From NCBI GenBank assembly GCA_934130175.1, contig CAKOXP010000003.1, positions 27,494 to 91,493 of the forward strand: a stretch of 64,000 nt of DNA, read 5' to 3'. Source of the stretch: an uncultured Bacilli bacterium (GTDB taxonomy: Bacteria; Bacillota_I; Bacilli_A; RF39; UBA660). Under the pieces are notes generated by a model. That model was not told where the DNA came from. It worked only from the letters and a program-made list of their open reading frames with translations, and did not search any database. Both the position numbers and the translations under genes were made by a program. Of this stretch, positions 1 to 64,000 are shown piece by piece. The stretch's first letter is position 1, and every line of letters starts with the position of its first letter.

Positions 1-1653
1 TATGGAGTAACTTTCATGGTTGTCGCACCAGAACATCCAATAATAGATAAGAATAAAGATAAGGTTTCTAATTTTGATGAGATTGAATCATATCGTGAAA
101 AGATTAAAAATAAAACAGAATTCGAAAGAACTCAAGTAAATAAAGATAAGACAGGTGTATGTATAAAAGGTCTTACTGGAATAAATCCAATTACTAATAA
201 AGAAATTCCAATCTACATTTCAGACTATGTTATGATGAGTTATGGAACAGGAGCTATTATGGCAGTACCAGCCCATGATGAAAGAGATTATGAATTTGCT
301 AAAAAATTTGGAATTGATATAGTTGAGGTAATTAAAGGTGGAGATATTTCAGAAAAAGCTTACACTGGCGATGGTGAAATGGTTAACTCTGGAGTATTAA
401 ATGGACTAACTAATAAAAAAGATTCTATCAAGAAAATGATTGAATACCTAGAAGAAAATAACCTAGGTCATGAAAAAGTAAATTACAAATTACAAGACTG
501 GATATTCTCACGTCAAAGATTCTGGGGAGAACCAATTCCACTAGTTTATTGTGAAGATTGTGGTTGGGTTCCAGTAAAAGAAGAAGACTTACCAGTTAGA
601 CTTCCAGATGTTACAAACTATGAACCAACAGATGATGGTGAAAGTCCACTAGCAGCAATTACTGACTGGGTAAATACAACTTGTCCACATTGTGGAAAAC
701 CTGCTAAAAGAGAAACTGATACAATGCCAAACTGGGCAGGATCATCATGGTATTGGTTAAGATATATGGACGCTCATAATGATAAAGAATTCGCAAGTCA
801 AGATGCCTTAAAATATTGGGGTAAACTAGATTTCTATAATGGTGGTATGGAACATGCAACTAGACACTTACTATATGCTAGATTCTGGAATCAATTCTTA
901 TATAATATAGGATTAGTACCAAATAAAGAACCATTTGAAACAAGAGTAAGTCATGGTATGATTCTAGGAGAAGGCGGCGTTAAGATGTCAAAATCACTAG
1001 GAAATGTTGTAAATCCTGACGATATGGTATCTTCATACGGTGCAGATGCTTTAAGAACTTATGAAATGTTTATTGGTGACTATGAAAAAGAAGTTGCTTG
1101 GAGTGAACAAGGACTTAATGGATGTAAAAGATTTATTGATAGAGTAGTTAGAGTTGGAGAAAAAGTAACTGATAAAAATGGTTACTCAGAAAAGTTAGAA
1201 AATTTAATTCATAAAACTATAAAAAAAGTTACTGAAGACATAGATACAATGAAATTTAATACAGCAGTATCAGCTCTAATGATTTTACTAAACAAATTTG
1301 AAGAACAAGAAGAAATAACAAAAGATGATTACAGAACATTCTTAATCTTATTTAACCCAATTGCGCCACATATCACTGAAGAATTAAATGAAAAATATAA
1401 TTTAGGTGAAGCAATATGTAAGAGTAGTTGGCCTAAGTATGATGAGGCAAAAACTATAGACGAAGAAAAAGAAATAGCTGTTCAAGTTAATGGAAAAGTT
1501 CGTGCTACTATAAAAATTAATGTTAATGAAGACGAAGAATCAATAAAGGAAAAAGCTTTAAAAGAAGAAAATGTTAAAAATCATACTGATGGAAAAGAAA
1601 TTGTTAAAGTGATCGTTATTAAAGGTAAAATTGTAAATATTGTTGTTAAATAG
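1..1653 (+). CDS. leuS: Leucyl-tRNA synthetase, C-terminal ~550 aa (5-prime end outside window)
   Basis: Frame 1 is open from nt 1 (YGVTFMVVAPEHP...). Class I LeuS editing and anticodon-binding regions are recognisable (VPAHDERDYEFAKKFG, KMSKS motif as VKMSKSLGNVV). Stop TAG at 1651-1653. Confidence 0.9.
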   Translation, partial: YGVTFMVVAPEHPIIDKNKDKVSNFDEIESYREKIKNKTEFERTQVNKDKTGVCIKGLTGINPITNKEIPIYISDYVMMSYGTGAIMAVPAHDERDYEFAKKFGIDIVEVIKGGDISEKAYTGDGEMVNSGVLNGLTNKKDSIKKMIEYLEENNLGHEKVNYKLQDWIFSRQRFWGEPIPLVYCEDCGWVPVKEEDLPVRLPDVTNYEPTDDGESPLAAITDWVNTTCPHCGKPAKRETDTMPNWAGSSWYWLRYMDAHNDKEFASQDALKYWGKLDFYNGGMEHATRHLLYARFWNQFLYNIGLVPNKEPFETRVSHGMILGEGGVKMSKSLGNVVNPDDMVSSYGADALRTYEMFIGDYEKEVAWSEQGLNGCKRFIDRVVRVGEKVTDKNGYSEKLENLIHKTIKKVTEDIDTMKFNTAVSALMILLNKFEEQEEITKDDYRTFLILFNPIAPHITEELNEKYNLGEAICKSSWPKYDEAKTIDEEKEIAVQVNGKVRATIKINVNEDEESIKEKALKEENVKNHTDGKEIVKVIVIKGKIVNIVVK

Positions 1654-1771
1654 TTTTCAACAAGAAATGTGGAAAATAATATTCTACATTTCTTTTTTTT
1701 AACAGTTTTTGTGGACAAAGTATTTTATAACTATTATAATAAAAATTAATCATCAAAAAGGAGATAACATT

Positions 1772-2566
1772 ATGACTGGATTAGAATGGGAAAATTTTGA
1801 AAAATATGATAGTAAGGAATATATAGTAGAACAAAATAGTGAGTTTATTAAATACTATGAAGAAAAACTAAAAGAAGGTTATCATCCGACATTGAATCTA
1901 GATGAAATTCAGAATCTTATTGATAAATTAGCAATGTTTTTTGAATTTAAATATCCCGAAGAAATCTTTGATGCATTTAGATATGTTGGTGGCACAGAAA
2001 AGAAAGCTTTTTATGAATGCGTGAAGATAGCTAAAAAACTTGATATTGAACAATTAAAATATAGATTGAATCATGATGAATTGCGTTTCTTAGAATGTGA
2101 GTATCCAGTATATTTAACCTTAAGAAGACCTAAAAAATTATTTGGAAATTCTATTTCAATGATTAGAGTTGATAGTAATGGAAAAATTGCTTCATCCGAA
2201 CTAGAAGATTTAGAATTTGAGGATTTCATAAAAGACACAGATGGAATAACTAGAATTGAGGACCTCTTAGGAAGGTATTTTGGCTTAGAAACAGATGTTG
2301 ATTATAGCGAGTTAGAACGTGCCGTTACGAATCATAAAAATTCTGTTGCTATAAGAAATAAGGTTTTAGAGATGACCATGTTAAAAATGTTATATTCTTC
2401 TTTACCTGAACATGGTTATATCAGGGCTAAACGCTTTATGAGAATGTTTAATAAAGAATATGATTTAGATTTAAATATGGAAAAGTTAGATAGTATTATG
2501 AGTATTGATTATAAAGATACAAATTATGTAAAACAAAAAATAAAAGAAAGAAAACAAGCTTCTTAA
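1772..2566 (+). CDS. Hypothetical cytosolic protein
   Basis: Long ORF. Start moved to ATG 1772, which has the RBS AAAGGAG 8 nt upstream; the track start 1709 has no RBS. No recognisable family. Confidence 0.5.
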   Translation: MTGLEWENFEKYDSKEYIVEQNSEFIKYYEEKLKEGYHPTLNLDEIQNLIDKLAMFFEFKYPEEIFDAFRYVGGTEKKAFYECVKIAKKLDIEQLKYRLNHDELRFLECEYPVYLTLRRPKKLFGNSISMIRVDSNGKIASSELEDLEFEDFIKDTDGITRIEDLLGRYFGLETDVDYSELERAVTNHKNSVAIRNKVLEMTMLKMLYSSLPEHGYIRAKRFMRMFNKEYDLDLNMEKLDSIMSIDYKDTNYVKQKIKERKQAS

Positions 2567-2686
2567 TCTTTCTTTTTTTGTGAAATTACTTAGAAAATAG
2601 CAAGTTATAACAATTAAATTTATCTATATAAATGTTTAAAAAAATAAAGATCTATGATAATATAAGTATGATTGGATGTTGATAAG

Positions 2687-4351
2687 ATGAAGAAAAAAAG
2701 AGTTAATAAAAACAAAGATATTATGAAAAAGAACAATTTTGTTCAAGGGGCTTTTATTGCAACACTTGGTATTGTTATAACTAAAATACTTGGTATTTTA
2801 TATGTAATTCCTTTTTATGCAATTATAGGTGAACAGGGTGGAGCTCTATATGGATATGCTTATTCAATATATTTGGTATTTATGGCTATATCATCCGCTG
2901 GAATTCCTTTGGCTATAAGCAAAATAATAAGTGAATATCAAACTCTTGGTTATTACGATGCCAAGCAAAGAGCTTTTAAAATAGGTAAACAAATAGCAAC
3001 AACACTAGGTATATTATGTTTCATTATTTTATTTGTTTTTGCTCCACAGATTGCAACAGCAATACTTGGAGACTTAAAAGGTGGTAACACTATCGAAGAT
3101 GTCACTTTTGTTATAAGAGTAATTTCAACAGCTATAACAGTAGTTCCTGTTTTAAGTATTTATAGAGGTTATTTTGAAGGACATAAATTCATTACACCTA
3201 CAGCTGTTTCCCAAGTATTTGAACAAGTAGTTCGTGTTTTAGTAATAGTAGTTGGAAGTTTTCTAACTTTAAAAGTATTTAAATTATCTTTAACTACTGC
3301 TGTTGGTGTTGCTGTTTTTGGAGCAACAGTTGGTTCGTTTGCTTCATATTTCTACTTAATAGAAAAAAGATTTAAGAATAAGAAAAAATTTGAAGAAAAA
3401 GAATTAAACGTTAAAGAACCAAAAATTACTAATAAACAGATATTAAAAAAGATTATGATTTATGCTTTTCCATTAATCATGATTGATATATTCAAATCTT
3501 TATATAGTGTTGTTGATACTGTTACAGTTGTTAAAACATTAGGACCAATCTATGGAACAAAAACAGCTGAAAGTATTATGAGTATTTTATCTACTTGGGC
3601 TGCTAAATTCAATATGATAATCATTTCTATATCAACAGGAATGATAGTAAGTTTAACTCCTAACTTAACAGCAAGTGCTGTAGTTGGAAATACAGAAGAT
3701 GTTAAAAAGAAGATAAATCAAAGTTTTCAAATGTTAATATTTTTAATACTTCCAATGACAGTTGGATTAAGCTTTTTAGCAAAACCTGTTTATACAGTTT
3801 TCTATGGAGCTAGTAAATATGGTCCATCAGTATTATCTTTTTATGTATATGTGGCCTTAATTACAGCTTTATTTACAACAGCAATAACTATTACTCAAGT
3901 CTTAAAATATTATAAAGTTGTTTTTGTAAGTTTAGCCTCAGGTCTAGTTTTAAAATCTTTAATAAATGTTAGTTTAATAAATCAATTATATAATTTAGGT
4001 TTGCCTGGTTATTATGGGTCTGTTCTAGCATCTATTTTAGGTTATGGTTTATCATTTATTATTTGTTTAATAGCTCTTCATAAAAAATGCGGAGTTAATT
4101 ATGAGAAAACTATAAAACAAACAATTAATGCTTTATGTGGAACAGTTTTAATGGTTTTAGTATTATCAGTCGTTAAATTAGTTGTTCCAATCTCTGTAGC
4201 ATCAAGATTTTTAAACATCTTAATAATCGTCGTATATGCAATTATTGGTATGATTACATATTTCATCTATATGAAAAAAACACACTCAATTGATGAGGTG
4301 TTTGGTAAAGACTTCCTAAATAAATTTAAGAAGAAAAAGAAAAGAGCTTAA
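2687..4351 (+). CDS. MOP-superfamily flippase (MurJ/Wzx/SpoVB-like polysaccharide biosynthesis protein), ~14 TM
   Basis: Polytopic membrane protein with the N-terminal pattern typical of the MurJ/SpoVB/YtgP family (GAFIATLGIVITKILGILYVIPFYAIIG...). Start ambiguous: TTG 2672, ATG 2687 or ATG 2723. Confidence 0.6.
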   Translation: MKKKRVNKNKDIMKKNNFVQGAFIATLGIVITKILGILYVIPFYAIIGEQGGALYGYAYSIYLVFMAISSAGIPLAISKIISEYQTLGYYDAKQRAFKIGKQIATTLGILCFIILFVFAPQIATAILGDLKGGNTIEDVTFVIRVISTAITVVPVLSIYRGYFEGHKFITPTAVSQVFEQVVRVLVIVVGSFLTLKVFKLSLTTAVGVAVFGATVGSFASYFYLIEKRFKNKKKFEEKELNVKEPKITNKQILKKIMIYAFPLIMIDIFKSLYSVVDTVTVVKTLGPIYGTKTAESIMSILSTWAAKFNMIIISISTGMIVSLTPNLTASAVVGNTEDVKKKINQSFQMLIFLILPMTVGLSFLAKPVYTVFYGASKYGPSVLSFYVYVALITALFTTAITITQVLKYYKVVFVSLASGLVLKSLINVSLINQLYNLGLPGYYGSVLASILGYGLSFIICLIALHKKCGVNYEKTIKQTINALCGTVLMVLVLSVVKLVVPISVASRFLNILIIVVYAIIGMITYFIYMKKTHSIDEVFGKDFLNKFKKKKKRA

Positions 4352-4368
4352 TTGCTCTTTTTTAATAT
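4342..4368. terminator. Bidirectional rho-independent terminator between convergent genes
   Basis: AAGAGC-ttaatt-GCTCTT hairpin followed by a T run. The + strand stop codon lies in the loop, and an A run precedes it for the minus-strand gene. Confidence 0.5.
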
Positions 4369-5537
4369 CTATTTTTATTTGCAAGCTTTTTCATTTCTCT
4401 TTTATAGGCAATAGTTCTAAGAACATAATTATATTCCCCAATAAGTTCAATGACTTTACCATTATACATTTTATAATCATTTAATAATTTATTATTTTCT
4501 AAACTATTTCCAATACCATTGAAATTAAATACTTCAATTCCCTTTTTCTTAGCAAATTTAATTTCTTCATAAAAGCAAGAACTTAATGGGTTAAAATTAT
4601 TAAATTTATCAATAACAACAGTACCTAGTACAAGATATTCATTATTATAAATTACAGATAAAACTCCTCCAAGCATGATTTTATGTCCATATTTATATTG
4701 CATATTCTTAATTGTTTCTATTTGTTTATCTAACTTTTCAATTAAACTGGGATTATTTCCAATATTATTTTTACTTTCAATTGTTGACTTTAAATATTCA
4801 TCAATATCAAGTTCACTAATAGATATTCTTAATAAGTTATGTTGAGATAGTATATCTATAATATTTTTAAAATTATTTTTATTAAGATCAAGATAATTAA
4901 TAACATTATTATTATTTATCATCATATCTAAGTATTTATTATATTCTTCTTTTTTTAAAGGATAAGTAGTAATTCCAATTGAAGAATTTCTTTTAATGAT
5001 TTCTTGTAAAGATAAGTCAAAATCATTAAATATTTCTTCTTCATTTTTACCTTTTAAGTTTAATTTATATAGAAATGAAGGTTTTAATAAATAATCAGGA
5101 TTATCTATTTTTTTCCAGTCTAAATTAGTTAAGTTTTCTACTACTTTAGAATTGTTTAGGCCACCCTCAATTAAATCACCAGAAAAATTACGATCATGAT
5201 ACATAACATTAGGATCTATTTTTATGTATATTCCTTTTTTTTCTTTAGCAAAATCTTTAATTGCAATCGTAAATATATTAAGTAGTTTTTCATCACGATA
5301 ATCTATAATAAAACCTCTAGGTGCATAGAAAACTCTTTTTCCAAACATTGAAACATTTTTAGATAATAGCATACAACAAGCACGTATAATTCCATCTTGT
5401 TCTAGACCAAGAAAATAAGTGTGATATCCTTCTTTTCTTTCTATTTGAGCGAAATACTTGCTTTGAAAAAAATTATCTTGTATACTTTCTTTACAAAAAT
5501 TTTCAAACTCTTTCTTATTTATTTCTATTAACCTCAT
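4362..5537 (-). CDS. FemAB-family peptidoglycan interpeptide-bridge aminoacyltransferase (paralog 2)
   Basis: N-terminus FxxSxYFAQ...YFLGL...KRVFYAPRGFIIDY matches the FemX/FemA/FemB/MurM fold. RBS AAGGAG lies 7 nt before ATG 5537. Overlaps the upstream paralog by 23 nt. Confidence 0.75.
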   Translation of the reverse strand: MRLIEINKKEFENFCKESIQDNFFQSKYFAQIERKEGYHTYFLGLEQDGIIRACCMLLSKNVSMFGKRVFYAPRGFIIDYRDEKLLNIFTIAIKDFAKEKKGIYIKIDPNVMYHDRNFSGDLIEGGLNNSKVVENLTNLDWKKIDNPDYLLKPSFLYKLNLKGKNEEEIFNDFDLSLQEIIKRNSSIGITTYPLKKEEYNKYLDMMINNNNVINYLDLNKNNFKNIIDILSQHNLLRISISELDIDEYLKSTIESKNNIGNNPSLIEKLDKQIETIKNMQYKYGHKIMLGGVLSVIYNNEYLVLGTVVIDKFNNFNPLSSCFYEEIKFAKKKGIEVFNFNGIGNSLENNKLLNDYKMYNGKVIELIGEYNYVLRTIAYKREMKKLANKNRY

Positions 5538-6828
5538 TATTAATCTCCTTTTTACTTCTTTTCCTTACTAATTTTCTATAAAACGGTACTAGTTTAGTAA
5601 ATACAAAGTACATAAAATGATTAGTAATATAATCAAACTCTCCTAGAAATTCTACATAATCTCCACCAAACTTTTTCTTAAATTCATGAAGTCCCATACG
5701 TGGATTATCTTTTCTTAAATCTCCTATAGTTCCAAACTGATCATATATTTTAACTCCATGTTCATAAGCATATTTTATATGTTCAAAATAAGTATTATAA
5801 TTAGCGTAGCTTTCAGTTAAAACATTATGATTTCCTGCGTATAGCACCCAAGCTTTATCTTGATAGAATATTATCATATGAGCATTAAGAGTTATTATTT
5901 TTCCATATTTATCTTGAGCATCTTTATACTTTTCAATTTCTTTTTCATTCTTATCAAAACTTTTCTCTAATTCTTTAAGTTTATTTTTACTACTTTTACT
6001 TAGTGATGATGTATCAGTTCCAAATTCTTTTATTTTTGCATCAATTTCTTTATTAGCGTTTTCTAAATTATTGATGACTTTTTCGGTATTAACTTTTCCT
6101 AAAAATAGTTTTACCATGTTATTTTTTGATAAAATTTCATATTGAGTTTTATAATAATCTTTAGAATAAGAAACAAAGTCTTTTCTATTTTCTGTAAGCA
6201 TCATTAAATTATAAAAAGTATCAATATCATCAATTGTACCAATTTCAACTTCTGTTTCTAAATTTTTAGCTTTTTGAATTCTTTGTTTTGTTGTTTTTGA
6301 AAAATGATTGTAAATATCATCAAAACTATTATTCATATCAATTCTAAAAGTATATCTTGGTTGCATCGTTTCAAAATTTTTTGTAAACCCCAAATGTTTA
6401 AATCCACAGTTTATTATATTTTTAAATATTTCTGAAGCATTATTATCTAATTTGATTTCTTCATTATTATAGTTGTATGATTTTCTGATAATATCTGGAT
6501 CAATCTTTAAAAATATTGCTTTTTTCGTTTTTACAAAGCTAATTACTTTTTTAGTCATTTCATCAAATAATTCAAAATCATTATAATCAATAACAAAACC
6601 TCTTGGAGAGTAGAAATAAGAATATCCTAAAGGTAATTTTTTTTCTAGTAATAAACAAGCTGCTTTTACTTTCTTTTTATCATCGACTAATCCCATATAG
6701 TAAGGATTTAAATTCTTTTTCTCTTTAGAAAATTCTCCCCAATAATAAGATTGTAAAAAATGAGATTTTGGATTATCTTTCATGAAATCTTCAAATTGTT
6801 CTTTTTCTAGTTCTACTAATTTATTCAT
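5515..6828 (-). CDS. FemAB-family peptidoglycan interpeptide-bridge aminoacyltransferase (paralog 1, with coiled-coil insert)
   Basis: HFLQSYYWGEF...YSYFYSPRGFVIDY N-terminal domain plus a central coiled-coil region as in FemA/FemB. Arranged in tandem with the second Fem paralog. Confidence 0.75.
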   Translation of the reverse strand: MNKLVELEKEQFEDFMKDNPKSHFLQSYYWGEFSKEKKNLNPYYMGLVDDKKKVKAACLLLEKKLPLGYSYFYSPRGFVIDYNDFELFDEMTKKVISFVKTKKAIFLKIDPDIIRKSYNYNNEEIKLDNNASEIFKNIINCGFKHLGFTKNFETMQPRYTFRIDMNNSFDDIYNHFSKTTKQRIQKAKNLETEVEIGTIDDIDTFYNLMMLTENRKDFVSYSKDYYKTQYEILSKNNMVKLFLGKVNTEKVINNLENANKEIDAKIKEFGTDTSSLSKSSKNKLKELEKSFDKNEKEIEKYKDAQDKYGKIITLNAHMIIFYQDKAWVLYAGNHNVLTESYANYNTYFEHIKYAYEHGVKIYDQFGTIGDLRKDNPRMGLHEFKKKFGGDYVEFLGEFDYITNHFMYFVFTKLVPFYRKLVRKRSKKEINNEVNRNK

Positions 6829-6894
6829 TATATCCCAACTTTCTACTATATTTATATTGTACCAAAATTATTGTGAAAAATCATTATATTTAAC

Positions 6895-6922
6895 AAAAAA
6901 AAGAACACTTCTAGGTGTTCTA
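6895..6922 (-). terminator. Rho-independent terminator of the small minus-strand gene
   Basis: GAACAC-ttctag-GTGTTC hairpin immediately 3-prime (minus sense) of the stop, followed by T8 on the minus strand. Confidence 0.4.
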
Positions 6923-7132
6923 AACCATGTATATGCCGCCTTCATCATTTGGATTATTATCTTTAGTAGAAACTAATGGTTTATATTCATATGTATTTAC
7001 TTTTTTTTCAAGTCTATGGAGTTCTCGCTCTAACCTATTAACTCTTTGTTCAAGTTCACTTATTTTATTATATTGAAATTGTGGATTCATCATATTAAAG
7101 TCTGGCATAAATGGATATGGCATGTTATTCAT
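6920..7132 (-). CDS. Small Pro/Met/Asn-rich coiled-coil protein, hypothetical (spore-coat-like composition)
   Basis: 70 aa ORF with a strong RBS (AAAGGAGtaattATG) and its own terminator. N-terminus MNNMPYPFMPDFNMMNPQF, then a heptad coiled coil. Confidence 0.45.
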   Translation of the reverse strand: MNNMPYPFMPDFNMMNPQFQYNKISELEQRVNRLERELHRLEKKVNTYEYKPLVSTKDNNPNDEGGIYMV

Positions 7133-7211
7133 AATTACTCCTTTATTCGTTTTATTATATGCATTAATATATATTATGTGATAGAATAACTATAGAAGCG
7201 AGGTAGTAATT

Positions 7212-7853
7212 ATGAGAATTAGAAATGTTAAAAATAAAGAAGAAATCTTAAATAATTCCAAAATTGTAATTAAAAATCCTGAAGATTATAGAGGAAAGTG
7301 GCAAGAATTTTTTAATAATACTAATCCTATTTATATAGAAATTGGCATGGGAAAAGGAAAGTTTATTTTAGAAAACGCTAAAAAATATCCTAATATTAAT
7401 TTTATAGGTCTTGAAAAACAAGATAGTATTATCGCTAAAAGTGTAAAAAAGTTAGATGAAGAATTACCTAATTTAGTTATAGTTAGATTAGATGCCTTAA
7501 ATATAGATAAGGTATTTTCAAAAGAAATATCAAGAATATATTTGAACTTTTCTGACCCATGGCCTAAAGTTCGACATCATTTGCGTAGACTAACTAGTAG
7601 TATATTTTTAGATAAGTATGATTTAATTTTTAAAGATACAAAAGAAATTTATATGAGAACAGATAATGCTTTATTATTTACTTATTCAATAGAATCTTTA
7701 AGTAATCATAATTATTTTCTAAAAGATATTTCACTTTCATTGCACGATGATAGCAAAGAAGAGTTGATAACTACAGAATATGAAGATAAGTTTTCTAGTG
7801 AAAATAAACCAATCTATTCTTTAGTTGCAACTTCTTCTAAATGTCTAAAATAG
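7212..7853 (+). CDS. trmB: tRNA (guanine46-N7)-methyltransferase
   Basis: SAM-MTase motif IEIGMGKG and the TrmB-specific NFSDPWPK motif. Typical length of 213 aa. Confidence 0.85.
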   Translation: MRIRNVKNKEEILNNSKIVIKNPEDYRGKWQEFFNNTNPIYIEIGMGKGKFILENAKKYPNINFIGLEKQDSIIAKSVKKLDEELPNLVIVRLDALNIDKVFSKEISRIYLNFSDPWPKVRHHLRRLTSSIFLDKYDLIFKDTKEIYMRTDNALLFTYSIESLSNHNYFLKDISLSLHDDSKEELITTEYEDKFSSENKPIYSLVATSSKCLK

Positions 7854-7922
7854 TAAATAATTTAGGAAAATATTTTTATTTTTATAAATTTTTGTTATAA
7901 TGAAGTATAGAGTAGGTGGAAT

Positions 7923-8585
7923 ATGAAAAGATTATTTGTTCTAATAGTAATTTTTGGCCTATTTTTAACAGGATGTAGCGTTACTAATTTAAATGGTAAA
8001 AATATTGATGATATAGTAAATACAATACTTGTTAAAAAGTCTAAATTAAAGAATACTAATTTTGATGGTTATAGTTATTACACACCAAGAGGTTTATATT
8101 TTATAAATAAAAATGACTATAATTCAATACTAAGAGATAATAGTAATAACTACTACTATATGTATACAGATGTTGTTAGTTATTATCATAAGATTAAGAA
8201 AACTTATAAAGAAAATGCAGATGCTTACTATTCTAAAACTATTAAGAATAAGGATAAATTTGGTTATATAGAAATTAACAAGGAAGATTCTTATTATTTT
8301 ATAGAATTGATGTATAATTATACAAATATAGAAGCGTATGTAAAAGAAAAAAATCTTGATGATGCTCTTACTAATATATGTACTATCTTATCATCAGTTA
8401 AATATAATGATAAGGTTTTAGCAACTACAGTTGGTGAAAATGAGTTAAGTTATAAAGAAGAGACATTTAACATCTTTAAAACTAAAAAGAAAGCTACTGA
8501 TTTCTTGGACTATGTAAAAGAATATGATAATGTTTCTAAAGATAAAAAAGATGAAGATAATCTAAAGATAGAGGAAAATGAATAG
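7923..8585 (+). CDS. Lipoprotein, hypothetical
   Basis: Signal peptide with lipobox LTGC (MKRLFVLIVIFGLFLTGCS). RBS GGTGG. Confidence 0.6.
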   Translation: MKRLFVLIVIFGLFLTGCSVTNLNGKNIDDIVNTILVKKSKLKNTNFDGYSYYTPRGLYFINKNDYNSILRDNSNNYYYMYTDVVSYYHKIKKTYKENADAYYSKTIKNKDKFGYIEINKEDSYYFIELMYNYTNIEAYVKEKNLDDALTNICTILSSVKYNDKVLATTVGENELSYKEETFNIFKTKKKATDFLDYVKEYDNVSKDKKDEDNLKIEENE

Positions 8586-8596
8586 AGGTGTAATTT

Positions 8597-9718
8597 ATGA
8601 AATTATTAGATAAATTAAAGAATGCCCTTTTTGAAGAGGAGTATGTAGAAGTAGAAGAAAAGCCTAAAAAAAAGCCTATTAAAAAAGAAGTAAAAAAAGT
8701 ACAAAAAGATATTCCTAAACAAATAGATGAAGAAAAACCTATTGCGAAAAAGATTGTCTTACCAGAAAGAAATGAAGTTAAAGTAACTACACATGAAGAT
8801 ATTGAAGAATATGATGATGAAGATGATTTTACAAGTGAAAAAACAAGAGCTGATGAAATTAAACAAAAACACCGTTTTCCAATGATTAGTGATAATGAAT
8901 TTGATATTCCTGAAAAGAAATTTGAAGAACCAAAAGTTGATTATATAGAAAAGCCGGTTGTAAAAGAAGAATTAAGACCATATAAACAAGATGTAGTAGA
9001 ACCACACTCTAAACCATATGGAATTGAAGATTCGCCAATTAAAGAAGTTGAGTATGGAGCGTATGAGAAAAAAGAAGAAAGAACCTATTTTAAACCTTCA
9101 CCAATTATTTCTCCAATTTATGGAATTTTAGATAAAAATTATAAAAAAGAAGAAATAGTTCCTAAAAGAGAAGTAAGATTAACAAGTAGTTATGCTCGTG
9201 AAAACTTAGATTTAGATGAAGTAAGAAAAAAAGCTTATGGAGTAGTATCAACAAAAACAGAAGAAGATGAATCAGAAAAAAAACATGAAGCTCCTGCTGA
9301 AGAAAGTAACTTAATGGATCAAGAATTAGTTGATTTAACAAGTAATAATTCAACTCCAGAAATAAAAAAAGTAACAATGGGAGATGCTGAAGAATACTTT
9401 AATGACTTAGGACTTGAGTATAATGTTGACTATCAAGATGGAGCAAAAACAAAAGCTATAGGTAGAAGATATAATGAAGATGAAGATACTGACAAGAATA
9501 TAGAAGAATCAAAAGAAATATCTGAAGTTAACAGTGATGCCAAAATTATAGAAGAAGAAAAAATAGAAGTACCTGAAGAAAAAGGAAAACACGAAGGATT
9601 TAGTCCAGTTGTAGATAAAGAAGAATATGAACAAAAAAAGGCTAAAGAAGAAGACAATGATGATGTTGATGATGATAATTTATTTGATTTAATTGATTCA
9701 ATGTATGATAAAGAGTAA
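8597..9718 (+). CDS. Highly acidic K/E/D-rich low-complexity protein with N-terminal amphipathic helix (SepF/MinD-type membrane-targeting-like)
   Basis: 373 aa, about 45% charged residues. N-terminus MKLLDKLKNALFEEE resembles the SepF N-terminal membrane-binding helix, but no SepF C-terminal domain is present. RBS GAGGTG. Confidence 0.5.
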   Translation: MKLLDKLKNALFEEEYVEVEEKPKKKPIKKEVKKVQKDIPKQIDEEKPIAKKIVLPERNEVKVTTHEDIEEYDDEDDFTSEKTRADEIKQKHRFPMISDNEFDIPEKKFEEPKVDYIEKPVVKEELRPYKQDVVEPHSKPYGIEDSPIKEVEYGAYEKKEERTYFKPSPIISPIYGILDKNYKKEEIVPKREVRLTSSYARENLDLDEVRKKAYGVVSTKTEEDESEKKHEAPAEESNLMDQELVDLTSNNSTPEIKKVTMGDAEEYFNDLGLEYNVDYQDGAKTKAIGRRYNEDEDTDKNIEESKEISEVNSDAKIIEEEKIEVPEEKGKHEGFSPVVDKEEYEQKKAKEEDNDDVDDDNLFDLIDSMYDKE

Positions 9719-9732
9719 AGGGGAAATGTAAA

Positions 9733-10020
9733 ATGACAGATTTAGCAACAATTTTACCAATAATATTGTATATTTTTGGTATAATATTAATGATAGTACT
9801 AATTATTTTAGGATTAAAACTTTTGCAAATGTTTGATAAAATGGATAGAATTTTAGATAATATTGAAGATAAAGTTAATTCTTTAAATGGTATCTTTTAT
9901 GTAATTAATAAAACTACTAGTAGCATAGACTTAATTAGTACTAAAGTAGTAAATAGTATTACTAATATAGTTTCAAGACTATTTAAAAGAAAAAATAAGG
10001 AGGATGATACTAATGAGTAA
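9733..10020 (+). CDS. DUF948-family small membrane protein (YtxG-like)
   Basis: N-terminal TM helix followed by a coiled coil; located directly upstream of a YtxH-like gene, as in the B. subtilis ytxGHJ operon. Confidence 0.55.
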   Translation: MTDLATILPIILYIFGIILMIVLIILGLKLLQMFDKMDRILDNIEDKVNSLNGIFYVINKTTSSIDLISTKVVNSITNIVSRLFKRKNKEDDTNE

Positions 10021-10417
10021 AAAAGGAGCAGGAAAATTTGTTTTAGGAGCAGCAGTTGGTGCTGGACTTGGACTTTTATTTGCACCTAAAAAAGGTAAAG
10101 ATTTAAGAGCTGATTTAAAAAATAAAATTGATGAATTAGTAAACCAAGTAAAAGAAATTGATCCAGAAGATTTAAAAGCAGAATTTGATAAGAAAGTTGC
10201 TGAAATTAAAGAAGAACTAGAAGATTTAGATAAGGAAAAAGTTTTAAAAATAGCTAAGAAAAAAGGTAATGAAATTAAGAAAAAAGCTGATGAATTAGTT
10301 GATTTAGCTGTTGCAAAAGGAACTCCAGTACTAAAAAAAGCTGCAGAAGATGTAAGAGATAAAGCAGTAGAAGTTACTAAAGATGTTCAAAAAAAATTAG
10401 AAGCAATTGAAATTTAA
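10013..10417 (+). CDS. YtxH-like protein (general stress-type, N-terminal Gly/Ala-rich membrane-associated helix)
   Basis: MSKKGAGKFVLGAAVGAGLGLLFAPKKGKDLR is the YtxH-family signature. Start moved to ATG 10013 (AAGGAGG RBS); it overlaps the DUF948 gene end. Confidence 0.6.
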   Translation: MSKKGAGKFVLGAAVGAGLGLLFAPKKGKDLRADLKNKIDELVNQVKEIDPEDLKAEFDKKVAEIKEELEDLDKEKVLKIAKKKGNEIKKKADELVDLAVAKGTPVLKKAAEDVRDKAVEVTKDVQKKLEAIEI

Positions 10418-10419
10418 GA

Positions 10420-10445
10420 GTTTTTATAACTCTTTTTCTTTATAA
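10420..10445 (+). terminator. Rho-independent terminator
   Basis: AGAGTT-tttat-AACTCT hairpin followed by a T-rich run. Confidence 0.5.
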
Positions 10446-10464
10446 AAATAAAATTAGAACTTTA

Positions 10465-10705
10465 TTTTAAGATATAAATATGTTATATTATAAGTGTAAT
10501 TTTTTGATGACTGATGATAAGTAATTATATTAAATACTTGCAGAGACTTAGTGGTTGGTGAAAACTAAGATATTTATTATATATGAAATACACATCATGA
10601 AAAAAATCGTTTATCGCGTTAAGATATTAAGGTGTATTTTGATACATAAAATAAGGTGGTACCACGAATAATTCGTCCTTTGGGTGATTTATTCGTTTTT
10701 TTATT
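10465..10705 (+). promoter_or_regulatory. T-box riboswitch leader (tyrosine-type) controlling tyrS
   Basis: Conserved T-box sequence AAGGTGGTACCACG at 10653-10666. It overlaps the 5-prime arm of the terminator ACGAATAA-(17 nt)-TTATTCGT-T7 at 10664-10703. About 250 nt of leader lies upstream of tyrS; the candidate Tyr specifier UAC sits in an upstream loop (around 10590). Confidence 0.7.
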
Positions 10706-10721
10706 AAAGGAGGATTTTAAA

Positions 10722-11954
10722 ATGACAAATTGGGAAGAATTAGAATGGAGAGGTTTGATTAAGGATACAGCAGGAGAAGACTTAAAAGATAAAATTAATA
10801 ATGAATCTATTACTTTTTATTGGGGAACAGATCCTACTGCTGACAGTCTTCACTTAGGACACTATAGTTCTTTAGTCACAGCTAAAAGATTAGCTAAAAT
10901 GGGACATCATCCTATACTTTTAGTAGGAGGAGCAACAGGACTTATTGGTGATCCTAGACCTACAGCAGAACGTGAAATTATTTCAAAAGAAGCTGTTGAA
11001 AAAAATTTAGATGGGATTAGAACTCAAGTAAATAACCTATTTAACGGAAATGTCGAAGTTGTTAACAATTATGATTGGATTAGTAAATTTGACTTTATAG
11101 ATTTCTTACGAGATGTTGGTAAATATATTAATATTAATTATATGTTAGATAAAGATATTATTAGAAGAAGATTAGACACAGGAATAACTTTTGCAGAGTT
11201 TTCTTATACTTTAATTCAAGGATATGATTTCTTGCATTTATTTAAAGAAAAAAATTGTATTATGCAAGCAGCAGGTTCTGATCAATGGGGAAATATCACA
11301 ACAGGAATTGATTTAATTAGAAAAATGACAGGAAAAGAAGCTTATGCTTTTACAATGCCATTAATCCTTGATTCTACTGGTAAAAAATTTGGTAAGAGTG
11401 AAGGAAATGCTTTATGGTTAAATGAAGAAAAAACATCATCTTATGAATTATATCAATATTTAATTAATACAGATGATGCTAAAGTATATGAATATTTAAA
11501 AGTCTTTACCTTCCTAACACCCGAAGAAATTGATAGTATTATGGAAGAACATAAAAAACAACCAGAAAAAAGACTTGCTCAAAAGAAATTAGCTGAGTGT
11601 ATAATAACTGATTTACATGGAGAGAATTCTTTCAAAGAAGCAATTGAGATAAGTGAAGCTTTATTTAGCGGAGATATCAAAAAATTAAATGCCAATGAAA
11701 TAGAATTAGCATTTAAAGGATTAGATGCTAAAGAGTTAACAGAAGAAAAAACAATAGTTGATTTATTAGTAGATGAAGAAATTTGTAAGAGTAAACGTGA
11801 AGCAAGAGAGTTTATTGATAATAAATCTATCACTTTGAATGGTGATAAAGTAGAATCTTATAATTTTCTAGTTACAAAAAGTGTAGCTATAGAACAAAAA
11901 TATATAGTTATTAGAAGAGGAAAGAAAAAATATTATATTTTAAAATTTATATAG
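10722..11954 (+). CDS. tyrS: Tyrosyl-tRNA synthetase
   Basis: HIGH-type motif (SLHLGHY), KFGKS (KMSKS-like) and a C-terminal S4 domain. Start at ATG 10722 with RBS AAAGGAGG; the track start 10656 lies inside the T-box terminator. Confidence 0.9.
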   Translation: MTNWEELEWRGLIKDTAGEDLKDKINNESITFYWGTDPTADSLHLGHYSSLVTAKRLAKMGHHPILLVGGATGLIGDPRPTAEREIISKEAVEKNLDGIRTQVNNLFNGNVEVVNNYDWISKFDFIDFLRDVGKYININYMLDKDIIRRRLDTGITFAEFSYTLIQGYDFLHLFKEKNCIMQAAGSDQWGNITTGIDLIRKMTGKEAYAFTMPLILDSTGKKFGKSEGNALWLNEEKTSSYELYQYLINTDDAKVYEYLKVFTFLTPEEIDSIMEEHKKQPEKRLAQKKLAECIITDLHGENSFKEAIEISEALFSGDIKKLNANEIELAFKGLDAKELTEEKTIVDLLVDEEICKSKREAREFIDNKSITLNGDKVESYNFLVTKSVAIEQKYIVIRRGKKKYYILKFI

Positions 11955-11967
11955 AAGGTGAAACTAT

Positions 11968-13185
11968 ATGAATGAGAAGTTTAAAAAAATTAGAAACATA
12001 ATAATTATTATTTGTCTTATTGTTTTACTTATAGATATAGTAATTCTAGTTAAGGGTAAGTTAACAAAGACAGAAAAGGCTTTCTTTGATAGTATTAATT
12101 CATTTGAGAAAAGTGATAATGATATTATTGCAGTTGGAAGTAATACTGATAACAAAGAATCTTATGAAAAAGCAAAAATTACTCTATATAATGACAAATA
12201 TGAAAAGAAATGGGAAAAATTTTACAATACTAAATATAGAAGTAGTTTTCTAGCAGTAAAAAAAGATAATGATAGTTATGTAGCTGTTGGTAATTATGAG
12301 GCAAATAAGAAAGAACATAAGTCTTCTTTAAGAAGCGCTTTGATAGTAAAATATGATAAAGAAGGAAATGTCATCAATAAAAAAGATTTCCAAGTTTTAG
12401 GTAATTCTAAATTTACTAACTTATTAGTAGTAGATGATGGATATATTGTTATTGGGCAAAGTATTTACGAAAATATGGTTCTTGGAACATCAACAGAAGG
12501 TGGAGCCTTTATCATAAAATATGATAAAAATTTAAAAGAAATTTGGAAGAAAAATTATGGTGGTTCTAAATCAGGTATTTATAACGATTTACTTATTTTA
12601 GATAATAATATTTATGTAGTTGGTAAAGACTCCTCTCGTCTAGGAATTATTTCTAAATATGATTTAGATGGTAATTATATTGATACTGCAACATACAAAA
12701 TCACTGATACTTTTGGTTTTACAGGAGTAACAACAGACAATGATTATTTATATGTTGTTGGTTCTAAAAAAGTTAAAGACGATGAAAATAGTTATGATAC
12801 TGATGCTTTAATTGTTAAATATGATAAAGATTTAAATAAAATATTAGAAAATAGTTATAGAGGAAAAGGTATGGAAAGATTTAATAAGATTATTCTTGAT
12901 GATAAATCTAACCTCGTAATTGTTGGACAAACAGGTATCTATAATAAAAAGAAATCAACAAGTAGTCTGAATGTATTTTCATATGATGGAATACTTGCTA
13001 AATATAATACTTCACTAAAAAAGCTGTTAATAGAAAATTATGGTAATAGTGAAGATGATTATTTAACAGATATTAAAAATATAAATGATAAATATGTACT
13101 TAGTGGTTATTCAACTTATAAAAATAACTATATGTCAAAGTTTATAACATATACGGAAAGTGGAAAGTTAATAGAGGTGAAATAG
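11968..13185 (+). CDS. Membrane-anchored repeat protein, probable extracytoplasmic beta-propeller
   Basis: N-terminal TM helix, then at least six repeats of an Y-[VI]-x-[VI]-G motif (YVAVGN, YIVIGQ, IYVVGK, LYVVGS, LVIVGQ, YVLSGY) spaced about 50 aa apart. Confidence 0.5.
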   Translation: MNEKFKKIRNIIIIICLIVLLIDIVILVKGKLTKTEKAFFDSINSFEKSDNDIIAVGSNTDNKESYEKAKITLYNDKYEKKWEKFYNTKYRSSFLAVKKDNDSYVAVGNYEANKKEHKSSLRSALIVKYDKEGNVINKKDFQVLGNSKFTNLLVVDDGYIVIGQSIYENMVLGTSTEGGAFIIKYDKNLKEIWKKNYGGSKSGIYNDLLILDNNIYVVGKDSSRLGIISKYDLDGNYIDTATYKITDTFGFTGVTTDNDYLYVVGSKKVKDDENSYDTDALIVKYDKDLNKILENSYRGKGMERFNKIILDDKSNLVIVGQTGIYNKKKSTSSLNVFSYDGILAKYNTSLKKLLIENYGNSEDDYLTDIKNINDKYVLSGYSTYKNNYMSKFITYTESGKLIEVK

Positions 13186-13728
13186 ATGCAGATAACATTA
13201 GTAAGACATGGACAAACTGATTATAATAATGCAAAAATTTTGCAAGGAGTTTCTAATATACCATTAAATGATACAGGTAGAAAGCAAGCTACTACTCTAA
13301 AACAAAGATTAAAAGATACTAATTTTGATATATGCTTTTCATCTCCACTTATTCGTGCCATGGAAACAGCTATGATTTTAGTAGGCGATAGAGTTGAAAT
13401 AATAAGAGATGATCGTCTTATTGAAAGAAATATGGGCCAGTTAGAAGGAAAAGATGTTTCTTTATATAATTCTAAAAAATATTGGGATTATAATTTGAAT
13501 AGCAATGATTTAGATGTAGAAAGTATTCAAACAATTTTTAAAAGATGTGAAGAATTTTTATCATATATAAGTGAAAAGTATAAAGATAAATCAGTATTAG
13601 TAGTTTCACATGGAGCAGTTACTAGAGCTCTTCATCATATAATTAGTAATACTGATAAAAACAGTAACATGCTTAAATTTAAAGTAGATAATTGTTTTTG
13701 TGAAACTTTAGAATATAAAGACAAATAA
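13186..13728 (+). CDS. Histidine phosphatase family protein (phosphoglycerate mutase-like)
   Basis: RHG catalytic motif at the N-terminus (LVRHGQTDYN) and SHG near the C-terminus. Start is coupled to the upstream stop (TAGATG). Confidence 0.75.
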   Translation: MQITLVRHGQTDYNNAKILQGVSNIPLNDTGRKQATTLKQRLKDTNFDICFSSPLIRAMETAMILVGDRVEIIRDDRLIERNMGQLEGKDVSLYNSKKYWDYNLNSNDLDVESIQTIFKRCEEFLSYISEKYKDKSVLVVSHGAVTRALHHIISNTDKNSNMLKFKVDNCFCETLEYKDK

Positions 13729-13762
13729 AAAACTCGGATTAAAATTTTCCGAGTTTTAATAT
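13729..13762. terminator. Bidirectional terminator shared by the phosphatase gene (+) and rpsD (-)
   Basis: AACTCGGA-ttaaaatt-TCCGAGTT hairpin flanked by A and T runs. Confidence 0.6.
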
Positions 13763-13769
13763 TAACAAA

Positions 13770-14372
13770 TTACTTGTTATAGAATTCAACGATTAATGCT
13801 TCATTAATATCAGCGTTAAGTTCTCCTCTTTCAGGAAGTCTAACATAAGTAGCTTCCATTTTCTTATCATCATAATTAATGAATTCTACTCTCTTAGTAA
13901 CTTTAGCTAATGAATCAAGTACAACCTTTAATTCTTTATCTTTATCCTTTAAAGAAATAACATCTCCAACTTTAACTCTGTATGATGGAATATCAACTTT
14001 TTTACCATTAACAGTAACATGACCATGGTTAACTAATTGTCTAGCACCACGTCTAGTTGAAGCAAATCCAATACGATAAACTAAGTTATCAAGTCTTGAT
14101 TCAAGAAGTCTTAAGAAGTTTGTACCGTGAATACCTTGTATTTTAGAAGCTTCATCAAAAGTTTTTCTAAATTGTCTTTCGCTAAGTCCATACATAAATC
14201 TAACTTTTTGTTTTTCTTTTAATTGGATACCATAGTCAGATAATTTACCCTTACGAGCATTACCATGTTGACCAGGACCATATGGACGACGAGCTAATTC
14301 TTTACCAGTTTCTGAAATTGAAAAACCAACACGACGAGCTCTTTTATATTCTGATCCAGTATATCTTGACAT
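13770..14372 (-). CDS. rpsD: 30S ribosomal protein S4
   Basis: [17 protein letters not shown]...GPGQHG...; canonical S4, 200 aa. Confidence 0.92.
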
Positions 14373-14560
14373 AATATTTCTCCTTTCTAAAATATTACAT
14401 AAATACTTAAATCAATTTAGTCGAACTTTAGGGAGTTTTTATTCACCTAATGGCTTCGGTTACTAACCAACTAAAAACACATTAAAGAACTCTAAATCTG
14501 CCATCTAAGTCAATATGCACTACTAATTATATTATAAAATATAGGAAAAAGTCAAGTTTT
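14373..14560 (-). promoter_or_regulatory. rpsD promoter and long structured 5-prime UTR (S4 autoregulatory leader)
   Basis: Minus-strand TTGACT-18-TATAAT at about 14556-14527, followed by a leader of about 150 nt before the RBS AAAGGAG. B. subtilis rpsD is translationally autoregulated through its leader. Confidence 0.4.
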
Positions 14561-14698
14561 ATTCAGGTTTTGCGATATTTCCTAAAAAAAACATATTATT
14601 TATGCTTGTAAAATTCTGTAATAAATGTCTAAAGTTATTATTATTGTATTTACTAATTCCATCATTTAAGTTAATCTAAGGATAGGAGAGTGAGAAAT

Positions 14699-15664
14699 GT
14701 GAAAAAAATTTTGAATTATTGTTTATTTTTGTTAATATTAATGGTTTTTTCTTTAAGTAGTGTCAATGCAGAGGAAATATCCATTAAATCATTACCTAAG
14801 GAATTTGCATCTGATGATATTAAATATAGTATAGATAGTTTTGAAATCAAGGTTTATGATGCTTCAAATAATGCAGACGGAAATTCCAAATATTTTACAG
14901 ATAAGCAAGTTTTATATACTATTCCTATAACAGGTGATGATTTAACCATAAATCCTGTTATAACAAAATCTAAATTATATGAAGTTCCTGCAACGTTTGT
15001 TAAACTTAATTTAAGTATTGATAATAGTAAGATTATACAGTTAGTAAAAGAAAAAATTCCAAATACTACAGATGATGCAACTTATATTTTTGAAGTTGTT
15101 GCTAATTATAAAATAAATGAAGTACCAAATGAATACAAATATTATGCTCGTCTTAACTTATTTGATCTTATGCTATCTATTTTTGGAAATTCAAATGTAG
15201 ACGCTTTAAAAAATATCACATTAAATAATACAACAACTCAAATTATTAATATTGGTGGAATAATCAGGGAGAATGGTAAAGAAGAAACATACTATGGTAA
15301 TTCAGTTAATGAAAAAGGTGAGGATGTTTCAACAGCTTCAGGAGCAATGTTGGACTATGCGGTTTTATCCAAAAAAGAGCCAATTATTTCAAGTGAAAAT
15401 GATACAACAGACAGTTATATATTTATGTTGCATGACATGGATAATATAGAAAAAGTATTATCTGATTATCAAAAATCATTTGAAGAAAACAAAGATGAAT
15501 TTATTAATAATGATGATGATAATAAGGATAATTCCCAACAAGTAAAGGTAGATGATACAGGAATTAATATTTCTATTGTTGGATATGGAATAGGAGCATT
15601 TATTATGATCCTTGGAATAACAGTTATAGTCAATACCATTTGGGTTAATAAAAAGAATTCATAG
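14699..15664 (+). CDS. Secreted protein with C-terminal TM anchor, hypothetical
   Basis: Signal peptide (LFLLILMVFSLSSVNA) and a C-terminal hydrophobic helix (IGAFIMILGITVIVNTIW). GTG start at 14699 with AGGAG 9 nt upstream; 14690 is the alternative. Confidence 0.5.
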   Translation: MKKILNYCLFLLILMVFSLSSVNAEEISIKSLPKEFASDDIKYSIDSFEIKVYDASNNADGNSKYFTDKQVLYTIPITGDDLTINPVITKSKLYEVPATFVKLNLSIDNSKIIQLVKEKIPNTTDDATYIFEVVANYKINEVPNEYKYYARLNLFDLMLSIFGNSNVDALKNITLNNTTTQIINIGGIIRENGKEETYYGNSVNEKGEDVSTASGAMLDYAVLSKKEPIISSENDTTDSYIFMLHDMDNIEKVLSDYQKSFEENKDEFINNDDDNKDNSQQVKVDDTGINISIVGYGIGAFIMILGITVIVNTIWVNKKNS

Positions 15665-15757
15665 TTCTTTTTTTTTACCATTTTTTACAATTTTCGAAAA
15701 GTTGTAGAAAATTAATTCTTGATGTGGTAAAATTATCTATGATAAGAGGTGTATAAT

Positions 15758-17470
15758 ATGGAAGGACAAATATTAGTAATTATAACGACTGCAATTATAT
15801 GTTTGATAATAACTATATTATGGTTTCTTTTTGTTAGACGCCAAGAGAAAAAGATTTATGTAAATAAAGCCAAAGAGTTAGAAGTAGATAAAAACTTAAT
15901 TACAAGTACACCAATTTTACTTGAATTATCTAAAATAGAGCCAATTATTAAAAATGAAATGATGGAAGAAAAATATGATAATTGGCAAGCAAAATTTATA
16001 TCTATCAAAGAAAATGACATTATGAAAATAGATGATTTATTGATAGATTTAGATGTACTTCTAGAAAAAAAAGAATTTAAAAATGCGACTAGTAAGATAG
16101 CATCTATTGAATTAGAAATTTATAAGACAAAAGAAAAGACTGATAACTTACTTGATGAAATCAAAGAAATAACTTTGAGTGAGGAAAAATATCGTAGTAT
16201 TGTTACTAAATTAAAAGCAAAATATCGTAGATTGAATGCTGAATATCAAAAACATAAAAATTTATATGATGATATGCAAGAAGCTATTGATTTACAACTT
16301 GAAAATATAGAAAAGAACTTCCTAGATTTTGAAAAAGTAATGGAAAAAAATGATTATACTGAAGTTGTACATATTGTTAAAGCACTTGATGCTATGATTG
16401 ATCACATGCAGATAATTGTTGATGAAACTCCAGATGTTCTATTAATGGCTAAACAGTTAATCCCAAAACGTATCAAAGAAATTCAAGATGTATATGATAA
16501 TATGACAAATGAAGGTTATCCGCTTGATTATTTAAATATTCCTTATAATATAGAAGAATCACAAAAAAATATTGGTAAAATCCTAGATAAAGTAAAAATC
16601 CTTAATCTAGAAGATTGTATGTTTGAATTAAAAACTATCTTAGATTATTTAGATTCACTATTTGTTGATTTTGAAAAAGAAAGATTAAGTAAAAAGGTTT
16701 ATGAAGAAATAGAAAATGATTTCAATAAAAAAATTACTAAGACAAATAAAATAGTAGAAGAACTTTTTCTTCAATTAGATGATATTAAGAATATGTATGA
16801 TTTGAATGAAAAAGATTTAGAAACTATCAATGAGGTTAAAAAAACTTTAGTAGTAATTAATGATGATTACAAAAATATTACTGGTAAAGTTGGAGCTGAA
16901 TCTTGTCCTTATTCTATGCTTCAAAAAGATATTGAAGAGTTAATGAATAGATTGAAAGTTATGGAAGAAGATTTAGATAGAGCTTTAAAATCACTTGGTA
17001 ATTTACATGATGATGAAGAACGTGCCAGAGAACAATTAAAAGATATTGAACAATTCCTAAAAGCTTCTAAAGAAAAGATGCGTAGTTATAAATTACCAAT
17101 TATATCTGATAATTACTTTGTAGAATTAAAAGAAGCAAATGAAGCTATTTTAGAAGTTATTAAAGAATTAGAAAGAAAACCAATAGTTATAAAAACATTA
17201 AATACAAGAGTTGATACAGCAAGAGATTTAGTATTAAAATTATATAACACTACTAATGAAATGATAAAAACAGCTACTCTAGCTGAAAAGTGTATTGTTT
17301 ATAGTAATAGATACCGCGCATATTATGATGAGGTTGAAACAGGACTAAAAAAAGCAGAAGCTTATTTCTATAAAGGTGAATATAAGAAATCACTTGATAC
17401 TGTTTTAAAGACTTGTGCTTTAGTAGATGATGGTATTTATAAAAAAATGTTAGCTATTTACGATAATTAA
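15758..17470 (+). CDS. ezrA: Septation ring formation regulator EzrA
   Basis: Single N-terminal TM helix followed by about 540 aa of coiled coil; length and position (upstream of thiI) match B. subtilis ezrA. Confidence 0.7.
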   Translation: MEGQILVIITTAIICLIITILWFLFVRRQEKKIYVNKAKELEVDKNLITSTPILLELSKIEPIIKNEMMEEKYDNWQAKFISIKENDIMKIDDLLIDLDVLLEKKEFKNATSKIASIELEIYKTKEKTDNLLDEIKEITLSEEKYRSIVTKLKAKYRRLNAEYQKHKNLYDDMQEAIDLQLENIEKNFLDFEKVMEKNDYTEVVHIVKALDAMIDHMQIIVDETPDVLLMAKQLIPKRIKEIQDVYDNMTNEGYPLDYLNIPYNIEESQKNIGKILDKVKILNLEDCMFELKTILDYLDSLFVDFEKERLSKKVYEEIENDFNKKITKTNKIVEELFLQLDDIKNMYDLNEKDLETINEVKKTLVVINDDYKNITGKVGAESCPYSMLQKDIEELMNRLKVMEEDLDRALKSLGNLHDDEERAREQLKDIEQFLKASKEKMRSYKLPIISDNYFVELKEANEAILEVIKELERKPIVIKTLNTRVDTARDLVLKLYNTTNEMIKTATLAEKCIVYSNRYRAYYDEVETGLKKAEAYFYKGEYKKSLDTVLKTCALVDDGIYKKMLAIYDN

Positions 17471-17547
17471 TCTGCATGATTACATGTAGATTTTTCTTTT
17501 TTTAGAAATAAAATTATGTTAAAATATAGATGTTTGGAGTGAAGTAT

Positions 17548-18735
17548 ATGGATAAAGTTATATTAATTAAATATGGAGAACTTACAACTAAAAAACAAAA
17601 CCGTAATTTTTTTGTAAATACTTTATATAATAATATTAAAAATAAATTAAAAAATTATGATGTAAAAATTAAAAAAGATATTTCTAGAATGTATATAGAA
17701 TTTAAAGATGAAGAATTAGATGATATCAAAGATGTTATTAATCATATCTTTGGTATCCATATGTATCATATTGCGACAATTGTAGATACTAATATAGATA
17801 CTATTAAAGAAAAATTGCTTGAAATGATGAAAAGCGAAGACTTTAAAACTTTTAAAATCGAAACAAAGAGAAGTGATAAGAGTTTTCCTTATAGAAGCAC
17901 TGAAATAAATCCAATGTTAGGTTCATATTTATTAAAAAATATTGAGAATATAAAAGTTGATGTTCACAATCCTGATATTTTAGTAAATGTAGAAGTTAGA
18001 GAGTATCATTCTTATATATATACTAAAGGATATAAAGGTTGTGGTGGATATCCAACAGGTGTTCAAAATAAAGCAATGCTTATGTTGAGTGGAGGAATTG
18101 ATTCTCCAGTTGCAGGATATCTTGCTATGAAACGTGGTATAAAACTAGATGCAGTTTACTTTGAAGCAATTCCACATACAAGTATAGAAGCTCGTAATAA
18201 AGTAATAGAACTTACGAAAAAACTTTCTAAATATACAGATAGTATCAATTTGCATATTGTTAATTTTACAAAAATACAAGAAGAAATTTATAAAAAAGCA
18301 AATCCAAATTATTGTATTACAATTATGCGTCGAATGATGTATCGTATTATGGAAAAACTTGCTATTAAAAATCATGCACTAGCAATAGTAAATGGAGAAA
18401 GTGTTGGACAAGTAGCATCTCAGACATTAACAAGTATGAATGTTATAAATAGTGTTACTAATATGCCAGTGATTAGACCTGTTGCGTGTTTAGATAAATT
18501 AGAAATTATGGAAATTGCTAGAAAAATAAATACATATGAAACTAGCATTTTACCATATGAAGATTGTTGTACTGTGTTTGTTCCTAAACATCCAGTAATA
18601 AATCCTAAATTAGAAGATGCTCTAAAAATGGAAGAAAGAATTGATTATGAACAAATGATTAATGAAGCAGTAGAAGATGTTTATACTATTAAAGTTTCAG
18701 ATAGTATAGATGAAAAATTTAAAAATTTATTATAG
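17548..18735 (+). CDS. thiI: tRNA 4-thiouridine synthase ThiI
   Basis: THUMP domain N-terminus plus the PP-loop SGGIDSPVA. Confidence 0.9.
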   Translation: MDKVILIKYGELTTKKQNRNFFVNTLYNNIKNKLKNYDVKIKKDISRMYIEFKDEELDDIKDVINHIFGIHMYHIATIVDTNIDTIKEKLLEMMKSEDFKTFKIETKRSDKSFPYRSTEINPMLGSYLLKNIENIKVDVHNPDILVNVEVREYHSYIYTKGYKGCGGYPTGVQNKAMLMLSGGIDSPVAGYLAMKRGIKLDAVYFEAIPHTSIEARNKVIELTKKLSKYTDSINLHIVNFTKIQEEIYKKANPNYCITIMRRMMYRIMEKLAIKNHALAIVNGESVGQVASQTLTSMNVINSVTNMPVIRPVACLDKLEIMEIARKINTYETSILPYEDCCTVFVPKHPVINPKLEDALKMEERIDYEQMINEAVEDVYTIKVSDSIDEKFKNLL

Positions 18736-18809
18736 GTATAAATTACCAATTAATTTTATGTATGAATTTTAATTTATTTCACAATCTATAAGTGTAGGAG
18801 GTGAAATAA

Positions 18810-19022
18810 ATGACTAACTCAAATAACTCAAGTATGAAAATGAGAGTTCCAGGAGCTAAACAAGCTATCGATAAAATGAAATATGAAATAGCTAATGAAT
18901 TAGGTGTAAATTTAGGACCAGATGCTACTTCTCGTGCAAACGGATCAGTTGGTGGTGAAATTACAAGACGTTTAGTTCAAAATGGACTTAACCAAGTAAG
19001 TGGAAGCTATATCAATAAGTAA
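18810..19022 (+). CDS. Small acid-soluble spore protein, alpha/beta type
   Basis: [45 protein letters not shown] is near-identical to the conserved SASP alpha/beta motifs. Adjacent to thiI as is sspA in B. subtilis. Confidence 0.85.
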
Positions 19023-19029
19023 GTATAGC

Positions 19030-19065
19030 TTAAAAGATAGACCTTAGGGCCTATCTTTTGTTTTG
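19030..19065 (+). terminator. Rho-independent terminator after the SASP gene
   Basis: AGATAGaCC-ttag-GGcCTATCT hairpin followed by a T-rich run. Confidence 0.55.
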
Positions 19066-19298
19066 AAAATAAATTTAATTTATTATAATTTTTGACTTTA
19101 TATGATTTCAAAATTTTCCTGAGAATAAGTTTTTAAAAAGTAATATATTATACTGAGATTTTAAAAAATATAAAATTAATACCTATTAATTACGGAAAAG
19201 TAGGCTCTTTCTGCAATAATATAAGTAGAAAGAAGTTTATTTTTTTGCCCTCTTTCTTAATAAACTTCTTTTTAATAATAATTAAACAGGAGGAATAA

Positions 19299-20285
19299 AT
19301 GAATCAAGATAATTTAATAAAGCTAAAGGAGGATAATCATAAATCTTTATATGAACTTGGCGTGACACGTGAAAATATTGTTGAGTTAAAAAGAAAGATA
19401 ACGAAGGGTGAAAAAATAAGTATTCTTTCAGATACAATGTTTTCTGCCATGTTTCAAAATGAAAATAGAATAAAATATTCAGCTAAATTTTTATCTTATT
19501 TTGTAGATGTAAGTTATGAAGATTTACTAAAAAATATAAGATTAAGTAAGAATGTATCATCAAATGAAAAAGAGTATGATAAAGGAACTAGATGTGATTA
19601 TGTGGCTAGATTTGGTAAGACTATACTAGGAATAGAAGTGAATAATAATTATAATATCGAAGTGATGGAACGTAATGTAGAATATGCTTATAAACAATAT
19701 TCAGAAAAAATTGTAAGAGGAGGAATAAAAGATAAAGATGGAAAGAGTGTCTATGAATATAGTTAAACAATTCAGTTTAATCTAAATAATTTTTCATTTA
19801 AAGGAAATGATAAAATAATAGATATATATGGAATACAAAATGATGATGGATTAAGATTAAATAATAAAATAATATTTGTCCAAATATATGTACCTAACTT
19901 AATGAAAAAATGTTATACTAAAAGCATAGAAAGTTTGGATGAAAGAGAAAAATACTTATATGCTTTAGTAGAACAAAATATATCCAAACTAGAAAAGTTA
20001 GGTGATGATAATATTATGAAGGAATATATAAAAGAAGCAGAAGAAGTATGTTTTGATACAGGATTTGGTGAGTCTTATGATAAAGAAAGGGCTCTAAGAG
20101 AACAGGAATACAATTACGGATTGGATGATGGGATAAAGGAAGGAATAAAGCAAGGTGTAGAAAAAGGTTCACTTGATAAATCTATTGAAATAGCAAAAAA
20201 TCTTTTACAAAATAATGTAGATATATCTATTATTTTAAAGTCTACAGGATTATCTAAAGAACAAATCGAAGAATTGAAAATTTAA
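19299..20285 (+). pseudogene. Rpn/YhgA-like PD-(D/E)XK nuclease (putative transposase-like) gene disrupted by a single in-frame TAA
   Basis: ORF 19299-19766 and ORF 19902-20285 are in the same frame. The only interruption is TAA at 19764-19766; downstream the frame reads on (TIQFNL...IDIYGIQNDDGLRLNNKIIFVQIYVPNLMKKCY...). The N-terminus (ILSDTMFSAMFQNENRIKYSAKFLSYF) and the C-terminal GIKEGIKQGVEKG...STGLSKEQIEEL repeats are typical of the Rpn family. Confidence 0.55.
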
Positions 20286-20432
20286 ACTTAAGTAAGTGCA
20301 GACTTATTCTAAAAGAAAATCGTAAAAAATATTTTTAAGGGTATAACAATCTATACTCTTTTTTTCTGGTATTTATTTACTAGGAAAAATAAAAAAGATA
20401 TAGTATAATATTATAAGAAGGGAAGTGAATGT

Positions 20433-21632
20433 ATGAAAGTAATTTCTATTAATGCCGGAAGTAGTTCCTTAAAATTTAAATTATTTGACATGACAACAGA
20501 GGAAGTTATTGCATCAGGATTATTTGAAAGAATAGGAATTGATGGAAGTTTTTATACAATTAAATATGGTAGTGAAAGTATAAGAGAGGATATTGAACTT
20601 CCAGACCAAACAACAGCAGTTCGTATTTTACTTGATAAGTTAATAGCCTTAGAAATTATTTCATCTTTAGAAGATATTAGTGGAATTGGACATCGTGTCG
20701 TTTCAGGTGGAGAAAAATATAAAGACTCTGTTTTAGTTACAGATCAAGTTATAGAAGATATTGAAGCAATGAAAGATTTTGCACCACTTCACAATGTTCA
20801 ATCAGCAAAAGTTATGAGAGCATTTAAAGAGGTTTTACCAACTGTAGATATGGTAGCAATTTTTGATACAACATTCCATCAAACTATGAAGGAAGAAAAC
20901 TTCTTATACCCAGTTCCATATGAGTGGTATACAAATTATAAGGTTCGTAAATATGGAGCACATGGAACAAGTTATCGTTATGTTGTTGAAGAAATGGAAA
21001 AAACACTTGGTAAGAAAGATATAAAAGCAATAATTTGCCATTTAGGTAGTGGAGCATCAATCGCCGCTGTTGAAAATGGTAAATCAGTTGATACATCAAT
21101 GGGATTTACACCAGTATCTGGTATTATGATGGCAACACGTGCAGGAGATATTGATCCTTCAATTATTACTTATATTATGGAAAAAGAAGGTAAAAATGCG
21201 TTAGAAGTTTTAGATGATTTAAATCATAATTCAGGAATGCTTGGATTTAGTGAAGTAAGTTCAGATTGCCGTGATATTGAACGTGAAATGCATGAAGGAA
21301 ATGAAAGATGCAAATTAACTCTAGAACTTTATTATAAGAGAATAGTTTCTTATATAGCATCATACTATTGCTTATTAAACAAAGCAGATATCATTGTATT
21401 TACTGGCGGTATAGGAGAAAATAGATCTCTTGTAAGATCAAATATTATTAATAAATTATCTTGTTTAGGTATTACTATTGATGAAGAGAAAAATAGTGAA
21501 GAAGATAATCCTTTGAAAGGCAAGATTAGAAAGATTAGTACGGATTCATCTAGTATCCCAGTTTATGTAATTCCTACTAACGAAGAATTAGTTATGGCTA
21601 GAGATACTTTAAGAATCGTAAATAATAGGTAA
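20433..21632 (+). CDS. ackA: Acetate kinase
   Basis: MKVISINAGSSSLKFKLFDM N-terminus, internal VHRVVSGGE-type motifs (IGHRVVSGGE), 399 aa. Confidence 0.92.
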   Translation: MKVISINAGSSSLKFKLFDMTTEEVIASGLFERIGIDGSFYTIKYGSESIREDIELPDQTTAVRILLDKLIALEIISSLEDISGIGHRVVSGGEKYKDSVLVTDQVIEDIEAMKDFAPLHNVQSAKVMRAFKEVLPTVDMVAIFDTTFHQTMKEENFLYPVPYEWYTNYKVRKYGAHGTSYRYVVEEMEKTLGKKDIKAIICHLGSGASIAAVENGKSVDTSMGFTPVSGIMMATRAGDIDPSIITYIMEKEGKNALEVLDDLNHNSGMLGFSEVSSDCRDIEREMHEGNERCKLTLELYYKRIVSYIASYYCLLNKADIIVFTGGIGENRSLVRSNIINKLSCLGITIDEEKNSEEDNPLKGKIRKISTDSSSIPVYVIPTNEELVMARDTLRIVNNR

Positions 21633-21636
21633 ATAT

Positions 21637-22596
21637 ATGTACAAAAAAATATTTAAAGAAATAAAGAAATATGATACTATTGTCATTGCTCGTCATATTG
21701 GAGTAGACCCTGATGCTATGGCAAGCCAAATTGCATTTCGTGATTCCATTAAATTAACATTTCCAGAAAAGCGTGTTTTAGCTGTTGGTACTGGTAGTGC
21801 TAAATTTAGATATATTGGTAACTTAGATAAACTAGAAAACATAAATGATGCTTTATTAATAGTTGTTGATACGCCAGATAAAAGACGTGTTGATATTACA
21901 TCATTTGATGGATTTAGTGAAATGATTAAGATAGATCATCATCCATTTATAGAAAAGTTCTGTGATATAGAACTAATTGAAGATGATAGATCTTCAGCAG
22001 CAGAAATAATTATGGAACTAATTAAAGATACTAAACTATTATGTAATGAAAATATTGCTAGAACTCTATTTATAGGTTTAGCTTCTGATTCAAATAGATT
22101 CCTATTTAATAGTTGTTCTGCAAATACCTTTAAGTTAGTTGGTGAATATCTAGAAGAATATAAATTTGATATGTATGATATTTATCAACAAATGTATGCA
22201 AGACCATTAAAAGAAGTAAGATTAGAAGGATACATGTCTGAAAATATGGAAGTTACTAAACATGGTGTTGGCTATATGAAAGTTAGTGATGAAATTATCA
22301 ATAAGTTTGAAGCAGATTCAGCTTCAGCTGGTAATGTTGTTAATAATTTCAATTTTATTGAAGGTGTTTATATCTGGCTTACTATTACAGAAGATGTTAA
22401 AAATGAATATTATCGTATTTCAATCCGTTCACGCGGACCAGAAATTAATCAAGTAGCAGAAAAATATCATGGTGGCGGACATAAATTCGCTAGTGGTGTT
22501 AAATTACAGACTATACAAGAAGCTATGTTACTTGTTGAAGATTTAGATAAAGCTTTAGAAAAATATTTAAAAGAGCAAGATAAAGGGGATGAATAA
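21637..22596 (+). CDS. DHH-family phosphoesterase (NrnA-like bifunctional oligoribonuclease/pAp phosphatase)
   Basis: DHH motifs (IARHIGVDPDAMAS, DHH at the KIDHHP region) and a DHHA1-like C-terminus (GGGH). Confidence 0.7.
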   Translation: MYKKIFKEIKKYDTIVIARHIGVDPDAMASQIAFRDSIKLTFPEKRVLAVGTGSAKFRYIGNLDKLENINDALLIVVDTPDKRRVDITSFDGFSEMIKIDHHPFIEKFCDIELIEDDRSSAAEIIMELIKDTKLLCNENIARTLFIGLASDSNRFLFNSCSANTFKLVGEYLEEYKFDMYDIYQQMYARPLKEVRLEGYMSENMEVTKHGVGYMKVSDEIINKFEADSASAGNVVNNFNFIEGVYIWLTITEDVKNEYYRISIRSRGPEINQVAEKYHGGGHKFASGVKLQTIQEAMLLVEDLDKALEKYLKEQDKGDE

Positions 22597-22597
22597 T

Positions 22598-23197
22598 ATG
22601 GATATAAAGAAATGTGAATTAGAAGTTATTGCGACAAGAAGAAGTCAATATCCAGAAAGAATGAAACCAGAATTCTTATTAGTAGGAAGAAGTAATGTAG
22701 GTAAAAGTAGTTTTATTAATACAATTTTATCTCGTAAGAATTTAGCTTATACTTCTTCTCGTCCTGGTAAAACTCAAACTCTAAATTTTTACTCTGTAAA
22801 CGATGCATTTTATTTAATAGATGTTCCTGGTTATGGTTATGCGCAAGTAGATAAAAAAACACAAGCTAAATTTGGAATGATGATAGAAGAGTATCTTGAA
22901 AAAAGAGAACAATTAAAAAGAGTTTTCATGTTAGTAGACTTTAGACATAAACCATCAGAAGATGATGTGTTGATGTATAATTTTCTAAAATATTATAAAG
23001 TTCCTGTAACAATAATTGCAACTAAGGCAGATAAAATAGGTGGAAGTAAAAAAGATAAGTGTTTGAAATTAATTTTAGATACACTAGATTTAGTAGTAGG
23101 TGATGACTTAATAGTTTTCTCTAGTGTTACTAAATTAGGAGTAAAAGAAGTTCATCAGAAATTAGAAGAGTTAAGTGGAGAAGAAGAAACCATTTAA
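22598..23197 (+). CDS. engB: Ribosome biogenesis GTP-binding protein YsxC/EngB
   Basis: G1 GRSNVGKSS, G3 DVPGYG, G4 TKADK; about 195 aa. Start moved to ATG 22598 (RBS AAAGGGGA). Confidence 0.85.
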   Translation: MDIKKCELEVIATRRSQYPERMKPEFLLVGRSNVGKSSFINTILSRKNLAYTSSRPGKTQTLNFYSVNDAFYLIDVPGYGYAQVDKKTQAKFGMMIEEYLEKREQLKRVFMLVDFRHKPSEDDVLMYNFLKYYKVPVTIIATKADKIGGSKKDKCLKLILDTLDLVVGDDLIVFSSVTKLGVKEVHQKLEELSGEEETI

Positions 23198-23230
23198 CTC
23201 TTTTTTCATACAATACTGTAGGTGAAGTTA

Positions 23231-23692
23231 ATGAAAATAGAAAGAATTAATGACGATGATTTAGATATCTACGTAAATCCATATAACTTCAAGTTAGTAG
23301 CGTGTTATGATAAAGATTCTCTAGTAAAATTCATTAAAGATATTCTAACAAAAATAGATATTAGATATAAAATTAATTGGTGTGGATTCTATAAAATAAA
23401 GGCCTACTTTAATAGTAAAGTTGGAATGTTTTTAAATGTAATTAAAATAGATGATAACGATTTTAATAATGAAGCAGATTATAGAATTATTCTTTTTAGA
23501 AATGATAAATTTCTATTTGAAACTGATGACTATGATATTATAAAAGATAAAAAGAATATTAGGTTTTATAATAATTTATTCTATATTGATGTTGAAGATA
23601 TTGACGATATTATTCCATTTATTGATATGGGAAGAATTATCTATGGGGATGAGTCAAAGAAAATTTTATTACAAGCAAAAAATCTAAAATAA
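23231..23692 (+). CDS. MecA-family adaptor-like protein (short form)
   Basis: N-terminus MKIERINDDDLDIYV resembles MecA MEIERINEHTVKFYM. The C-terminus ...FYIDVEDIDDIIPFIDMG... resembles the MecA C-terminal domain. Only 153 aa versus 218 in B. subtilis. RBS AGGTGA lies 7 nt before ATG 23231. Confidence 0.4.
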   Translation: MKIERINDDDLDIYVNPYNFKLVACYDKDSLVKFIKDILTKIDIRYKINWCGFYKIKAYFNSKVGMFLNVIKIDDNDFNNEADYRIILFRNDKFLFETDDYDIIKDKKNIRFYNNLFYIDVEDIDDIIPFIDMGRIIYGDESKKILLQAKNLK

Positions 23693-23696
23693 AAAA

Positions 23697-23716
23697 AAGA
23701 GTCGTTAAACTCTTTA
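23697..23716. terminator. Bidirectional terminator between the mecA-like gene (+) and spoIVA (-)
   Basis: AAGAGT-cgttaa-ACTCTT hairpin flanked by A8 and T runs. Confidence 0.5.
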
Positions 23717-25189
23717 AATTACAATGGCTATCATATTATTAGAACCCTTATTAACTACTTTAGTAAGCGTTTGTTGTAATTTATATCTAATGTTATCTGG
23801 CATTAGATTTATTTTTGATTGAATTCCTTCTTGAACAATATTATCTAAACTTCTACCAAATATTTCACTTTTCCAAATACTTGTTGGGTCATTTTCTTGA
23901 TCTTTCATTAAATAATCAATTAATTCCTTACTTTGAACTTCACTACCAATAATAGGTTCAAAAGTAGATTCTACATCAACTCTAATCATATGGATAGATG
24001 GAGCAATAGCTTTAAGTTTTACTCCATATCTAGGTCCTTGTTTAACAATTTCAGGTTTATCAAGCTTCATGTCATTTAATGTTGGAGTAGCAACACCATA
24101 ACCTGTTTGTTTAACCATTTTTAGAGCATATTTTATTTGGTCATATTCACGTTTTGCGACATTAAAGTCTTGGAATAGTGCTAGTAAGTCTGCTTTATTT
24201 TTAACGTCAACATCAATAATTTCAGTTAAAGTTTTATTATATAAAACAGCAGGTGCACATAAGTCGATTGTAACAATACCAGTTGAAGGATCTACATTTG
24301 ATAGATAACTTTTTTCAATCATTTCATTATTTAAGAAATGTTTAGTAATATTATCAATATCACGTAGTTTATCCACCTCAACTACACTTTCTTTAATAGC
24401 CTTAATATATTCTTTCTTAACTGGATGATCTGGATTTAATATGGCAATCCATTCAGGCATATTAACTTTAACTTCTAAGATTGGAAATTCATATAAAGCT
24501 TCTTTTAAGATATCATACATATCTTTTTCAGTCATAGCTTCAATACTAATAGGCATAACAGGTACATTATGTTCTTCTTTTAATGAATTAGCAAGTCGTT
24601 CTGTTTCAGGTAGAGTTGGATGAGTAGAATTTAAAAGTACAATAAATGGTTTACCAATACTTTTTAATTCACTTATAACTCTGTTTTCAGCCTCTAAATA
24701 ATCATTACGATCAAATTCTCCAATCGAACCATCAGTAGTTACAACTATACCAATAGTTGAATGATCTTTAATTACTTTTTCAGTACCAACTTCAGCTGCT
24801 TCTACAAAAGGTATTTCTTCTGTATACCATGGAGTTTTTACCATACGTGGACCATTTTCATCACTTGCTCCAACAGCCTTATCAATAACATATCCAACAC
24901 AATCAACTAATCTTATATTACAACTAAAATCATCAATATTAATTTTAGCAGCATTATTAGGAACAAATTTTGGTTCTGTAGTCATAATAGTTTTTCCAGC
25001 AGCACTTTGTGGAATTTCATCAAGAGCTCTTTTTCTTTCATATTCATCTTCGATATTAGGAACAATTAATGTCTCTACCATTTTTTTGATAAAAGTAGAT
25101 TTTCCAGTTCTTACTGCTCCAACTACACCAAGATAAATATCTCCGCCACTTCTTTCAGCTATATTTTTAATTAATTCTTTTTTATCCAT
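23714..25189 (-). CDS. spoIVA: Stage IV sporulation protein A (spore coat morphogenetic ATPase)
   Basis: DIAERSGGDIYLGVVGAVRTGKSTFIKK...IPQSAAGKTIMTTEPKFVPN is near-identical to B. subtilis SpoIVA. Start at ATG 25189 with the RBS AAAGGAGA 7 nt upstream. Confidence 0.9.
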   Translation of the reverse strand: MDKKELIKNIAERSGGDIYLGVVGAVRTGKSTFIKKMVETLIVPNIEDEYERKRALDEIPQSAAGKTIMTTEPKFVPNNAAKINIDDFSCNIRLVDCVGYVIDKAVGASDENGPRMVKTPWYTEEIPFVEAAEVGTEKVIKDHSTIGIVVTTDGSIGEFDRNDYLEAENRVISELKSIGKPFIVLLNSTHPTLPETERLANSLKEEHNVPVMPISIEAMTEKDMYDILKEALYEFPILEVKVNMPEWIAILNPDHPVKKEYIKAIKESVVEVDKLRDIDNITKHFLNNEMIEKSYLSNVDPSTGIVTIDLCAPAVLYNKTLTEIIDVDVKNKADLLALFQDFNVAKREYDQIKYALKMVKQTGYGVATPTLNDMKLDKPEIVKQGPRYGVKLKAIAPSIHMIRVDVESTFEPIIGSEVQSKELIDYLMKDQENDPTSIWKSEIFGRSLDNIVQEGIQSKINLMPDNIRYKLQQTLTKVVNKGSNNMIAIVI

Positions 25190-25295
25190 TAACATTCTCC
25201 TTTATTCATTTTAAACTTATGTAAAGTAATGTTAATATATGCTTAAAATGTAGAAAATTAATGTTATACTAAAAATGAGAAAGAAAGGTTATAGT

Positions 25296-26672
25296 ATGGA
25301 ATTAATAGATTTTTATAAAAATTTGGAAAATCCTCTTAGTAATACGGAACAGTTTTTAAAAATAATAGAAGCCTATTCAAAAAGTATTGATGGTGGCTTT
25401 TATAAACAATTAGTATATTTTACTCCTAAAGATAGTTCACCGAGATATTTTCTTGCTGATGAAAACGAACTAACATCTCATCTATTTAACACTTGGAAAA
25501 ATAGAATTACCTCAATGGAACTTAGTACATTTCATAGACTTAGGGATGAGGGGAAAATCGCTAATGACTTTGCCTATATGCGGTCATACTTGAAGAAAGT
25601 TCCTGATGTTTCAACAAGTTTTGATGCTAGAAAAATATTATTTTTAAATGAAGATGAAGCCATGACTGAAACCATAGATCGATATAGATGGAATAGAATG
25701 GATGATCCTACATGGATACATGTTTCTTCATTATATGTTAATTCTTATCAAGAAGAAAATTTCGATGTAGAACATAGACTTTACTTAAATATGGAATTAA
25801 TTGATACTTATAAAATAGTTAATCTATTTTTAAAAGGTTGTGAAGAAAGAAATCTTCCATACTACTTTAAATTTGATAGGACTGGTTCCAGAGATGATTC
25901 CTTAGTTATTTATTCTGATACTTTAAATTTAGCTAACTATATTTCTATTCTTGAAGATATAAAAAACAAACATAAAGATTTAGCTGAAAAAATAAAAAGG
26001 CCACCTATTTTAACTGGGATGGTAAATGAATTTATTGGATACGGTTCAGAGCCATTAGATAAGAAGTCATCTTATACTATGAAGCGTTCTTCTATTATTG
26101 AAAAAGCAATAAAAGATGAAACTTTAGATTGGTTATCAAAAAATAAGAATAAGAAAGTAAGATATAACGGGAAATATATTGATTTTTATGACTATTTAAG
26201 TAAAAAGTCAACTATAACTTTTTTTGAACAATTAAAGTTTAACTTATCAAAATCCAGTAACCTAGGATATTCTTTATCCGATTTAAATGATACTACTTAT
26301 GAAAATGTTTATCAAATAATTAAAAATAGAATTAATACTAGTTACGATGACATTTGTAATAATGATAGGTTAGATAATATTAGTTTTGAAGTTAGAAATG
26401 GAAAGAGTATTATCTTTAATAAAGAAATGTTAGATACTACAATAAAAGAATTAACTATTCAAATAGCAAATCATGATAATAGTTATTTGGAAGGTATTAA
26501 AAAGAAAATAGAATCAGATTCTGAACCATATGGAATTAATAAAGATAATTTTGCTTTCGATACTTTAAATAAAAATTTGATTGAATCTAGAATAACACAA
26601 GAAAAAGGCCTTGATGATATGCTTGAAAGTGAAAATCATTCCGTTCAAATAAAAAGTAATATACATAAGTAG
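25296..26672 (+). CDS. Hypothetical protein (~459 aa) embedded in the sporulation-gene neighbourhood
   Basis: Long ORF. Start moved to ATG 25296 (RBS AGAAAGG 8 nt upstream). No recognisable motifs; Asn/Lys-rich C-terminal half. Confidence 0.5.
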   Translation: MELIDFYKNLENPLSNTEQFLKIIEAYSKSIDGGFYKQLVYFTPKDSSPRYFLADENELTSHLFNTWKNRITSMELSTFHRLRDEGKIANDFAYMRSYLKKVPDVSTSFDARKILFLNEDEAMTETIDRYRWNRMDDPTWIHVSSLYVNSYQEENFDVEHRLYLNMELIDTYKIVNLFLKGCEERNLPYYFKFDRTGSRDDSLVIYSDTLNLANYISILEDIKNKHKDLAEKIKRPPILTGMVNEFIGYGSEPLDKKSSYTMKRSSIIEKAIKDETLDWLSKNKNKKVRYNGKYIDFYDYLSKKSTITFFEQLKFNLSKSSNLGYSLSDLNDTTYENVYQIIKNRINTSYDDICNNDRLDNISFEVRNGKSIIFNKEMLDTTIKELTIQIANHDNSYLEGIKKKIESDSEPYGINKDNFAFDTLNKNLIESRITQEKGLDDMLESENHSVQIKSNIHK

Positions 26673-26679
26673 TATATTA

Positions 26680-26919
26680 CTAAAACATTTTATCAATATC
26701 TTTAGGAACATTATCCTTTACAATAGCGTTAACTATTTTATCTTCTTTTTCTTTTGAAACTTCTTTTCCAGTTATTGAAGAAATTTCTTGAACCATATCT
26801 CTTAGAACTTTCTCATCTTTCATATCGGAATTTTGAAGTTTTTTTGCTAAAGACATAATTGTTTCTTTATTTACATTAGTCTTTTTTTCAACTTTTTTAA
26901 AGAATCCATCTCCAAACAT
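26680..26919 (-). CDS. Stage VI sporulation protein F-like (SpoVIF/YjcC family)
   Basis: FFKKVEKKTNVNKETIMSLAKKLQNSDMKDEKVLRDMVQEIS...KEKEDKIVNAIV aligns well with B. subtilis SpoVIF (FFKNIEKKTGVKMQDVMNLAGSLQNANFKDE...ELEDKIVESI). RBS AGGAGG. Confidence 0.6.
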   Translation of the reverse strand: MFGDGFFKKVEKKTNVNKETIMSLAKKLQNSDMKDEKVLRDMVQEISSITGKEVSKEKEDKIVNAIVKDNVPKDIDKMF

Positions 26920-26965
26920 ATATTATATCCTCCTATGATAATATATGTTATAAAGATATTTTTTG

Positions 26966-26992
26966 TACAAAAAAACACTATAGATTAGTGTT
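26966..26992 (-). terminator. Rho-independent terminator (minus strand) after the small der-coupled gene
   Basis: Minus-strand AACACTA-atct-TAGTGTT followed by T7. Confidence 0.5.
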
Positions 26993-27181
26993 TTAATATT
27001 GTTTTCTTTCTTTTTTAGCAAGAGCTTTTTGATACTTTTCACGCTTTTTAGCAATTACTTCACATTGTTTTGTAAACTCTTCAATTGTAATAGCTTTCTT
27101 TTCATATCTATCTTGTAATATTTCTAAAGCTCTATCTAATCCTTCTAATTCAGTTTTAGGATCTTTATTTTGAAAAAACAT
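26993..27181 (-). CDS. Small SHOCT-like helical protein, hypothetical
   Basis: 62 aa with the motif LEILQDRYEKKAITIEEFTKQ (SHOCT-like). ATG 27181 is 1 nt downstream of the der stop, with GGAG 9 nt upstream (translational coupling). Confidence 0.35.
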   Translation of the reverse strand: MFFQNKDPKTELEGLDRALEILQDRYEKKAITIEEFTKQCEVIAKKREKYQKALAKKERKQY

Positions 27182-27182
27182 A

Positions 27183-28493
27183 TTATTCATCTCCACTTCT
27201 ATTTTTAAATTGTAAAATAATTGGAGTTCCTTCTAAATCAAAATTCTCACGTAATTTATTTTCTAAATATCTTTCGTATGAGAAGTGAACTAATCCTTTA
27301 TTATTAACTCTTAAAGTGAATTTTGGTGGTTTAATACCAGTTTGACTTGTAAAATATATTTTAAGTCTTTTTCCTTTATAAGAAGGTGGAATATTTAATT
27401 GATAAGCATCTAAGATAACATCATTTAAAACGCTTGTCTTTATTTCTTTCTTAATATTTTCACTTACTTTAATAACCTCAGGCATCAATGTATGAATTCT
27501 TTTTTTAGTTAGAGCTGATAATACAACTATCGGAGCATACGGTGCGAATTGGAATTCAGCTCTCATAAGCTTTTTAAAATCTTGAATAGTAGTATCTTTT
27601 ACCATATCCCATTTATTAACAACAAAAATAATTCCTTTACCTTTTTCAATAGCGTATCCAGCAATATGTTTATCGTGTTCAGTAATACCTTCTTCGGCAT
27701 TAATTACAACTAGACAAACATCACTTCTATCTATTGCTCTCATTGATCTTAAAAGACTATACTTCTCAATTGATTCAAAAACACGTCCTTTTTTTCTCAT
27801 ACCAGCAGTATCAATTAAAATATATTCTTCTTTTTGATATTTTAAAATAGAGTCTATTGAATCTCTTGTAGTTCCAGCAATATTAGAAACAACAACACGT
27901 TCTTCATTAAGAAGCGCATTCATTAAAGAACTTTTTCCAACATTAGGACGACCAATAATACTTAGTTTTAATCTTTTATCATCATCATTGTTATCATTTT
28001 CATGAAAATCCATTGTAATAGTATCAAGTAACTCTACATAACCAGTATTGTGAATACTACTAATTGGTATATAAGTATCAAATCCTAATTCATAAAAATC
28101 ATATAAATTATCTTTAGCTTCTTTAACATCTATTTTATTAATTGCGACAATAACTTTTTTATTGCTCTTTCTTAAAATATCTCTAACAACTAAATCGTTA
28201 TGTGTAAGTCCTTCCTTACCATCAACAACAAATAAAATGATATCTGCTTCTTCAATCGCAATTTCGGCTTGTATTTTAATTTCAGCATTAAAACTTTGAT
28301 TACTAACATCAATACCACCAGTATCGATTAAAAAGAATTTTTTACCATTATAATTAGCTTCTTGATAAAGTCTATCCCTAGTTACTCCAGGAACATCTTC
28401 AATTATCGCAACTTTTTTACCTACAATTTTATTAAAAAGGGTACTTTTCCCAACATTAGGTCTTCCCACTATTGCAACCACAGGTACTGCCAT
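27183..28493 (-). CDS. der: Ribosome biogenesis GTPase Der (EngA), tandem GTPase domains plus KH-like
   Basis: Two G domains (GRPNVGKSTLFN; GRPNVGKSSLMN) and a C-terminal KH-like domain. Confidence 0.92.
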   Translation of the reverse strand: MAVPVVAIVGRPNVGKSTLFNKIVGKKVAIIEDVPGVTRDRLYQEANYNGKKFFLIDTGGIDVSNQSFNAEIKIQAEIAIEEADIILFVVDGKEGLTHNDLVVRDILRKSNKKVIVAINKIDVKEAKDNLYDFYELGFDTYIPISSIHNTGYVELLDTITMDFHENDNNDDDKRLKLSIIGRPNVGKSSLMNALLNEERVVVSNIAGTTRDSIDSILKYQKEEYILIDTAGMRKKGRVFESIEKYSLLRSMRAIDRSDVCLVVINAEEGITEHDKHIAGYAIEKGKGIIFVVNKWDMVKDTTIQDFKKLMRAEFQFAPYAPIVVLSALTKKRIHTLMPEVIKVSENIKKEIKTSVLNDVILDAYQLNIPPSYKGKRLKIYFTSQTGIKPPKFTLRVNNKGLVHFSYERYLENKLRENFDLEGTPIILQFKNRSGDE

Positions 28494-28620
28494 AATATCC
28501 CCTCCAAACTAGCTGTATTATAACATAATTACTATTAGTTGTAAATAAATGAAATCTAGTTCAAATTATTATCTTTAAAAGTTGTTTTCTATGGTATAAT
28601 CTTATTAGGATGGTGATGTT

Positions 28621-29592
28621 ATGGATAAAAACATTAAAAATGAAAGAGAGTGGTTTAATAATTCAAATATTATTACTACAGTTGCGATAGCGCTTCTTAC
28701 TTTGATTATTATTTTATCTCAATCTTACGCAGTTAAAAATAATTTATCAACAAATGATATTTTAAGAAATTTATTAAATCATAATACATTATATATAATA
28801 GGATTAATTTACTTCATACCATTAAAGACTAAAGCTGGTAAGAAATATTTTAATTATTTAAATGTTTTCTTAATTTTAATTTACTTCATATTTTCAATAA
28901 CTTCTTTATTATCAGTTATTAGATCATTTGGTATAACATCATTAATTAGTTTCGGTATTAACATCGTATTCTTTATTTATATGATTCATGTATTTATGAA
29001 AAATACAAGATTTTGGAAAGAACTTAAACTTGAAAAATCTCCATTTAATGAAATAAAGAATGAAGGATATTTCTACACAATAGTAGTATTAGCTATAATT
29101 TTATTAGTAATGAATTTAATTTATTCAGAAAATTTTGATGGAGTAGTTTTATCATTAGTAAGTATTGCTTACACTATTGTTTTAGCAAGATATATTTACT
29201 CTTATGGACTTTATCTTGATTTAAGTAATGAAGATAAGAAAGCTTTAGCACATGATTTATTTGTAGAAATAGATTTATTAGATAAGGATTTACCTAAACT
29301 AAAAAAACTCGCTAATGAAGTTTCATCACATGAATTAAATGGTTATCAAATAGTTGCTTTAGTAACCTTTGGAATAGGATTTTGCGTTGGAATAATCTTT
29401 GGAAATTTATTTCCTTCATGTGGAACTACTTCAGGACTTTATACTAAGGTATGTAACACAACAGAATTTAACTTTTCGTTAACTATTTGTATTTGGTTTG
29501 CTAGTTTCTTAATATGTGTATTCTTCTATGCTATTGGAAATATCATTTCTTTATTAGAATCAATTAATACTAAGTTAAAACCTAAGAAATAA
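28621..29592 (+). CDS. Polytopic membrane protein, hypothetical
   Basis: About 8 predicted TM helices; no family recognised. Confidence 0.5.
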   Translation: MDKNIKNEREWFNNSNIITTVAIALLTLIIILSQSYAVKNNLSTNDILRNLLNHNTLYIIGLIYFIPLKTKAGKKYFNYLNVFLILIYFIFSITSLLSVIRSFGITSLISFGINIVFFIYMIHVFMKNTRFWKELKLEKSPFNEIKNEGYFYTIVVLAIILLVMNLIYSENFDGVVLSLVSIAYTIVLARYIYSYGLYLDLSNEDKKALAHDLFVEIDLLDKDLPKLKKLANEVSSHELNGYQIVALVTFGIGFCVGIIFGNLFPSCGTTSGLYTKVCNTTEFNFSLTICIWFASFLICVFFYAIGNIISLLESINTKLKPKK

Positions 29593-29731
29593 AAATTGGC
29601 TAATTTTTTGTCTATAAGTACAAGAAATTGGCTTTTTTTATGCATTTTTATTGCAATTTCATATAATTCATGGTAGATTTAATATGTAAGCATAACATGC
29701 TTAATAAGACACATAGGGAGGTATAATTTAC

Positions 29732-30004
29732 ATGAAAAAAGTAGAATTAGTTGAAGCAGTTGCTGAAAAAGCTGGATTAACAAAAGCTGATGCAACAAGA
29801 GCTATTGATGCAACTTTTGCAGCAATTACAGAAGCTTTATCAAAAGGAGATAAAATTGCATTAGTAGGATTTGGTACTTTTGCAGTATCTAAGAGAGAAG
29901 CTAGAGAAGGACGTAATCCAAGAACTGGAGAAACTGTTAAAATCGCTGCTAGAAATGCTGTTACTTTCAAAGCAGGATCAGCATTAAAAGAATCTGTAAA
30001 TTAA
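29732..30004 (+). CDS. hup: DNA-binding protein HU
   Basis: MKKVELVEAVAEKAGLTKADA...GFGTFAVSKREAREGRNPRTGE; 90 aa. Confidence 0.92.
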   Translation: MKKVELVEAVAEKAGLTKADATRAIDATFAAITEALSKGDKIALVGFGTFAVSKREAREGRNPRTGETVKIAARNAVTFKAGSALKESVN

Positions 30005-30006
30005 TA

Positions 30007-30032
30007 AAAAAAGAAGCCTTATGCTTCTTTTA
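30007..30032 (+). terminator. Rho-independent terminator after hup
   Basis: GAAGCaTaAGGCTTC-type hairpin (AAGAAGCCTTATGCTTCTTTT) followed by a T run. Confidence 0.6.
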
Positions 30033-30073
30033 TTTTGTCTTAGTCGTGTTATAATATAAGTAGGTGATGAAAT

Positions 30074-31177
30074 ATGTTAGAAGAAGCAATCAAAATATTA
30101 CATGAAATAAATGAACATGGTTTTAATGCCTATATAATAGGTGGTTTTGTTAGAGATTATTTGCTTGGAATAGATTCTAATGATGTAGATATAACCACTA
30201 ATGCAACACCAAAAGAACTTCAGGAAATATTTAGTGAAGATGTTATAAAAACAACTGATTATGGTAGTATTACATTACTTAGAAAAAAAATTAGATTTGA
30301 AATAACTACTTTCAGAAAAGAAATAAAATATATTGATCATAGAAAACCAATTGAAATAGAATATGTAGATGACTTATATACAGATTTAAAAAGAAGAGAT
30401 TTTACGATAAATTCAATTTGTATGGATGAGTCCAAAGAAATTTTAGATTTTCTAGATGGAAGAACTGATTTAAAAAAGCGTCTTATTAATACTATTGGCG
30501 ATGCTAAAGAAAAGTTTGAGGAAGATAGTTTAAGAATATTACGAGCTATTAGATTTGCAACTATTCTTGACTTTGAATTAAGCGATGAAGTAAAAGAAGC
30601 TATTAATGAAAAGAAACATCTATTAAAGGAATTATCATATAACCGTAAAAAAGAAGAACTTGATAAAATCTTTGCTAGTAGTTATGTAAAAAAGGGTATT
30701 TCTTTATTGTTAGAGTTTGGTCTAGATGAGGAATTAGAATTAACTCGTCTAAAAGATATTAAAAATACAGATTCTTTAATTAGCGTTTGGAGTATTTTAA
30801 ATGTAGGAGATATTTATCCGTTTACAACAAGTGAAAAAGAACTTATAAAAAATATCAATGAGGTAATGAATTTAAATAATATGGATCCAATGACTTTATA
30901 TAAGTATGGATTATATGTTAATTCAGTAGCTGGTGCTATTAAGGGATTAGATAAAAAAGAAATTACAGAGTCATACAATAACTTAATTATTCATTCTAGG
31001 GATGATATTAATATTACAAGTCAAGAAATAATGGATATTTTAGATAAGGAACCAGGTAAATACTTAAGCGATATCTATAATAATTTAGAAGAAGAAATCT
31101 TATATAGCAGATTAATAAATACTAAAGATAATATTGTTAAATATATAGAAAATAATTATAAGAAGATAGAGTGTTAA
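30074..31177 (+). CDS. cca: CCA-adding tRNA nucleotidyltransferase
   Basis: Pol-beta NTase head (GGFVRDYLLGIDSNDVDITT) and the RRDFTINS motif. Confidence 0.85.
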   Translation: MLEEAIKILHEINEHGFNAYIIGGFVRDYLLGIDSNDVDITTNATPKELQEIFSEDVIKTTDYGSITLLRKKIRFEITTFRKEIKYIDHRKPIEIEYVDDLYTDLKRRDFTINSICMDESKEILDFLDGRTDLKKRLINTIGDAKEKFEEDSLRILRAIRFATILDFELSDEVKEAINEKKHLLKELSYNRKKEELDKIFASSYVKKGISLLLEFGLDEELELTRLKDIKNTDSLISVWSILNVGDIYPFTTSEKELIKNINEVMNLNNMDPMTLYKYGLYVNSVAGAIKGLDKKEITESYNNLIIHSRDDINITSQEIMDILDKEPGKYLSDIYNNLEEEILYSRLINTKDNIVKYIENNYKKIEC

Positions 31178-31225
31178 TGAACTGGACCCCAAAAGTTGGA
31201 CAGTTTATTAATAGTTTCAAATTAG

Positions 31226-31268
31226 AGGATTGTAACCTGTAATTTACAAGAGACAATCCTTTTAATTT
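31226..31268 (+). terminator. Long imperfect hairpin terminator after cca
   Basis: AGGATTGT...TGTAA-t-TTACA...ACAATCCT nested inverted repeat followed by a T run. Confidence 0.45.
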
Positions 31269-31476
31269 TACTTTAATTCTATCAAAATTTTAGATATATG
31301 TATCAAAATAATGGGTATCTTTATTTTCCAAGGTATAAAGGTAGAAATCTAAATGATAAGTTATCAAAAAAATACTGGTAAATATTATTTTTCAAGCTTA
31401 AAAAAGCAAATTGATTAACAAAACATATTGTGGTACTATATAATACATAATTTTTCTTGTATGGGGGGTGATATAG

Positions 31477-33117
31477 ATGCCAATTGAAGATAAGATTTCA
31501 AGTTTCATTAAAGATATGGGATATTTGAATGACGAACACGTTTTAGGGGTTTTCTTTTATGGTAGTTATTTAACAGGATTAAATACAGATAATTCTGACA
31601 TTGATTTACATATTATATTTGATAATGAAGACCCTAATCATTTGATTAGAGGAAATAAAATTGTGGATGGAACAAGGATAGAATATTTTGAAAAACCACT
31701 TGAAGATATCTATCAAACAGTCAACGAAGACTATATGAATCAAAATAATGCTACATTGACAATTTTTGGTACTTCAAAAATTATTTATGCAAAAGATAAT
31801 CAACTAAAACAATTACAGGAATATGTAATTAACAAATTTTCTAATCCATTACCTCCATTAAGTGATGATGAAGCTAAAGAACAAGTATCTATTTTAAATA
31901 ATAGAATGGAAAAATTAGAAAAGTATGCAGAAACTAATAATCCACATTTTGAACATTTATATCATTTAACAATCGATAAAATTAGAAGATTTTATCATAA
32001 CTTAATGGGAATACCGAGAATAGAAACATCTAAAGGTTTTAGACTATATACTGATGAAAAATATAGAAATGCATTTTGTATTAATAAAATTCCAGAACAA
32101 ATTTTTATAGAAATGTATTTTAAATTGGTTTCAGATACCAGTTTAGATAAAATTCAAAAATATAACTTATTGAATAAAATGTATGAATTTACGAAGCTTA
32201 ATGTTGTGTTAGAAAATGACTATAGAATACCTATTAAAAGTAGAAACGATGGCTTTGATATTCCTATAATTGAACCAACTATAATTGAGAAACGAGATAC
32301 TATTGAAATCCCACCTACCACTTTAAAAAGAGTATTAAAATTTATTAAAGAAATGGATTATCTAAATAATAACCATTGTTTAGGAGTAATAGTTTATGGA
32401 AGTAGTTTGACTGGCTTTAATACAAATATTTCAGATATTGATTTGCATATAGTATTTGATAATGAGAAACCTGATCGTTTGATTAGGGGAAATAAAATTA
32501 TAGATGGTACTAAAATTGAATATTTTGAAAAACCTATTAAAGATATTTATTTAGAAATTGAAAATGGTTATTTAAATCAAAATAATGCATCTTTTGCAAT
32601 AATTGGTAAAGGCACAATAGTTTTTGAAAGAGATAGTAAATTAAGCTTACTACAACAATATGCGCTAAATAGATTTTCAACACCGATGCCTTGTCTAAGT
32701 GAAGATGATGCTAGAGAACAAGTATCTATTATAAATAATAGGATGGAAAAATTAGAAAAATTTGCTATAAACGATGATCCTAGATTTGAACATTTATCGC
32801 ATTTAACAATCGATAAAATTAGAAAGTTTTATCATAAAAGTATTGGTATTTCCAAAATTCCTACATCAAAAGTTTATAGAATTTATACTGATGAAGATTA
32901 TAGGAATTCAGTGTATAAAGAAAATCCAGAATTAGAATTTGTTAATATGTATTTAAATTTAATTACAACAAATTGTGTAGATAAATTACAAAGATTAGAA
33001 ATGATTAAAGAGTTTTACAACTATGCAACAAGAAATATAAATTTAGGAAATGATTATAGAATTCTTATAAAAAGTAGAAATACGGGAATTAATCAAAAAA
33101 ATGATCAAAAGCATTAA
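31477..33117 (+). CDS. Tandem-duplicated AadA/ANT-like nucleotidyltransferase (two complete NTase plus helical units in one chain)
   Basis: Residues 1-270 and 285-546 are clearly homologous copies (MGYLNDEHVLGVFFYGSYLTGLNTDNSDIDLHIIFDNEDP... versus MDYLNNNHCLGVIVYGSSLTGFNTNISDIDLHIVFDNEKP...). The motif G-S-x(9-10)-SDIDL is the Pol-beta NTase signature of aminoglycoside/lincosamide adenylyltransferases (AadA, ANT(9), Lnu). Strong RBS GGGGGGTGA. Confidence 0.6.
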   Translation: MPIEDKISSFIKDMGYLNDEHVLGVFFYGSYLTGLNTDNSDIDLHIIFDNEDPNHLIRGNKIVDGTRIEYFEKPLEDIYQTVNEDYMNQNNATLTIFGTSKIIYAKDNQLKQLQEYVINKFSNPLPPLSDDEAKEQVSILNNRMEKLEKYAETNNPHFEHLYHLTIDKIRRFYHNLMGIPRIETSKGFRLYTDEKYRNAFCINKIPEQIFIEMYFKLVSDTSLDKIQKYNLLNKMYEFTKLNVVLENDYRIPIKSRNDGFDIPIIEPTIIEKRDTIEIPPTTLKRVLKFIKEMDYLNNNHCLGVIVYGSSLTGFNTNISDIDLHIVFDNEKPDRLIRGNKIIDGTKIEYFEKPIKDIYLEIENGYLNQNNASFAIIGKGTIVFERDSKLSLLQQYALNRFSTPMPCLSEDDAREQVSIINNRMEKLEKFAINDDPRFEHLSHLTIDKIRKFYHKSIGISKIPTSKVYRIYTDEDYRNSVYKENPELEFVNMYLNLITTNCVDKLQRLEMIKEFYNYATRNINLGNDYRILIKSRNTGINQKNDQKH

Positions 33118-33188
33118 TTAATACTCTTTTCTTATCTTTTAATTTTAATTTATTTGTGATAATATAGTAAAAATGAGGAGATGATTTT

Positions 33189-33869
33189 ATGAAAAGTTCT
33201 AAGCTTGTAGAAATGTATAAAGATGGAAATATTGTTATACCATTATTTATATTCAAAAAGTATAAAGAGTTAAAACTAGAACTAAATGAATTCATCCTCT
33301 TAATGTACTTATATAATAAAGGTAATAATATAGTATTTGATCCTAGTAAATTTAGTGAAGAATTAAATATGGGATTAGAAGAAGTAATGGAGATTGTCTC
33401 AAACTTAAGTGATAAAAATCTTTTAAAAGTAGATGTTATAAAAAGTGAAAAGAAGATTATGGAAGAGCTTATTCAATTAGATGGTTTTTATAACAAATTA
33501 GCGCTACTTACTATGGAAGAAGTTAATAATACTAGTGAAGCATCTTCAAGTAATGTTTTTGAAATTGTAGAAAAGGAATTTGGAAGGACATTAAGTCCAA
33601 TAGAATATGAAATTATTCAGGCTTGGTTAGATAATGGAATTAGTGAAGAATTAATTACTGAAGCTTTAAAAGAAGCTACTTTTAATGGCGTTTCTAATTT
33701 GAGATACATTGATAAGATTTTGTATGAATGGGGTAAAGATGGAGTTAAGACTAAAGAAGATGTAGAAAAGCGAAAATTAAAGAGAAATAAAAAGATTAAA
33801 AAGGAAGAAGAGGCAAAGGACTTAGATTTAGATATTATGGAATGGGATTGGTTCGATGACGAAGAGTAA
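33189..33869 (+). CDS. dnaD: DnaD-domain replication initiation / membrane attachment protein
   Basis: N-terminal winged-helix-like region plus the C-terminal DnaD-like domain (LSPIEYEIIQAWLDNGISEELITEALKEA). Sits immediately upstream of nth as in B. subtilis. Confidence 0.75.
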   Translation: MKSSKLVEMYKDGNIVIPLFIFKKYKELKLELNEFILLMYLYNKGNNIVFDPSKFSEELNMGLEEVMEIVSNLSDKNLLKVDVIKSEKKIMEELIQLDGFYNKLALLTMEEVNNTSEASSSNVFEIVEKEFGRTLSPIEYEIIQAWLDNGISEELITEALKEATFNGVSNLRYIDKILYEWGKDGVKTKEDVEKRKLKRNKKIKKEEEAKDLDLDIMEWDWFDDEE

Positions 33870-34479
33870 ACTAATAAGAGAATATTTAGATGAATTATTT
33901 CCGAATCCTAAATGTGAATTGAATTATAACAATGATTATGAGTTGTTGATTGCTATATGTTTAAGTGCTCAAACTACTGATAAAAGAGTTAATGAAGTAA
34001 CAAAAGTTTTATTTGAAAAATATCCAAGATTAGAGGATATGAAAAATGCAGATGTTAAAGATTTGGAACAAATTATTAGGCCATTAGGTTCTTTCCACAA
34101 AAAAAGTTGTTATGTAAAAGAGTTATCCACTATTATTGTGGATAAATATTCATCCGTTGTACCAACGGCTAGAACTGATTTAGAAAGTCTACCTGGTGTA
34201 GGAAGAAAAACCGTTAATGTCTTTTTAGGAGAGTTTTATAACTATCCAGCTATTGCTGTTGATACACATGTAGAACGAGTTAGTAAAAGACTTAGAATTG
34301 CTAAAAAAGATAGTAATGTGAAAGAAGTAGAAGAAAAACTAATGAAGTTTTATCCTAAAAAAGAATGGGCAAAAAGACATCTACAAATGGTTTTATTTGG
34401 AAGGTATTACTGCAAAGCAATTAAACCATTATGTGAAAATTGCAAATTAAAAGAATATTGCAAAGAAAAAAGAAAGTAA
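33856..34479 (+). CDS. nth: Endonuclease III
   Basis: HhH-GPD motif (LPGVGRKTVNVFL) and the C-terminal 4Fe-4S cluster C-x6-C-x2-C-x5-C. Confidence 0.9.
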   Translation: MTKSKLIREYLDELFPNPKCELNYNNDYELLIAICLSAQTTDKRVNEVTKVLFEKYPRLEDMKNADVKDLEQIIRPLGSFHKKSCYVKELSTIIVDKYSSVVPTARTDLESLPGVGRKTVNVFLGEFYNYPAIAVDTHVERVSKRLRIAKKDSNVKEVEEKLMKFYPKKEWAKRHLQMVLFGRYYCKAIKPLCENCKLKEYCKEKRK

Positions 34480-34503
34480 ATTTTAAACTTTCTTTTTTTT
34501 AAT

Positions 34504-37338
34504 TTATGGAGTTGTAGGAACAGTTGGTGTAGTAGGATCAGGATCCTCACCACTAGAATCAGCTGTAATAGTATAGTTAACACTAGCATTATATGATTTA
34601 TTATTATATGAAATTAAATACTTAACTGTACATGTTTTTGCAGTTGTAAACTTAATTCCATCATGACAATCACTAGTTCCATCTACTTTAATTGATGTAG
34701 GAGTAACAGCATTAGAATTAACTTTAAATGTACATGTATTTGTAGGAATAGTATCACCTACTTTGAATGCTGTCTGAGTGCATGCAAATGTTGTAACTTC
34801 AGCTTTTTGTTCTTCTTTTAATTGATATGTAGCAGCATCACTTTGAGCTCCACTATAACTTTTGTATGTTGCAACAACTTTATATGTATCATAAGGAGTT
34901 GCAGTTTTAAATGTATATGATGTTCCTGATGTAAATGTTAATAATCTATTACCTTGATATACATTATATCCAAAATCACCATATCCTTCATCTTTTTCTA
35001 ACTTACTAACACCATTCCATGTAATTGTAACTTTGTCACCACTATATGATACCTTTAATCCTGTTGGAGTATTAAGTTTAGTAGCAGTAACTTTTTCTGG
35101 TTCTTTTCCTTTTTTGAAATATTCATAAGTAATTGAACCACCATAACCATCTTCAGCTACTTGAGGAGGATTTGAACCTGTGATAATTCCAAGTTTAACA
35201 ACACTGTCAGGCATCTTGAAATCATCATTATCATTTTTCATAACCCCTCTTGCAAGAGCTAAGAATAATTTATCTTTTTGAATAGTAGCAGGAATATTTC
35301 TTAAAACATATTCACCATTTTTATCAATATAATCATATCCATACCACATACCAATAACAGTTTTTGTTGTATAACCAACAACCCATGAATCTCTGATAGC
35401 GTCGCTAGGCATATGATTATTTCTCATTGTAGCTTCATCATAGTTTGTAGTACCGGTTTTTGCAGCAATATTATGAGGTTTACCACCTGTCATTGAAACA
35501 TCTTGTAAAACACTTGAAATCATATAGGCTGTAGCATCACTCATTACTTTTTTAGATTTATCTTTATGTTCTTTGGTTTTACCAGTATCACGGAATACTA
35601 TCTTAGATACTGAATATGGTTCATGATAAGTTCCACCATTAGAGAAGGCGGCATAAGCAGCACTCATTTGCAAAGGAGAAACTCCTGTGAATGCTCCAAT
35701 TGCATGTGCTTCATGAATTCTACCATTTGAAATTTCTGGTGTTATTCCAAGACCTGTAACAAACTCTATAATTTTGGCATTATCAACTTGTTGGAAAGCT
35801 TTTAAAGCAGGAATATTACGAGAAGTTGATAATGCTCTTCTTAAAGTAATAGTTCCAAAATATCCACCATCCCAGTTCTTTATTGATTGTCCATTTGAAT
35901 AAGAATAAGGAGCATCATCAAATAAAGTATAAGTAGACCAATCGTTGTATTCAATACCTGGGCCATAATCAAATAATGGTTTAGCAGTAGAACCAGGTTG
36001 TCTCTTAATCTTTGTTGCATAGTTATAAGTAGAAGCACCGCTTCTGTTACGACCAGCACCAACAGCTAAAATTTTACCAGTAGCTGTATCCAAAACAGAT
36101 ACACCGGTTTGAACTTTATCATTAATCCAAGTATATGTATTTCCATCTAAAACATCATTAACAGCATCTTGTTTACTACGATCCATATTAGTATAGATTA
36201 ATACAGGAGTAGTATAAGCATTAACTCCATAAGTATCTTTAACTTCTTCAACAACAGTATCAACATATCCTTGATATTTAGAAGTAGAAGCATTTTCTGT
36301 CTCAGCAGTTAAACTTTCAACAGGAACACTTTTAGCTAAGTTGTATTGTTCTTCAGTAATATAACCATGTTTTTTCATTAAGTATAAAACTGTATTTCTT
36401 CTAGCAGTAGCATTTTTAGGATTAACATTAGGTCTATAGAAGTTAGGAGATTTAAACATACCAGCAAGTATTGCAGCTTCACTTAAATTTAAATCAGCAA
36501 CATCTTTTCCAAAATATACTAAAGATGCTTCTTGTACTCCATAGATGTTTCCACCTAAGAAGTGATTGTTAACATAAAACTCTATAATTTCTTCTTTTGA
36601 ATAAGTTTTTTCTAGTTTAAACACAGCTAAATAAATATCTGTAAATTTACGAATAATACCTTGCAAACCACTTGCTTCAGTAGAAGTAAATGTGTTTTTA
36701 ATAACTTGCATTGATAAAGTAGAAGCACCACCAGCATCAGAATGTCCAAGGACTTGTCCAACACTAGCTTTCATGAATCTAGCAGCATCAAAACCATTAT
36801 GTTGATAAAATCTTGAATCTTCTGTTGCGATAATAGCATCAACTAAAACTTGAGGAAGTTCATTATATTTAACTTTATCTCTCATTTCAGCACCAAGTTT
36901 TATCATTTCTTTACCATCTTTATCATAAAGAACAGTTGATTCCTTTTTATCTAGTTCTTTAACATTAAACTCTGGGGCTTTAATAGTTACATAAACTAAG
37001 AATGCTCCAAAGAAAATTAAAGCAAGAATTCCAAGTGCTAAGAATAGAATCAGTAAAATATTTACAATTTTTCTTTTCTTACTATTCTTCTGAGCCGAAT
37101 CTATTAATTTAGCAATACCTATAATTACTAAAACCATAAAGGCGGTTATAAGTGTAAATATAAATCCTAAGTTTATAAAACACAAAACTAACAGGATTAC
37201 TAAAATTATAGAAAGTACTATTTTAGCACTATTAGGTAATTTAGCTGGATCAACATTAATCCTTGATTTTATATTTTTCTTATTTATTTTTTTGGTTCTA
37301 CTATTCGAACTATTTTTATTTACTCGTTTCTTTTCCAT
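34504..37338 (-). CDS. ponA: Class A penicillin-binding protein 1A (bifunctional glycosyltransferase/transpeptidase) with C-terminal FN3-like and Cys-rich extension
   Basis: GT51 motifs (EDSRFYQHNGFD, RKF), transpeptidase SxxK (STAKP), SxN and KTGT. The C-terminus has a FN3-like beta domain and a Cys-rich Thr/Pro tail. Overlaps recU by 23 nt as in Bacilli. Confidence 0.9.
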   Translation of the reverse strand: MEKKRVNKNSSNSRTKKINKKNIKSRINVDPAKLPNSAKIVLSIILVILLVLCFINLGFIFTLITAFMVLVIIGIAKLIDSAQKNSKKRKIVNILLILFLALGILALIFFGAFLVYVTIKAPEFNVKELDKKESTVLYDKDGKEMIKLGAEMRDKVKYNELPQVLVDAIIATEDSRFYQHNGFDAARFMKASVGQVLGHSDAGGASTLSMQVIKNTFTSTEASGLQGIIRKFTDIYLAVFKLEKTYSKEEIIEFYVNNHFLGGNIYGVQEASLVYFGKDVADLNLSEAAILAGMFKSPNFYRPNVNPKNATARRNTVLYLMKKHGYITEEQYNLAKSVPVESLTAETENASTSKYQGYVDTVVEEVKDTYGVNAYTTPVLIYTNMDRSKQDAVNDVLDGNTYTWINDKVQTGVSVLDTATGKILAVGAGRNRSGASTYNYATKIKRQPGSTAKPLFDYGPGIEYNDWSTYTLFDDAPYSYSNGQSIKNWDGGYFGTITLRRALSTSRNIPALKAFQQVDNAKIIEFVTGLGITPEISNGRIHEAHAIGAFTGVSPLQMSAAYAAFSNGGTYHEPYSVSKIVFRDTGKTKEHKDKSKKVMSDATAYMISSVLQDVSMTGGKPHNIAAKTGTTNYDEATMRNNHMPSDAIRDSWVVGYTTKTVIGMWYGYDYIDKNGEYVLRNIPATIQKDKLFLALARGVMKNDNDDFKMPDSVVKLGIITGSNPPQVAEDGYGGSITYEYFKKGKEPEKVTATKLNTPTGLKVSYSGDKVTITWNGVSKLEKDEGYGDFGYNVYQGNRLLTFTSGTSYTFKTATPYDTYKVVATYKSYSGAQSDAATYQLKEEQKAEVTTFACTQTAFKVGDTIPTNTCTFKVNSNAVTPTSIKVDGTSDCHDGIKFTTAKTCTVKYLISYNNKSYNASVNYTITADSSGEDPDPTTPTVPTTP

Positions 37339-37906
37339 GAGTTACCTCCATATATTTATCAACTATTTCTAAATAATCAATTCTAGGTTGAAGTTTAAAT
37401 TTAATTAAATGTCCCTTTTCTTTGAAATAGGTAAGTGGAATAGATTTTCTATCATTACTTTCTAAAAATGCAAAAAAATCATCTACCATCAAAAGAAAAG
37501 TTAAATCTAAATAAGTAAATCTAACAATTAAAAAAGCAATACCACCATGATTATAAATAGCTTTTAAGTGTTTTATTTGATGGGGATGAATGTTATTTAA
37601 AGCAAAAGAAGTTTTACTTTTAGTTTCCTTAGCTTCAAAATCTATATATTTCCCCTTATATATTCCATTATAATCAGTTGTTGATGGCTCTGTAAAATAG
37701 GCTTCCTTAATAGTTACTAATTTTCTAGAATGATAATCAACATCTACTATTTTTATAGGAGTAGGCTTTTTATAAATAAAAGCTCTATCTATATTTCTAT
37801 AGTATTCATTGGTGATATTTAAATCATTTTCTAAATCCATACCTCTATTACCATAGTTAGTATAGTGTGTAGTTGCCTTCTTTTTAATACCATTAGGATA
37901 ATTCAT
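37316..37906 (-). CDS. recU: Holliday junction resolvase RecU
   Basis: GMDLENDLNITNEYY...YIDFEAKET...; RecU family, operonic with ponA. Confidence 0.88.
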   Translation of the reverse strand: MNYPNGIKKKATTHYTNYGNRGMDLENDLNITNEYYRNIDRAFIYKKPTPIKIVDVDYHSRKLVTIKEAYFTEPSTTDYNGIYKGKYIDFEAKETKSKTSFALNNIHPHQIKHLKAIYNHGGIAFLIVRFTYLDLTFLLMVDDFFAFLESNDRKSIPLTYFKEKGHLIKFKLQPRIDYLEIVDKYMEVTHGKETSK

Positions 37907-38213
37907 ATTACCACCTATTTTTTATTATACTATATAAAAGAAATTTTTGCTATAGATTTAGATAGGAAATTTTAGTAAAAAAATTGATAGGTTTTGTCGA
38001 ATTTAAGACAAAATACGTATCATTATTATAGAATATTTTTAAGGGAGGAAAAACATGAAAAATATGGAAGTTATTCTACTTATAAATAAAATGTTGGAAA
38101 ATACAAGATATATAAAGAACAAAAGTATCTTAACTAGTACTAAATTTGAAAGATGAGAATTGACAAAAATCTACAATATTGTATAATAATGATATAAGGG
38201 ATTGGTGATTACA

Positions 38214-38543
38214 ATGTATCAGAACAAGATAGAACTTTCTCCACAAGATATCCTTGAAAAAGAGTTTAAAATAGATACTCGTGGATATCGTTTAAAAGAA
38301 GTTGATCAATATCTAGATATCATTATTAATGATTATGAAAAATTCTATACCATTATTAATGATTTAGAAAAAGAAAAAGCTGATTTACTTGGAGAAATAA
38401 TGAATCTTAAACAAGAGATTAGAAATATGAAAATGAATGCAGAAATTGCCAGAACAAATAGTGATATGCCCGAAGTAACTAATGTAGATCTATTACGTAG
38501 ACTATCTAAATTAGAGAAAATGGTATATGGTAAAGATGAATAA
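38214..38543 (+). CDS. gpsB: Cell-cycle protein GpsB (DivIVA-domain)
   Basis: LSPQDILEKEFKIDTRGYRLKEVDQYLDIIINDYE matches the GpsB/DivIVA N-terminal domain; about 110 aa; sits directly upstream of rnpB as in B. subtilis. Confidence 0.8.
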   Translation: MYQNKIELSPQDILEKEFKIDTRGYRLKEVDQYLDIIINDYEKFYTIINDLEKEKADLLGEIMNLKQEIRNMKMNAEIARTNSDMPEVTNVDLLRRLSKLEKMVYGKDE

Positions 38544-38890
38544 TACTTTGACAAACGCTATATTTTTGATATAGAGGAAAGTCCATGCTCACACGTTCTG
38601 AAATGAACGTAGTGTTCGTGTTCAGGAAAAAAATAACCTGAAGTAGAGAAAACTCTAACGGCGAAGTAAAGACCTAAGTCTTTAAGATATGGTCTTCTTC
38701 TGAAAAGTGCCGCAGTGACGATGTTTTAGGAAACTAAAAAGTGAAACGTGGTAAACCCCGCGAGTGAGAAACCCAAATTATGGTAGGGGAGCTTTGATTA
38801 GGGAATAACAACCGAGTCAGGGACTGAGCAATCAGTAGATAAATGTTTGTCGCCTAGTAATAGGTACAGAACATGGCTTATAAAGTATTA
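38543..38890 (+). ncRNA. rnpB: RNase P RNA, type B (Bacillus type)
   Basis: P4 strands GAGGAAAGTCCATGCTC (about 38573) and ACAGAACATGGCTTA (about 38866). P1 pairing AATACTTT/AAAGTATT at the ends, followed by T9. Internal GGTAAACCCC and GAAACCCAAAT conserved modules are present. Confidence 0.85.
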
Positions 38891-38922
38891 TTTTTTTTTA
38901 ATTTGTAAAAGAGGTGTTATGT

Positions 38923-39417
38923 GTGAAAGAATTAGGAGAGTACTTAAAAGACGTAAGAATAAACAATGGTGTTAGTCTTGAAGAAGCAGCTGAAGATAAT
39001 GAACTTTCTGCATCACAACTGGAAAATATAGAAAATGGAAACATAAAAGCTTTCAAAGATGTTTATAAATTAAAAGAATATATGAAAAATTATGCTAAAT
39101 ACTTAGGATTAGATCCTAATGAAGTGGCAGATGAGTTTAATGAATTTTTATTTGAACATACATCAAAGATTTCGTTAGATGATATTTTGGAAGCAAAAAA
39201 AAGAATTGAAGAGAAAGAAGAAAAGAAAATTCAATCTCCATATACTAAAGAATACAAAGAAAAATTTAATTATAGACCATTAATATATACAGTAGGAATT
39301 ATAGCTATAATAATTATTCTTGGATATTTAATTTTTACATTATTAAATAAAAAACCAGTTCATAATGAAGTTTTAAGAGGTATAAATAAGGAGGATGTTT
39401 ATGAATTTGCCTACTAA
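38923..39417 (+). CDS. RodZ-like HTH membrane protein (YmfM-like)
   Basis: N-terminal XRE-type HTH (LGEYLKDVRINNGVSLEEAAE), a linker and one TM helix near the C-terminus. Position upstream of pgsA-recA matches B. subtilis ymfM. GTG 38923 with AGAGG 9 nt upstream. Confidence 0.6.
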   Translation: MKELGEYLKDVRINNGVSLEEAAEDNELSASQLENIENGNIKAFKDVYKLKEYMKNYAKYLGLDPNEVADEFNEFLFEHTSKISLDDILEAKKRIEEKEEKKIQSPYTKEYKEKFNYRPLIYTVGIIAIIIILGYLIFTLLNKKPVHNEVLRGINKEDVYEFAY

Positions 39418-40006
39418 ATTAACAGTGTTAAGAATTATCTTAACATTTGTCGTAATATTTATTTTGACATTTCCATTCTATACGGTTGGTATTGAGTGGC
39501 CTAAATACTTAGTAATGGGAGTAGCAGTAAAAATCCAATATGTAGTAGCCGGAGTTATATTCATAATTGCTAGTATTACAGATTTTGTTGATGGATATTT
39601 AGCAAGAAAAAATCATCAAGTAACAGATACAGGAAAAATGTTAGATGCTATTGCTGATAAAATTTTAGTTGATTCAGTATTAATAATTTTAGCATCTCAA
39701 GGGTTTATTTCAGTTATTGTTCCTGTTGTTATTGTTCTAAGAGATATCGTAGTTGATGCTATAAAAATGGAAGCAGCAGCTAAAGGAAAAGTAGTTGCAG
39801 CAATTAAAAGTGGAAAAATTAAAACAGCAACTTTAATGGTTGGAACAGTTTTAACTTTCTTTTATAATCTTCCGTTTGAAGCATGGAATATAAGAGTTTC
39901 TGATTTCTTCTTATATTTTGCAACAATAATGGCTATTATTTCAGCTATTGAATATTTTGTTTTAAATAAAAATATTATTTTTCCTAAGGAAGAAGTTTTA
40001 AATTAG
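39401..40006 (+). CDS. pgsA: CDP-diacylglycerol--glycerol-3-phosphate 3-phosphatidyltransferase
   Basis: CDP-alcohol phosphatidyltransferase motif DFVDGYLARKNHQVTDTGKMLDAIADK; about 200 aa, 4-5 TM helices. Confidence 0.85.
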   Translation: MNLPTKLTVLRIILTFVVIFILTFPFYTVGIEWPKYLVMGVAVKIQYVVAGVIFIIASITDFVDGYLARKNHQVTDTGKMLDAIADKILVDSVLIILASQGFISVIVPVVIVLRDIVVDAIKMEAAAKGKVVAAIKSGKIKTATLMVGTVLTFFYNLPFEAWNIRVSDFFLYFATIMAIISAIEYFVLNKNIIFPKEEVLN

Positions 40007-40070
40007 ACTATAATATAAATAGATAGAATTTCTTATTTAAAAGTAAGAAATTTTATTTTTAAGTAAAATA

Positions 40071-40083
40071 AAACAATTGTTCG
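40071..40083 (+). promoter_or_regulatory. Degenerate LexA (Cheo-box-like) candidate upstream of recA
   Basis: AAACAATTGTTCG compared with GAAC-N4-GTTC: the left half-site has one mismatch. Lies about 70 nt upstream of the recA start. Confidence 0.25.
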
Positions 40084-40151
40084 AAAAATGCTTGCAATTT
40101 TCTAAAAAATAAGTTAAGATTATATTGTAAGCGATTTGCAAGGAGGAAAAT

Positions 40152-41177
40152 ATGGCAAAACAAGTAGAAAAAGAAACAAACAAAGATAAGGCACTTGAAC
40201 AAGTTTTAAGTGATATTGAAAAACAATTTGGTAAGGGTTCAATTATGAAACTTGGAGATAACACTCACATGAAAGTGGATGTATGCTCTAGTGGATGTTT
40301 ATCTCTAGATATAGCATTAGGTGTTGGTGGTTATCCTAGGGGAAGAATTATTGAAATTTATGGTCCAGAATCAAGTGGTAAAACAACTTTTGCATTACAA
40401 GCAATAGCAGAACAACAAAAAGCAGGAGGTCGTGCTGCATTTATCGATGCAGAACATGCTTTAGATCCTGAATATGCAAAAAAATTAGGAGTAAATATAA
40501 ATGATTTATTACTAGCTCAACCAGATACAGGAGAACAAGCTCTAGAAATATGTGAGGCTTTAGTTCGTAGTGAAGCAGTTAGTATTGTAGTAATTGATTC
40601 AGTAGCAGCTTTAGTTCCACAAGCTGAAATTGATGGTGATATGGGAGATTCACATGTTGGACTACAAGCTCGATTAATGTCACAAGCATTAAGAAAATTA
40701 TCTGGTACAATTAATAAAACGAAAACAACTGCAATTTTCATTAATCAATTGAGAGAAAAGGTTGGAGTTATGTTTGGAAATCCAGAAACTACACCAGGTG
40801 GTAGAGCTTTAAAATTCTACTCTTCTGTTAGACTTGATATTAGAAGAAATGAACAATTAAAAATGGGTGATGGAGTAGTTGGAAATAAAACAACAGTTAA
40901 AGTAGTTAAGAATAAAGTGGCTCCACCATTTAAATCAGCAGTAGTTGATATTATGTATGGAGAAGGAGTTTCTCGTGAAGGTGAAATAATTGATTTAGGT
41001 TCAGAAGCTGGAATTATTCAAAAAACAGGAGCATGGTATTCATACAATGGTGAAAAACTTGGTCAAGGTAAAGAAAATGTTAAACTTCTTTTAAAAGACA
41101 ATAAGGAACTAAAAGAAGAGTTAGAAGCAAAGGTAAGAGAGTATTACGGAATTTCTTTAGATAGTGAAAACAAGTAA
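40152..41177 (+). CDS. recA: Recombinase RecA
   Basis: Walker [11 protein letters not shown]1/L2 loops and a canonical N-terminus ([24 protein letters not shown]). Confidence 0.95.
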
Positions 41178-41217
41178 AAATTAATCTTGATTAATCATTT
41201 TAAGGAGATATTAAATA

Positions 41218-42015
41218 ATGGCGAATAATATATTTTGTGGAAAATGTGGAACAGAGAATTCTGAAAATAGTAAATATTGTTTTAGTTGCGGTGAAGAACT
41301 TCATAAAACAGTTGATGTTAACTATGAGATAAAAGGAGGAAATCTTCCCTTTGTAACTATTAAATTAAATCATGGTGATAGAGTTTTTTCTGAAAGTGGA
41401 TCAATGGCATGGAGAACAAATGACATAAAAATGGAAACAACTTCTAATGGTGGTGCCGAAAAAGTATTTTCTAGAATACTTACTCATGAAAGTTTATTTC
41501 AAAATATTTATACAGCAATGAAAGATAATCAAGAAATATCATTTGCATCTAGTTTTCCAGGAGCTATTCTATCAATAGATATTGAACCTGGAAAAGAAGT
41601 AATTTGTCAAAAATCAGCTTTTTTAGTTGGAACTTCAGGAGTTAATTTGTCAATTCACTTCAATAAAAAAATTGGTACTGGTCTATTTAATGGTGAAGGA
41701 TTCATCATGCAAAAAATTTCAGGAACTGGTAAGGTTTTTATAGAAATTGATGGAAGCATAGAAGAAAAAGTTTTAGCTAAAGATGAAAAAATAATAATTA
41801 GTAGTGGACATTTAGTTATGATGGATGCAACTTGTAGTATAGATGTGGAAACAATAAGTGGATTTAAAAATATTTTCTTCGGTGGAGAAGGCCTATTTAA
41901 TACTGTAATAACTGGTCCGGGTAGAGTTGTATTACAATCAATGCCGATAGGAAAGATGGCCAACACTATAAGTGGTTATTTGCCTGTACAATCATCTTCT
42001 TCAAATAGTAATTAA
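41218..42015 (+). CDS. AIM24/TIGR00266-family protein with N-terminal zinc ribbon
   Basis: N-terminal C-x2-C...C-x2-C (CGKCGTEN...CFSCGEE), then the Gly-rich beta-sandwich repeats typical of DUF124/AIM24 (GEGFIMQKISGTGKVFIEIDGSI..., GEGLFNTVITGPGRVVLQS). Confidence 0.55.
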   Translation: MANNIFCGKCGTENSENSKYCFSCGEELHKTVDVNYEIKGGNLPFVTIKLNHGDRVFSESGSMAWRTNDIKMETTSNGGAEKVFSRILTHESLFQNIYTAMKDNQEISFASSFPGAILSIDIEPGKEVICQKSAFLVGTSGVNLSIHFNKKIGTGLFNGEGFIMQKISGTGKVFIEIDGSIEEKVLAKDEKIIISSGHLVMMDATCSIDVETISGFKNIFFGGEGLFNTVITGPGRVVLQSMPIGKMANTISGYLPVQSSSSNSN

Positions 42016-42082
42016 TATTTAATATGAAATAAGAGCTAAATCAATTAGCTTTTTTTGCATACAATACTATGGAGGTTTTGTT

Positions 42083-43480
42083 ATGAAGTATTTAGATGAT
42101 TTATATAAAGGTGAAAAACATATTCCTATTAGAGATATAAAAACTGATTCTAGGAATATTGAATCAGGAGATTTATTTGTAGCAATAAAAGGTTTCAATG
42201 TTGACCATAGTGAATTTGTTGATGATGCAATTAAAGCAGGGTGTTCTGCTGTTGTTAGTGATAAACATCTGGAAAAAAGTGTTCCATGTATTAAAGTTGG
42301 TAATTTAAGTGAAGAATTAACAAGACTTTGTAAAGAATTTTACAATTATAATAATGATTTAGAATTAATTGGTATTACAGGAACAGATGGTAAAACAACA
42401 ACTGCAACAATTATTCACCAATTACTTTCCAATTTTACAAAGAATGCATATCTTGGTACCAATGGTATTTGCTATAATAATATAAAACAAAAAACTGAAA
42501 ATACAACTCCTAGTAAAGAATATCTGTATAAGTGTTTTTCTTCTTTAAGAGATGCTAATTGTAAAAGCGTTGTAATGGAAACATCTAGCGAAGCCCTACT
42601 TCATGATAGAGTAGATTCCTTTAAATTTAAGTATGCTATATATACAAATATTACGGAAGATCATTTAAACATTCATAAAACTTTAGAAAACTATATTAAT
42701 TCTAAATTAAAACTAATTAATTACTTAAATAAAGATGGAGTAATTATTTTAAATAGTGACGATGAGGTTTTAAAAGATATTGCTAGTAGTCATAAAATAT
42801 ATACATATGGTAAAAACAGTCAAGCAGATTTTCAGATACTTGATATTAATTTAGATCCTAAAACAACATTTAAAATAAAATATTTAAATAAAATTTATGA
42901 ACTTGAAAGTCCTTATCCTTTTGAATATAACATCTATAATTTAACAGTGGGATTCATAGTTTGTGTTTTAGAAGGATATAATGCAGAAGAAATTATTCGG
43001 TATATAAGAAAATTAAAGCCAATCTCTGGAAGAAGTGAAGAATTAAATTTTAAAACAGATTATCATATTATTTTAGACTATGCTCATACTTTAAATGGAA
43101 TTAAGAACTTAATTGAAAACGTTAAAAACTACCATAAAAGAGTAATAGTGGTTACGGGTTCTGCTGGTGGTAGAGAAAAAGAAAAAAGAAGTAAGATAGG
43201 TTCATATTTATTAGATAATGCCAATTTTGTTGTTTTCACAATGGATGATCCTAGATATGAAAAAGTTGATGATATTATTGATGATATGTTAAAAGATACA
43301 AACAAGAATAATTATACAAGGATAGTAGATCGAAAAGAAGCTATTAATTATGCCTTGAGTCATGCTAAAAAAGATGATTATATTTTAATTATTGGTAAAG
43401 GTAGAGATAATTATATGGCACTTGAAGATAAAAAAGTTCCTTATTCAGACTATGAAGTAATAAAATCATATTTTGACTAG
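42083..43480 (+). CDS. murE: UDP-N-acetylmuramoyl-L-alanyl-D-glutamate--L-lysine (or mDAP) ligase MurE
   Basis: Mur ligase ATP-binding site GITGTDGKTTT with N- and C-terminal Mur ligase domains. It is stand-alone (not in a dcw cluster), as in Lys-type cocci. Confidence 0.85.
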   Translation: MKYLDDLYKGEKHIPIRDIKTDSRNIESGDLFVAIKGFNVDHSEFVDDAIKAGCSAVVSDKHLEKSVPCIKVGNLSEELTRLCKEFYNYNNDLELIGITGTDGKTTTATIIHQLLSNFTKNAYLGTNGICYNNIKQKTENTTPSKEYLYKCFSSLRDANCKSVVMETSSEALLHDRVDSFKFKYAIYTNITEDHLNIHKTLENYINSKLKLINYLNKDGVIILNSDDEVLKDIASSHKIYTYGKNSQADFQILDINLDPKTTFKIKYLNKIYELESPYPFEYNIYNLTVGFIVCVLEGYNAEEIIRYIRKLKPISGRSEELNFKTDYHIILDYAHTLNGIKNLIENVKNYHKRVIVVTGSAGGREKEKRSKIGSYLLDNANFVVFTMDDPRYEKVDDIIDDMLKDTNKNNYTRIVDRKEAINYALSHAKKDDYILIIGKGRDNYMALEDKKVPYSDYEVIKSYFD

Positions 43481-43551
43481 TAGATCTTGTTGATAAATTG
43501 TAAAAATTTAACAAAAATGCTATAATACTACTCAATTAGGTGTGTGGTAAT

Positions 43552-46290
43552 ATGTTGAATGAGGAAAAAATATTGATATTGGATAAAGATGATAGAGATA
43601 TTACAGCCAAAGTAGTAGATTATACTTCTTCTAAGGTTATAGTTAAGTTTGGTAATAAGAGTTATCCGTATAAAATTTCAAATTTAAAAATAATATCAAA
43701 TCCAACAATACTCGATAATTGTATAATAAAAACACAAAATGTGACTCTTTCAAATGTTTCAAAAACGATTAAGTTTGATAATTATATAAAAGTTTTTTTT
43801 AGTAATGGAAAAAATAAGATTTATGAAGAATCAGAGTTGACTATGAAAAGAAATATGTTAAGTAGCTCTAGAATTTCAAATGTTTTTAACTATTTTAAAG
43901 AAATGGCATCTAATCTCCGAATAGAAGAAGTAAATCCTGAATTAACAGAACAAAAAAATGATTCCACATTCTTAAGTGGAATTTATGAAAAAATTGGGTT
44001 TATTCTTGAAGATTCAGTAGTAAATGAATATATTAATGGTTTGAACAATGTGAATAATTTCTTTAAAATTAATAATAACAAGATATTTCCATTTAGTTTT
44101 AATTTAAGTCAACAAAAAGCAGTAAAAAATGCTTTTTCAAATAAAATAAGTGTTATTGAAGGACCTCCTGGAACAGGAAAAACACAAACTATTTTAAATA
44201 TTATATCTAATGCTATAGTAAATAATAAAACAATAGCTGTCTTATCAAATAATAACAGTGCTACTGACAATGTATATGAAAAATTAGAGGATAAGAATTT
44301 GGGCTCTTTATGTGCTAAGTTAGGTAAAAAAGATAATATAAATAAATTTTTATTAGAACAGAATAACATAAAAAAATATCCAAGTAATTGGAGATTAAGT
44401 GATAAAGATATATCAGAAATTAAATTAAATCTATCATCTATGAATGAAGATATCGAATGGTATTTAAAAGAAAAAAATGAATTAGCTGTTTTAAAACAAG
44501 AATTGGCGGAATTAATTATAGAAGAAAAGTATTTTAAAAATAAAGATGATAATTTTAATTTAAAAAGTTTATTGTTGCCAGATTTTAATTCTTTGAAACT
44601 ACATAAATTTTTAATGTTCTTAAATGGACAAAAAAATAGTAAAGAATATTTTAGTAAGAAAGTACAATTATTATCATATATAAAGTTTAAATTTTTTAGT
44701 AAAAATTTCTATGAGAATAAAATTGAAATTATTTTGGATTCATTAGAAATGTTATATTATGAGAAAAGAATAAGTGAATTAAAGAAGATAATTGATGAAG
44801 AAGAAGAAAAGTTTAAATATTTGGACTTAGAAAAGAAATTTAAAGAATATACTGATAAATCGATGAAAATATTAAAAAATATTGTTTATAGAAATTATAA
44901 TAATAAGAAAATGTATGATACAAATACTATTAAAAATACAGAAAAATTAATAAAAGATTATCCTATAATTTTGAGCACTACATATTCTTTATTAAATTCT
45001 ATAGACCAAAGTTTTATGTTTGATTATATAATTATTGATGAATCTTCTCAGGCTGATTTGATTTCAACTTTCCCTGTTCTTACTAAAGCTAAAAATATAG
45101 TAATTGTGGGAGATTCAAAACAATTACCTAATATAGTAGATATCAATAAAAAAGATGATTATAACGAGATTTTTCAAAAGTATAATATCGATAAAAAATT
45201 TAATTATACTGAAAATAGTTTGCTAGATTCTATAAAAAAAGTTGATAATATTTTGGAACCTGTAATATTAAAAGAACACTATAGATGTCATCCTAAGATA
45301 ATTAATTTTTGTAATAAAAAATTTTACGATGATCAATTAATTATATTATCAGAAGCATCAAATAATGAACCAATAAAGAGATACAAATGTGTAAAAGGTA
45401 ACCATGCTAGGAAGAATAAGGGAAGTTGGTTTAATGATAGACAAGCAATAGTTATAGAAAATGAAATTATACCAAAAGAGAAAATAGATATATATAATGA
45501 TTCTGTTGGGATTATTACTCCATATAAGGAACAAAAGAAATATTTAAAAAATATTTTTAAATGTGATAATATAGCGATTGATACTGTACATGGTTTTCAA
45601 GGAAGAGAAAAAAGTACTATTATTTTTAGTACTGTCGCTAATGAAATAACTAAATTTTTGGATAATCCTAATTCTATAAATGTTGCTATATCTAGAGCTG
45701 TAGATAAATTATATCTTGTAACACCATATGAGTATAAATCTAAAGATAATTCAAATATATCTAATTTGATTAGTTATATTAATTACAATAATTTTGAAAC
45801 TGTTCAAAGTAAGGTAGTCTCTGTGTTTGATTTATTATATAAGGTAAATGAAAAAGAAAAAAATAATTATTTAAAGACACATACAATTTTTTCAAAGTTT
45901 GATTCTGAAACAATTATGTATAATACTATAAAAGGAATATTGAAAATGGATAATTATAAAACATATGATGTAAAAGATAGAGTATATCCATTAAGAAAAG
46001 TAGTTACAAATAGGGAAATACTAACTGAAGAAGAATTAAGATTTATTAGGTATAATTCTCATATAGACTTTCTCATATATAATAAATTTGATAAACAACC
46101 CGTATTAGCAATAGAAGTTGATGGTTATTATTTTCATAATAGAAAAGAACAGATTATAAGAGATAGAAAAAAAGATAGTATATTGCAAAAATGTAATATT
46201 CCAGTATTAAGACTTAGAACTAATGAATGTAAAGAACAAGAAAGAATAATAACAAAACTTAATGAAATAATTTTAGAAAAACAAAGTTAG
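43552..46290 (+). CDS. SF1 (DNA2/Upf1-like) helicase fused to a C-terminal DUF2726/PD-(D/E)XK nuclease-like domain, with a ~190 aa N-terminal domain of unknown function
   Basis: Walker A GPPGTGKTQT (about 44165), motif II IIIDESSQ, motif III VGDSKQLPN, motifs V/VI GFQGREKSTIIFS and ISRAVDKLYLV. The C-terminus DFLIYNKFDKQPVLAIEVDGYYFHN...RDRKKDSIL...IPVLRL matches the DUF2726/DUF559 restriction-endonuclease-like fold. Promoter TTGTAA-17-TGcTATAAT upstream; start moved to ATG 43552 (RBS GGTGTGTGG). Confidence 0.7.
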   Translation: MLNEEKILILDKDDRDITAKVVDYTSSKVIVKFGNKSYPYKISNLKIISNPTILDNCIIKTQNVTLSNVSKTIKFDNYIKVFFSNGKNKIYEESELTMKRNMLSSSRISNVFNYFKEMASNLRIEEVNPELTEQKNDSTFLSGIYEKIGFILEDSVVNEYINGLNNVNNFFKINNNKIFPFSFNLSQQKAVKNAFSNKISVIEGPPGTGKTQTILNIISNAIVNNKTIAVLSNNNSATDNVYEKLEDKNLGSLCAKLGKKDNINKFLLEQNNIKKYPSNWRLSDKDISEIKLNLSSMNEDIEWYLKEKNELAVLKQELAELIIEEKYFKNKDDNFNLKSLLLPDFNSLKLHKFLMFLNGQKNSKEYFSKKVQLLSYIKFKFFSKNFYENKIEIILDSLEMLYYEKRISELKKIIDEEEEKFKYLDLEKKFKEYTDKSMKILKNIVYRNYNNKKMYDTNTIKNTEKLIKDYPIILSTTYSLLNSIDQSFMFDYIIIDESSQADLISTFPVLTKAKNIVIVGDSKQLPNIVDINKKDDYNEIFQKYNIDKKFNYTENSLLDSIKKVDNILEPVILKEHYRCHPKIINFCNKKFYDDQLIILSEASNNEPIKRYKCVKGNHARKNKGSWFNDRQAIVIENEIIPKEKIDIYNDSVGIITPYKEQKKYLKNIFKCDNIAIDTVHGFQGREKSTIIFSTVANEITKFLDNPNSINVAISRAVDKLYLVTPYEYKSKDNSNISNLISYINYNNFETVQSKVVSVFDLLYKVNEKEKNNYLKTHTIFSKFDSETIMYNTIKGILKMDNYKTYDVKDRVYPLRKVVTNREILTEEELRFIRYNSHIDFLIYNKFDKQPVLAIEVDGYYFHNRKEQIIRDRKKDSILQKCNIPVLRLRTNECKEQERIITKLNEIILEKQS

Positions 46291-46570
46291 TATTTTGATA
46301 TATATAAATGTTATCAAGGCAATCTAACACACAAATGAAAAAAATAAAAAGTACTAAAAATTATTGAATTACTATCTTATGATTAATAAGAAATAGAATG
46401 AAAATGATACCATAAGATTTTATGAGGTGGCTTATGTTTAAAATTATGGAAAGAATACAAACAATAAAAATTAGTTACACTTTGTTTTTACATAGTTTGT
46501 AACCACCACGATATTGGTCTATAGAGAAGCTATACTAGATAAAAAGGTAAAATATAAACAATTAATATAA

Positions 46571-46583
46571 GAATAAATGTTCG
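46571..46583 (+). promoter_or_regulatory. Candidate LexA (Cheo) box upstream of the dinD-like gene
   Basis: GAATAAATGTTCG compared with the consensus CGAACRNRYGTTCG. The GAAT variant is the one in the B. subtilis recA box (CGAATATGCGTTCG). Lies 32 nt upstream of the start codon, overlapping the likely promoter. Confidence 0.4.
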
Positions 46584-46614
46584 GCATGGTATATAGTGAG
46601 GTGATTTAGTAAAA

Positions 46615-47445
46615 ATGAGTAATATGGAAGAATATAAAGAAGAAATCTTTGAAAGTATAAAACATCTTGATGGATTTGGAAATGAGTTTTGGGAAGCAAG
46701 AGAATTAATGCCTTTACTAGAATATAGTAAATGGGAAAATTTTCATAAAGTTATAAAACGTGCAAAGATTGCTTGTGAAACTAGTAATAACAAAGTTAGT
46801 GACCATTTTCCTGAGTTCAGGAAAATGGTTGACATAGGATCAAATACAAAAAGAGAAATTAATGATTATCATTTATCTAGGTATGCTTGTTATTTAATAG
46901 TTCAAAATGCAAATCCTAGAAAAAAATCAGTGGCTCTTGGGCAAACATATTTTGCAGTACAAACTAGAAAGCAAGAAATTACTGAGTTAGAATATTCAAG
47001 ATTAACTGAAGATGAAAAAAGATTATATACTAGGATTCTTGTTAATAACAAAAATAAATATTTATTTAAAACTGCTAGAGAAGCAGGCGTAGAAAATTTT
47101 GGCAAATTTAATAATTATGGATATAAAGGACTTTATAATGGAGAAACAGCTAAACAAATCGCAAAACGTAAAAATATAAAAGAAGATGAAGATATTCTTG
47201 ATTATATGGGTAGTGAGGAACTAGGTGCAAATTTATTCCGTATTACACAAACAGAAGCTAAACTAAAAAAAGATAATATAAATAATGAAGATGATGCTTG
47301 TTTAACTCATTACAATGTAGGTAAAACCGTTAGAAGAGCGATTGAAGAACTTGGGGGTAATATGCCAGAAACTTTACCAACTCCAGAAAAATCCATAAAG
47401 GAATTGGAAAAAGATGAATTACAAAAAATCGGAAATAATCAATAA
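46615..47445 (+). CDS. DNA damage-inducible protein D-like (Bro-N/KilA-N domain protein)
   Basis: The N-terminus IFESIKHLDGFGNEFWEARELMPLLEYSKWENF is Bro-N-like. Central YACYLIVQNANPRKKSVALGQTYFAVQTRK resembles DinD-family proteins. RBS GTGAGGTGA 10 nt before the ATG. Confidence 0.55.
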   Translation: MSNMEEYKEEIFESIKHLDGFGNEFWEARELMPLLEYSKWENFHKVIKRAKIACETSNNKVSDHFPEFRKMVDIGSNTKREINDYHLSRYACYLIVQNANPRKKSVALGQTYFAVQTRKQEITELEYSRLTEDEKRLYTRILVNNKNKYLFKTAREAGVENFGKFNNYGYKGLYNGETAKQIAKRKNIKEDEDILDYMGSEELGANLFRITQTEAKLKKDNINNEDDACLTHYNVGKTVRRAIEELGGNMPETLPTPEKSIKELEKDELQKIGNNQ

Positions 47446-47640
47446 ATATAATTAGTAATATATAAAAATTATTGAAATCAAATTTATATGGTACACTTTA
47501 ATTGGCTTTAGTCGTTATACAACAAGGAATAAGAGCAAAATTTAAAAGAGATAAATTTTGTTTGGCTTGACAATAAAAAAAAATAACTCTACAATAGAAT
47601 TAGATTATGATTAAAAAATTATATTCTAATGGAGGTATAT

Positions 47641-49194
47641 ATGAATGATATAGTATTCTCCATTTTACTTATAATAGTTGGATTAGCAGCAGGTATAGGT
47701 ATAACTTTTATAGTTAACTTATTTAAAGAAAACACAACTTCTAAAAAAATAGAAAAACTTCTTAATCAAGCTAAAAAAGATGCTGATAAATTAAAAAGAG
47801 ATGCAATTTTAGAACAAAAAGAAGAACAACATAGATTAAAAATGGAATTAGACAAGGAAATTAAAGAAAAAAAAGAAGAAATAAAAGATTCAGAAGCAAG
47901 ATTATTACAACGTGAAGCTAACATGGATAAACGTGATGAAATGTATCAAAAAAGAGAACTTGCTTTAGATGAAAGAGAGTCTAAATTAACAGAAAGTTTA
48001 GATGAAATCCAAAATGAAAAAAGTAAAGTGGAAGAAATCAAAAAAGAACAACTAGAACTACTAGAGAAAATCTCAGGATTTAGTAAAGAAAAAGCAAAAG
48101 ATTTAGTTATGAAACAAGTAAAAGAAAACATGACTAAGGAAATCTCTGAATATATCAGAGAACAAGAAAACGAAGCAAAATTAACAGCAGACAAAACAGC
48201 TAAAGAAATGATTGTTACATCAATGCAAAAATATGCAGCTGATATAGCTAGTGATCAAACTGTTACAGTTGTGGAATTACCTAATGATGAAATGAAGGGT
48301 AGAATCATTGGTCGTGAAGGTAGAAATATCCGTACAATTGAAGCAATTACTGGGGTTGATTTAATTATTGATGATACTCCTGAAGCTGTTGTATTATCAA
48401 GTTTTGACCCTCTAAGAAGAGAGATTGCTTATGTTACACTTCAAACTCTAATCAAAGATGGAAGAATCCATCCAACAAGAATTGAAGAGTTATATGATAA
48501 AGTTTGCAAGGATATGAAACAAAAGATTATTGAGTATGGAACTGATGCAACATTTGAACTTGGATTAACTAAGTTTGATCCGGAATTAATTGAAATAATT
48601 GGTAAACTTCATTTCAGAACTAGTTATGGTCAAAATGCATTACAACATTCAATTGAAGTTGCTAATCTTTCTGGATTAATTGCAGCTGAACTTGGAGAAA
48701 ACGTAATGCTTGCAAAACGTGCTGGATTACTACATGATATTGGAAAAGCAATCGATCATGAAATAGAAGGAAGCCATGTTGAAATTGGTGTGGATATAGC
48801 TAAGAAATTTAAAGAAGATGAAGTTGTTATTAATTCAATTGCATCTCATCATGGTGATACAAAAGCTGATAGTATTATCGCAGTCATAGTTGCTATTGCT
48901 GATGCTTTAAGTGCATCCCGCCCAGGAGCAAGAAATGACTCTTTAGAAAACTACATTAAACGACTTACTCAACTTGAAGAAGTTGGAAACAGCATTCCTG
49001 GAGTTGAAACATCATATGCAGTTCAAGCTGGTCGTGAACTAAGAGTTATTGTAAAACCAGAAGAAGTTGATGACCTACAAGCTCATAAAATTGCTAGAGA
49101 TGTAAAAGAAAAAATAGAGGAAACAATGAAATATCCTGGAACTGTAAAAATTACAGTAGTACGTGAAACTCGTGCTCAAGAAGAAGCTAAATAA
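47641..49194 (+). CDS. rny: Ribonuclease Y
   Basis: N-terminal TM helix, coiled coil, KH domain ([15 protein letters not shown]) and HD domain (LLHDIGKA...). Start ATG 47641 with the RBS AATGGAGG. Confidence 0.92.
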
Positions 49195-49580
49195 TGGAAA
49201 AAGTTAGAGAGTTTTTGATAAGTAAAAAGTTATGTGATAATAACTTTTTCTTATACATTAATAATCATATAGAGTTTATTTCTCCTAAATTAATCGATTT
49301 TGCCGGTTGTTATCAATTGGGTGATAAAATGAAAACAAAGGTTCCAAGAATTATCAATGATTATACTAGAAGCATTGTAATTCATGAACTTGGCCATTTA
49401 TATGATTATTATCAGAGTGGAAAAATAATAGAAAACGAAGACACTTCTCTATTATGGGAATTATTATACTTAAGATGTTCGAGTAATGAAGAATTGTTAT
49501 TAAATAGAATTAACAAAATCAATCAGGATACTTCCAGTGTTTATTATAAAAGTTTACAAAAAATAAAAAAAAGAAGTTAA
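49194..49580 (+). CDS. Small HExxH zinc-metallopeptidase-motif protein, hypothetical
   Basis: 128 aa containing VIHELGHLYDY. Its ATG overlaps the rny stop (TAATGG), so the two are translationally coupled. It occupies the position of ymdB in B. subtilis. Confidence 0.45.
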   Translation: MEKVREFLISKKLCDNNFFLYINNHIEFISPKLIDFAGCYQLGDKMKTKVPRIINDYTRSIVIHELGHLYDYYQSGKIIENEDTSLLWELLYLRCSSNEELLLNRINKINQDTSSVYYKSLQKIKKRS

Positions 49581-49606
49581 ACTTCAGTTTGAACTTCTTT
49601 TTTTAT
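49571..49606. terminator. Bidirectional terminator overlapping the 3-prime ends of two convergent CDS
   Basis: AAGAAGTT-(13 nt)-AACTTCTT hairpin with T runs on both strands. The stop codons of the + gene (49578-49580) and of rnjA (49577-49579, minus) lie inside the 5-prime arm. Confidence 0.5.
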
Positions 49607-51271
49607 GTCTATAATTACTGGTAAAATGATTGGATTTCTTCCCGTAAGTTTAGAAATATATGAATATAACTCACTAGTTAGGTTTGACTTTATAGAAGCA
49701 AAAGTAGAATGATGATCGGATAGTTCTTTTCTTAAAATACTTTCTGCTTTTTCTTCTATTTTCTTTAATAGTTCTTCGTTTTCATTAATTAAAATAAATC
49801 CTCTAGTTGTTATATTTGGTTTAATAAGTAACTCATGACGTTTCATATCAACGTTAATGATGACTACTAAAATACCATCTCTAGACATCATTTGGCGGTC
49901 TTTTAATACAGCTCCACCAATTTCTCCAATACGATTACCATCAACATAAATGTCATCACCTGGCATTGATTCACTTCTAGTAATTTCATGATTTACCAAA
50001 GAAAGTGAATCACCATTCTTTAAGACAAAAGTATTTTCTTTAGGAATACCACAATCAATACCAATATTAGCATGTCTTTTTAACATTCTATAATCTCCAT
50101 GGAATGGCATTAAATATTTTGGTTTCAATAAACGGATAGCAAGTTTTAATTCATCTTCATTAGCATGACCAGATGTATGTAGGTCAGCTAAAGCAGTATT
50201 TGTATAAACTTTTACTCCCTTTAAATATAGTTTATTGATAGTTTTTGAAATACTTAAAGCATTTCCTGGGATAGCACTAGAAGAGAATATTACAATATCA
50301 TCAGGTCTTAATTTTATTTGACGATGAGTTCCATTAGATATTCTTGAAAGTGCTGCCAAAGGTTCACCTTGACTACCAGTACATAAAATTGTTACCTCAT
50401 TTGGTTTTAAATTATTTGCTTCTTCAGCGGATACTAATAATTCTTTGTGATTGATGTATCCTCCATTAATAGAAATATTGATATTATTTTCCATACTTCT
50501 ACCAAAAATACAAATCTTTCTGTTATGTTTATAACAAGTTTCAAATATATGTTTTAAACGATAAATATTTGAGGCAAATGTTGCGATTATAATACGATTA
50601 TTTTTATATCTATCAAACATTTCAGCTAAAGCCCCATCAACTTTTGATTCTGATGCTGAATATCCTTCATTTAAAGCATTAGTTGAATCACTTATTAATA
50701 AATCTACTCCTTCATGTCCAAGAGTTGCCATTTTATATAAATCAGCCATTGGTCCAATTGGAGTTAAATCTAATTTAAAATCTCCTGTAGTAACAATTCT
50801 TCCATTTGGAGTTGTTAAACTTATACCATGTGAATCAGGTATAGAGTGAGTTATTCTGAAGAATTCGACATTGATTTCTCCAAAAGTTAGTTTAGAATCT
50901 TCGGTATATACGAATAAATTATCATAACGAATATTTTTATCTTCAAGTTTTACAGCTATTAATTCCTTAGCCTGATTAGGTGCGTATATCGCAGGTATAT
51001 TTATCTGACTAAGTAAAAATGGTATCGCACCAATATGATCTTCATGACCATGAGTAATAAGTAAAGCTCTAATTTTATCTTCATTTTCCTTTAAGAAAGT
51101 AAAATCTGGTAAAACATAATCAACCCCTAACAAATCACTTTCTGGAAAACTAATCCCCGCATCAATAATAACAATATCGTCTTTATGCATTACACAATAC
51201 ATATTTTTACCGACTTCTCCTAAACCTCCTAAAACAACTACTTTTGTTTCATTTGGTTTATTATCTTTCAT
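49577..51271 (-). CDS. rnjA: Ribonuclease J (J1-like)
   Basis: Metallo-beta-lactamase HxHxDH (ITHGHEDHIG), beta-CASP and C-terminal domains; 564 aa. RBS AAAGGAG. Confidence 0.92.
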   Translation of the reverse strand: MKDNKPNETKVVVLGGLGEVGKNMYCVMHKDDIVIIDAGISFPESDLLGVDYVLPDFTFLKENEDKIRALLITHGHEDHIGAIPFLLSQINIPAIYAPNQAKELIAVKLEDKNIRYDNLFVYTEDSKLTFGEINVEFFRITHSIPDSHGISLTTPNGRIVTTGDFKLDLTPIGPMADLYKMATLGHEGVDLLISDSTNALNEGYSASESKVDGALAEMFDRYKNNRIIIATFASNIYRLKHIFETCYKHNRKICIFGRSMENNINISINGGYINHKELLVSAEEANNLKPNEVTILCTGSQGEPLAALSRISNGTHRQIKLRPDDIVIFSSSAIPGNALSISKTINKLYLKGVKVYTNTALADLHTSGHANEDELKLAIRLLKPKYLMPFHGDYRMLKRHANIGIDCGIPKENTFVLKNGDSLSLVNHEITRSESMPGDDIYVDGNRIGEIGGAVLKDRQMMSRDGILVVIINVDMKRHELLIKPNITTRGFILINENEELLKKIEEKAESILRKELSDHHSTFASIKSNLTSELYSYISKLTGRNPIILPVIIDIKKEVQTEV

Positions 51272-51442
51272 AAATACTCCTTTCTTTTTAAGTTAATTTT
51301 ATACACAAAAGAACTAACCAATCTAGATTATACACTAAAAGTTAGTTTTTGTAAATAAGTAGGCAATAATATATAAACCACTTTATAATTATTTGAATTT
51401 ATTTTATTTTCTTTTTATGATATAATTTTTCTAGGTGATAAC

Positions 51443-52516
51443 ATGGGAATTTTTAACAAACTAAAAAATATGTTCAAAGAAAAAAATACTGACTTAGAAG
51501 AAGAACAAGTAAGTAGTGAATCTAACAAGAAAGAAAACTTATCTTCTAAAAAAAGTCCTAGTGAGACAAAAAAACAAGATAAGAAAAAAAATAATGTCAA
51601 AAAATATGAAAAAGGTCTTACTAAATCAAGAGAAGGTTTTGTTTCAAAATTAGTAAACCTTACAAATAAGTATGACAAAATTAATGAGGATTTTTTTGAA
51701 GAGTTAGAAGAGATTCTAATAATGGCTGATATTGGTGTTAATACAGTTATGGAATTTATGGATAAATTAAGACTTCGTGTTAGAAATGAAAAAATAGAAG
51801 ATCCAGAAATATTAAAAGAAGTTATAGTAGATGAATTATTTATTATATATGTTAATGATGAGGTATTAGTAAATAAGATTAATTTTGCAAAAACTGGACC
51901 TACAGTTATCTTATTTGTAGGTGTTAATGGAGTTGGAAAAACAACAACTATTGGAAAAATAGCCTATAATTTAAAAGAAGAAGGTAAGAAAGTTTTATTA
52001 GTAGGAGCAGATACCTTTAGAGCTGGGGCAATAGAACAATTAAAAGATTGGAGTCAAAAAGTTAATGTTGATTTCTGTTCAAAAGAAGAAGGCAGTGATC
52101 CAGCTAGTGTTGTTTATGATGGTGTATCTAAAGCTATAAGCGAAAAATATGATGTTGTACTTGTGGATACTGCAGGAAGACTTCAAAATAAAGTTAACTT
52201 AATGAAAGAATTAGAAAAAATGAATAAAGTAATCTCTTCTTTGATAGAAGGTGGAGCTCATGAAACACTATTAGTTCTTGATGCGACTACTGGTCAAAAT
52301 GGAATTAGCCAAGCTAAAAGTTTTAAAGAAATTACTAATATAACAGGTATAGTTTTAACTAAGCTAGATGGTACAGCTAAAGGTGGAATCGTTTTAGCAA
52401 TCAAGGAAGAAGTAGGATTGCCTGTTAAATATATTGGTCTTGGTGAAGCTAAGGATGACCTAGAAGTGTTCGATATTGAAAAATATATTTATGGACTATT
52501 TAAAGATATGATGTAG
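51443..52516 (+). CDS. ftsY: Signal recognition particle receptor FtsY
   Basis: Charged N-terminal region plus the NG domain (GVNGVGKTTTIGK, DTAGR, TKLDG). Confidence 0.92.
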   Translation: MGIFNKLKNMFKEKNTDLEEEQVSSESNKKENLSSKKSPSETKKQDKKKNNVKKYEKGLTKSREGFVSKLVNLTNKYDKINEDFFEELEEILIMADIGVNTVMEFMDKLRLRVRNEKIEDPEILKEVIVDELFIIYVNDEVLVNKINFAKTGPTVILFVGVNGVGKTTTIGKIAYNLKEEGKKVLLVGADTFRAGAIEQLKDWSQKVNVDFCSKEEGSDPASVVYDGVSKAISEKYDVVLVDTAGRLQNKVNLMKELEKMNKVISSLIEGGAHETLLVLDATTGQNGISQAKSFKEITNITGIVLTKLDGTAKGGIVLAIKEEVGLPVKYIGLGEAKDDLEVFDIEKYIYGLFKDMM

Positions 52517-52523
52517 GTGTAAT

Positions 52524-52817
52524 ATGGAAGAATTTATTTATTATAATAACTTATATGACTGTTATAACTTACTATTAACAGAAAAACAAAGAAAATACTT
52601 TGAGGAGTATTATTTCAACAACTTAAGTTTGTCAGAAATAGCGGGAATTTATAATATAAGTAGAAATGCCTGTTATAAACAGATTCAAATAACAATAGAG
52701 AAATTAAAAGATTATGAAGAAAAGCTAGGTCTATATCAGAAAAATAAAAAAATAGAAGAATTAATTTCTATAGAAAAAGATGAAAATATTAAAAAGGTAT
52801 TAGAAAGTTTAATCTAA
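52524..52817 (+). CDS. ylxM: UPF0122/YlxM-family putative DNA-binding protein
   Basis: Small sigma-70 region-4-like HTH protein (LSLSEIAGIYNISRNACYKQI) in the canonical position between ftsY and ffh. Confidence 0.75.
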   Translation: MEEFIYYNNLYDCYNLLLTEKQRKYFEEYYFNNLSLSEIAGIYNISRNACYKQIQITIEKLKDYEEKLGLYQKNKKIEELISIEKDENIKKVLESLI

Positions 52818-52905
52818 TATCTTTTTTCTTTGCTTGTAAAAGTCATTAAAAAAATGTATAATCTAATTATAGAAAATAGCAAGTAAAAGAATAAGAGGGA
52901 TAAAT

Positions 52906-55053
52906 ATGTTTGATAAAATAGTATATATTAGTGATAGGTCTGCTAATATCAAATTAAAAGAAGGAACAGATGTAAAGATAAATTTAATGAACTTACACTT
53001 GATTTTTGAAGACAAAGATAAAAAAATACTAGGTGAAGTTGATGATGTTGATAAAGATCTTGTAAAAGCAAGATTCTTAGGAGAAATAGTAAATGGTAAT
53101 CTATTAGGTGGTGTTATCAGAAAACCATCACTAGATTCTACTATCAGAGTTATAACTAAAGAAGAAATTCCATTAATTGTTGGTTCAGAACGCCCTGGTT
53201 ATATGCCTTTAGGTGTAAGTCCTTTCTATAATGATTTTCCAGTTTACATGAATGTTAATAGTTTCTTTAGTAATCACTTTGCTATCTTTGGTAACAGTGG
53301 TTCAGGTAAAAGTTGTGGTGTCTCAAGAATTATTCAAAATATGTTTCATGATAAAAATTTATTTCCATATAAGGCAAATATATTTATGTTTGATTCCTCT
53401 GCAGAATACTATAGTGCATTTCGTAATTTAAATGCCATTAATCCTAACTTTAATTATAGATTTTATTCAACTAATGAAAAAGAAGGAATCGGAGAAAAAT
53501 TAAGAATCCCTATTTGGTTACTTAATGTTGATGATTTATCTCTTTTATTACAAATTACTAATCATTCTCAAATTCCAATCATTGAAAGAATGTTGAAACT
53601 AGCTTTAATATTTTCTGAGGATGGAGAACGTGCTGAAGCATATAAAAACCATTTAATCGCTAAGGCAATTATGTCAATTTTATATACAAATGAAACATCT
53701 CCTAATAAAAGAAATGAAATATTTACAATTTTAGGTAGTTGTTCTACAAAGCAATTTAATTTAGAAGCTCCAGTACAAGGCATTGGTTACACTAGAAAGT
53801 TTAGAGAGTGTTTCTTAATCGATTCTCAAGGGAATTTCTCCGAAAGTGTTTTATTAAATGAATATGTTTCTAGTTTTATAAAAGAAGAATTTGATTCATA
53901 TGAACCAAAGGGTGGAACTTATTATGACCTAGATACATTAGAAAAAGCCCTAAACTTTACTTTGATTAGTGAAGGATGGTTAAGAAATAAAAATACTTAT
54001 GGTGATGCTGTTACAATTAGAGTTAGACTTCACTCATTAATAGTAGGTGAGTATGCTAAATATTTTGATTACAAAGATTATGTTACTCAAGAGCAATATC
54101 TTTCATCTTTATTGATAGATGGTGGTAAAAAATATCAATTTGTTAATATTAACTTTGATGATGTTGATGACTGGTTTGCTAAAGTTATTACAAAGGTTTA
54201 TACAAGAATTATTTTTGATTTCTGTAAAAATCTAAAAGATAGAGCGACAATTCCATTTAATATTATTGTAGAAGAAGCTCATAGATATATTCAAAATGAT
54301 ACAGATAGATTCTTACTTGGATATAATATATTTGAACGTGTTGCTAAAGAAGGTCGTAAATATGGTGTCTTACTTGGTTTGATTTCTCAAAGACCAGTAG
54401 AATTATCAGATACAGTTATTTCTCAATGTTCAAGTTTCTTAATATTTAAAATGAACCATCCAACAGATGTTGAATATATTAGAAAAATGGTTCCAAACAT
54501 TAGTGATGAAATTGTTGAAAAACAAAAAACACTTCAGGCTGGTACTTGTTTAGGCTTCGGTATGGCTTTTAAAATTCCTTTAATAGTTAAATTGAAAATG
54601 CCAGATCCAGAACCAAGAAGTGGTAACTGTGACGTGTGTAGAATTTGGAACGGAAATAAGAATATAGTAGTAAATCAACAACAAGAGCCAGCTGTAAGTC
54701 CGACTATTCAAAATAAGGTTGAAGAACCAGAACTTATTTCTAGTTCTGTATCAGAAAAAAACGATAGTGGAATAACACTTACAAATCAAGTATTAGAAAA
54801 ACAAAATAACGTGATTAATTCTAATAATTGGAGGGCAGCAGTTACTTCTTCAGAAGTAGTATCAACTGTTCCGGTTGAAAAAGTAAAAGAAACAAACCAA
54901 CAAGTAATTGAAGAACCTCTTATTACTCCTATAAACGATGAAGAAGAACCTTCACTAATTACTGTTCCAATAAAAAATGAAAATACTCCATCTAACTCAT
55001 TAGATATCAATGATATTATTAATGCACCAGATGAAGATAATAATATAGAATAA
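52906..55053 (+). CDS. HerA/DUF87-family P-loop ATPase (FtsK-HerA superfamily) with ~150 aa low-complexity C-terminal tail
   Basis: Walker A FAIFGNSGSGKSCG. Walker B plus helicase-type motif IIVEEAHRYI. C-terminal DUF87/HerA signature LGLISQRPVELSDTVISQCSSFLIFKMNHPTDVEYI. N-terminal beta-barrel-like about 110 aa. C-terminal S/T/N/E/P-rich tail. Own extended -10 promoter (TGTATAAT at about 52850) and a weak terminator at about 55056-55075. Confidence 0.65.
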   Translation: MFDKIVYISDRSANIKLKEGTDVKINLMNLHLIFEDKDKKILGEVDDVDKDLVKARFLGEIVNGNLLGGVIRKPSLDSTIRVITKEEIPLIVGSERPGYMPLGVSPFYNDFPVYMNVNSFFSNHFAIFGNSGSGKSCGVSRIIQNMFHDKNLFPYKANIFMFDSSAEYYSAFRNLNAINPNFNYRFYSTNEKEGIGEKLRIPIWLLNVDDLSLLLQITNHSQIPIIERMLKLALIFSEDGERAEAYKNHLIAKAIMSILYTNETSPNKRNEIFTILGSCSTKQFNLEAPVQGIGYTRKFRECFLIDSQGNFSESVLLNEYVSSFIKEEFDSYEPKGGTYYDLDTLEKALNFTLISEGWLRNKNTYGDAVTIRVRLHSLIVGEYAKYFDYKDYVTQEQYLSSLLIDGGKKYQFVNINFDDVDDWFAKVITKVYTRIIFDFCKNLKDRATIPFNIIVEEAHRYIQNDTDRFLLGYNIFERVAKEGRKYGVLLGLISQRPVELSDTVISQCSSFLIFKMNHPTDVEYIRKMVPNISDEIVEKQKTLQAGTCLGFGMAFKIPLIVKLKMPDPEPRSGNCDVCRIWNGNKNIVVNQQQEPAVSPTIQNKVEEPELISSSVSEKNDSGITLTNQVLEKQNNVINSNNWRAAVTSSEVVSTVPVEKVKETNQQVIEEPLITPINDEEEPSLITVPIKNENTPSNSLDINDIINAPDEDNNIE

Positions 55054-55124
55054 AGGCATTTAATGTCTTTTTCTTTGTTTACTTATTTTTCTAATTCTTG
55101 TATAATAATTTTTAGGTGATAAAA

Positions 55125-56432
55125 ATGTTTGAAAGTTTAGGAGACAGATTACAAAATGTTATTCATAAAGTAAAAGGTTATGGAACAATTACTGAAGATA
55201 ATATTAAAGATATAATGCGTGATGTACGTCTTGCACTATTAGAAGCAGATGTTAACTATCAGGTAGTTAAAGAATTCACGTCTATCGTTAAAGAAAAAGC
55301 CTTAGGTGAAGAAGTTCAAAAAAGTATTAAACCAGGAGATTTATTTGTAAAAATTGTACAAGATGAATTAGTAGAACTTCTAGGAGGAGAGGCTAAACCT
55401 CTTAATCTAAATGGAAGTCCTGCAATTACAATGTTAGTAGGTCTTCAAGGTTCAGGAAAAACTACTACAACTGGAAAGTTAGCTAATTACTTAAGAAAAA
55501 AACATGCTAAAAAACCACTTTTAGTAGCATGTGATGTCTATAGACCTGCCGCAATTGATCAGTTAAAACAAATTGGTAAACAACTTAATATTGAAGTTTA
55601 TGAAGAAGGTAAAAAAGATCCTGTAGAAATATCTAAAAATGCAGTTAATTATGCTAAAGATAATGGTTATGACTATGTACTAATTGATACTGCAGGACGT
55701 CTTCATATCGATGAAGAATTAATGGAAGAATTAAAAAATATTAATGAGCAATTAAATCCTCAAGAAGTATTATTGGTAATAGATTCAATGATGGGACAAG
55801 ATGCAATTAACGTTATAACTGGTTTCAATGATAAATTACCTCTAACAGGGGTTATCTTAACAAAATTAGATGGTGATACTAGAGGTGGTGTTGCTCTATC
55901 AGTTAGACATTTAACTAATGTTCCAATTAAATTTATTGGTGTTAGTGAAAAGATGGATGGACTTGATTCTTTTGATCCAGAACGTATGGCAGGAAGAATT
56001 CTTGGAATGGGTGATATTGTTTCATTAGTAGAAAAAGCTCAAGATGCAATTGATGAAAAAGAAGCAGAAAAAACTGCTAAAAGAATGCAACAAGGGAAAT
56101 TTGACTTAGAAGATTTCTTATCAACTATGAAACAAATGAAAAAATTAGGACCACTAGAAAACTTAATAAAGTTAATTCCAGGAGCAAGAAAAATGGGACT
56201 TGATAGTGTCAAAATTGATCCAAAACAAATGGCTCATGTAGAGGCAATAGTATTATCAATGACTCCAAAAGAAAGAAGAAATCCCGAGATAATAAAGGCA
56301 AGTCGTAAAACAAGAATTGCTAAGGGTAGTGGTACTTCAGTTCAAGAGGTAAACAAACTATTGCAACAATTCGATCAAATGAAAAAAATGATGAAACAAA
56401 TGAGTAATGGTAATTTTAAAATGCCATTTTAA
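55125..56432 (+). CDS. ffh: Signal recognition particle protein Ffh (SRP54)
   Basis: NG domain (GLQGSGKTTTTGK, DTAGR, TKLDGD) plus a Met-rich M domain. Start ATG 55125 (RBS AGGTGA). Confidence 0.95.
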   Translation: MFESLGDRLQNVIHKVKGYGTITEDNIKDIMRDVRLALLEADVNYQVVKEFTSIVKEKALGEEVQKSIKPGDLFVKIVQDELVELLGGEAKPLNLNGSPAITMLVGLQGSGKTTTTGKLANYLRKKHAKKPLLVACDVYRPAAIDQLKQIGKQLNIEVYEEGKKDPVEISKNAVNYAKDNGYDYVLIDTAGRLHIDEELMEELKNINEQLNPQEVLLVIDSMMGQDAINVITGFNDKLPLTGVILTKLDGDTRGGVALSVRHLTNVPIKFIGVSEKMDGLDSFDPERMAGRILGMGDIVSLVEKAQDAIDEKEAEKTAKRMQQGKFDLEDFLSTMKQMKKLGPLENLIKLIPGARKMGLDSVKIDPKQMAHVEAIVLSMTPKERRNPEIIKASRKTRIAKGSGTSVQEVNKLLQQFDQMKKMMKQMSNGNFKMPF

Positions 56433-56506
56433 GAATAGACCTATAAGGTCTTTTTCTATTCCTATTTTATTGTAAATTATGTTAAAATAAATTTAGGTGA
56501 TGTAAT

Positions 56507-57838
56507 GTGAATATAGAGGAAAAAGCATTAAAGTTTGCTATTAAAGCTCACTATGGTCAGGTAAGAAAAAGTGAAAAGGATAAACCAATGATAGTTCATC
56601 CTATAAATGTAGGATATATTTTAAAAGAATATGATTTTGATGAAAATGTTGTTGCAGCAGGATATTTACATGATGTAGTAGAAGATACAAAATATGAAGA
56701 AAGTGATATTCTAAAGGAGTTTGGATCTGATATAGCTTCACTTGTTATGACAGCTAGTGAGCCTATAAAAAGTCTTCCTTGGGAAGAAAGAAAACAACAT
56801 ACAATTGACACAGTTAAAAATCTTGACTTAAGACATAAAGCAGTTGTTTGTGCAGACAAGATTAGTAACCTAGAAGATTTAATAATTCTTTCAGAAAAAC
56901 AAGGCAATTATGATTTTTCAGCATTTAATAGAGGTTATGATAGTCAAAAGTGGTATTATACAGAAATCTATAATTCACTAATACTTAATGACAGCCATCC
57001 TATGTTTGATAGATTAAAAAAACTATTAGATCATATTTTTTCAGGTAGTAAAGATAGCTATGTAGAAGAAGTTATCTATGATAATGATGATGAATATAGT
57101 AAAGTTTTAAAGCTTCATTATAAAAAGTTAGAATTAAACAAACTAAAAAATGTATTTGAAATTAATCCATACGTAATCGAATTTACTGGTACACCACGTA
57201 CAGGAAAAACTACCTTAATAAACAATTTAAAAGATTTCTTTAAAAAGGGTGGTTTTGATACAAGTATTTTAGAGGAGTTTACAACATCAGAAAGATATAA
57301 GAAAACTATTTTTCCAAAATTAAAAAATGAATACAAAAATGTTGTAAATATGGAAATTCCTAAATATGTTTTACAAGATTTAGAAGAAGAGTTACAAAAA
57401 AATAAAGACATAATTATTGTAGACAGATGTCTATTTGATAGATTAATTTGGGTAGATAGATTGTATCTAAAAGATGGTATGACTAAAAAAGAATATGATG
57501 ATTATAAAGAGTTTTATATTCCAAAAATCAAAGAAAAAATAAATATAATTATTTCAACTTATACTGATAGCCTTACTTCTATAAGAAGAGATTATAAAGC
57601 CAATTTATCTCTCGAAAAGAGGAGTTTCTTGAATGAGACCAATGTAGATGAATATAATAAATCATTATTTAATATGGAAAAAGTAGCTAAAGAAGAATCA
57701 ATTAATTTTCATATATTTGATACAACAAAAAAATCTGAAAGAGATATTTCTATTGAAGTTGCAAATAAAATTTTAGATGATATGAGAAAATTTTACTTAG
57801 TAGAAATAAATAAAAGAATTGGGCAAATAGTTAAGTAA
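56507..57838 (+). CDS. Fusion protein: RelA/SpoT-type HD hydrolase domain (small alarmone hydrolase-like) + P-loop nucleoside/nucleotide-kinase-like domain
   Basis: N-terminal ~180 aa ALKFAIKAHYGQVRKSEKDKPMIVHPINVGYIL...AAGYLHDVVEDT...EFGSDIASLV matches the (p)ppGpp-hydrolase HD domain, including the HD dyad. The C-terminal ~250 aa carries Walker A FTGTPRTGKTTL and an IIIVDRCLFDRLIWVDR segment resembling the dNK/NadR-type kinase DRS-like motif. GTG start at 56507 with AGGTGA 6 nt upstream. Confidence 0.6.
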   Translation: MNIEEKALKFAIKAHYGQVRKSEKDKPMIVHPINVGYILKEYDFDENVVAAGYLHDVVEDTKYEESDILKEFGSDIASLVMTASEPIKSLPWEERKQHTIDTVKNLDLRHKAVVCADKISNLEDLIILSEKQGNYDFSAFNRGYDSQKWYYTEIYNSLILNDSHPMFDRLKKLLDHIFSGSKDSYVEEVIYDNDDEYSKVLKLHYKKLELNKLKNVFEINPYVIEFTGTPRTGKTTLINNLKDFFKKGGFDTSILEEFTTSERYKKTIFPKLKNEYKNVVNMEIPKYVLQDLEEELQKNKDIIIVDRCLFDRLIWVDRLYLKDGMTKKEYDDYKEFYIPKIKEKINIIISTYTDSLTSIRRDYKANLSLEKRSFLNETNVDEYNKSLFNMEKVAKEESINFHIFDTTKKSERDISIEVANKILDDMRKFYLVEINKRIGQIVK

Positions 57839-57892
57839 TATTAACTATTTTTCTTTTTAGTGGTATAATCTTTATGGATAGAAGGTAATAAA

Positions 57893-60517
57893 ATGATTCA
57901 AATATTTGATATAAAAAAGTCTAAAAAAAATTTAAAAAGCAATAATAATGAAATCTTGGAAGAATATATTGAAGAGTCAAAGAAAGATAGTGAAGATGAT
58001 TTCTTAAGACTCAAGACATCTTTAAATGGACTATCTAATATGGAAGCTAGAAATCGTTTTAACAAGTACGGTAAAAATATAGTTATAAAAGAAGATAATA
58101 AAGGTCCATTATATTTTTTATTAATGTCATTTAAAGATGAATTTATTATTATTTTAATCTTTCTAGCAATAATTAATTTCTTTCTTGGTGATAAATTAGG
58201 TTCTATAATTATTTTGGTAATAGCGTTTATCAGTGCTCTTATTAGATTTTTTCAAGATTATTCTGTTTATAAATTTAATAAGAAATTAAAGAGTAAAATC
58301 TATTCAACTGTTACAGTGTTAAGAAATAATGAAGAAATGGAAATAAAAGTAGAAGATGTTGTTGTTGGAGATATCGTTAAACTAAATGCTGGTACAATTG
58401 TTCCGGCAGATATAAAGATTGTTGAATCAAAAGATTTATTTGTTAATCAATCTGTATTTACAGGTGAAAGTATTTTAGTTGAGAAGACTACTGAATCATC
58501 AAAAGCTTGCAGTCAAATATTTGATATAAATAATATTTGCTTAATGGGTGTAACTATCGAGAGTGGTAGAGCTACAGGTGTCGTCATAAAAACAGGATCT
58601 AATACTTATCTAGGACAAGTTGGTAGTGAAATAAGTATTAAAAAGGAAGTCACTAACTTTGATAAAGGCATTAAAAATATTTCTAATTTATTAATAAAAT
58701 ATATGATTGTAGTTTGTTTAGTTGTAATAGTAATTGATGGAGTTATAAAACAAAATATCAGTGAAGCTTTGCTTTTTGCTCTTTCTGTTGCAGTTGGAAT
58801 AACTCCTTCAATGTTACCAATGATTCTAAATGTTAATTTAACAAAAGGAAGTAAAAGTCTTGCTAAAAAGAAAACTCTTGTTAAAAAAATAGAATCAATT
58901 CAAAATTTAGGAGCCATTGATATTTTATGTACAGACAAAACAGGGACATTAACAGAAAATAAAATAACTTTACAGAAATATATTGATGCATCTGGTAAGG
59001 AAAATGAAGATATATTAGAGTATGCATATTTAAATAGTTTATATAGTACAGGAATAAAAAATTTAGTTGATAAGGCAATAATTACATATGGACGTGATCA
59101 TTTAGATATTTCTAAAATCGAAAAGTTAGAAAAAATAGATGAAATTCCATTTGATTATACAAGAAAAAAGCAAAGTGTAGTTGTTAAAAATAAAACATCA
59201 TATAGAATGATTACAAAAGGTGCATTGGAAGAAGTAATTAAAGGTTGTGTAAATGCTAAAATTGGTGGAAAAACAGTTAATCTTAATGATGAAATAACTA
59301 ATATTATCAAAGATAAGGCTAAGACTTTAGCAAGTGATGGAATGCAAGTAATTGCTCTTGCTTTTAAAGAAAGTTATCCTGGTAAAGATAAATTTAATGC
59401 ATCATGTGAAAATGAAATGATTTTCGTTGGATTTGTTGGTTTCTTAGATCCGGCCAAAAAAGATGTTAAAACAACACTTTCTAATTTAGAAAAAATTGGT
59501 GTTAAAACAAAAATATTAACAGGAGATAATCCTTATGCAACCAGAAATATTTGTAATATGGTTGGTTTAAATGGTAATGATATTTTGCTTGGCAGTGATA
59601 TAGATAATATGACAGATATAGAATTATCAGAAAAAATAGAAAAAGTAGATGTTTTTGCAAGAATGAATCCACTTCAAAAAGAAAGAGTTGTAGAATTATA
59701 TCGTAAAAATAATCATGTTGTTGGTTACATGGGTGATGGAGTAAATGATGCACCTTCGCTTACGAAAGCTGATGTAGGAATATCAGTCTCATCTGCTACT
59801 TCTATAGCCAAAGAGGCTAGTGATATTATTATTTTGAAACAGAGTTTAAAGGTAATTTATGATGGCGTCTTAGAGGGTAGAAAAGTCTATGGAAATATTA
59901 TTAAATATATGAAGATGGCCTTAAGTGCTGATTTTGGTGATGTTTTTAGTATCATGATAGCCAGTATATTTCTTCCTTTCCTTCCTCTTCTTCCAATTCA
60001 AATGTTATTGCAAGACTTTATCTATGATTTTTCACAAATAGGAATTCCCTATGATAACGTTGATTCTGAATTCTTAGAAAAACCTAAAAAATGGGATACA
60101 AAGGGAATATCAAGATTTATGAAAGTTATGGGTATTACTAGTTCGCTAATTGATGTTATTTCATTTATTATTTTCTGGTTTGTTCTAGGCTATAATGATA
60201 TCAGTAAACAAACATTTTTTCAAACAGCTTGGTTTGTAACTTGCTTAACTACAGAATTAATGATTATATACAATGTTAGAACTGCTAAAAAACCATTTAT
60301 TGAATCTAATGCTAGCGCTAAACTAAATTTACTAACTATATTCTCATTAGTGTTGACTATTATAACTCCTATTGTACTTTGTAAAATTGAAACATTCCAT
60401 TTTGTTATATTACCACTTGAATTTTATATTTTCTTAATTGGATTAGTTTTCCTATATTTTATAATTGTTTCTGTTATTAAAAAGATATATATTAAAAAAT
60501 ATGGTGAATGGCTTTAA
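57893..60517 (+). CDS. P-type ATPase, Mg2+-importing MgtA-like (P3B) or related cation pump
   Basis: Phosphorylation motif CTDKTGTLT, hinge GDGVNDAPSL, TGES in the actuator domain (TGESILVEK) and 10 TM helices. 874 aa with an N-terminus like MgtA. Confidence 0.8.
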   Translation: MIQIFDIKKSKKNLKSNNNEILEEYIEESKKDSEDDFLRLKTSLNGLSNMEARNRFNKYGKNIVIKEDNKGPLYFLLMSFKDEFIIILIFLAIINFFLGDKLGSIIILVIAFISALIRFFQDYSVYKFNKKLKSKIYSTVTVLRNNEEMEIKVEDVVVGDIVKLNAGTIVPADIKIVESKDLFVNQSVFTGESILVEKTTESSKACSQIFDINNICLMGVTIESGRATGVVIKTGSNTYLGQVGSEISIKKEVTNFDKGIKNISNLLIKYMIVVCLVVIVIDGVIKQNISEALLFALSVAVGITPSMLPMILNVNLTKGSKSLAKKKTLVKKIESIQNLGAIDILCTDKTGTLTENKITLQKYIDASGKENEDILEYAYLNSLYSTGIKNLVDKAIITYGRDHLDISKIEKLEKIDEIPFDYTRKKQSVVVKNKTSYRMITKGALEEVIKGCVNAKIGGKTVNLNDEITNIIKDKAKTLASDGMQVIALAFKESYPGKDKFNASCENEMIFVGFVGFLDPAKKDVKTTLSNLEKIGVKTKILTGDNPYATRNICNMVGLNGNDILLGSDIDNMTDIELSEKIEKVDVFARMNPLQKERVVELYRKNNHVVGYMGDGVNDAPSLTKADVGISVSSATSIAKEASDIIILKQSLKVIYDGVLEGRKVYGNIIKYMKMALSADFGDVFSIMIASIFLPFLPLLPIQMLLQDFIYDFSQIGIPYDNVDSEFLEKPKKWDTKGISRFMKVMGITSSLIDVISFIIFWFVLGYNDISKQTFFQTAWFVTCLTTELMIIYNVRTAKKPFIESNASAKLNLLTIFSLVLTIITPIVLCKIETFHFVILPLEFYIFLIGLVFLYFIIVSVIKKIYIKKYGEWL

Positions 60518-60619
60518 TATGGACTTGGTATCAAGTCTTTTTTCTTTCTAATATTATAGGCAAATAAATAGTCAAGTTAGCGTGAGGCGAATACAATAAG
60601 TTAGATAGGAGGAAATAAT

Positions 60620-60961
60620 ATGTTTAGAAGAGCAAATGAATTTGAAATAAATTCAGCAGTTTCTGGTAATAATAATGTTGTTGAAAATGAGATGAATGTT
60701 GATATTGACATGATTCAAAATAATCAAGCAACTGGTAATGACATGATGGCACCAAGCTATTATAACAGTCCAATTAAAGAAGCTGTAAAAGAGCGTTGTG
60801 TACACAGAACTATCGTTCATGAAGTACCACATATTTGTCCAATTAGAACAAGAATAATTAATCATCACGTATACAAACATACTTATCGTCCAGAATATTC
60901 TTGCTGCGAAGAAAATACAGTAAGTAATGTTCAATGCGGTTCTTGTAGTCAATTCAGATAG
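60620..60961 (+). CDS. Spore coat protein CotD-like (His/Pro/Cys-rich)
   Basis: The C-terminal half CVHRTIVHEVPHICPIRTRIINHHVYKHTYRPEYSCCEE has the H-x-x-P-H / HH repeat pattern of CotD-family inner coat proteins. RBS AGGAGG. Confidence 0.55.
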   Translation: MFRRANEFEINSAVSGNNNVVENEMNVDIDMIQNNQATGNDMMAPSYYNSPIKEAVKERCVHRTIVHEVPHICPIRTRIINHHVYKHTYRPEYSCCEENTVSNVQCGSCSQFR

Positions 60962-61070
60962 TTTACAGTCAAGAAAAATAAAATAAGTGTCAAAATAAAT
61001 GTCTAATTGTGTCGCATTTATTGATTTATTATAATAGCTATTTTATTATAATAATAGGGAGTGTGATACA

Positions 61071-61271
61071 ATGATCTATCCATCAATAGATAAACTATTA
61101 AATATAGTTGATTCCAAATATGAATTAGTTCATATAGCGGCTAGACGTAGTAAGGAGATATCTGAAACAGGATATTTACAAATGCCGGAGTCAAGTTACA
61201 AATGCAAAAAGAATATTGGTAGGGCATTAGAAGAAGTAGAAGCAGGACTTCTAAAAGTAAGAAAGAGCTAA
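61071..61271 (+). CDS. rpoZ: DNA-directed RNA polymerase subunit omega
   Basis: PSIDKLLNIVDSKYELVHIAARRSKEI...IGRALEEVEAGLL matches the RpoZ family (B. subtilis [27 protein letters not shown]). Confidence 0.8.
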   Translation: MIYPSIDKLLNIVDSKYELVHIAARRSKEISETGYLQMPESSYKCKKNIGRALEEVEAGLLKVRKS

Positions 61272-61361
61272 AAAGGCTTTTTCTTTTTTTTTAATTTTTC
61301 TAAAAAGTTTCCAACGAACGTAAGTTCTATGTTATAATATAGATATAAGAGGTGATGATAT

Positions 61362-62108
61362 TTGAAAATCTTAAAATATAAGAAATTAAAGTCACAGAAA
61401 TATCAAGTCTTTTTAGATAATTCAGAAATATTAGAATTATATGAAGAAACAATTTTAAAGTATGATTTATTAATAACAAAGAAAGTTGATGAGAAAATAC
61501 TAGAAGAATTGTTGGAATATAATAAAAAATACGAAGCCTATTATACTTGTTTAAAATATTTAAATGTCAGAGTAAGAAGTAGAAAAGAAATAAAAGATTA
61601 TTTAAAAAAGAAAGATTATAATGATGACGTTATTAATTATGTAATTGCTATCTTAGAAAAACAGGGGTATTTAAATGATTTGGCCTTTGCTAAAAGCTTT
61701 TTAAATAATAAATTAATTACTACTAATAATGGTCCTTATACCATTAGAAGAGATTTACTTAAACATGAAATTTCTACTAGTGATATTGATTTAGTACTTG
61801 AAGAGTACACAGATGATATTCAACTAGAAAAAATAAAAAAACATATAAATAGAATTATTAAATCAAATCGTAATAAAAGTAATATAGTTTTACAAAGAAA
61901 AATACTTATTGATTTGAACAACGAAGGTTTCAAGAAAAATTTAATCCAACAAGAAATTTCAAAAATTGATTTTGCTGATGACAAGGATTTGGCAAAGAAA
62001 GAGTATGATAAATTATATAAGAAATTAAGTAGAAAATACTCTGGAAGAGAATTAGAACTTAAAATCAAACAGAAATTATATCAAAAAGGATTTTCTATAG
62101 AACAATAA
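61362..62108 (+). CDS. recX: RecA regulator RecX
   Basis: Three tandem three-helix RecX repeats (e.g. SRKEIKDYLKKKDYNDDVINYVIAILEKQGYLND). TTG start 61362 with RBS AAGAGGTGA; -10 TATAAT at about 61333. Confidence 0.8.
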   Translation: MKILKYKKLKSQKYQVFLDNSEILELYEETILKYDLLITKKVDEKILEELLEYNKKYEAYYTCLKYLNVRVRSRKEIKDYLKKKDYNDDVINYVIAILEKQGYLNDLAFAKSFLNNKLITTNNGPYTIRRDLLKHEISTSDIDLVLEEYTDDIQLEKIKKHINRIIKSNRNKSNIVLQRKILIDLNNEGFKKNLIQQEISKIDFADDKDLAKKEYDKLYKKLSRKYSGRELELKIKQKLYQKGFSIEQ

Positions 62109-62169
62109 AAAACAGACTATTTGTAAACTGTCCATTTTTTTGATTCAGTTTAATTAGTCTGTTTTAATT

Positions 62170-62529
62170 TTAAATACTATTAATAGTATTATATATACCA
62201 TATCCATAAATACCTAATGCTGCAATAACTAAAATAATTATAATTATTAGAATAAGAAGGCAGAAATATGATCTAGCAAAATTTTTTAAATTGACATTAG
62301 ATGTACCACCTAAAGAAAATACTAATAATAAGATAAATCCAATTATTGGAATTGAGAATAAGATTTCATATCCAAAATATCCCCAAGCAGAGATTGGTTT
62401 ATATTCTTTTGGAATATCAATAGAATTATCTTTTTTAACCTCATCTTTTATTCGACGTCCACATGATAAGCAAAAATCGGCATCCTCTTTAAGTTCACTT
62501 CCACAATACTTACAAAACACAAAAATCAC
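62170..62529 (-). CDS. Zinc-ribbon domain membrane protein, hypothetical
   Basis: N-terminal C-x2-C-x(11)-C-x2-C (CKYCGSELKEDADFCLSCG) followed by two TM helices. Confidence 0.45.
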   Translation of the reverse strand: MIFVFCKYCGSELKEDADFCLSCGRRIKDEVKKDNSIDIPKEYKPISAWGYFGYEILFSIPIIGFILLLVFSLGGTSNVNLKNFARSYFCLLILIIIIILVIAALGIYGYGIYNTINSI

Positions 62530-62628
62530 CTCATCTTAACTTTTTTAAGTATATGCTTAATATATCATGATTTTTGAAAGATTTAAATAAAAAAATCAAC
62601 TAACCTAATGATTAGTTGATTTTAAAAA

Positions 62629-64000
62629 TTACTTTTGGTGTTTTTCTTTATAGATATTTAATCCCAAGTTAATACCAAAGAATACTATAAAGATTGTAAA
62701 TACAATTATAAAGTTTTTAGTTAATAAACTAGATTCAATACTTATTAGTGGTTCTTTTAGTAACTTAATAGTATATGTCATTGGTAACATTGGATTTAAG
62801 AATCTAAATCCCTTAGTAACAGTTTCAATTGGGAATGTACCACCACTAGCACCTAGTTGTAATACAAGAATAATTAAAGCTATAAATTTACCAATATCAC
62901 CAAAGTTTTCAATTAAGAATTCTATTATTGCTAAGAAGCAATTAGATACTAAGATTATACTAATATAATATAAGAATACATTTGTAATATCAAAGTCTAA
63001 TAATAATTGTAGTAAAACTCCTAATACGATACCAGAAACAGTAGCTAATCCATGATAAGCTAGGCATCTTTTAACATGTTTTTTACTATCAATACCAAGT
63101 AAACCAAATCTTTGTTCTTTATCAAAGAATAGAACGATGAATAGCATTAAGCTTCCTACCCATAAAGCAATTGAAATAAATAATGGAGCAAATGCAGTAC
63201 CATAGCTTGCTACCTTATTAACTTCTTTTGTTTCAGCTTTAATAGGTTCTTTACTGTAATCAGCAAGTGTTTCTACTTTTTTAACATCTTTTTTTGTTGA
63301 TGAGATTTTACTATCTAATTCTTGTTTAGATGATTTTACGCTATTATTTAATGTAGTTAATCCATTATTTAATGTAGTTGAACCATCACTTAATTTAGTA
63401 GCTCCAGAATCAATCTTATCAATATAAGAAAGTAAAGTGTTTAATGATTGTTTAGTAGTTAATGTAGCATTTTCTTTAACAGAAGATGCAGTACTAATAG
63501 CTACTTGTTGTGAAACTTTTTTAGCAGTAGCAATAGCTGTTTGTTTAGCAGTTTCTTCCAAACTATCAATAACTGTTTTTAAAGTATCTAAGTTAGTTTT
63601 TGATTGATCTAGAGTTGTCTTTAAATTATCAAGCGTATCTTTTGCTTGATCTAAAGCTGCTTTTGAAGTATTTAAGGCTACTTTTGAATCAACTATTTGC
63701 TTAATGGCTGTACATTGTTCAGATGAATTATTAATACAAGCAGTAACTGTTTCATCTGTAAGATTATATAATGCTAAAGTGGCATTATATTTTTCAACAC
63801 CTGCATTATAATTAGTTAAATTAGCATTATATTTTTCAATTCCAGCCTTGTATTTTGCTACTCCAAAATTATATTGAGACATACCATTGTCATACTTAGT
63901 TTTTAATGCCATATATTGTTGGTTAGATTGTAAACCAGCAAGAGCAGCATTAGCAATATTTTCATCACTTAAATCTTTAGAAGAAGCTATAGTAGCTAAA
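62629..64000 (-). CDS. YhgE/Pip (phage infection protein)-family membrane protein, C-terminal part (N-terminus beyond window end)
   Basis: The reading frame stays open to nt 64000. There is a long extracytoplasmic coiled-coil/repeat region (NLDTLKTVIDSLEE..., LNNGLTTLNNSVKSS), then a C-terminal bundle of about 5 TM helices typical of the YhgE/Pip/EsaA-like family. Confidence 0.65.
   Translation of the reverse strand, partial: LATIASSKDLSDENIANAALAGLQSNQQYMALKTKYDNGMSQYNFGVAKYKAGIEKYNANLTNYNAGVEKYNATLALYNLTDETVTACINNSSEQCTAIKQIVDSKVALNTSKAALDQAKDTLDNLKTTLDQSKTNLDTLKTVIDSLEETAKQTAIATAKKVSQQVAISTASSVKENATLTTKQSLNTLLSYIDKIDSGATKLSDGSTTLNNGLTTLNNSVKSSKQELDSKISSTKKDVKKVETLADYSKEPIKAETKEVNKVASYGTAFAPLFISIALWVGSLMLFIVLFFDKEQRFGLLGIDSKKHVKRCLAYHGLATVSGIVLGVLLQLLLDFDITNVFLYYISIILVSNCFLAIIEFLIENFGDIGKFIALIILVLQLGASGGTFPIETVTKGFRFLNPMLPMTYTIKLLKEPLISIESSLLTKNFIIVFTIFIVFFGINLGLNIYKEKHQK

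Follow-up and report, generated by a model that had tools for sequence, protein, structure and literature searches.

The 64-kb window analysed here, which is the whole stretch of DNA under study, carries a 4.06-kb islet just after the stop codon of murE. With a probability of about 0.7, this islet consists of two independently mobile single-gene cassettes, one for a helicase-nuclease and one for DinD, which are cargo neighbours without joint function. Their adjacency would be explained by both being cargo that inserts at variable sites. Read in this way, the insert combines two ordinary accessory genes as a patchwork and is no coordinated system for repair or defence.

A strain-variable islet of composite origin

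Contigs of the same species differ at this position. Alignment by BLASTN of four empty-site contigs (L170, L175, L177 and L178) with the window shows that they miss a block of 4,060 bp (43492-47551), leaving a gap of 89 bp between murE and rny. Their RNase Y is identical to that of the window and their flanks are 95–99% identical in DNA. Carriers of the block are the window itself, L001–L005, L169, L171 and L172; the contigs of L173, L174 and L176 start within it. Homology to the empty site ends at 43491 on the left and restarts at 47552 on the right, with an overlap of 11 bp. An imperfect 11-bp direct repeat flanks the block: the left copy (TAGATCTTGTT, 43481-43491) lies directly 3' of the murE stop codon, and the right copy (TAAATTTTGTT, 47552-47562) is identical to the single copy present at the empty site. 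The original prediction had argued from synteny with Bacillus subtilis that the interval is accessory; the sister contigs, in which rny directly follows murE, establish that the helicase-dinD pair is accessory within the species. The closeness to recA, to which meaning had been attached, is incidental: sister strains lack the insert.

Two single-gene cassettes, with separate promoters and separate relatives, make up the block. Its genes, their domains, the cassettes, the helicase promoter and the remnant described below are all on the forward strand. The helicase cassette (43494-46302), made up of promoter and gene, is homologous in DNA to three loci without dinD (L166, L167 and L168, with 84, 77 and 72% nucleotide identity), the homology extending from the -35 element to about 12 nt beyond the stop codon. 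The dinD cassette (46567-47477) contains the operator, the core promoter, the gene and a trailer of about 30 nt; homologous dinD loci from other genomic contexts are 91% (L006), 87% (L008) and 85% (L007) identical. The two are separated by a 264-bp spacer (46303-46566) for which no DNA match was found among the fetched loci outside the species, and no match in Rfam or among phages; its fold z-score is -1.6. On the other side of dinD, a 47-bp remnant (47476-47522) is 85% identical to positions 1916-1962 of L008, located just 5' of a gene for a large serine recombinase, next to dinD in L008, whose reading frame begins at 1982. Apart from L008, the 21-nt core of the remnant occurs in loci of the same species only.

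The helicase-nuclease gene

The first gene (43552-46290) encodes 912 residues from the ATG at 43552, or 916 from the GTG at 43540. The ATG is the more likely start, because AGGTG is present 9 nt upstream and the gene calls of the same species give 912 residues. The proposed fusion of an SF1 helicase to a DUF2726 nuclease, preceded by an N-terminal domain of about 190 residues, agrees with Pfam matches to AAA_11 (7.7e-28, residues 187-533), AAA_12 (3.2e-27, residues 559-728) and DUF2726 (1.6e-13, residues 824-909), the last with 50.9 bits where the cut-off is 24.7; weaker matches on the DUF2726 stretch are those to DUF559 and MTES_1575. The AlphaFold2 model has a pLDDT of 87 and a pTM of 0.80.

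The family-specific N-terminal domain has about 185 residues (43552-44106). In the model, residues 10-105 are all-beta and form two small barrels, followed by helices. The domain matches no Pfam family, and an exhaustive HMMER search yielded 158 clusters only, all but two of which have it at the N-terminus of proteins of around 900 residues or of shorter, probably fragmentary ones. The Upf1-like SF1B helicase core (AAA_11 plus AAA_12, 44098-45723) is recognised by Pfam, by PDB profiles of Sen1, IGHMBP2, Upf1 and Dna2, and by Foldseek, with SETX and Upf1 as best matches (E around 1e-20). It carries a long helical insertion at about residues 288-453, and its Walker A (GPPGTGK), DESSQ, GD.KQLP and SRA motifs are invariant in 31 homologues. 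The C-terminal DUF2726 domain, a Vsr-like PD-(D/E)xK endonuclease domain (46009-46266), contains the residues His841, Asp843, Glu859, Asp861, Gly862, His866 and Lys878, invariant in the alignment (A2).

A promoter scan places a sigma-70-type promoter at 43498-43526, with TTGTAA, 17 nt, TATAAT and a TG extension (10 of 12 matches, with TG). No LexA-like site is found between 43400 and 43560, where the best score with the matrix described below is 0.68 bits. The helicase would be driven by the promoter of its own cassette without LexA control.

We consider the protein to be a single-protein helicase-nuclease of the defence-island type, with predicted function and activities: powered by ATP, the translocase would bring the nuclease to nucleic acid that is foreign or aberrant, with the N-terminal domain as sensor or regulator. 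Elsewhere, the family is found among restriction and abortive-infection genes. The genes flanking L166–L168 include AbiEii, Fic, HsdM/HsdS, Abi_2 and SIR2, and other neighbours of the family include type III Res, HsdR, McrB-like proteins, the YhcG nuclease, Macro and Nmad3.

dinD, its neighbours and its probable operator

Judging from its profile matches, the second gene (46615-47445) encodes a full-length DinD orthologue of 276 residues, composed of Bro-N (residues 15-107) and the helical DinD C-terminal region. The Bro-N/DinD-like nature first suggested for it is confirmed by Pfam Bro-N (3.2e-9, above cut-off), by a full-length match to the NCBIfam equivalog for DinD, NF008573 (357.6 bits, the cut-off being 242), and by 55% identity to annotated E. 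coli DinD; PADLOC PDC-S13 also matches over the full length (E 1.3e-106). In E. coli, dinD is a classic member of the LexA regulon. Its product inhibits RecA filaments, according to Uranga et al. (2011) as cited in PMC10602874.

Elsewhere, dinD occurs beside integrases, in phage satellites and within type I restriction operons. Neighbours in the 78 dinD loci include HsdM and HsdS (five each), and in about five of the loci dinD directly follows HsdM or is near HsdS. Type I restriction-modification operons with embedded dinD have been described (PMC9881135).

The dinD cassette may, with rather low probability, be the leftover of an integrative element, either a phage satellite or a serine-recombinase transposon. 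DinD would then be an SOS-triggered element factor, for example antirepressor-like or RecA-modulating, that times induction or transfer, and not a host repair protein. Large serine recombinases are directly beside dinD in 7 of the 78 loci, and the recombinase-leader remnant lies 3' of the window gene. An integrase adjoins dinD in a satellite phage of Streptococcus. Satellites of this kind make up 11 of the best 15 phage records, and dinD has the same coordinates in most of them. Bro-N is a typical domain of phage antirepressors. Gifsy prophages have antirepressors under LexA control (PMC3121763), and a pneumococcal phage-related island contains a dinD-like gene, although its deletion did not strongly affect transformation (PMC10602874). 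However, the block retains no recombinase, repressor or other element gene, and the sole biochemistry of the family, that of E. coli DinD, points to RecA filaments.

A coordinated, damage-induced two-gene module in repair or defence, raised as a possibility in the original prediction, now appears improbable. In such a module, for instance, DNA would be processed by the nuclease-helicase and DinD would adjust RecA on the resulting products. The two genes were co-inserted in one block and are gained or lost together in this species. A helicase of the same family is near dinD in one of 77 loci from other species, L006, where a helicase-DUF2726 protein is encoded 5' of a DinD with 92% identity, in another chromosomal setting. 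However, this helicase is only 41% identical to that of the window, and an opposite-strand gene for a cell-wall hydrolase intervenes. No dinD was found in any of the 83 helicase loci (80 distant and three close), the closest DNA relatives differ between the two halves of the block, and the promoters are separate, that of the helicase lacking a LexA site. With co-occurrence not conserved, the module is not supported. Some linkage between the genes may exist, because they are gained and lost as one block and have a second neighbourhood in L006.

The predicted Cheo-type LexA operator of dinD (AGAATAAATGTTCG, 46570-46583) lies where orthologous dinD promoters have their spacer. The established Gram-positive LexA consensus is CGAAC-N4-GTTCG; the box (GAATAAATGTTCG, 46571-46583, 45 nt 5' of the dinD ATG) departs from it in its left half-site, GAAT instead of GAAC, and in a flanking base, A instead of C. 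By score alone it is unexceptional, at rank 6 of about 64,000 positions with around 90 such matches projected per Mb, and GAAYNNNNGTTC as a bare pattern shows no enrichment in the window (5 strand-matches where 2.6 are expected; 13 of 100 shuffles contain as many). The box gains meaning only from where it lies and from being conserved in other genomes. Between -130 and -15 of dinD, AAC-N4-GTT is present in 19 of the 78 loci, where about 2 are expected and the maximum of 500 shuffles is 7. The orthologous promoters of L006–L009 have the -35 element, the box and TATAAT in register (alignment A3), with AGAACAAATGTTTG at the operator position in L006 and L007.

A matrix trained on such sites, taken from dinD promoters of other species alone, has as its three best intergenic matches in the window those of recA, dinD and recX, in which dinD ranks second; the fourth scores only 5.2 bits. 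The recA box (AAAACAATTGTTCG, 40070-40083, 82 nt before the ATG) is the best match of the whole window (17.5 bits, the next being 12.6). The recX box (CGAACGTAAGTTCT, 61315-61328) is 47 nt before the start of an ORF (61362-62108) identified as RecX by Pfam RecX_HTH1-3, and is directly followed by TATGTTATAAT. Both lie outside the block and validate the motif. No lexA was seen for this organism, the 64-kb window included. In related genomes the matrix also recognises lexA promoters: two boxes 5' of lexA in L045 score 17.3 and 11.7 bits, one of them being identical to the 13-mer of the dinD box, and one box in the lexA promoter of L076 scores 11.5 bits. The claimed Cheo-type box is upheld by its intergenic rank and by cross-prediction, not by its overall rank, and a LexA operator is the best reading of it. 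Published work on gut Firmicutes places LexA sites with HsdS and rhuM; in a gel-shift assay, the rhuM-associated site was bound by LexA of B. subtilis (PMC3998124).

That the palindrome is instead a chance AT-rich match or another regulator's operator, such as one for autoregulation of dinD through the DNA-binding Bro-N domain of its product, is very unlikely: the unenriched pattern, the GAAT half-site, the lack of lexA in the window and a motif travelling with its gene, as expected of an autoregulatory site, would fit, but the recA, recX and lexA matches and the agreement with the LexA consensus argue against it.

The window reads CATGGT where its orthologues have the conserved TATAAT, and transcription from the nearest good -10 element, TGgTATATA, would begin within the ribosome-binding site; the dinD promoter may therefore be weakened. 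For the two-cassette reading, dinD would move together with its own promoter and operator and be repressed by LexA. DNA damage, or single-stranded DNA generated by phages or other elements, would activate RecA, leading to self-cleavage of LexA and synthesis of DinD. By analogy with the E. coli protein, DinD would in turn bind RecA filaments and destabilise them; an alternative role, on mobile elements, may be to couple the SOS response to element biology or defence.

Comparison with known systems

Hhe (Gao et al. 2020) is a single-protein defence system with DUF4011, an SF1 helicase, a Vsr-like endonuclease and DUF3320. Like it, the window protein combines a Upf1-like SF1 helicase and a C-terminal endonuclease of the Vsr/DUF559 clan in one polypeptide, but it is half the size, lacks DUF4011 and DUF3320 and has a different, family-specific N-terminal domain; its Hhe matches are partial (84 bits in NCBIfam and 73 bits in PADLOC, for a cut-off of 2000 bits). 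Its best PADLOC matches are MkoA and MkoC of Mokosh (E 1.4e-50), limited to the helicase domain; in contrast to Mokosh there is no PLD nuclease, fused or adjacent, and the nuclease is DUF2726. The fold and motifs of the helicase core agree with Senataxin/Sen1, Upf1, IGHMBP2 and Dna2, and Dna2 is likewise a helicase-nuclease fusion. Identity to these eukaryotic proteins is about 13-20%, the fold and position of the nuclease differ, and the window gene is a bacterial accessory gene.

PDC-S13, which the window DinD matches over its full length, is a PADLOC candidate whose genes are embedded in restriction-modification, BREX or DISARM systems; PDC sets are predictions, and no defence system surrounds dinD in the window. 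The dinD box shares the GAAC-N4-GTTC-type palindrome within the core promoter with the Gram-positive LexA (Cheo/DinR) operators of recA, lexA and uvrB, but differs from them in its left half and flank and in the altered -10 hexamer that follows.

The closest counterpart of the second gene is E. coli DinD (PcsA), the SOS-induced inhibitor of RecA filaments represented by NF008573. Both are of the same length class, with an N-terminal Bro-N domain, and both genes have a LexA operator in their promoter, predicted for the window gene; RecA inhibition is known from the E. coli protein and would extend to the window DinD by analogy. Unlike its E. coli counterpart, the window gene has an operator of the Gram-positive type, is a strain-variable cassette of a low-GC gut Bacilli lineage, and has relatives on satellites, beside serine recombinases and in type I restriction-modification operons.

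The block between murE and rny

The window is low in GC (about 25–30%) and 92% coding, and the genomes closest to it on record are gut MAGs of human and animal origin that bear the label uncultured Bacilli. The genes are arranged in the order pgsA, recA (40152–41177), a gene of the AIM24 family, murE (42083–43480), the helicase gene, the gene for the 276-aa protein and rny (47629–49194). The original prediction took the interval between murE and rny to be accessory, and the contigs with identical RNase Y bear this out, falling into a block-carrying and a block-free class. The block is carried by the window, L001–L005, L169, L171 and L172, and L173, L174 and L176 start within it; in four same-species contigs (L170, L175, L177 and L178) it is absent, and only 89 bp separate murE from rny. 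According to BLASTN, the junctions are at 43491 and 47552, the absent block being 43492–47551 (4,060 bp). An imperfect 11-bp direct repeat flanks the block (left copy TAGATCTTGTT, right copy TAAATTTTGTT), and a single TAAATTTTGTT is present at the empty site. A target-site duplication was considered for this repeat and not adopted, as it is imperfect (9/11) and the exact junction microhomology is only about 2 bp. The 4,060-bp block contains no recombinase gene.

Elsewhere in the window, the ftsY-ylxM-ffh cluster is conserved except for two unusual insertions: a gene for a HerA-like DUF87 ATPase (52906–55053) between ylxM and ffh, and a gene for a fusion of HD_4 and AAA_28 (56507–57838) after ffh. 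In L006, a locus with a dinD relative, dinD is followed by a 444-aa ORF of which the N-terminus resembles, by eye, that of the HD_4 fusion.

Separate ancestry of the helicase and dinD cassettes

The two genes had been proposed to form a coordinated DNA repair or defence module. This proposal is not supported: to judge from DNA homology, which divides the block in two with different relatives for each half, the pair is not a unit. The segment 43494–46302, comprising the helicase gene and its TTGTAA-17-TATAAT promoter, shares 84, 77 and 72% nucleotide identity with the helicase loci L166, L167 and L168, respectively. The segment 46567–47477, comprising operator, core promoter and dinD, shares 91, 87 and 85% with the dinD loci L006, L008 and L007. 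The 264-bp spacer between the two cassettes has no DNA match among the fetched loci from outside the species and no phage match; its fold is not significant (z −1.6), and Rfam gives no match over 46200–47700. A 22-codon ORF with a ribosome-binding site was noticed in the spacer by eye. Between the helicase gene and dinD, a terminator scan gave no hit on the + strand, so transcription could still read through from the helicase gene.

The distribution of the two genes also argues against a module. The three close helicase loci (L166–L168), where the flanking genes include AbiEii, Fic, HsdM/HsdS, Abi_2 and SIR2, are without dinD, and 80 metagenomic helicase loci of greater distance likewise encode no DinD homologue (83 loci without one in all). 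A helicase of the family lies near dinD in one of the 77 other-species dinD loci, L006. There, DinD is 92% identical to that of the window and the helicase 41% identical, an opposite-strand cell-wall hydrolase gene separates the two and the chromosomal context differs. Helicase promoters contain no LexA-like site, the highest score being 0.68 bits for the window and no more than 3.4 bits for the homologues. A two-gene system would be recognised by conserved co-occurrence and co-transcription; here, each gene has a promoter and a DNA ancestry of its own. The islet, present in some strains only, is a patchwork of two cassettes, one with the unregulated helicase-nuclease and one with dinD under predicted SOS control. 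The tempting "SOS defence module" resolves into two ordinary accessory cassettes that are neighbours by happenstance, an overall picture that contains nothing unexpected for the specialist.

The dinD cassette: protein, predicted operator and mobility

The gene downstream of the helicase (46615–47445) is Bro-N/DinD-like, as predicted. Its 276-aa product matches the NCBIfam equivalog NF008573 with 357.6 bits (cut-off 242), residues 4–267 aligning with positions 5–272 of the 288 of the profile, and Pfam Bro-N (PF02498) with 37.7 bits (cut-off 25.6) over residues 15–107. Over residues 12–265, it is 55.4% identical to a locus annotated dinD in the E. coli record CP061233.1. DinD homologues are highly conserved, with hundreds at 73–93% identity and about 54% identity to the proteobacterial ones. 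In the AlphaFold model (overall pLDDT 61), the Bro-N part, with values of 75–92, is the sole confident part, and the PDB contains no sequence relative of DinD. The top Foldseek match is DdrC of Deinococcus (7qvb_B), a damage-induced, DNA-binding protein; it is too weak to be accepted as a relative, with an E-value of 6.6e-3 and a TM-score of 0.26–0.31 for a low-confidence model. E. coli DinD inhibits post-synaptic RecA filaments, the only biochemistry known for the family (Uranga et al. 2011, via PMC10602874).

The box GAATAAATGTTCG (46571–46583) is located 45 nt upstream of the dinD ATG. With one more nucleotide on its left, AGAATAAATGTTCG has 8 of the 10 fixed positions of the Gram-positive palindrome CGAAC-N4-GTTCG and a perfect right half-site; in the window, the bare pattern GAAYNNNNGTTC shows no enrichment. 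Eighty dinD loci from different species were fetched. In 19 of 78 loci, AAC-N4-GTT lies in the region from −130 to −15 of dinD, where about 2 are expected and 500 shuffles gave at most 7; these sites have in common an extended AACA..TGTT palindrome with a −10 box after it. A symmetric matrix was derived from 16 of these dinD-promoter sites, none of them from the window's own species, and scanned over the window. Among roughly 64,000 positions, the top score is found 82 nt upstream of recA (AAAACAATTGTTCG, 17.5 bits; next 12.6). The dinD site is sixth with 10.5 bits, a level that by score alone projects to roughly 90 sites per Mb. When only intergenic positions are ranked, the sites of recA, dinD and recX (61315, CGAACGTAAGTTCT, 9.1 bits) are the top three, and the fourth has 5.2 bits. 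The recA box occupies 40070–40083, and the recX box occupies 61315–61328 and is followed directly by TATGTTATAAT; the ORF at 61362–62108 is RecX according to Pfam. Because Cheo-type boxes precede both recA and recX, the LexA regulon of the lineage seems to be small and to extend to recX. There is no lexA gene within the 64-kb window.

In L045, a locus from an uncultured Bacilli bacterium (2774–6955), the gene order is murE, two dinD paralogues in tandem and lexA, and the lexA promoter has two boxes, CGAATAAATGTTCG and AAAACATTTGTTTG. The first of these includes the exact 13-mer of the window. The dinD-derived matrix gives the two boxes 11.7 and 17.3 bits, and the lexA promoter of L076 11.5 bits. 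It seems that dinD has landed repeatedly at the site 3' of murE.

When the window is aligned with four dinD relatives (L006–L009), the −35 hexamer, the box in the spacer and TATAAT are in register, the box lying between −35 and TATAAT in all four relatives. The window has CATGGT where the orthologues have TATAAT, and the nearest good −10 sequence is 4 nt further downstream; with its −10 hexamer altered, the dinD promoter may be weakened in the window strain. Taken together, the box upstream of dinD is a predicted Cheo-type LexA operator with good comparative support. The near-consensus Cheo box of the original prediction thus stands as a predicted operator, and the dinD matrix also picks out the recA, recX and lexA promoters. 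Upstream of the dinD homologues of Pectobacterium (L077) and Sideroxyarcus (L072), the gamma-proteobacterial LexA box CTG-N10-CAG is absent, so not all of the DinD family is under SOS control. Across phyla, predicted LexA control of dinD is kept with lineage-specific operators, and the gene travels with its operator.

Two further sites were noted. In L012 (about 1040–1108), from a MAG labelled Muribaculaceae, the dinD promoter consists of TTGACT, CGTACAAATGTACT and TATAAA. It has the architecture of other dinD promoters, with half-sites GTAC, not GAAC, a difference that a LexA of variant specificity or another repressor could explain. In the window, a 113-aa cysteine-rich ORF (60620–60961) with no Pfam match contains a perfect GAACTATCGTTC palindrome in its coding sequence, probably a LexA-like site that arose by chance.

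The neighbours of dinD are heterogeneous. The commonest are large serine recombinases (seven loci, mostly directly upstream), followed by ComEC-like proteins (six), HsdM and HsdS (five each) and RhuM (three). Full-length homologues annotated DinD are common in Streptococcus satellite phages, and in the one satellite inspected, dinD adjoins the integrase. A pneumococcal phage-related island has a dinD-like gene (PMC10602874), and dinD has been found inside type I restriction-modification (RM) operons (PMC9881135). Since integrases, satellites and type I restriction operons are its usual company, the suggestion is that DinD works in connection with mobile elements or defence rather than in core repair. 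The PADLOC profile PDC-S13 matches DinD over its full length (E 1.3e-106). PDC sets are untested candidates found by their embedding in RM, BREX or DISARM systems (bioRxiv 10.1101/2024.01.29.577857); such embedding in RM-type systems applies to some dinD relatives only, and dinD of the window, with the helicase gene and rny as neighbours, is outside any RM, BREX or DISARM system. On the 3' side of dinD, a 47-bp segment (47476–47522) is similar to the leader (L008, 1916–1962) of a gene for a large serine recombinase that adjoins dinD there. This resemblance suggests that the dinD cassette derives from an integrative element, of which the segment may be a relic, or it may be part of an attachment site.

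In L038 (5944–10828), dinD paralogues stand in tandem, three of full length and one or more truncated. All four have the same first 15 residues, an identity that extends to residue ~37 in two of them, and diverge in their central and C-terminal parts; the whole resembles an array of diversifying cassettes. Directly 5' of it is an ORF of 446 aa that contains YMDD and may encode a reverse transcriptase.

In gut Firmicutes, LexA sites are linked to HsdS (COG0732), and LexA of B. subtilis binds a rhuM-associated site (Cornish and Erill, PMC3998124). We infer that LexA-controlled dinD or rhuM genes in type I RM operons could account for the link between HsdS and LexA. A bolder reading, which we consider improbable, is that DinD is not a host repair protein but a widely mobile, self-contained SOS-sensing cassette. 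The cassette, consisting of LexA operator, promoter and gene, would be picked up by elements, restriction operons and defence islets of Firmicutes, and would couple DNA damage induced by phages or nucleases to a response directed at RecA or at the element. In the islet, the helicase-nuclease could supply the single-stranded-DNA signal that turns DinD on. If this were true, helicase-nuclease and DinD would be a loosely coupled damage-feedback pair, and SOS-sensing DinD cassettes could explain the link of LexA sites to HsdS in the gut SOS meta-regulon. We prefer the patchwork of two independent cassettes.

The helicase-nuclease and its likeness to known defence systems

The helicase gene is contained in a long ORF (43540–46290), in which ATG 43552, with AGGTG 9 nt upstream, is the better start; the resulting length of 912 aa is also called by gene callers on same-species contigs. 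The predicted combination of an SF1 helicase core with a C-terminal DUF2726 fold is confirmed by Pfam, with AAA_11 (7.7e-28), AAA_12 (3.2e-27) and, over residues 824–909, DUF2726 (1.6e-13; 50.9 bits, above the cut-off of 24.7). MTES_1575 and DUF559 match the DUF2726 stretch more weakly. Both RecA-like domains of an Upf1-like SF1B helicase are present, and the helicase motifs are invariant in 31 homologues of 39–80% identity, as are the predicted nuclease residues His841, Asp843, Glu859, Asp861, His866 and Lys878. The AlphaFold2 model is confident (pLDDT 87, pTM 0.80). Residues 10–105 are all-beta and helices extend to about residue 170; then follow an Upf1-like core with a long helical insertion and a C-terminal alpha/beta domain, which corresponds to DUF2726. 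Sequence and fold searches of the PDB return Sen1/SETX, Upf1, IGHMBP2 and Dna2; Foldseek with the whole protein gives SETX and Upf1 at E around 1e-20, recovering the helicase core alone.

The N-terminal 185 residues are confined to the family. An exhaustive HMMER search returned only 158 clusters, all but two of which match at the N-terminus, in proteins of ~900 aa or in shorter, probably fragmentary ones. Full-length relatives of about 905–920 aa are found in Clostridium, Halobacillus, Pedobacter and others, and recurrent neighbours of the family include type III Res, HsdR, McrB-like AAA_5, YhcG nuclease, Macro and Nmad3. In L006 (5198–6454), L167 (5639–5947) and L168 (5231–5524), a whole or fragmentary gene for an Amidase_3 protein, a cell-wall amidase, lies just 5' of the helicase gene. 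Because this placement is repeated, it suggests a preferred insertion spot other than the murE site of the window.

Matches to MkoA/MkoC, Hhe and ProA in PADLOC and NCBIfam cover the helicase core only and are far under the family cut-offs. Mokosh has a PLD-family nuclease, either fused (MkoC) or adjacent (MkoB); its identity was rejected, as neither the window helicase nor its neighbours have a PLD domain and the PADLOC match spans the helicase core only. Identity with Hhe was likewise rejected, NF042953 giving 84 bits against a cut-off of 2000; Hhe has an N-terminal DUF4011 and a C-terminal DUF3320, and according to Pfam the window helicase has neither. Widespread and uncharacterised, the helicase-Vsr-nuclease family (about 910 aa, with an N-terminal domain of its own) may reasonably be regarded as a candidate single-gene defence. 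On our analysis, the protein is most likely a single-protein helicase-nuclease of the defence-island kind, nearest to Hhe in its logic.

Follow-up and report, generated by a model that had tools for sequence, protein, structure and literature searches.

A HerA-type ATPase without a linked partner gene, encoded between ylxM and ffh in a clade of uncultured gut Bacilli

Why should a HerA-type ATPase be encoded between ylxM and ffh, among the genes of the signal recognition particle (SRP), with no partner gene beside it? Nearly all that is currently understood of bacterial HerA ATPases concerns motors working for a partner enzyme, either NurA in repair, or SIR2 or DUF4297 in phage defence. The window considered here, a 64,000-nucleotide stretch of contig CAKOXP010000003.1 from an uncultured Bacilli bacterium, contains an open reading frame with an ATG start (52906-55053, plus strand, 715 amino acids, stop codon counted) that the first-pass annotation had singled out as a HerA-family gene lying between ylxM and ffh. 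We find this gene, hereafter herA, and its motifs as they had been described. The ftsY gene lies upstream of ylxM, at 51443-52516, and conservation places the start of ffh at the ATG of 55125 instead of the GTG of 55116.

52524..52817, plus strand: ylxM, conserved upstream neighbour (Pfam UPF0122, E 8.5e-24; synteny in relatives)
52893..52899, plus strand: ribosome-binding site AAGAGGG, 6 nt before the herA ATG (direct sequence reading; GAGGG or AGGAG at the same place in relatives)
52906..55053, plus strand: herA-family gene, 715 aa (profile searches, motifs, predicted structure, fold searches)
55125..56432, plus strand: ffh, downstream neighbour (Pfam SRP54, SRP_SPB, SRP54_N)

The product of herA is a HerA-type P-loop ATPase of the FtsK-HerA superfamily. 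The Pfam DUF87/HerA profile (PF01935), which had been proposed as a check, matches it with 75.4 bits against a gathering cut-off of 23.2 (E 9.2e-21), and the PADLOC HerA profile PDLC04102 with 353 bits over residues 93-588 (E 9e-106). Its matches among PDB sequences are HerA without exception, and the top ones are anti-phage HerA complexes. An AlphaFold model of the monomer (pLDDT 89, pTM 0.88), built on a 146-sequence family alignment spanning three subfamilies, aligns full-length to HerA structures in a fold search. VirB4, TraG/TrwB and FtsK were also considered as its family and rejected, as the HMMs, the AlphaFold model and the fold searches all lead to HerA. We found neither a VirB4 or TraG model match with conjugation genes nearby, as expected of a type IV secretion ATPase, nor an FtsK/SpoIIIE motor domain accompanied by an N-terminal membrane domain and a gamma domain. 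HerA matches outscore secretion ATPases in the fold search, and the protein has no membrane segment or signal peptide.

The model predicts the architecture of a HerA protein: first a beta-barrel (HAS-barrel), then a RecA-like core into which a helical bundle is inserted. The barrel-like N-terminal region suspected at first reading is thus borne out by the predicted structure, and the helical bundle corresponds to the alpha-bundle domain of Paenibacillus HerA (PMC11472057).

52906..53253, plus strand: predicted N-terminal beta-barrel region, residues 1-116 (beta strands only over residues 2-116 in the AlphaFold model)
53290..53313, plus strand: Walker A GNSGSGKS, residues 129-136 (G129, G132, G134, K135 and S136 invariant, n = 146)
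53521..54117, plus strand: predicted helical-bundle insertion in the RecA-like core, residues ~206-404 (AlphaFold helices H208-H403)
54262..54282, plus strand: Walker B IIVEEAH, residues 453-459 (E456, E457, A458, H459 and R460 invariant, n = 146)
54349..54438, plus strand: EGRKYG...SQRPVEL...SQC block of the ATPase core, residues 482-511 (invariant residues, n = 146)

Within the last block, which comprises EGRKYG (residues 482-487), SQRPVEL (494-500) and SQCSSF (506-511), the residues E482, G483, R484, K485, G487, Q495, R496, P497, S506, Q507 and C508 are invariant in the 146-sequence alignment. Judged by sequence, all catalytic motifs of the protein are intact.

Is this, then, the HerA of a SIR2-HerA defence system? 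The closest relatives outside the solo family to which it belongs are indeed the HerA subunits of such anti-phage systems. However, true members score 750-800 bits against PDLC04102 over their full length, compared with 300-380 bits for the solo family, which leaves the first ~90-145 positions of the profile (the extreme N-terminus) unmatched. The NCBIfam scores of the herA product are similarly low, at 159 against a cut-off of 850 for HerA_antiphage_2 and 128 against 800 for HerA_antiphage. The Walker A motif is preceded by 128-131 residues in the solo family, against a median of 188 in SIR2-type HerAs, with four deletions. SIR2 docks on the beta-barrels of HerA (PMC11472057), and it is from the N-terminal barrel region, the SIR2 docking domain in the solved complexes, that about 60 residues are missing in the solo family. 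Compared with these complexes, exemplified by Paenibacillus 8wiv/8wld and E. coli 8su9/8j4u, the window's HerA is shorter by ~60 residues in the N-terminus, the barrel loops and the linker, and has an acidic hypervariable tail as an added feature. Its gene is surrounded by housekeeping genes in conserved synteny, not by a defence island, and has ylxM instead of SIR2 upstream. In each of the five PDLC04102-type contexts examined, by contrast, a SIR2_2 gene overlaps herA, and several of the five lie in defence islands. We observed neither a full-length score at the level of members nor a patchy, defence-island or mobile distribution. The relationship being unrooted, the solo form could derive from a defence HerA, or the reverse.

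The earlier remark that no NurA, SIR2 or DUF4297 gene adjoins herA holds for the window, where the adjacent genes are ylxM and ffh. An HMM built from three SIR2 partners gave zero matches in the window or in the related loci L001-L086, and no SIR2 or nuclease gene occurs near solo-family herA in five different contexts. On present evidence, ylxM is not a functional partner of herA. Small ORFs upstream of one orthologue (P0333) were considered as hidden YlxM-like or partner proteins and rejected: none resembles any gene of the window from rny through the P-type ATPase gene (ylxM among them), and they are confined to one lineage.

The other known systems differ in comparable ways. Unlike DUF4297-HerA (9c1m, 8ziq, 8xau), herA has no adjacent gene for a DUF4297/Cap4-like nuclease, no DUF4297 gene being annotated beside it in the window or the contexts examined, and it belongs to the core genes of its lineage instead of having a patchy distribution. 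Unlike the archaeal and Deinococcus-Thermus HerA-NurA end-resection motor (4d2i, 7f6d, 9x1l), it has no adjacent NurA, Mre11 or Rad50 gene; there is no NurA/mre11/rad50 operon at the locus and no match at equivalog level (90 bits against a cut-off of 970 for helicase_HerA, NF040819; 105 against 800 for HerA_Thermprot, NF040937), and by sequence the protein is nearer to the defence HerAs. With FtsK and SpoIIIE it shares the superfamily of ring motors. Literature searches on HerA together with ylxM returned no papers, those on HerA/FtsK/Mollicutes and on standalone or orphan HerA returned nothing relevant, and PMC10868615 gives no FtsK or SpoIIIE data for RFN20 or RF39.

How did herA come to stand in the SRP cluster? 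Essentially all of the 80 species-level relatives with upstream sequence have herA directly after ylxM (ftsY-ylxM-herA), and so do 46 of 55 informative loci found via FtsY alone. Core identity of the protein among relatives is 73-100%, with a median of 76%. Compared with the related locus L001, the herA core has 26 nucleotide differences in 1770 nt and zero amino-acid changes, and core differences among near-identical strains are synonymous only. The gene is a vertically inherited core gene of this clade of uncultured gut Bacilli, whose genomes are labelled as Bacilli or Tenericutes MAGs and include Ca. Faecimonas and Ca. Onthousia. The comparison of the ylxM-ffh interval, which had been suggested as a means of detecting presence/absence polymorphism, showed herA after ylxM in all close relatives; a lineage core gene was the outcome that the first-pass annotation had itself set against an insertion. 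An origin from a prophage or plasmid was ruled out, the best homologue in phage and plasmid records being only ~31% identical.

The position after ylxM is nonetheless derived. Five to seven deeper relatives, with FtsY 64-74% identical, retain the ylxM-ffh adjacency (L109, L146, L147, L162, L164, L172, L176). Orthologues in RF39-like 'Acholeplasma sp.' MAGs (41-50% identity) are found at other housekeeping loci with no partner gene. Their neighbours are a gene for a yqeH-like GTPase, a gene of the flippase family (MurJ/Polysacc_synt) or unknown ORFs, and not SRP genes. These two observations together indicate that an ancient insertion or relocation took place, and this is all that survives of the inserted cassette initially proposed, since a recent or polymorphic insertion is at odds with the constant position in relatives.

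In at least 12 relatives 3-4.5 kb of unrelated genes separate herA from ffh, and unrelated genes intervene at ylxM-herA or herA-ffh in many; these gap genes are variable and unrelated (for example fmt, or genes for membrane proteins). The window itself has variable and possibly mobile genes near herA, namely those for a DUF2726-containing SF1 helicase and for a Bro-N protein (43540-47445) and an HD+AAA gene (56507-57838). The ORF list and Pfam annotation of the window contain no repeats, integrase or mobile-element genes flanking herA, which has the same GC content (0.284) and GC3 (0.149) as ftsY and ffh.

Is herA transcribed together with its neighbours? Three signals bear on this question.

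52834..52862, plus strand: sigma-A type promoter of herA, TTGTAA-17-TATAAT (site found; position conserved in relatives)
55054..55072, plus strand: weak terminator-like hairpin AGGCATttaATGTCTT followed by a T-run (weak fold, -12 kcal/mol over 86 nt, z -1.5)
55078..55106, plus strand: promoter-like site of ffh, TTTACT-17-TATAAT (site found; recurs in relatives inspected)

In this AT-rich window, single-sequence scanning finds 30 promoter sites where 31.7 are expected; such sites occur at chance frequency in AT-rich DNA, and we rejected the promoter count as stand-alone evidence. Conservation is more informative: in about 75 of 80 related loci, some of them without an adjacent ylxM, the same -35/17-nt/-10 layout stands 27-47 nt before the herA ATG, with diverged sequence all around it. 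A layout kept while its flanks diverge is likely to be a genuine herA promoter. The promoter of its own that the first-pass annotation gave to herA is thereby upheld, but not the extended -10 element, since the TG abuts the hexamer instead of forming TGnTATAAT, and the promoter scan scores the site as not extended. The hairpin after herA, rightly called weak, scored below the terminator threshold used; a hairpin with T-run within ~100 nt of the herA stop is found in 50 of 77 relatives, where it is stronger than the window's. Given the promoter conserved across relatives and the hairpin in about two thirds of them, herA is probably its own transcription unit. Several relatives also have a terminator between ylxM and herA. 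The separate promoter ascribed to ffh agrees with a layout, TTTACTT...TGTATAAT, that is also present in L003, L018, L020, L026 and L033. An Rfam scan of 49000-58000 gave zero RNA families, which rules out a leader or riboswitch as explanation of the intergenic regions.

The C-terminal tail, already noted as long and disordered, is unusual too. It is acidic, and N, S, T, P and Q are abundant in it.

54661..55050, plus strand: acidic tail predicted to be disordered, residues 586-715 (pLDDT < 50 from residue 587)
54686..54915, plus strand: hypervariable central tail segment (alignment to L001 and L002)
54910..55050, plus strand: conserved C-terminal peptides, EEPLITPIN..SLITVPIK..SLDINDIINAPDEDNNIE (conservation among relatives)

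Among relatives the tail ranges from a few residues to ~430 aa and is absent in many orthologues (~590 aa); its composition is about 50% N+S+T+P+Q, with 13.9% D+E and 3.3% K+R. The central segment is ~55-60% identical in nucleotides to L001 and L002 (estimated by eye), with near-identical sequence on both sides. At least four unrelated versions of it, with sharp borders, exist among proteins whose cores are 99.5-100% identical. By comparison, the last 50 residues are 70-98% identical where the central tail is only 23-32% identical, and the final 45 residues of 44 of 74 tails contain the motif P-[LI]-[IVP]-x-[IVLF]-[TNPSD], against 0.5 expected from shuffles; the window's own tail has the variant SLITVP. 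A diversity-generating retroelement was considered as the source of this variability and rejected, as no template-like repeat of the tail exists anywhere in the 64-kb window and the differences between strains are not limited to adenines. Variation of this kind between strains looks more like the signature of an arms race than like a housekeeping trait. At the same time, the FtsK plan of a motor, a long low-complexity linker and a short anchoring element is mirrored by this protein in reversed order.

What could such a protein do? On balance we favour an effector-less HerA motor, encoded by a core gene and probably engaged in a housekeeping DNA role, the role being deduced from context; we think this account probable, though far from secure. 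By analogy with other HerAs, the protein would assemble as a hexameric ring and spend ATP on the translocation or unwinding of nucleic acid, here without a dedicated effector. The tail may act as a flexible tether or regulator, its terminal peptide binding a partner or the ring itself, and the location in the SRP cluster would reflect a historical relocation in the ancestor of the clade, with no functional coupling. The role would more likely lie in some housekeeping transaction on DNA (segregation of the chromosome, resolution or repair, for example) than in classical abortive-infection defence. Three things count against this account: the closest characterised relatives of the solo HerA are all defence proteins, the tail is hypervariable at the level of strains, and variable, possibly mobile genes lie nearby. 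The search for partners in this genome covered the 64 kb of the window, and an unlinked SIR2, NurA or other effector may be encoded elsewhere in it. A bolder proposal, which we put forward as speculation and consider possible but doubtful, is that a motor of the SIR2-HerA branch has become an essential, effector-less core gene in wall-bearing, genome-reduced gut Bacilli, where it would translocate chromosomal DNA in an FtsK-like or repair capacity, tethered to the division or replication machinery through its rapidly diversifying acidic linker and conserved C-terminal docking peptide; or, conversely, that it is a constitutive single-gene HerA immune sensor with the hypervariable tail as its contested surface.

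Could the protein still be immune? It might work as a HerA motor or sensor with an unlinked effector, or act alone by depleting ATP or translocating invading DNA, the tail being an interface contested with phage proteins. The kinship with SIR2-HerA subunits, the anti-phage complexes heading the PDB matches, the unrelated, sharply bordered tail versions on identical cores and the variable accessory genes close by all point this way. Against it stand a near-universal and syntenic occurrence in the clade, with vertical descent and strong purifying selection; housekeeping neighbours and no defence island; flanks without SIR2, by the HMM, in the window and L001-L086; a trimmed effector-docking barrel; many tailless orthologues; and anti-phage equivalog scores far under their cut-offs. 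Taken together, these make an immune function rather unlikely. A recent, self-contained and possibly mobile cassette, present in some close relatives and absent from others, would fit a gene with its own promoter and terminator and the survival of ylxM-ffh adjacency in some deeper relatives, but herA has the same place in all close relatives, does not differ in composition from the genes next to it, is not flanked by repeats or by integrase or mobile-element genes, and has no close homologue on phages or plasmids, and orthologues sit at other chromosomal sites across a wider group of Bacilli; we regard this history as highly improbable. Equally remote is a functional coupling to the SRP pathway, secretion or the divisome, for instance as a secretion or membrane-targeting ATPase. 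The link to the divisome or secretion raised by the first-pass annotation found no support, and it is countered by the separate herA promoter and the ylxM-herA terminator of several relatives, by the unrelated genes inserted on either side of herA in many, by RF39-like orthologues away from SRP genes, and by a protein that lacks both membrane segment and signal peptide and resembles HerA more than secretion ATPases.

A large and abundant group of uncultured gut Bacilli thus keeps a HerA with no linked partner and a trimmed docking barrel. Should the housekeeping role be true, the family would allow the old proposal of HerA as a chromosome-handling motor to be tested in bacteria, and would exemplify exchange between the machinery of immunity and that of the core; should a defence role be true, it would amount to a minimal HerA system of a single gene. 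The combination of an invariant core, a linker that is hypervariable between strains and a conserved terminal peptide is unusual, and gives a concrete starting point in the search for the partner. A practical consequence for annotation is that PADLOC-style HerA matches in the genomes of this clade should not be taken to denote SIR2-HerA defence.

The gene lying between ylxM and ffh encodes an intact HerA ATPase. The reading frame proposed in the first-pass annotation is real, and all the HerA motifs claimed for it are present in its translation. The main features of the interval are:

51443-52516: ftsY, upstream of ylxM
52524-52817: ylxM, 5' neighbour of herA (Pfam UPF0122, E 8.5e-24)
52834-52862: promoter-like TTGTAA-17-TATAAT, before herA
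52906-55053, + strand: herA, confirmed ORF of 715 aa
aa 129-136 of HerA: Walker A, GNSGSGKS
aa 453-459 of HerA: Walker B, IIVEEAH
aa 482-487 of HerA: EGRKYG
aa 494-500 of HerA: SQRPVEL
aa 506-508 of HerA: SQC
about 54686-54915: hypervariable tail segment of roughly 230 nt, from comparison of the window with its closest relatives, loci L001 and L002
55078-55106: promoter-like TTTACT-17-TATAAT, before ffh
55125: ATG, conserved start of ffh, the 3' neighbour of herA

Profile searches bore out the assignment to the HerA/DUF87 family: the product scores 75 bits against Pfam DUF87/HerA (cut-off 23) and only 16.5 bits against the VirB4-like model of NCBIfam (cut-off 325). Within NCBIfam only HerA models gave significant E-values, every one far under its equivalog cut-off. 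The best PADLOC model is the HerA of SIR2-HerA systems, PDLC04102 (E 9e-106, covering aa 93-588), and the nine PDB sequence matches are HerA proteins from DUF4297-HerA, SIR2-HerA and HerA-NurA complexes together with the related TdpA. An AlphaFold model built from a 146-sequence alignment covering three subfamilies (pLDDT 89, pTM 0.88) predicts both the barrel-like N-terminus and the disordered tail described initially:

residues 2-116: N-terminal region of beta strands
central part: RecA-like core
residues about 206-404: helical insertion
from residue 587: disorder

Is this gene a cassette inserted into the ftsY-ylxM-ffh operon, as first proposed, or a core gene of the lineage? A one-genome-per-species scan returned 102 relatives, 80 of which were kept; these are uncultured gut MAGs labelled Bacilli, Tenericutes or Erysipelotrichaceae, with Candidatus Faecimonas and Candidatus Onthousia among them. 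Using the window's neighbour genes in tblastn, we recovered the order ftsY-ylxM-herA in essentially every relative locus with upstream sequence, ffh following herA either directly or 3-4.5 kb further on. Gaps in this order are filled by unrelated, variable genes such as fmt or genes for membrane proteins. A sample independent of herA was obtained by retrieving 80 metagenome loci via FtsY alone, 55 of which had enough downstream sequence: herA comes after ylxM in 46, ffh follows ylxM directly in five (two short contigs are arranged likewise), and neither gene lies within reach in four. FtsY from the loci lacking herA is 64-74% identical to that of the window, a range shared by many loci that carry the gene.

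Other comparisons also speak for vertical descent. Identity of the HerA core (aa 1-585) across species is 73-100% with a median of 76%, comparable to FtsY and above YlxM. Between the window and L001, this core shows 26 nucleotide differences in 1770 and zero amino-acid changes, with DNA identities of 97.5% for ffh and 96.6% for ylxM. The GC content (0.284) and GC3 (0.149) of herA are the values of ftsY and ffh, and no homologue above about 31% identity was found in the phage and plasmid records searched. Standing in the same place after ylxM across relatives, herA is a lineage core gene by the first test set out in the initial proposal. Its position between ylxM and ffh is derived all the same, since these two genes adjoin each other in deeper relatives and in Firmicutes generally. 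Two differing herA copies, sharing 67% and 75% identity with that of the window, lie at loci L047 and L057 of one MAG bin, BRZ_BV__bin67; either they are true paralogues or the bin is mixed.

Promoter-like sites occur at chance frequency in this 27% GC DNA (30 found, 31.7 expected), so the call at 52834-52862 is weak when taken alone, without comparison. We compared the 110 nt 5' of herA in all loci: a CTTGTAA, CTTGTCA or CTTGAAA box, a spacer of exactly 17 nt and TATAAT are found 27-47 nt before the ATG in about 75 of 80. The -10 box is not extended in the TGn sense, contrary to the initial description. Several relatives have a hairpin and T-run between ylxM and the herA promoter, and 50 of 77 loci have one 3' of the herA stop codon; the window's hairpin, weak as originally noted, is a degenerate counterpart of these. 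The ffh promoter, also part of the original proposal, recurs in the relatives inspected, and an Rfam search of the herA region returned no structured RNA. These sequence comparisons support the view of herA as its own, self-contained transcription unit. The ORF lister starts ffh at a GTG (55116), whereas the ATG at 55125 (MFESLGDRL), preceded by AGGTGA, is common to all relatives.

In L011 (4155-5889), as in L013, L014, L020, L021, L027, L045 and L050, ylxM and herA stand 0.9-3 kb apart with unrelated genes between them, and the herA promoter is still found directly 5' of herA. Insertions at the ylxM-herA junction appear to have happened repeatedly.

How does this HerA relate to the partnered systems? 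In every context examined of the PDLC04102 type, a SIR2_2 gene lies immediately upstream of herA and overlaps it; several of these loci form part of defence islands that also carry PglZ, JetD or type I restriction-modification genes, and one context is plasmid-borne, in Lactobacillus. By contrast, a SIR2 HMM (a small one, built from three of these SIR2 proteins) gave zero matches among all ORFs of the window and the flanks of L001-L086, in line with the initial remark that no partner adjoins the gene. Members of the PDLC04102 type match their model from end to end at 750-800 bits; our HerA and its partnerless orthologues, hereafter the solo family, score 300-380 bits with the extreme N-terminus unmatched. 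In a joint alignment, 128-131 residues precede Walker A in the solo family, against a median of 188 in the SIR2 type, the difference arising from four deletions (N-terminus, two barrel loops and the barrel-core linker). In the Paenibacillus complex, SIR2 docks by its alpha-1 helix, which sits between two beta-barrels of HerA, and mutating the barrel does away with both assembly and defence (PMC11472057). With no linked SIR2 gene and a trimmed barrel, the solo family thus lacks both the partner gene and part of its docking domain. It is an effector-less, chromosomally fixed subfamily, either a sister group of the SIR2-HerA motor or a derivative of it.

An exhaustive profile-free search yielded 4120 relatives at E<=1e-3, including a graded series of full-length proteins at 31-45% identity. 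A profile made from the latter revealed a large tail-less family of about 590 aa in 'Acholeplasma sp.' (a label which corresponds to RF39-type organisms), Candidatus Faecisoma and Bacilli MAGs. Its genes lie downstream of two small ORFs of unknown kind, between genes for a yqeH-like GTPase and a pilin-like protein, with recA-rny a few kb upstream, between a yqeH-like gene and a SNF2 helicase gene, or after a flippase-family (MurJ/Polysacc_synt) gene. These contexts differ from the window and from one another, and all four are devoid of SIR2, NurA or other nuclease partners. We found no description of the solo family in the searchable literature. As a side observation, recA, rny and herA are close neighbours, a few kb apart, in the window (40152-55053) as well as in L084 (1641-7773), where the order around the distant orthologue P0281 is recA-rny-HAD-yqeH-herA. 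It may be that herA first resided near recA-rny and that ftsY-ylxM arrived afterwards.

In relatives the C-terminal tail can be as short as a few residues or as long as about 430 aa. Tails of at least 40 aa contain about 50% N+S+T+P+Q, 13.9% D+E and 3.3% K+R. Its variability is unusually high: among proteins that share 99.5-100% identity with the window's HerA over the 583-aa core, the central part of the tail exists in at least four unrelated versions (23-32% identity), and the last 50 residues of their tails are 70-98% identical. Within 54686-54915, the window and L001/L002 share an estimated 55-60% nucleotide identity, with sharp borders and near-identical DNA on both sides. Uniform relaxed constraint cannot give this pattern, which requires allelic segment exchange or local diversifying selection; a template repeat, the sign of a diversity-generating retroelement, was absent from the window. 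A motif P-[LI]-[IVP]-x-[IVLF]-[TNPSD], defined after inspection of the data, is present within the final 45 residues in 44 of 74 tails, where shuffled sequences would give 0.5 (about 90-fold enrichment). It takes the forms PLITVP, PLVSIT and PIPEIN near the C-terminus, the window carrying the variant SLITVP. The terminal peptide (54910-55050; tails of L005-L080) reads PLITVPIK, PLVSITP or PIPEININ followed by acidic residues, often twice. Tethering hubs such as FtsZ and SSB are built on this plan of folded core, variable disordered linker and conserved terminal peptide, and the peptide offers a testable handle.

The initial observation of the ORF, its motifs and its location thus stands, its interpretation only in part. 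We consider it fairly probable that herA is an intact, effector-less core gene whose product would form a hexameric ring and translocate nucleic acid without a dedicated effector, the tail perhaps tethering or regulating the motor. Its role would more likely be a housekeeping DNA transaction, and its place among SRP genes would reflect a historical relocation. Our confidence in what the gene is and in its evolutionary status is high, that in its biological role low. The main competing explanation, that HerA is still an immune component acting with an unlinked effector or alone, draws on its kinship with defence relatives and the arms-race look of the tail; we find it doubtful, since synteny is conserved, the gene is universal in the clade and under purifying selection, and many orthologues have no tail.

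A recent cassette, to which the derived placement lends some colour, is very improbable in view of synteny and vertical descent. Just as improbable is coupling to SRP, secretion or the divisome: a separate transcription unit with its own, conserved promoter argues against a functional link to the SRP genes. The solo HerA is not a new kind of machine, but its family is well defined and abundant and runs counter to the expectation that HerA always has a partner.

The window also encodes a class A penicillin-binding protein and a Mur ligase, so the organism is not wall-less. Between the Mur ligase gene and rny (43540-47445), a 916-aa SF1 helicase (AAA_11/AAA_12) with a C-terminal DUF2726/REase-like domain is followed by a Bro-N domain protein; the pair looks like an insertion, of mobile or defence type, among housekeeping genes. 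A 128-aa ORF overlapping the rny stop codon (49194-49580) carries an HExxH motif (VIHELGH), has no Pfam match and, among the relative loci compared, is found in L001 and L002 only. Downstream of ffh, 56507-57838 encodes a 443-aa protein with HD_4 (RelA/SpoT-like HD) and AAA_28 P-loop domains; L001 shares this gene, L002 retains a remnant of it and other relatives lack it, which marks it as a variable accessory gene.

Follow-up and report, generated by a model that had tools for sequence, protein, structure and literature searches.

Small alarmone hydrolases (SAHs) have been defined by an HD domain standing alone in a single-domain protein (Atkinson 2011; PMC3153485). A gene found in a 64,000-nt stretch of DNA from an uncultured bacterium (this whole stretch is called the window below) does not fit that definition, because its product continues past the HD domain into a C-terminal P-loop domain of about 250 residues. 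The locus thus raises the question of what an alarmone hydrolase might do when it is joined to a second domain with the features of a nucleotide kinase, and whether the second domain acts as an enzyme or as a regulator.

The gene is an open reading frame for 443 amino acids that begins with GTG (Table 1), and it is a real gene rather than a chance frame, as first observed. The preliminary description had placed it at 56433–57838; the end of this interval stands, but its start does not, since 56433 is the first base after the ffh stop codon and the interval therefore includes a 74-nt intergenic spacer before the reading frame opens at 56507. The GTG start with a good ribosome-binding site, also claimed there, held up: AGGTGA lies 6 nt upstream, the GTG falls in the N-terminal column of the aligned homologues, and an orthologue with 81% identity (L007) has ATG at the same codon. 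All motifs quoted earlier are present in the translation (AHYGQVR at 14–20, VHP at 30–32, LHDVVEDT at 54–61, FGSDIASLV at 72–80 and GTPRTGKTT at 228–236). A terminator-like hairpin separates the gene from ffh, and the gene appears to be transcribed separately; the region contains three terminator-like sites, where shuffled sequence would give 0.2. The AF2 model of the full-length protein is confident (pLDDT 92, pTM 0.90). Both domains are under purifying selection, with a dN/dS against L007 of 0.10 for the whole gene (HD domain, 0.13; kinase-like domain, 0.08).

Table 1. Features of the fusion gene and its upstream flank, in positions of the window.
Feature	Position	Strand	Basis or remark
Terminator-like hairpin AGACCT-ATA-AGGTCT (56437-56451) with T-run	56437..56461	+	just 3' of ffh stop
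Ribosome-binding site AGGTGA	56495..56500	+	6 nt 5' of GTG start
Complete gene, 443 codons and stop	56507..57838	+	assigned as SAH-type HD hydrolase fused to dNK/TMPK-like P-loop domain
Residues 1-180, assigned as RelH/MixSpo-type SAH HD domain	56507..57046	+	Pfam HD_4, Lmo0812 match, Foldseek, motifs
HD1 R20	56564-56566	+	motif definition PMC9293644
HD2 H31	56597-56599	+	motif definition PMC9293644
HD3 H55-D56	56669-56674	+	motif definition PMC9293644
HD4 E59-D60	56681-56686	+	motif definition PMC9293644
HD5 D117-K118	56855-56860	+	motif definition PMC9293644
HD6 N121	56867-56869	+	motif definition PMC9293644
Residues 181-220, helical linker with long helix 194-214 (KLHYKKLEL)	57047..57166	+	predicted secondary structure, alignment A4
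Residues 221-443, predicted dNK/TMPK-like P-loop phosphotransferase domain	57167..57835	+	AAA_28, PHROG, Foldseek, profile alignment
Walker A G228-T235 (GTPRTGKT), Arg231 in loop	57188-57211	+	motif, conserved
E257 after strand 2	57275-57277	+	candidate catalytic Glu
D306-R307, 'DR' motif	57422-57427	+	aligned to M. mycoides dAK
D311	57437-57439	+	invariant in A4
W315	57449-57451	+	aligned to Phe of M. mycoides dAK
Lid R361	57587-57589	+	aligned to M. mycoides dAK

On sequence grounds, the first 180 residues are assigned as a RelH/MixSpo-type SAH domain. Pfam HD_4 matches residues 7–125 (E=5e-16; 59.2 bits against a cutoff of 27.2), and the best match among PDB sequences is Lmo0812 (4yf1; E=5e-37, residues 4–178, 42–43% identity), against which Foldseek gives a target-normalised TM of 0.84–0.90. 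To our knowledge, this closest homologue is known only as a crystal structure. It is followed among the PDB and Foldseek matches by RelH of C. glutamicum and L. levettii, Mesh1 and the N-terminal domains of Rel. Hydrolases of the RSH group share six catalytic motifs, HD1–HD6, made up of Arg, His, His-Asp, Glu-Asp, Asp-Lys/Arg and Asn (PMC9293644). Every one of these is present, and R20, H31, H55-D56, E59-D60, D117-K118 and N121 are invariant across 40 homologues except for D60, which is at least 90% conserved. The earlier recognition of an RSH-type hydrolase in the N-terminal 180 residues is borne out by these matches, and the check that it had proposed on conservation of the HD motifs came out in its favor.

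The structures of RelH/MixSpo SAHs (Lmo0812, 4yf1; C. glutamicum RelH, 7qod; L. levettii RelH, 7qoe) have the HD fold in common with the window protein, at a target-normalised TM of 0.79–0.90, together with all of HD1–HD6. Known SAHs are, however, described as single-domain proteins of about 180–200 residues, and Asp124 here takes the place of the Ser/Thr that in Rel and RelH lies three residues past the HD6 Asn and helps to hold the HD1 Arg. Characterised SAHs of the RelH group hydrolyse (pp)pGpp (PMC9293644; PMC10434055); isolated SAHs appear to be constitutively active in vitro, and their regulation is an open question (PMC9293644). Long RSH proteins (Rel/SpoT) resemble the window protein in domain order, as their N-terminal HD hydrolase is likewise followed by a nucleotide-binding, ATP-using domain, and the HD domain is similar to those of RelSeq, B. 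subtilis Rel and T. thermophilus Rel (E=1e-8 to 1e-13). However, long RSH proteins carry a RelA_SpoT synthetase together with TGS and ACT domains, and the Pfam search found no match to PF04607, TGS or ACT in the window protein. TIGR00691 scores only 83 bits against a cutoff of 499, over the HD part, which sets the protein apart from long RSH. The second domains also differ in kind, with a P-loop kinase fold here in place of the nucleotidyltransferase-fold pyrophosphokinase of long RSH.

Sequence profiles and structural modeling together assign residues from about 190 to 443 to a deoxynucleoside/thymidylate-kinase-like P-loop domain rather than to a generic AAA ATPase. The long helix of the linker belongs to this C-terminal module, because stand-alone kinase-like relatives have it too. 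Pfam AAA_28 matches residues 224–322 (E=4e-8; 34.1 bits against a cutoff of 27) and is the sole kinase-like family in Pfam to pass its gathering threshold; neither dNK (PF01712) nor Thymidylate_kin (PF02223) gives a threshold-passing Pfam match for the window protein, and TIGR00041 (NCBIfam dTMP kinase) falls short at E=0.11 and 12 bits against a cutoff of 83. A few relatives of the domain give weak dNK or Thymidylate_kin matches, and a PHROG family named 'thymidylate kinase' matches the window domain at E=1.6e-8. As AAA_28, the only threshold passed, is a broad family, the assignment stops at the fold class and does not extend to a substrate class.

Structural comparison points in the same direction. 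The model of the C-terminal domain (pLDDT 93) places Giardia deoxyadenosine kinase (8puu; E=1e-8) and other deoxyadenosine/deoxycytidine and thymidylate kinases at the top of the Foldseek matches, and the top 50 are mostly dNK, dCK, TMPK and PPK2 entries (E=1e-8 to 4e-6; target-normalised TM 0.54–0.75). The features expected of such kinases were all found, namely a Walker A motif of the form GxxxxGK[ST], an acidic residue after strand 2, a (D/E)R(S/T/Y) motif after strand 3 and an Arg-bearing lid. A profile-to-PDB alignment with 2jas pairs the P-loop, the Glu of the 'EP' motif (E257), DR(S/T), the aromatic residue (W315/Phe) and the lid Arg. Conservation was read from alignment A4, comprising the window domain and 30 HD-less relatives, some of them contig-end fragments. 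G228, G233, K234, E257, D311, W315 and R361 are invariant in its 31 sequences, and E257, D306-R307 and R361 are each invariant or at least 90% conserved. The alternative of a non-kinase AAA ATPase, raised in the preliminary description, was thus examined, and a nucleotide-kinase fold and motifs were found instead.

Within the kinases, the best structural matches are deoxynucleoside kinases (M. mycoides 2jas/2jaq, G. intestinalis 8puu, human dCK and Drosophila dNK; E=1e-8 to 1e-6), although identity is just 14–25% and the query-normalised TM about 0.5–0.6. The window domain differs from them in an extra N-terminal helix and in the Arg of its P-loop (GTPRTGKT), a residue that class I thymidylate kinases typically carry there. 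The highest target-normalised TM, 0.70–0.75, is reached by thymidylate kinases (Aquifex 2pbr/5xb5, S. tokodaii 4rzx, yeast 3tmk and S. aureus 4eaq), which also give a profile match of E=7.5e-7 with an alignment that spans the P-loop to the DR motif only. The description of a separate P-loop kinase-like domain therefore stands by fold and motifs, but its 'NadR-type' label does not: no NadR entry is among the PDB matches listed, by sequence or by structure. The likeness to the NadR ribosylnicotinamide-kinase domain consists of the AAA_28 threshold, and AAA_28 is too broad a family to lend the label specific support. An SRP54-type (SIMIBI) GTPase was also considered and rejected; the FtsY profile match (E=5e-11) spans just the P-loop to Walker B (profile positions 23–126), the window protein has VDR and not DTAGR, and SRP GTPases are absent from the Foldseek top 50.

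The pairing of an SAH domain with a kinase-like domain is common in metagenomes and, as far as checked, undescribed in the literature. The fusion family numbers at least 1,500 sequence clusters when grouped at 90% identity, nearly all from metagenome genomes named 'Bacilli bacterium', and is abundant in human-gut metagenomes. The HD_4 and AAA_28 pair is precomputed for nearly all homologues, and both motif sets are kept in 228 of the 231 homologues listed. Source names are generic: clusters are called 'HD domain-containing protein [Bacilli bacterium]' or 'thymidylate kinase', and JGI labels two relatives 'thymidylate kinase'. No PDB entry spans both domains, and no paper describing this HD–kinase fusion was found, in agreement with the earlier remark that no characterised enzyme is known to have this architecture. 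A scan of metagenome contigs for full-length loci returned mostly HD-only matches and one fusion (L023). Among relatives of the kinase-like domain, fusion to a nucleotide (pyro)phosphohydrolase domain recurs, be it of HD_4, generic HD or Nudix-like type, and this was counted for a link to nucleotide hydrolysis. Extra 'hd' matches from a custom HD-domain HMM were spurious, as they fell in Lys/Glu-rich C-terminal helices, and those architectures were discounted.

Site-by-site alignment also revealed divergent members in which one half has decayed. Seven of them (P0161, P0180, P0185, P0196, P0202, P0242 and P0246) have lost the P-loop, DR motif and lid and keep HD1–HD6 intact; in P0125 the reverse is seen, with the HD catalytic residues lost and the kinase-like motifs intact. 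Since one domain can decay while the other persists, the fusion does not always need both activities, and this dispensability would suit a regulatory role.

The genomic context is less informative. In the window, the neighbors of the fusion gene are the housekeeping genes ftsY, ylxM, ffh, rpoZ and recX, and the gene behaves like a housekeeping gene on the chromosome of its host, an uncultured Firmicute of the human gut with a low GC content (26.7%). The preliminary description had noted its position in the slot where rpsP normally follows ffh. Among the flanks examined, however, the position after ffh is common only to close relatives (81% identity); in eight other lineages the gene lies in unrelated neighborhoods, and a terminator-like hairpin follows ffh. 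No partner gene is common to the nine independent fusion neighborhoods. As the neighborhood is not conserved, the 'rpsP slot' carries no functional meaning, and an operon logic with ffh or rpsP was dropped; an approximate B. subtilis RpsP query found no rpsP in the window. The proposed survey of architectures and neighborhoods thus showed HD/P-loop fusions to be widespread and their surroundings variable. No riboswitch or other Rfam element was found near the fusion gene, and no other gmk-, tmk- or dNK-like P-loop protein in the window.

In one lineage (L010–L012), the orthologue is followed directly by a gene for a 418-aa tandem RelA_SpoT synthetase. A search of all the loci detected this tandem synthetase nowhere else; it is a neighbor in one of about nine contexts, and tblastn with the L010 protein detected no alarmone synthetase in the window. 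In another instance, an unrelated high-GC contig predicted to be viral (L136) carries the SAH and the kinase-like domain as two free-standing genes about 0.6 kb apart. Both the synthetase gene of L010–L012 and the gene pair of L136 were counted for a link to alarmones. No SAH gene neighbors the stand-alone kinase-like genes of L183–L186, which encode three different proteins; with the pairing in only one of five stand-alone contexts, Rosetta-stone support for it is weak.

On sequence and modeled structure, we put at about even chances that the protein is a bifunctional enzyme in which alarmone hydrolysis would be coupled to nucleoside or nucleotide phosphorylation. The HD domain would remove the 3'-pyrophosphate from (pp)pGpp, and probably from (p)ppApp, in a Mn2+-dependent reaction to leave GTP, GDP or GMP; this activity is expected because the active site is complete and conserved and RelH-family enzymes from C. 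glutamicum and L. levettii have been characterised. Mesh1-type enzymes also dephosphorylate NADPH, CoA and PAPS (for CoA, PMC13221220), and this breadth makes the HD substrate less certain. The kinase-like domain is a predicted ATP-dependent phosphotransferase, most likely acting on a nucleoside or nucleoside monophosphate; it has an intact P-loop, a candidate catalytic Glu, a DR motif and a lid Arg. In the fusion, breakdown of the starvation alarmone would go hand in hand with the salvage or re-phosphorylation of nucleotides, and the two activities together may help the cell to leave the stringent state and replenish its NTPs. The two-step processing and the Mesh1-like NADPH activity suggested in the preliminary description are conjectures of the same kind.

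The main alternative is a different role for the second domain, possible if rather doubtful: by analogy, it may be a nucleotide-sensing module for ATP, GTP or dNTPs that switches the alarmone hydrolase allosterically. The kinase-like domain sits directly after the HD domain, as the synthetase does in long RSH, the confident two-domain model (pTM 0.90) suggests a defined interface, and the seven members with a decayed kinase-like half, together with the reverse loss in P0125, fit such a role, as does the constitutive activity that isolated SAHs seem to have in vitro, with their regulation open (PMC9293644). The analogies considered were deoxynucleoside kinases, which bind feedback inhibitors, and long Rel/RelA, controlled by synthetase or pseudo-hydrolase domains. 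However, the window protein and 228 of the 231 homologues listed retain every kinase catalytic motif, including the candidate base E257, for which a domain that only binds nucleotides would have no use, and the kinase-like domain is under purifying selection no weaker than that on the HD domain. Very improbably, the P-loop domain may instead stand in for the Rel synthetase: with ATP as the donor, it would add a phosphate to a ribose hydroxyl of a guanine or adenine nucleotide, and the product, a so far undescribed 3'-phosphorylated signal of the ppGp or pGp type, would be erased by the HD domain. Such a protein would be a 'writer/eraser' counterpart to bifunctional Rel, but a non-homologous one. 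Three observations were counted for it: the domains follow the order of HD-SYNTH, the kinase-like half combines a full catalytic set with no assignable substrate, and either domain decays to a pseudo-enzyme in divergent lineages, as in RelA/SpoT.

It is also improbable that the HD domain acts mainly on 2'- or 3'-phosphorylated cofactors (NADPH, CoA or PAPS) in the manner of Mesh1, so that the protein would be a kinase/phosphatase pair for one cofactor family. APS kinase and dephospho-CoA kinase are P-loop kinases too, and broadly share the fold class of the window domain. Drosophila Mesh1 (E=1e-15) and human Mesh1 (E=7e-10 to 8e-11) do match, Mesh1 complexes with NADPH and PAPS are among the structural matches, and a 2026 paper reports MESH1 as a CoA 3'-phosphatase (PMC13221220). 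Bacterial RelH/MixSpo SAHs are nevertheless far closer (E=5e-37 against 1e-15), and those characterised hydrolyse (pp)pGpp (PMC9293644; PMC10434055). The HD1 Arg and HD6 Asn, which position guanine, are invariant, and the C-terminal domain aligns over its full length with deoxynucleoside kinases, not with APS kinase or CoaE, weak APS kinase profile matches being confined to the P-loop. Least probable of all is a counter-defence or defence factor of phages or mobile elements. SAHs are common in phages and prophages, where they neutralise toxSAS toxins (PMC7229694), PHROG families match both domains, the L136 viral contig carries separate SAH and kinase-like genes, and a 650-aa variant with an extra HD domain (L022) adjoins Mob_Pre and recombinase genes. 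Yet the housekeeping context is kept in the 81%-identical orthologue, and PADLOC gave no match, so a defence system was rejected. The best 80 viral-contig loci contain no close full-length relative; they are HD-only matches plus the distant L136, and a viral origin was set aside.

SAHs have been treated as free-standing and apparently constitutively active enzymes whose regulation is open (PMC9293644); here, a complete SAH site is joined to a complete kinase-type site. The answer would also bear on related families in which the same kinase-like domain has a Nudix-like or generic HD hydrolase as its fusion partner, and either outcome is within reach of standard assays on one recombinant protein. 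If the kinase half is a sensor, the protein would be a nucleotide-gated SAH. If both halves work as enzymes, the fusion would join the degradation of alarmones directly and physically to the salvage or (re)phosphorylation of nucleotides in uncultured gut Firmicutes.

The 443-aa protein joins two known kinds of enzyme, a small alarmone hydrolase (SAH) and a P-loop kinase-like domain related to deoxynucleoside and thymidylate kinases (dNK/TMPK), in a novel architecture that is abundant in uncultured gut Firmicutes. Its gene is the sole long ORF of the region. The preliminary description was right about the gene, but its start at 56433 is merely the first base past the ffh stop codon. The GTG start that it proposed, with a good ribosome-binding site, is corroborated because the N-termini of 39 homologues share its alignment column and the orthologue in locus L007 (81% identity) carries an ATG at the same codon. 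Two antisense ORFs within the gene were dismissed as lacking support and ordinary for DNA of 27% GC. Directly 3′ of the fusion stop and 5′ of a P-type ATPase gene lies a promoter-like site (TTAACT, 17-nt spacer, TATAAT, TG upstream), which suggests that the ATPase gene is transcribed on its own.

Positions and properties of features in the window
Feature	Position	Strand	Details
T-box leader	10498-10683	+	94.1 bits, barely over the gathering score; precedes ORF 10656-11954
ORF with SpoIVA-like N-terminus	23714-25195	-	493 aa
Class B bacterial RNase P RNA	38543-38885	+	287.6 bits
DUF87/HerA-like ATPase	52906-55053	+	715 aa
Terminator-like hairpin, then T-run	56437-56451		within the 74-nt spacer between ffh and the fusion
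Ribosome-binding site AGGTGA			in the 74-nt spacer, six bases 5′ of GTG
Fusion ORF	56507..57838	+	443 codons, GTG start
Promoter-like site	57841-57869	+	between the fusion and the P-type ATPase gene
Cys/His/Asn-rich ORF	60620-60961	+	113 aa

Across residues 7-125, the N-terminal domain (residues 1 to about 180) is matched by the Pfam family HD_4 (E=5e-16) and by TIGR00691, a model of the RelA/SpoT subfamily. Among PDB sequences, the top match is Listeria Lmo0812 (4yf1; E=5e-37, residues 4-178), followed by Drosophila Mesh1 and the RelH SAHs of C. glutamicum and L. levettii; further matches include the N-terminal domains of several Rel proteins, human Mesh1 and Aph1, a (p)ppApp hydrolase. An AF2 model (pLDDT 92) superposes on Lmo0812, a member of the MixSpo (RelH) SAH subfamily (PMC10434055), with a target-normalised TM of 0.84-0.90 at 42-43% identity. 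In the scheme of Bisiak et al. (PMC9293644), the catalytic motifs consist of Arg in HD1, His in HD2, His-Asp in HD3, Glu-Asp in HD4, Asp-Lys/Arg in HD5 and Asn in HD6. Their equivalents in the fusion are R20, H31, H55-D56, E59-D60, D117-K118 and N121; across 40 aligned sequences with identities as low as 37%, D60 is conserved at 90% or more and every other one of these residues is invariant. The RSH-type hydrolase domain and the conserved HD dyad anticipated from the sequence are thus confirmed, and every motif quoted at that stage is present (residues 14-20, 30-32, 54-61, 72-80 and 228-236). Unlike Rel and RelH, in which a Ser/Thr three residues after the HD6 Asn helps to hold the base-stacking HD1 Arg, the fusion has Asp124 (56876-56878), conserved in at least 90% of its family; this replacement may represent a difference in specificity.

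The C-terminal domain (residues from about 190 to 443) scores above the threshold for AAA_28 (34.1 versus 27 bits), with weaker Pfam matches to AAA_18, AAA_22 and KTI12 and a match to a PHROG “thymidylate kinase” family (E=1.6e-8). When its separate AF2 model (pLDDT 93, pTM 0.90) was compared with the PDB using Foldseek, the best 50 matches comprised deoxyadenosine, deoxycytidine and multisubstrate deoxynucleoside kinases, thymidylate kinases, the cytidine kinase AbmG and a PPK2 (E 1e-8 to 4e-6; target-normalised TM 0.54-0.75). A profile of 31 sequences, the domain itself and 30 relatives without an HD domain, aligned with M. mycoides deoxyadenosine kinase from P-loop to lid (E=1e-7). In this alignment, the P-loop GTVGAGKST of the kinase corresponds to GTPRxGKT, the Glu of its “EP” motif to E257, a Glu past strand 2, its DRT to D306-R307, its Phe to W315 and its lid Arg to R361. 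Within the profile, G228, G233, K234, E257, D311, W315 and R361 are invariant, and D306, R307 and T235 are conserved at 90% or more. The P-loop also includes an Arg (R231), as is typical of class I thymidylate kinases. Kinship with SRP GTPases was rejected: the profile does match FtsY/SRP54 (best E=5e-11), which is regarded as generic P-loop similarity because the match extends only from P-loop to Walker B and no SRP GTPase occurs among the fold matches. The domain is therefore a distinct branch of dNK/TMPK-like kinases with a full set of catalytic residues. The kinase-like domain of the preliminary description stands, but its NadR-type affinity is not specifically supported, as no NadR entry was among the PDB matches shown by sequence or fold.

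Screening 5.8 billion proteins gave 1,524 matches among the candidates scored, and nearly all of the best 120 (65-99% identity) carry the HD_4 and AAA_28 pair. A second search with a 44%-identical member gave 2,316 matches of the same architecture, as well as a variant of about 650 aa with an extra N-terminal generic HD domain; 37 of the 231 sequences listed reach at least 600 aa, and 228 of the 231 retain HDxxE[DE] together with Walker A and DR. One such variant (L022:6001-7959; P0358), with the generic HD N-terminal to HD_4 and no AAA_28 match on record, is probably on a mobile element because it adjoins Mob_Pre relaxase and serine-recombinase genes. Homologues are named only “HD domain-containing protein [Bacilli bacterium]” and, once, “thymidylate kinase”; at this locus, the window shares 97% identity with a MAG from the human gut that bears the label Bacilli bacterium HGM10839. 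Purifying selection acts on both halves of the fusion: for the HD and kinase-like domains, respectively, dN/dS is 0.13 and 0.08 against L007, and 0.23 and 0.14 against a second locus, L001. The pTM of 0.90 for the full-length AF2 model suggests a defined arrangement between the domains. No PDB chain spanning both was found by structure search (best query-normalised TM 0.37), nor was the fusion described in the literature searched, RSH classification papers included, in agreement with the earlier remark that no such fusion was known to have been characterised. This is a large, uncharacterised family.

The kinase-like domain also occurs with other partners. When 1.84 billion cluster representatives were searched exhaustively with HMMER, residues 190-443 found 475 relatives (E<=1e-3). 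Among the best 150, HD_4 is present in 22, generic HD in 16 and a Pfam NUDIX match in 5, while 42 bear a C-terminal extension of about 220 aa with a Nudix-box-like GGHxRxxD...RELxEELG; the extension of one, P0183, is matched by a PHROG MutT/NUDIX family. These Nudix-like fusions (P0173, P0183, P0188, P0195, P0199 and about 37 others) are 440-480 aa long with the kinase-like domain N-terminal, and no names or annotations were found for them. Others stand alone (about 225-260 aa); some that seem to do so are contig-end pieces of fusions (P0122 and P0130, on contigs of 1.1-1.4 kb). With its HD_4, generic HD and Nudix-like partners, the domain is thus repeatedly paired with predicted nucleotide (pyro)phosphohydrolases.

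The genomic context of the fusion is variable. The order in the window, RNase Y, RNase J (minus strand), ftsY, ylxM, a DUF87/HerA-like ATPase, ffh, the fusion, a P-type cation ATPase, the 113-aa ORF, rpoZ and recX, is shared with the 81%-identical orthologue but not with other lineages, where neighbours include UvrD/LigA, LysM, UDG and NrdD/NrdG, an ABC transporter or GerA spore-germination genes. The “rpsP slot” after ffh carries no functional weight; rpsP was not found within the window. The DUF87/HerA-like P-loop ATPase, with its long low-complexity C-terminal tail, comes between ylxM and its usual neighbour ffh, and is likewise inserted in L007. The 113-aa ORF is without a Pfam match, and a 107-aa ORF occupies its position in L007. 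Elsewhere in the window, the class B RNase P RNA fits a low-GC Firmicute, and the N-terminus of the 493-aa ORF (…DIYLGVVGAVRTGKSTFIKK…) looks similar to that of SpoIVA, a protein of sporulation; taken with the GerA genes that adjoin a homologue in L020, this ORF suggests that these lineages form endospores.

Two gene arrangements weakly tie the fusion to alarmone metabolism. In L010-L012, a methyltransferase gene lies 5′ of a 65%-identical orthologue, and directly 3′ is the gene for a 418-aa protein with two tandem RelA_SpoT (small alarmone synthetase) domains (L010:9472-10728), followed by a 163-aa ORF and a P-type ATPase; this tandem synthetase was not found in the window or the remaining loci. 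In L136 (5974-7904), a high-GC predicted viral contig, genes for a 190-aa SAH, a 246-aa ORF and a 245-aa stand-alone kinase-like protein lie in a row. An SAH neighbour is absent at the other four stand-alone loci examined, and in L186 a homologue of the 246-aa ORF precedes the kinase-like gene without an SAH.

With about even confidence, we favour a bifunctional enzyme combining alarmone hydrolysis with nucleoside or nucleotide phosphorylation. The HD domain would, by analogy with RelH-type SAHs, hydrolyse (pp)pGpp and (p)ppApp; the C-terminal domain would move phosphate from ATP onto a nucleoside or NMP, and the fusion would tie alarmone removal to nucleotide re-phosphorylation or salvage. 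Its main rival, a kinase-like domain that senses nucleotides and gates the hydrolase, is considerably less probable. This rival fits the domain order, which mimics the HD-SYNTH of Rel, and the pseudo-enzyme decay of divergent members: P0161, P0180, P0185, P0196, P0202, P0242 and P0246 have lost the kinase motifs with HD intact, and P0125 has lost HD4 with the kinase motifs intact, so that, judging by motifs, either domain can be catalytically dead beside an intact partner. However, the near-universal conservation of catalytic residues, the putative base E257 included, speaks against the rival.

A Mesh1-like pair of cofactor phosphatase and kinase is improbable, and a P-loop domain that writes a 3′-phosphorylated nucleotide for the HD domain to erase is decidedly improbable; a phage or defence role seems very unlikely. 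The favoured reading, a bifunctional enzyme linking alarmone hydrolysis to nucleotide phosphorylation, concerns a fusion that is readily testable.
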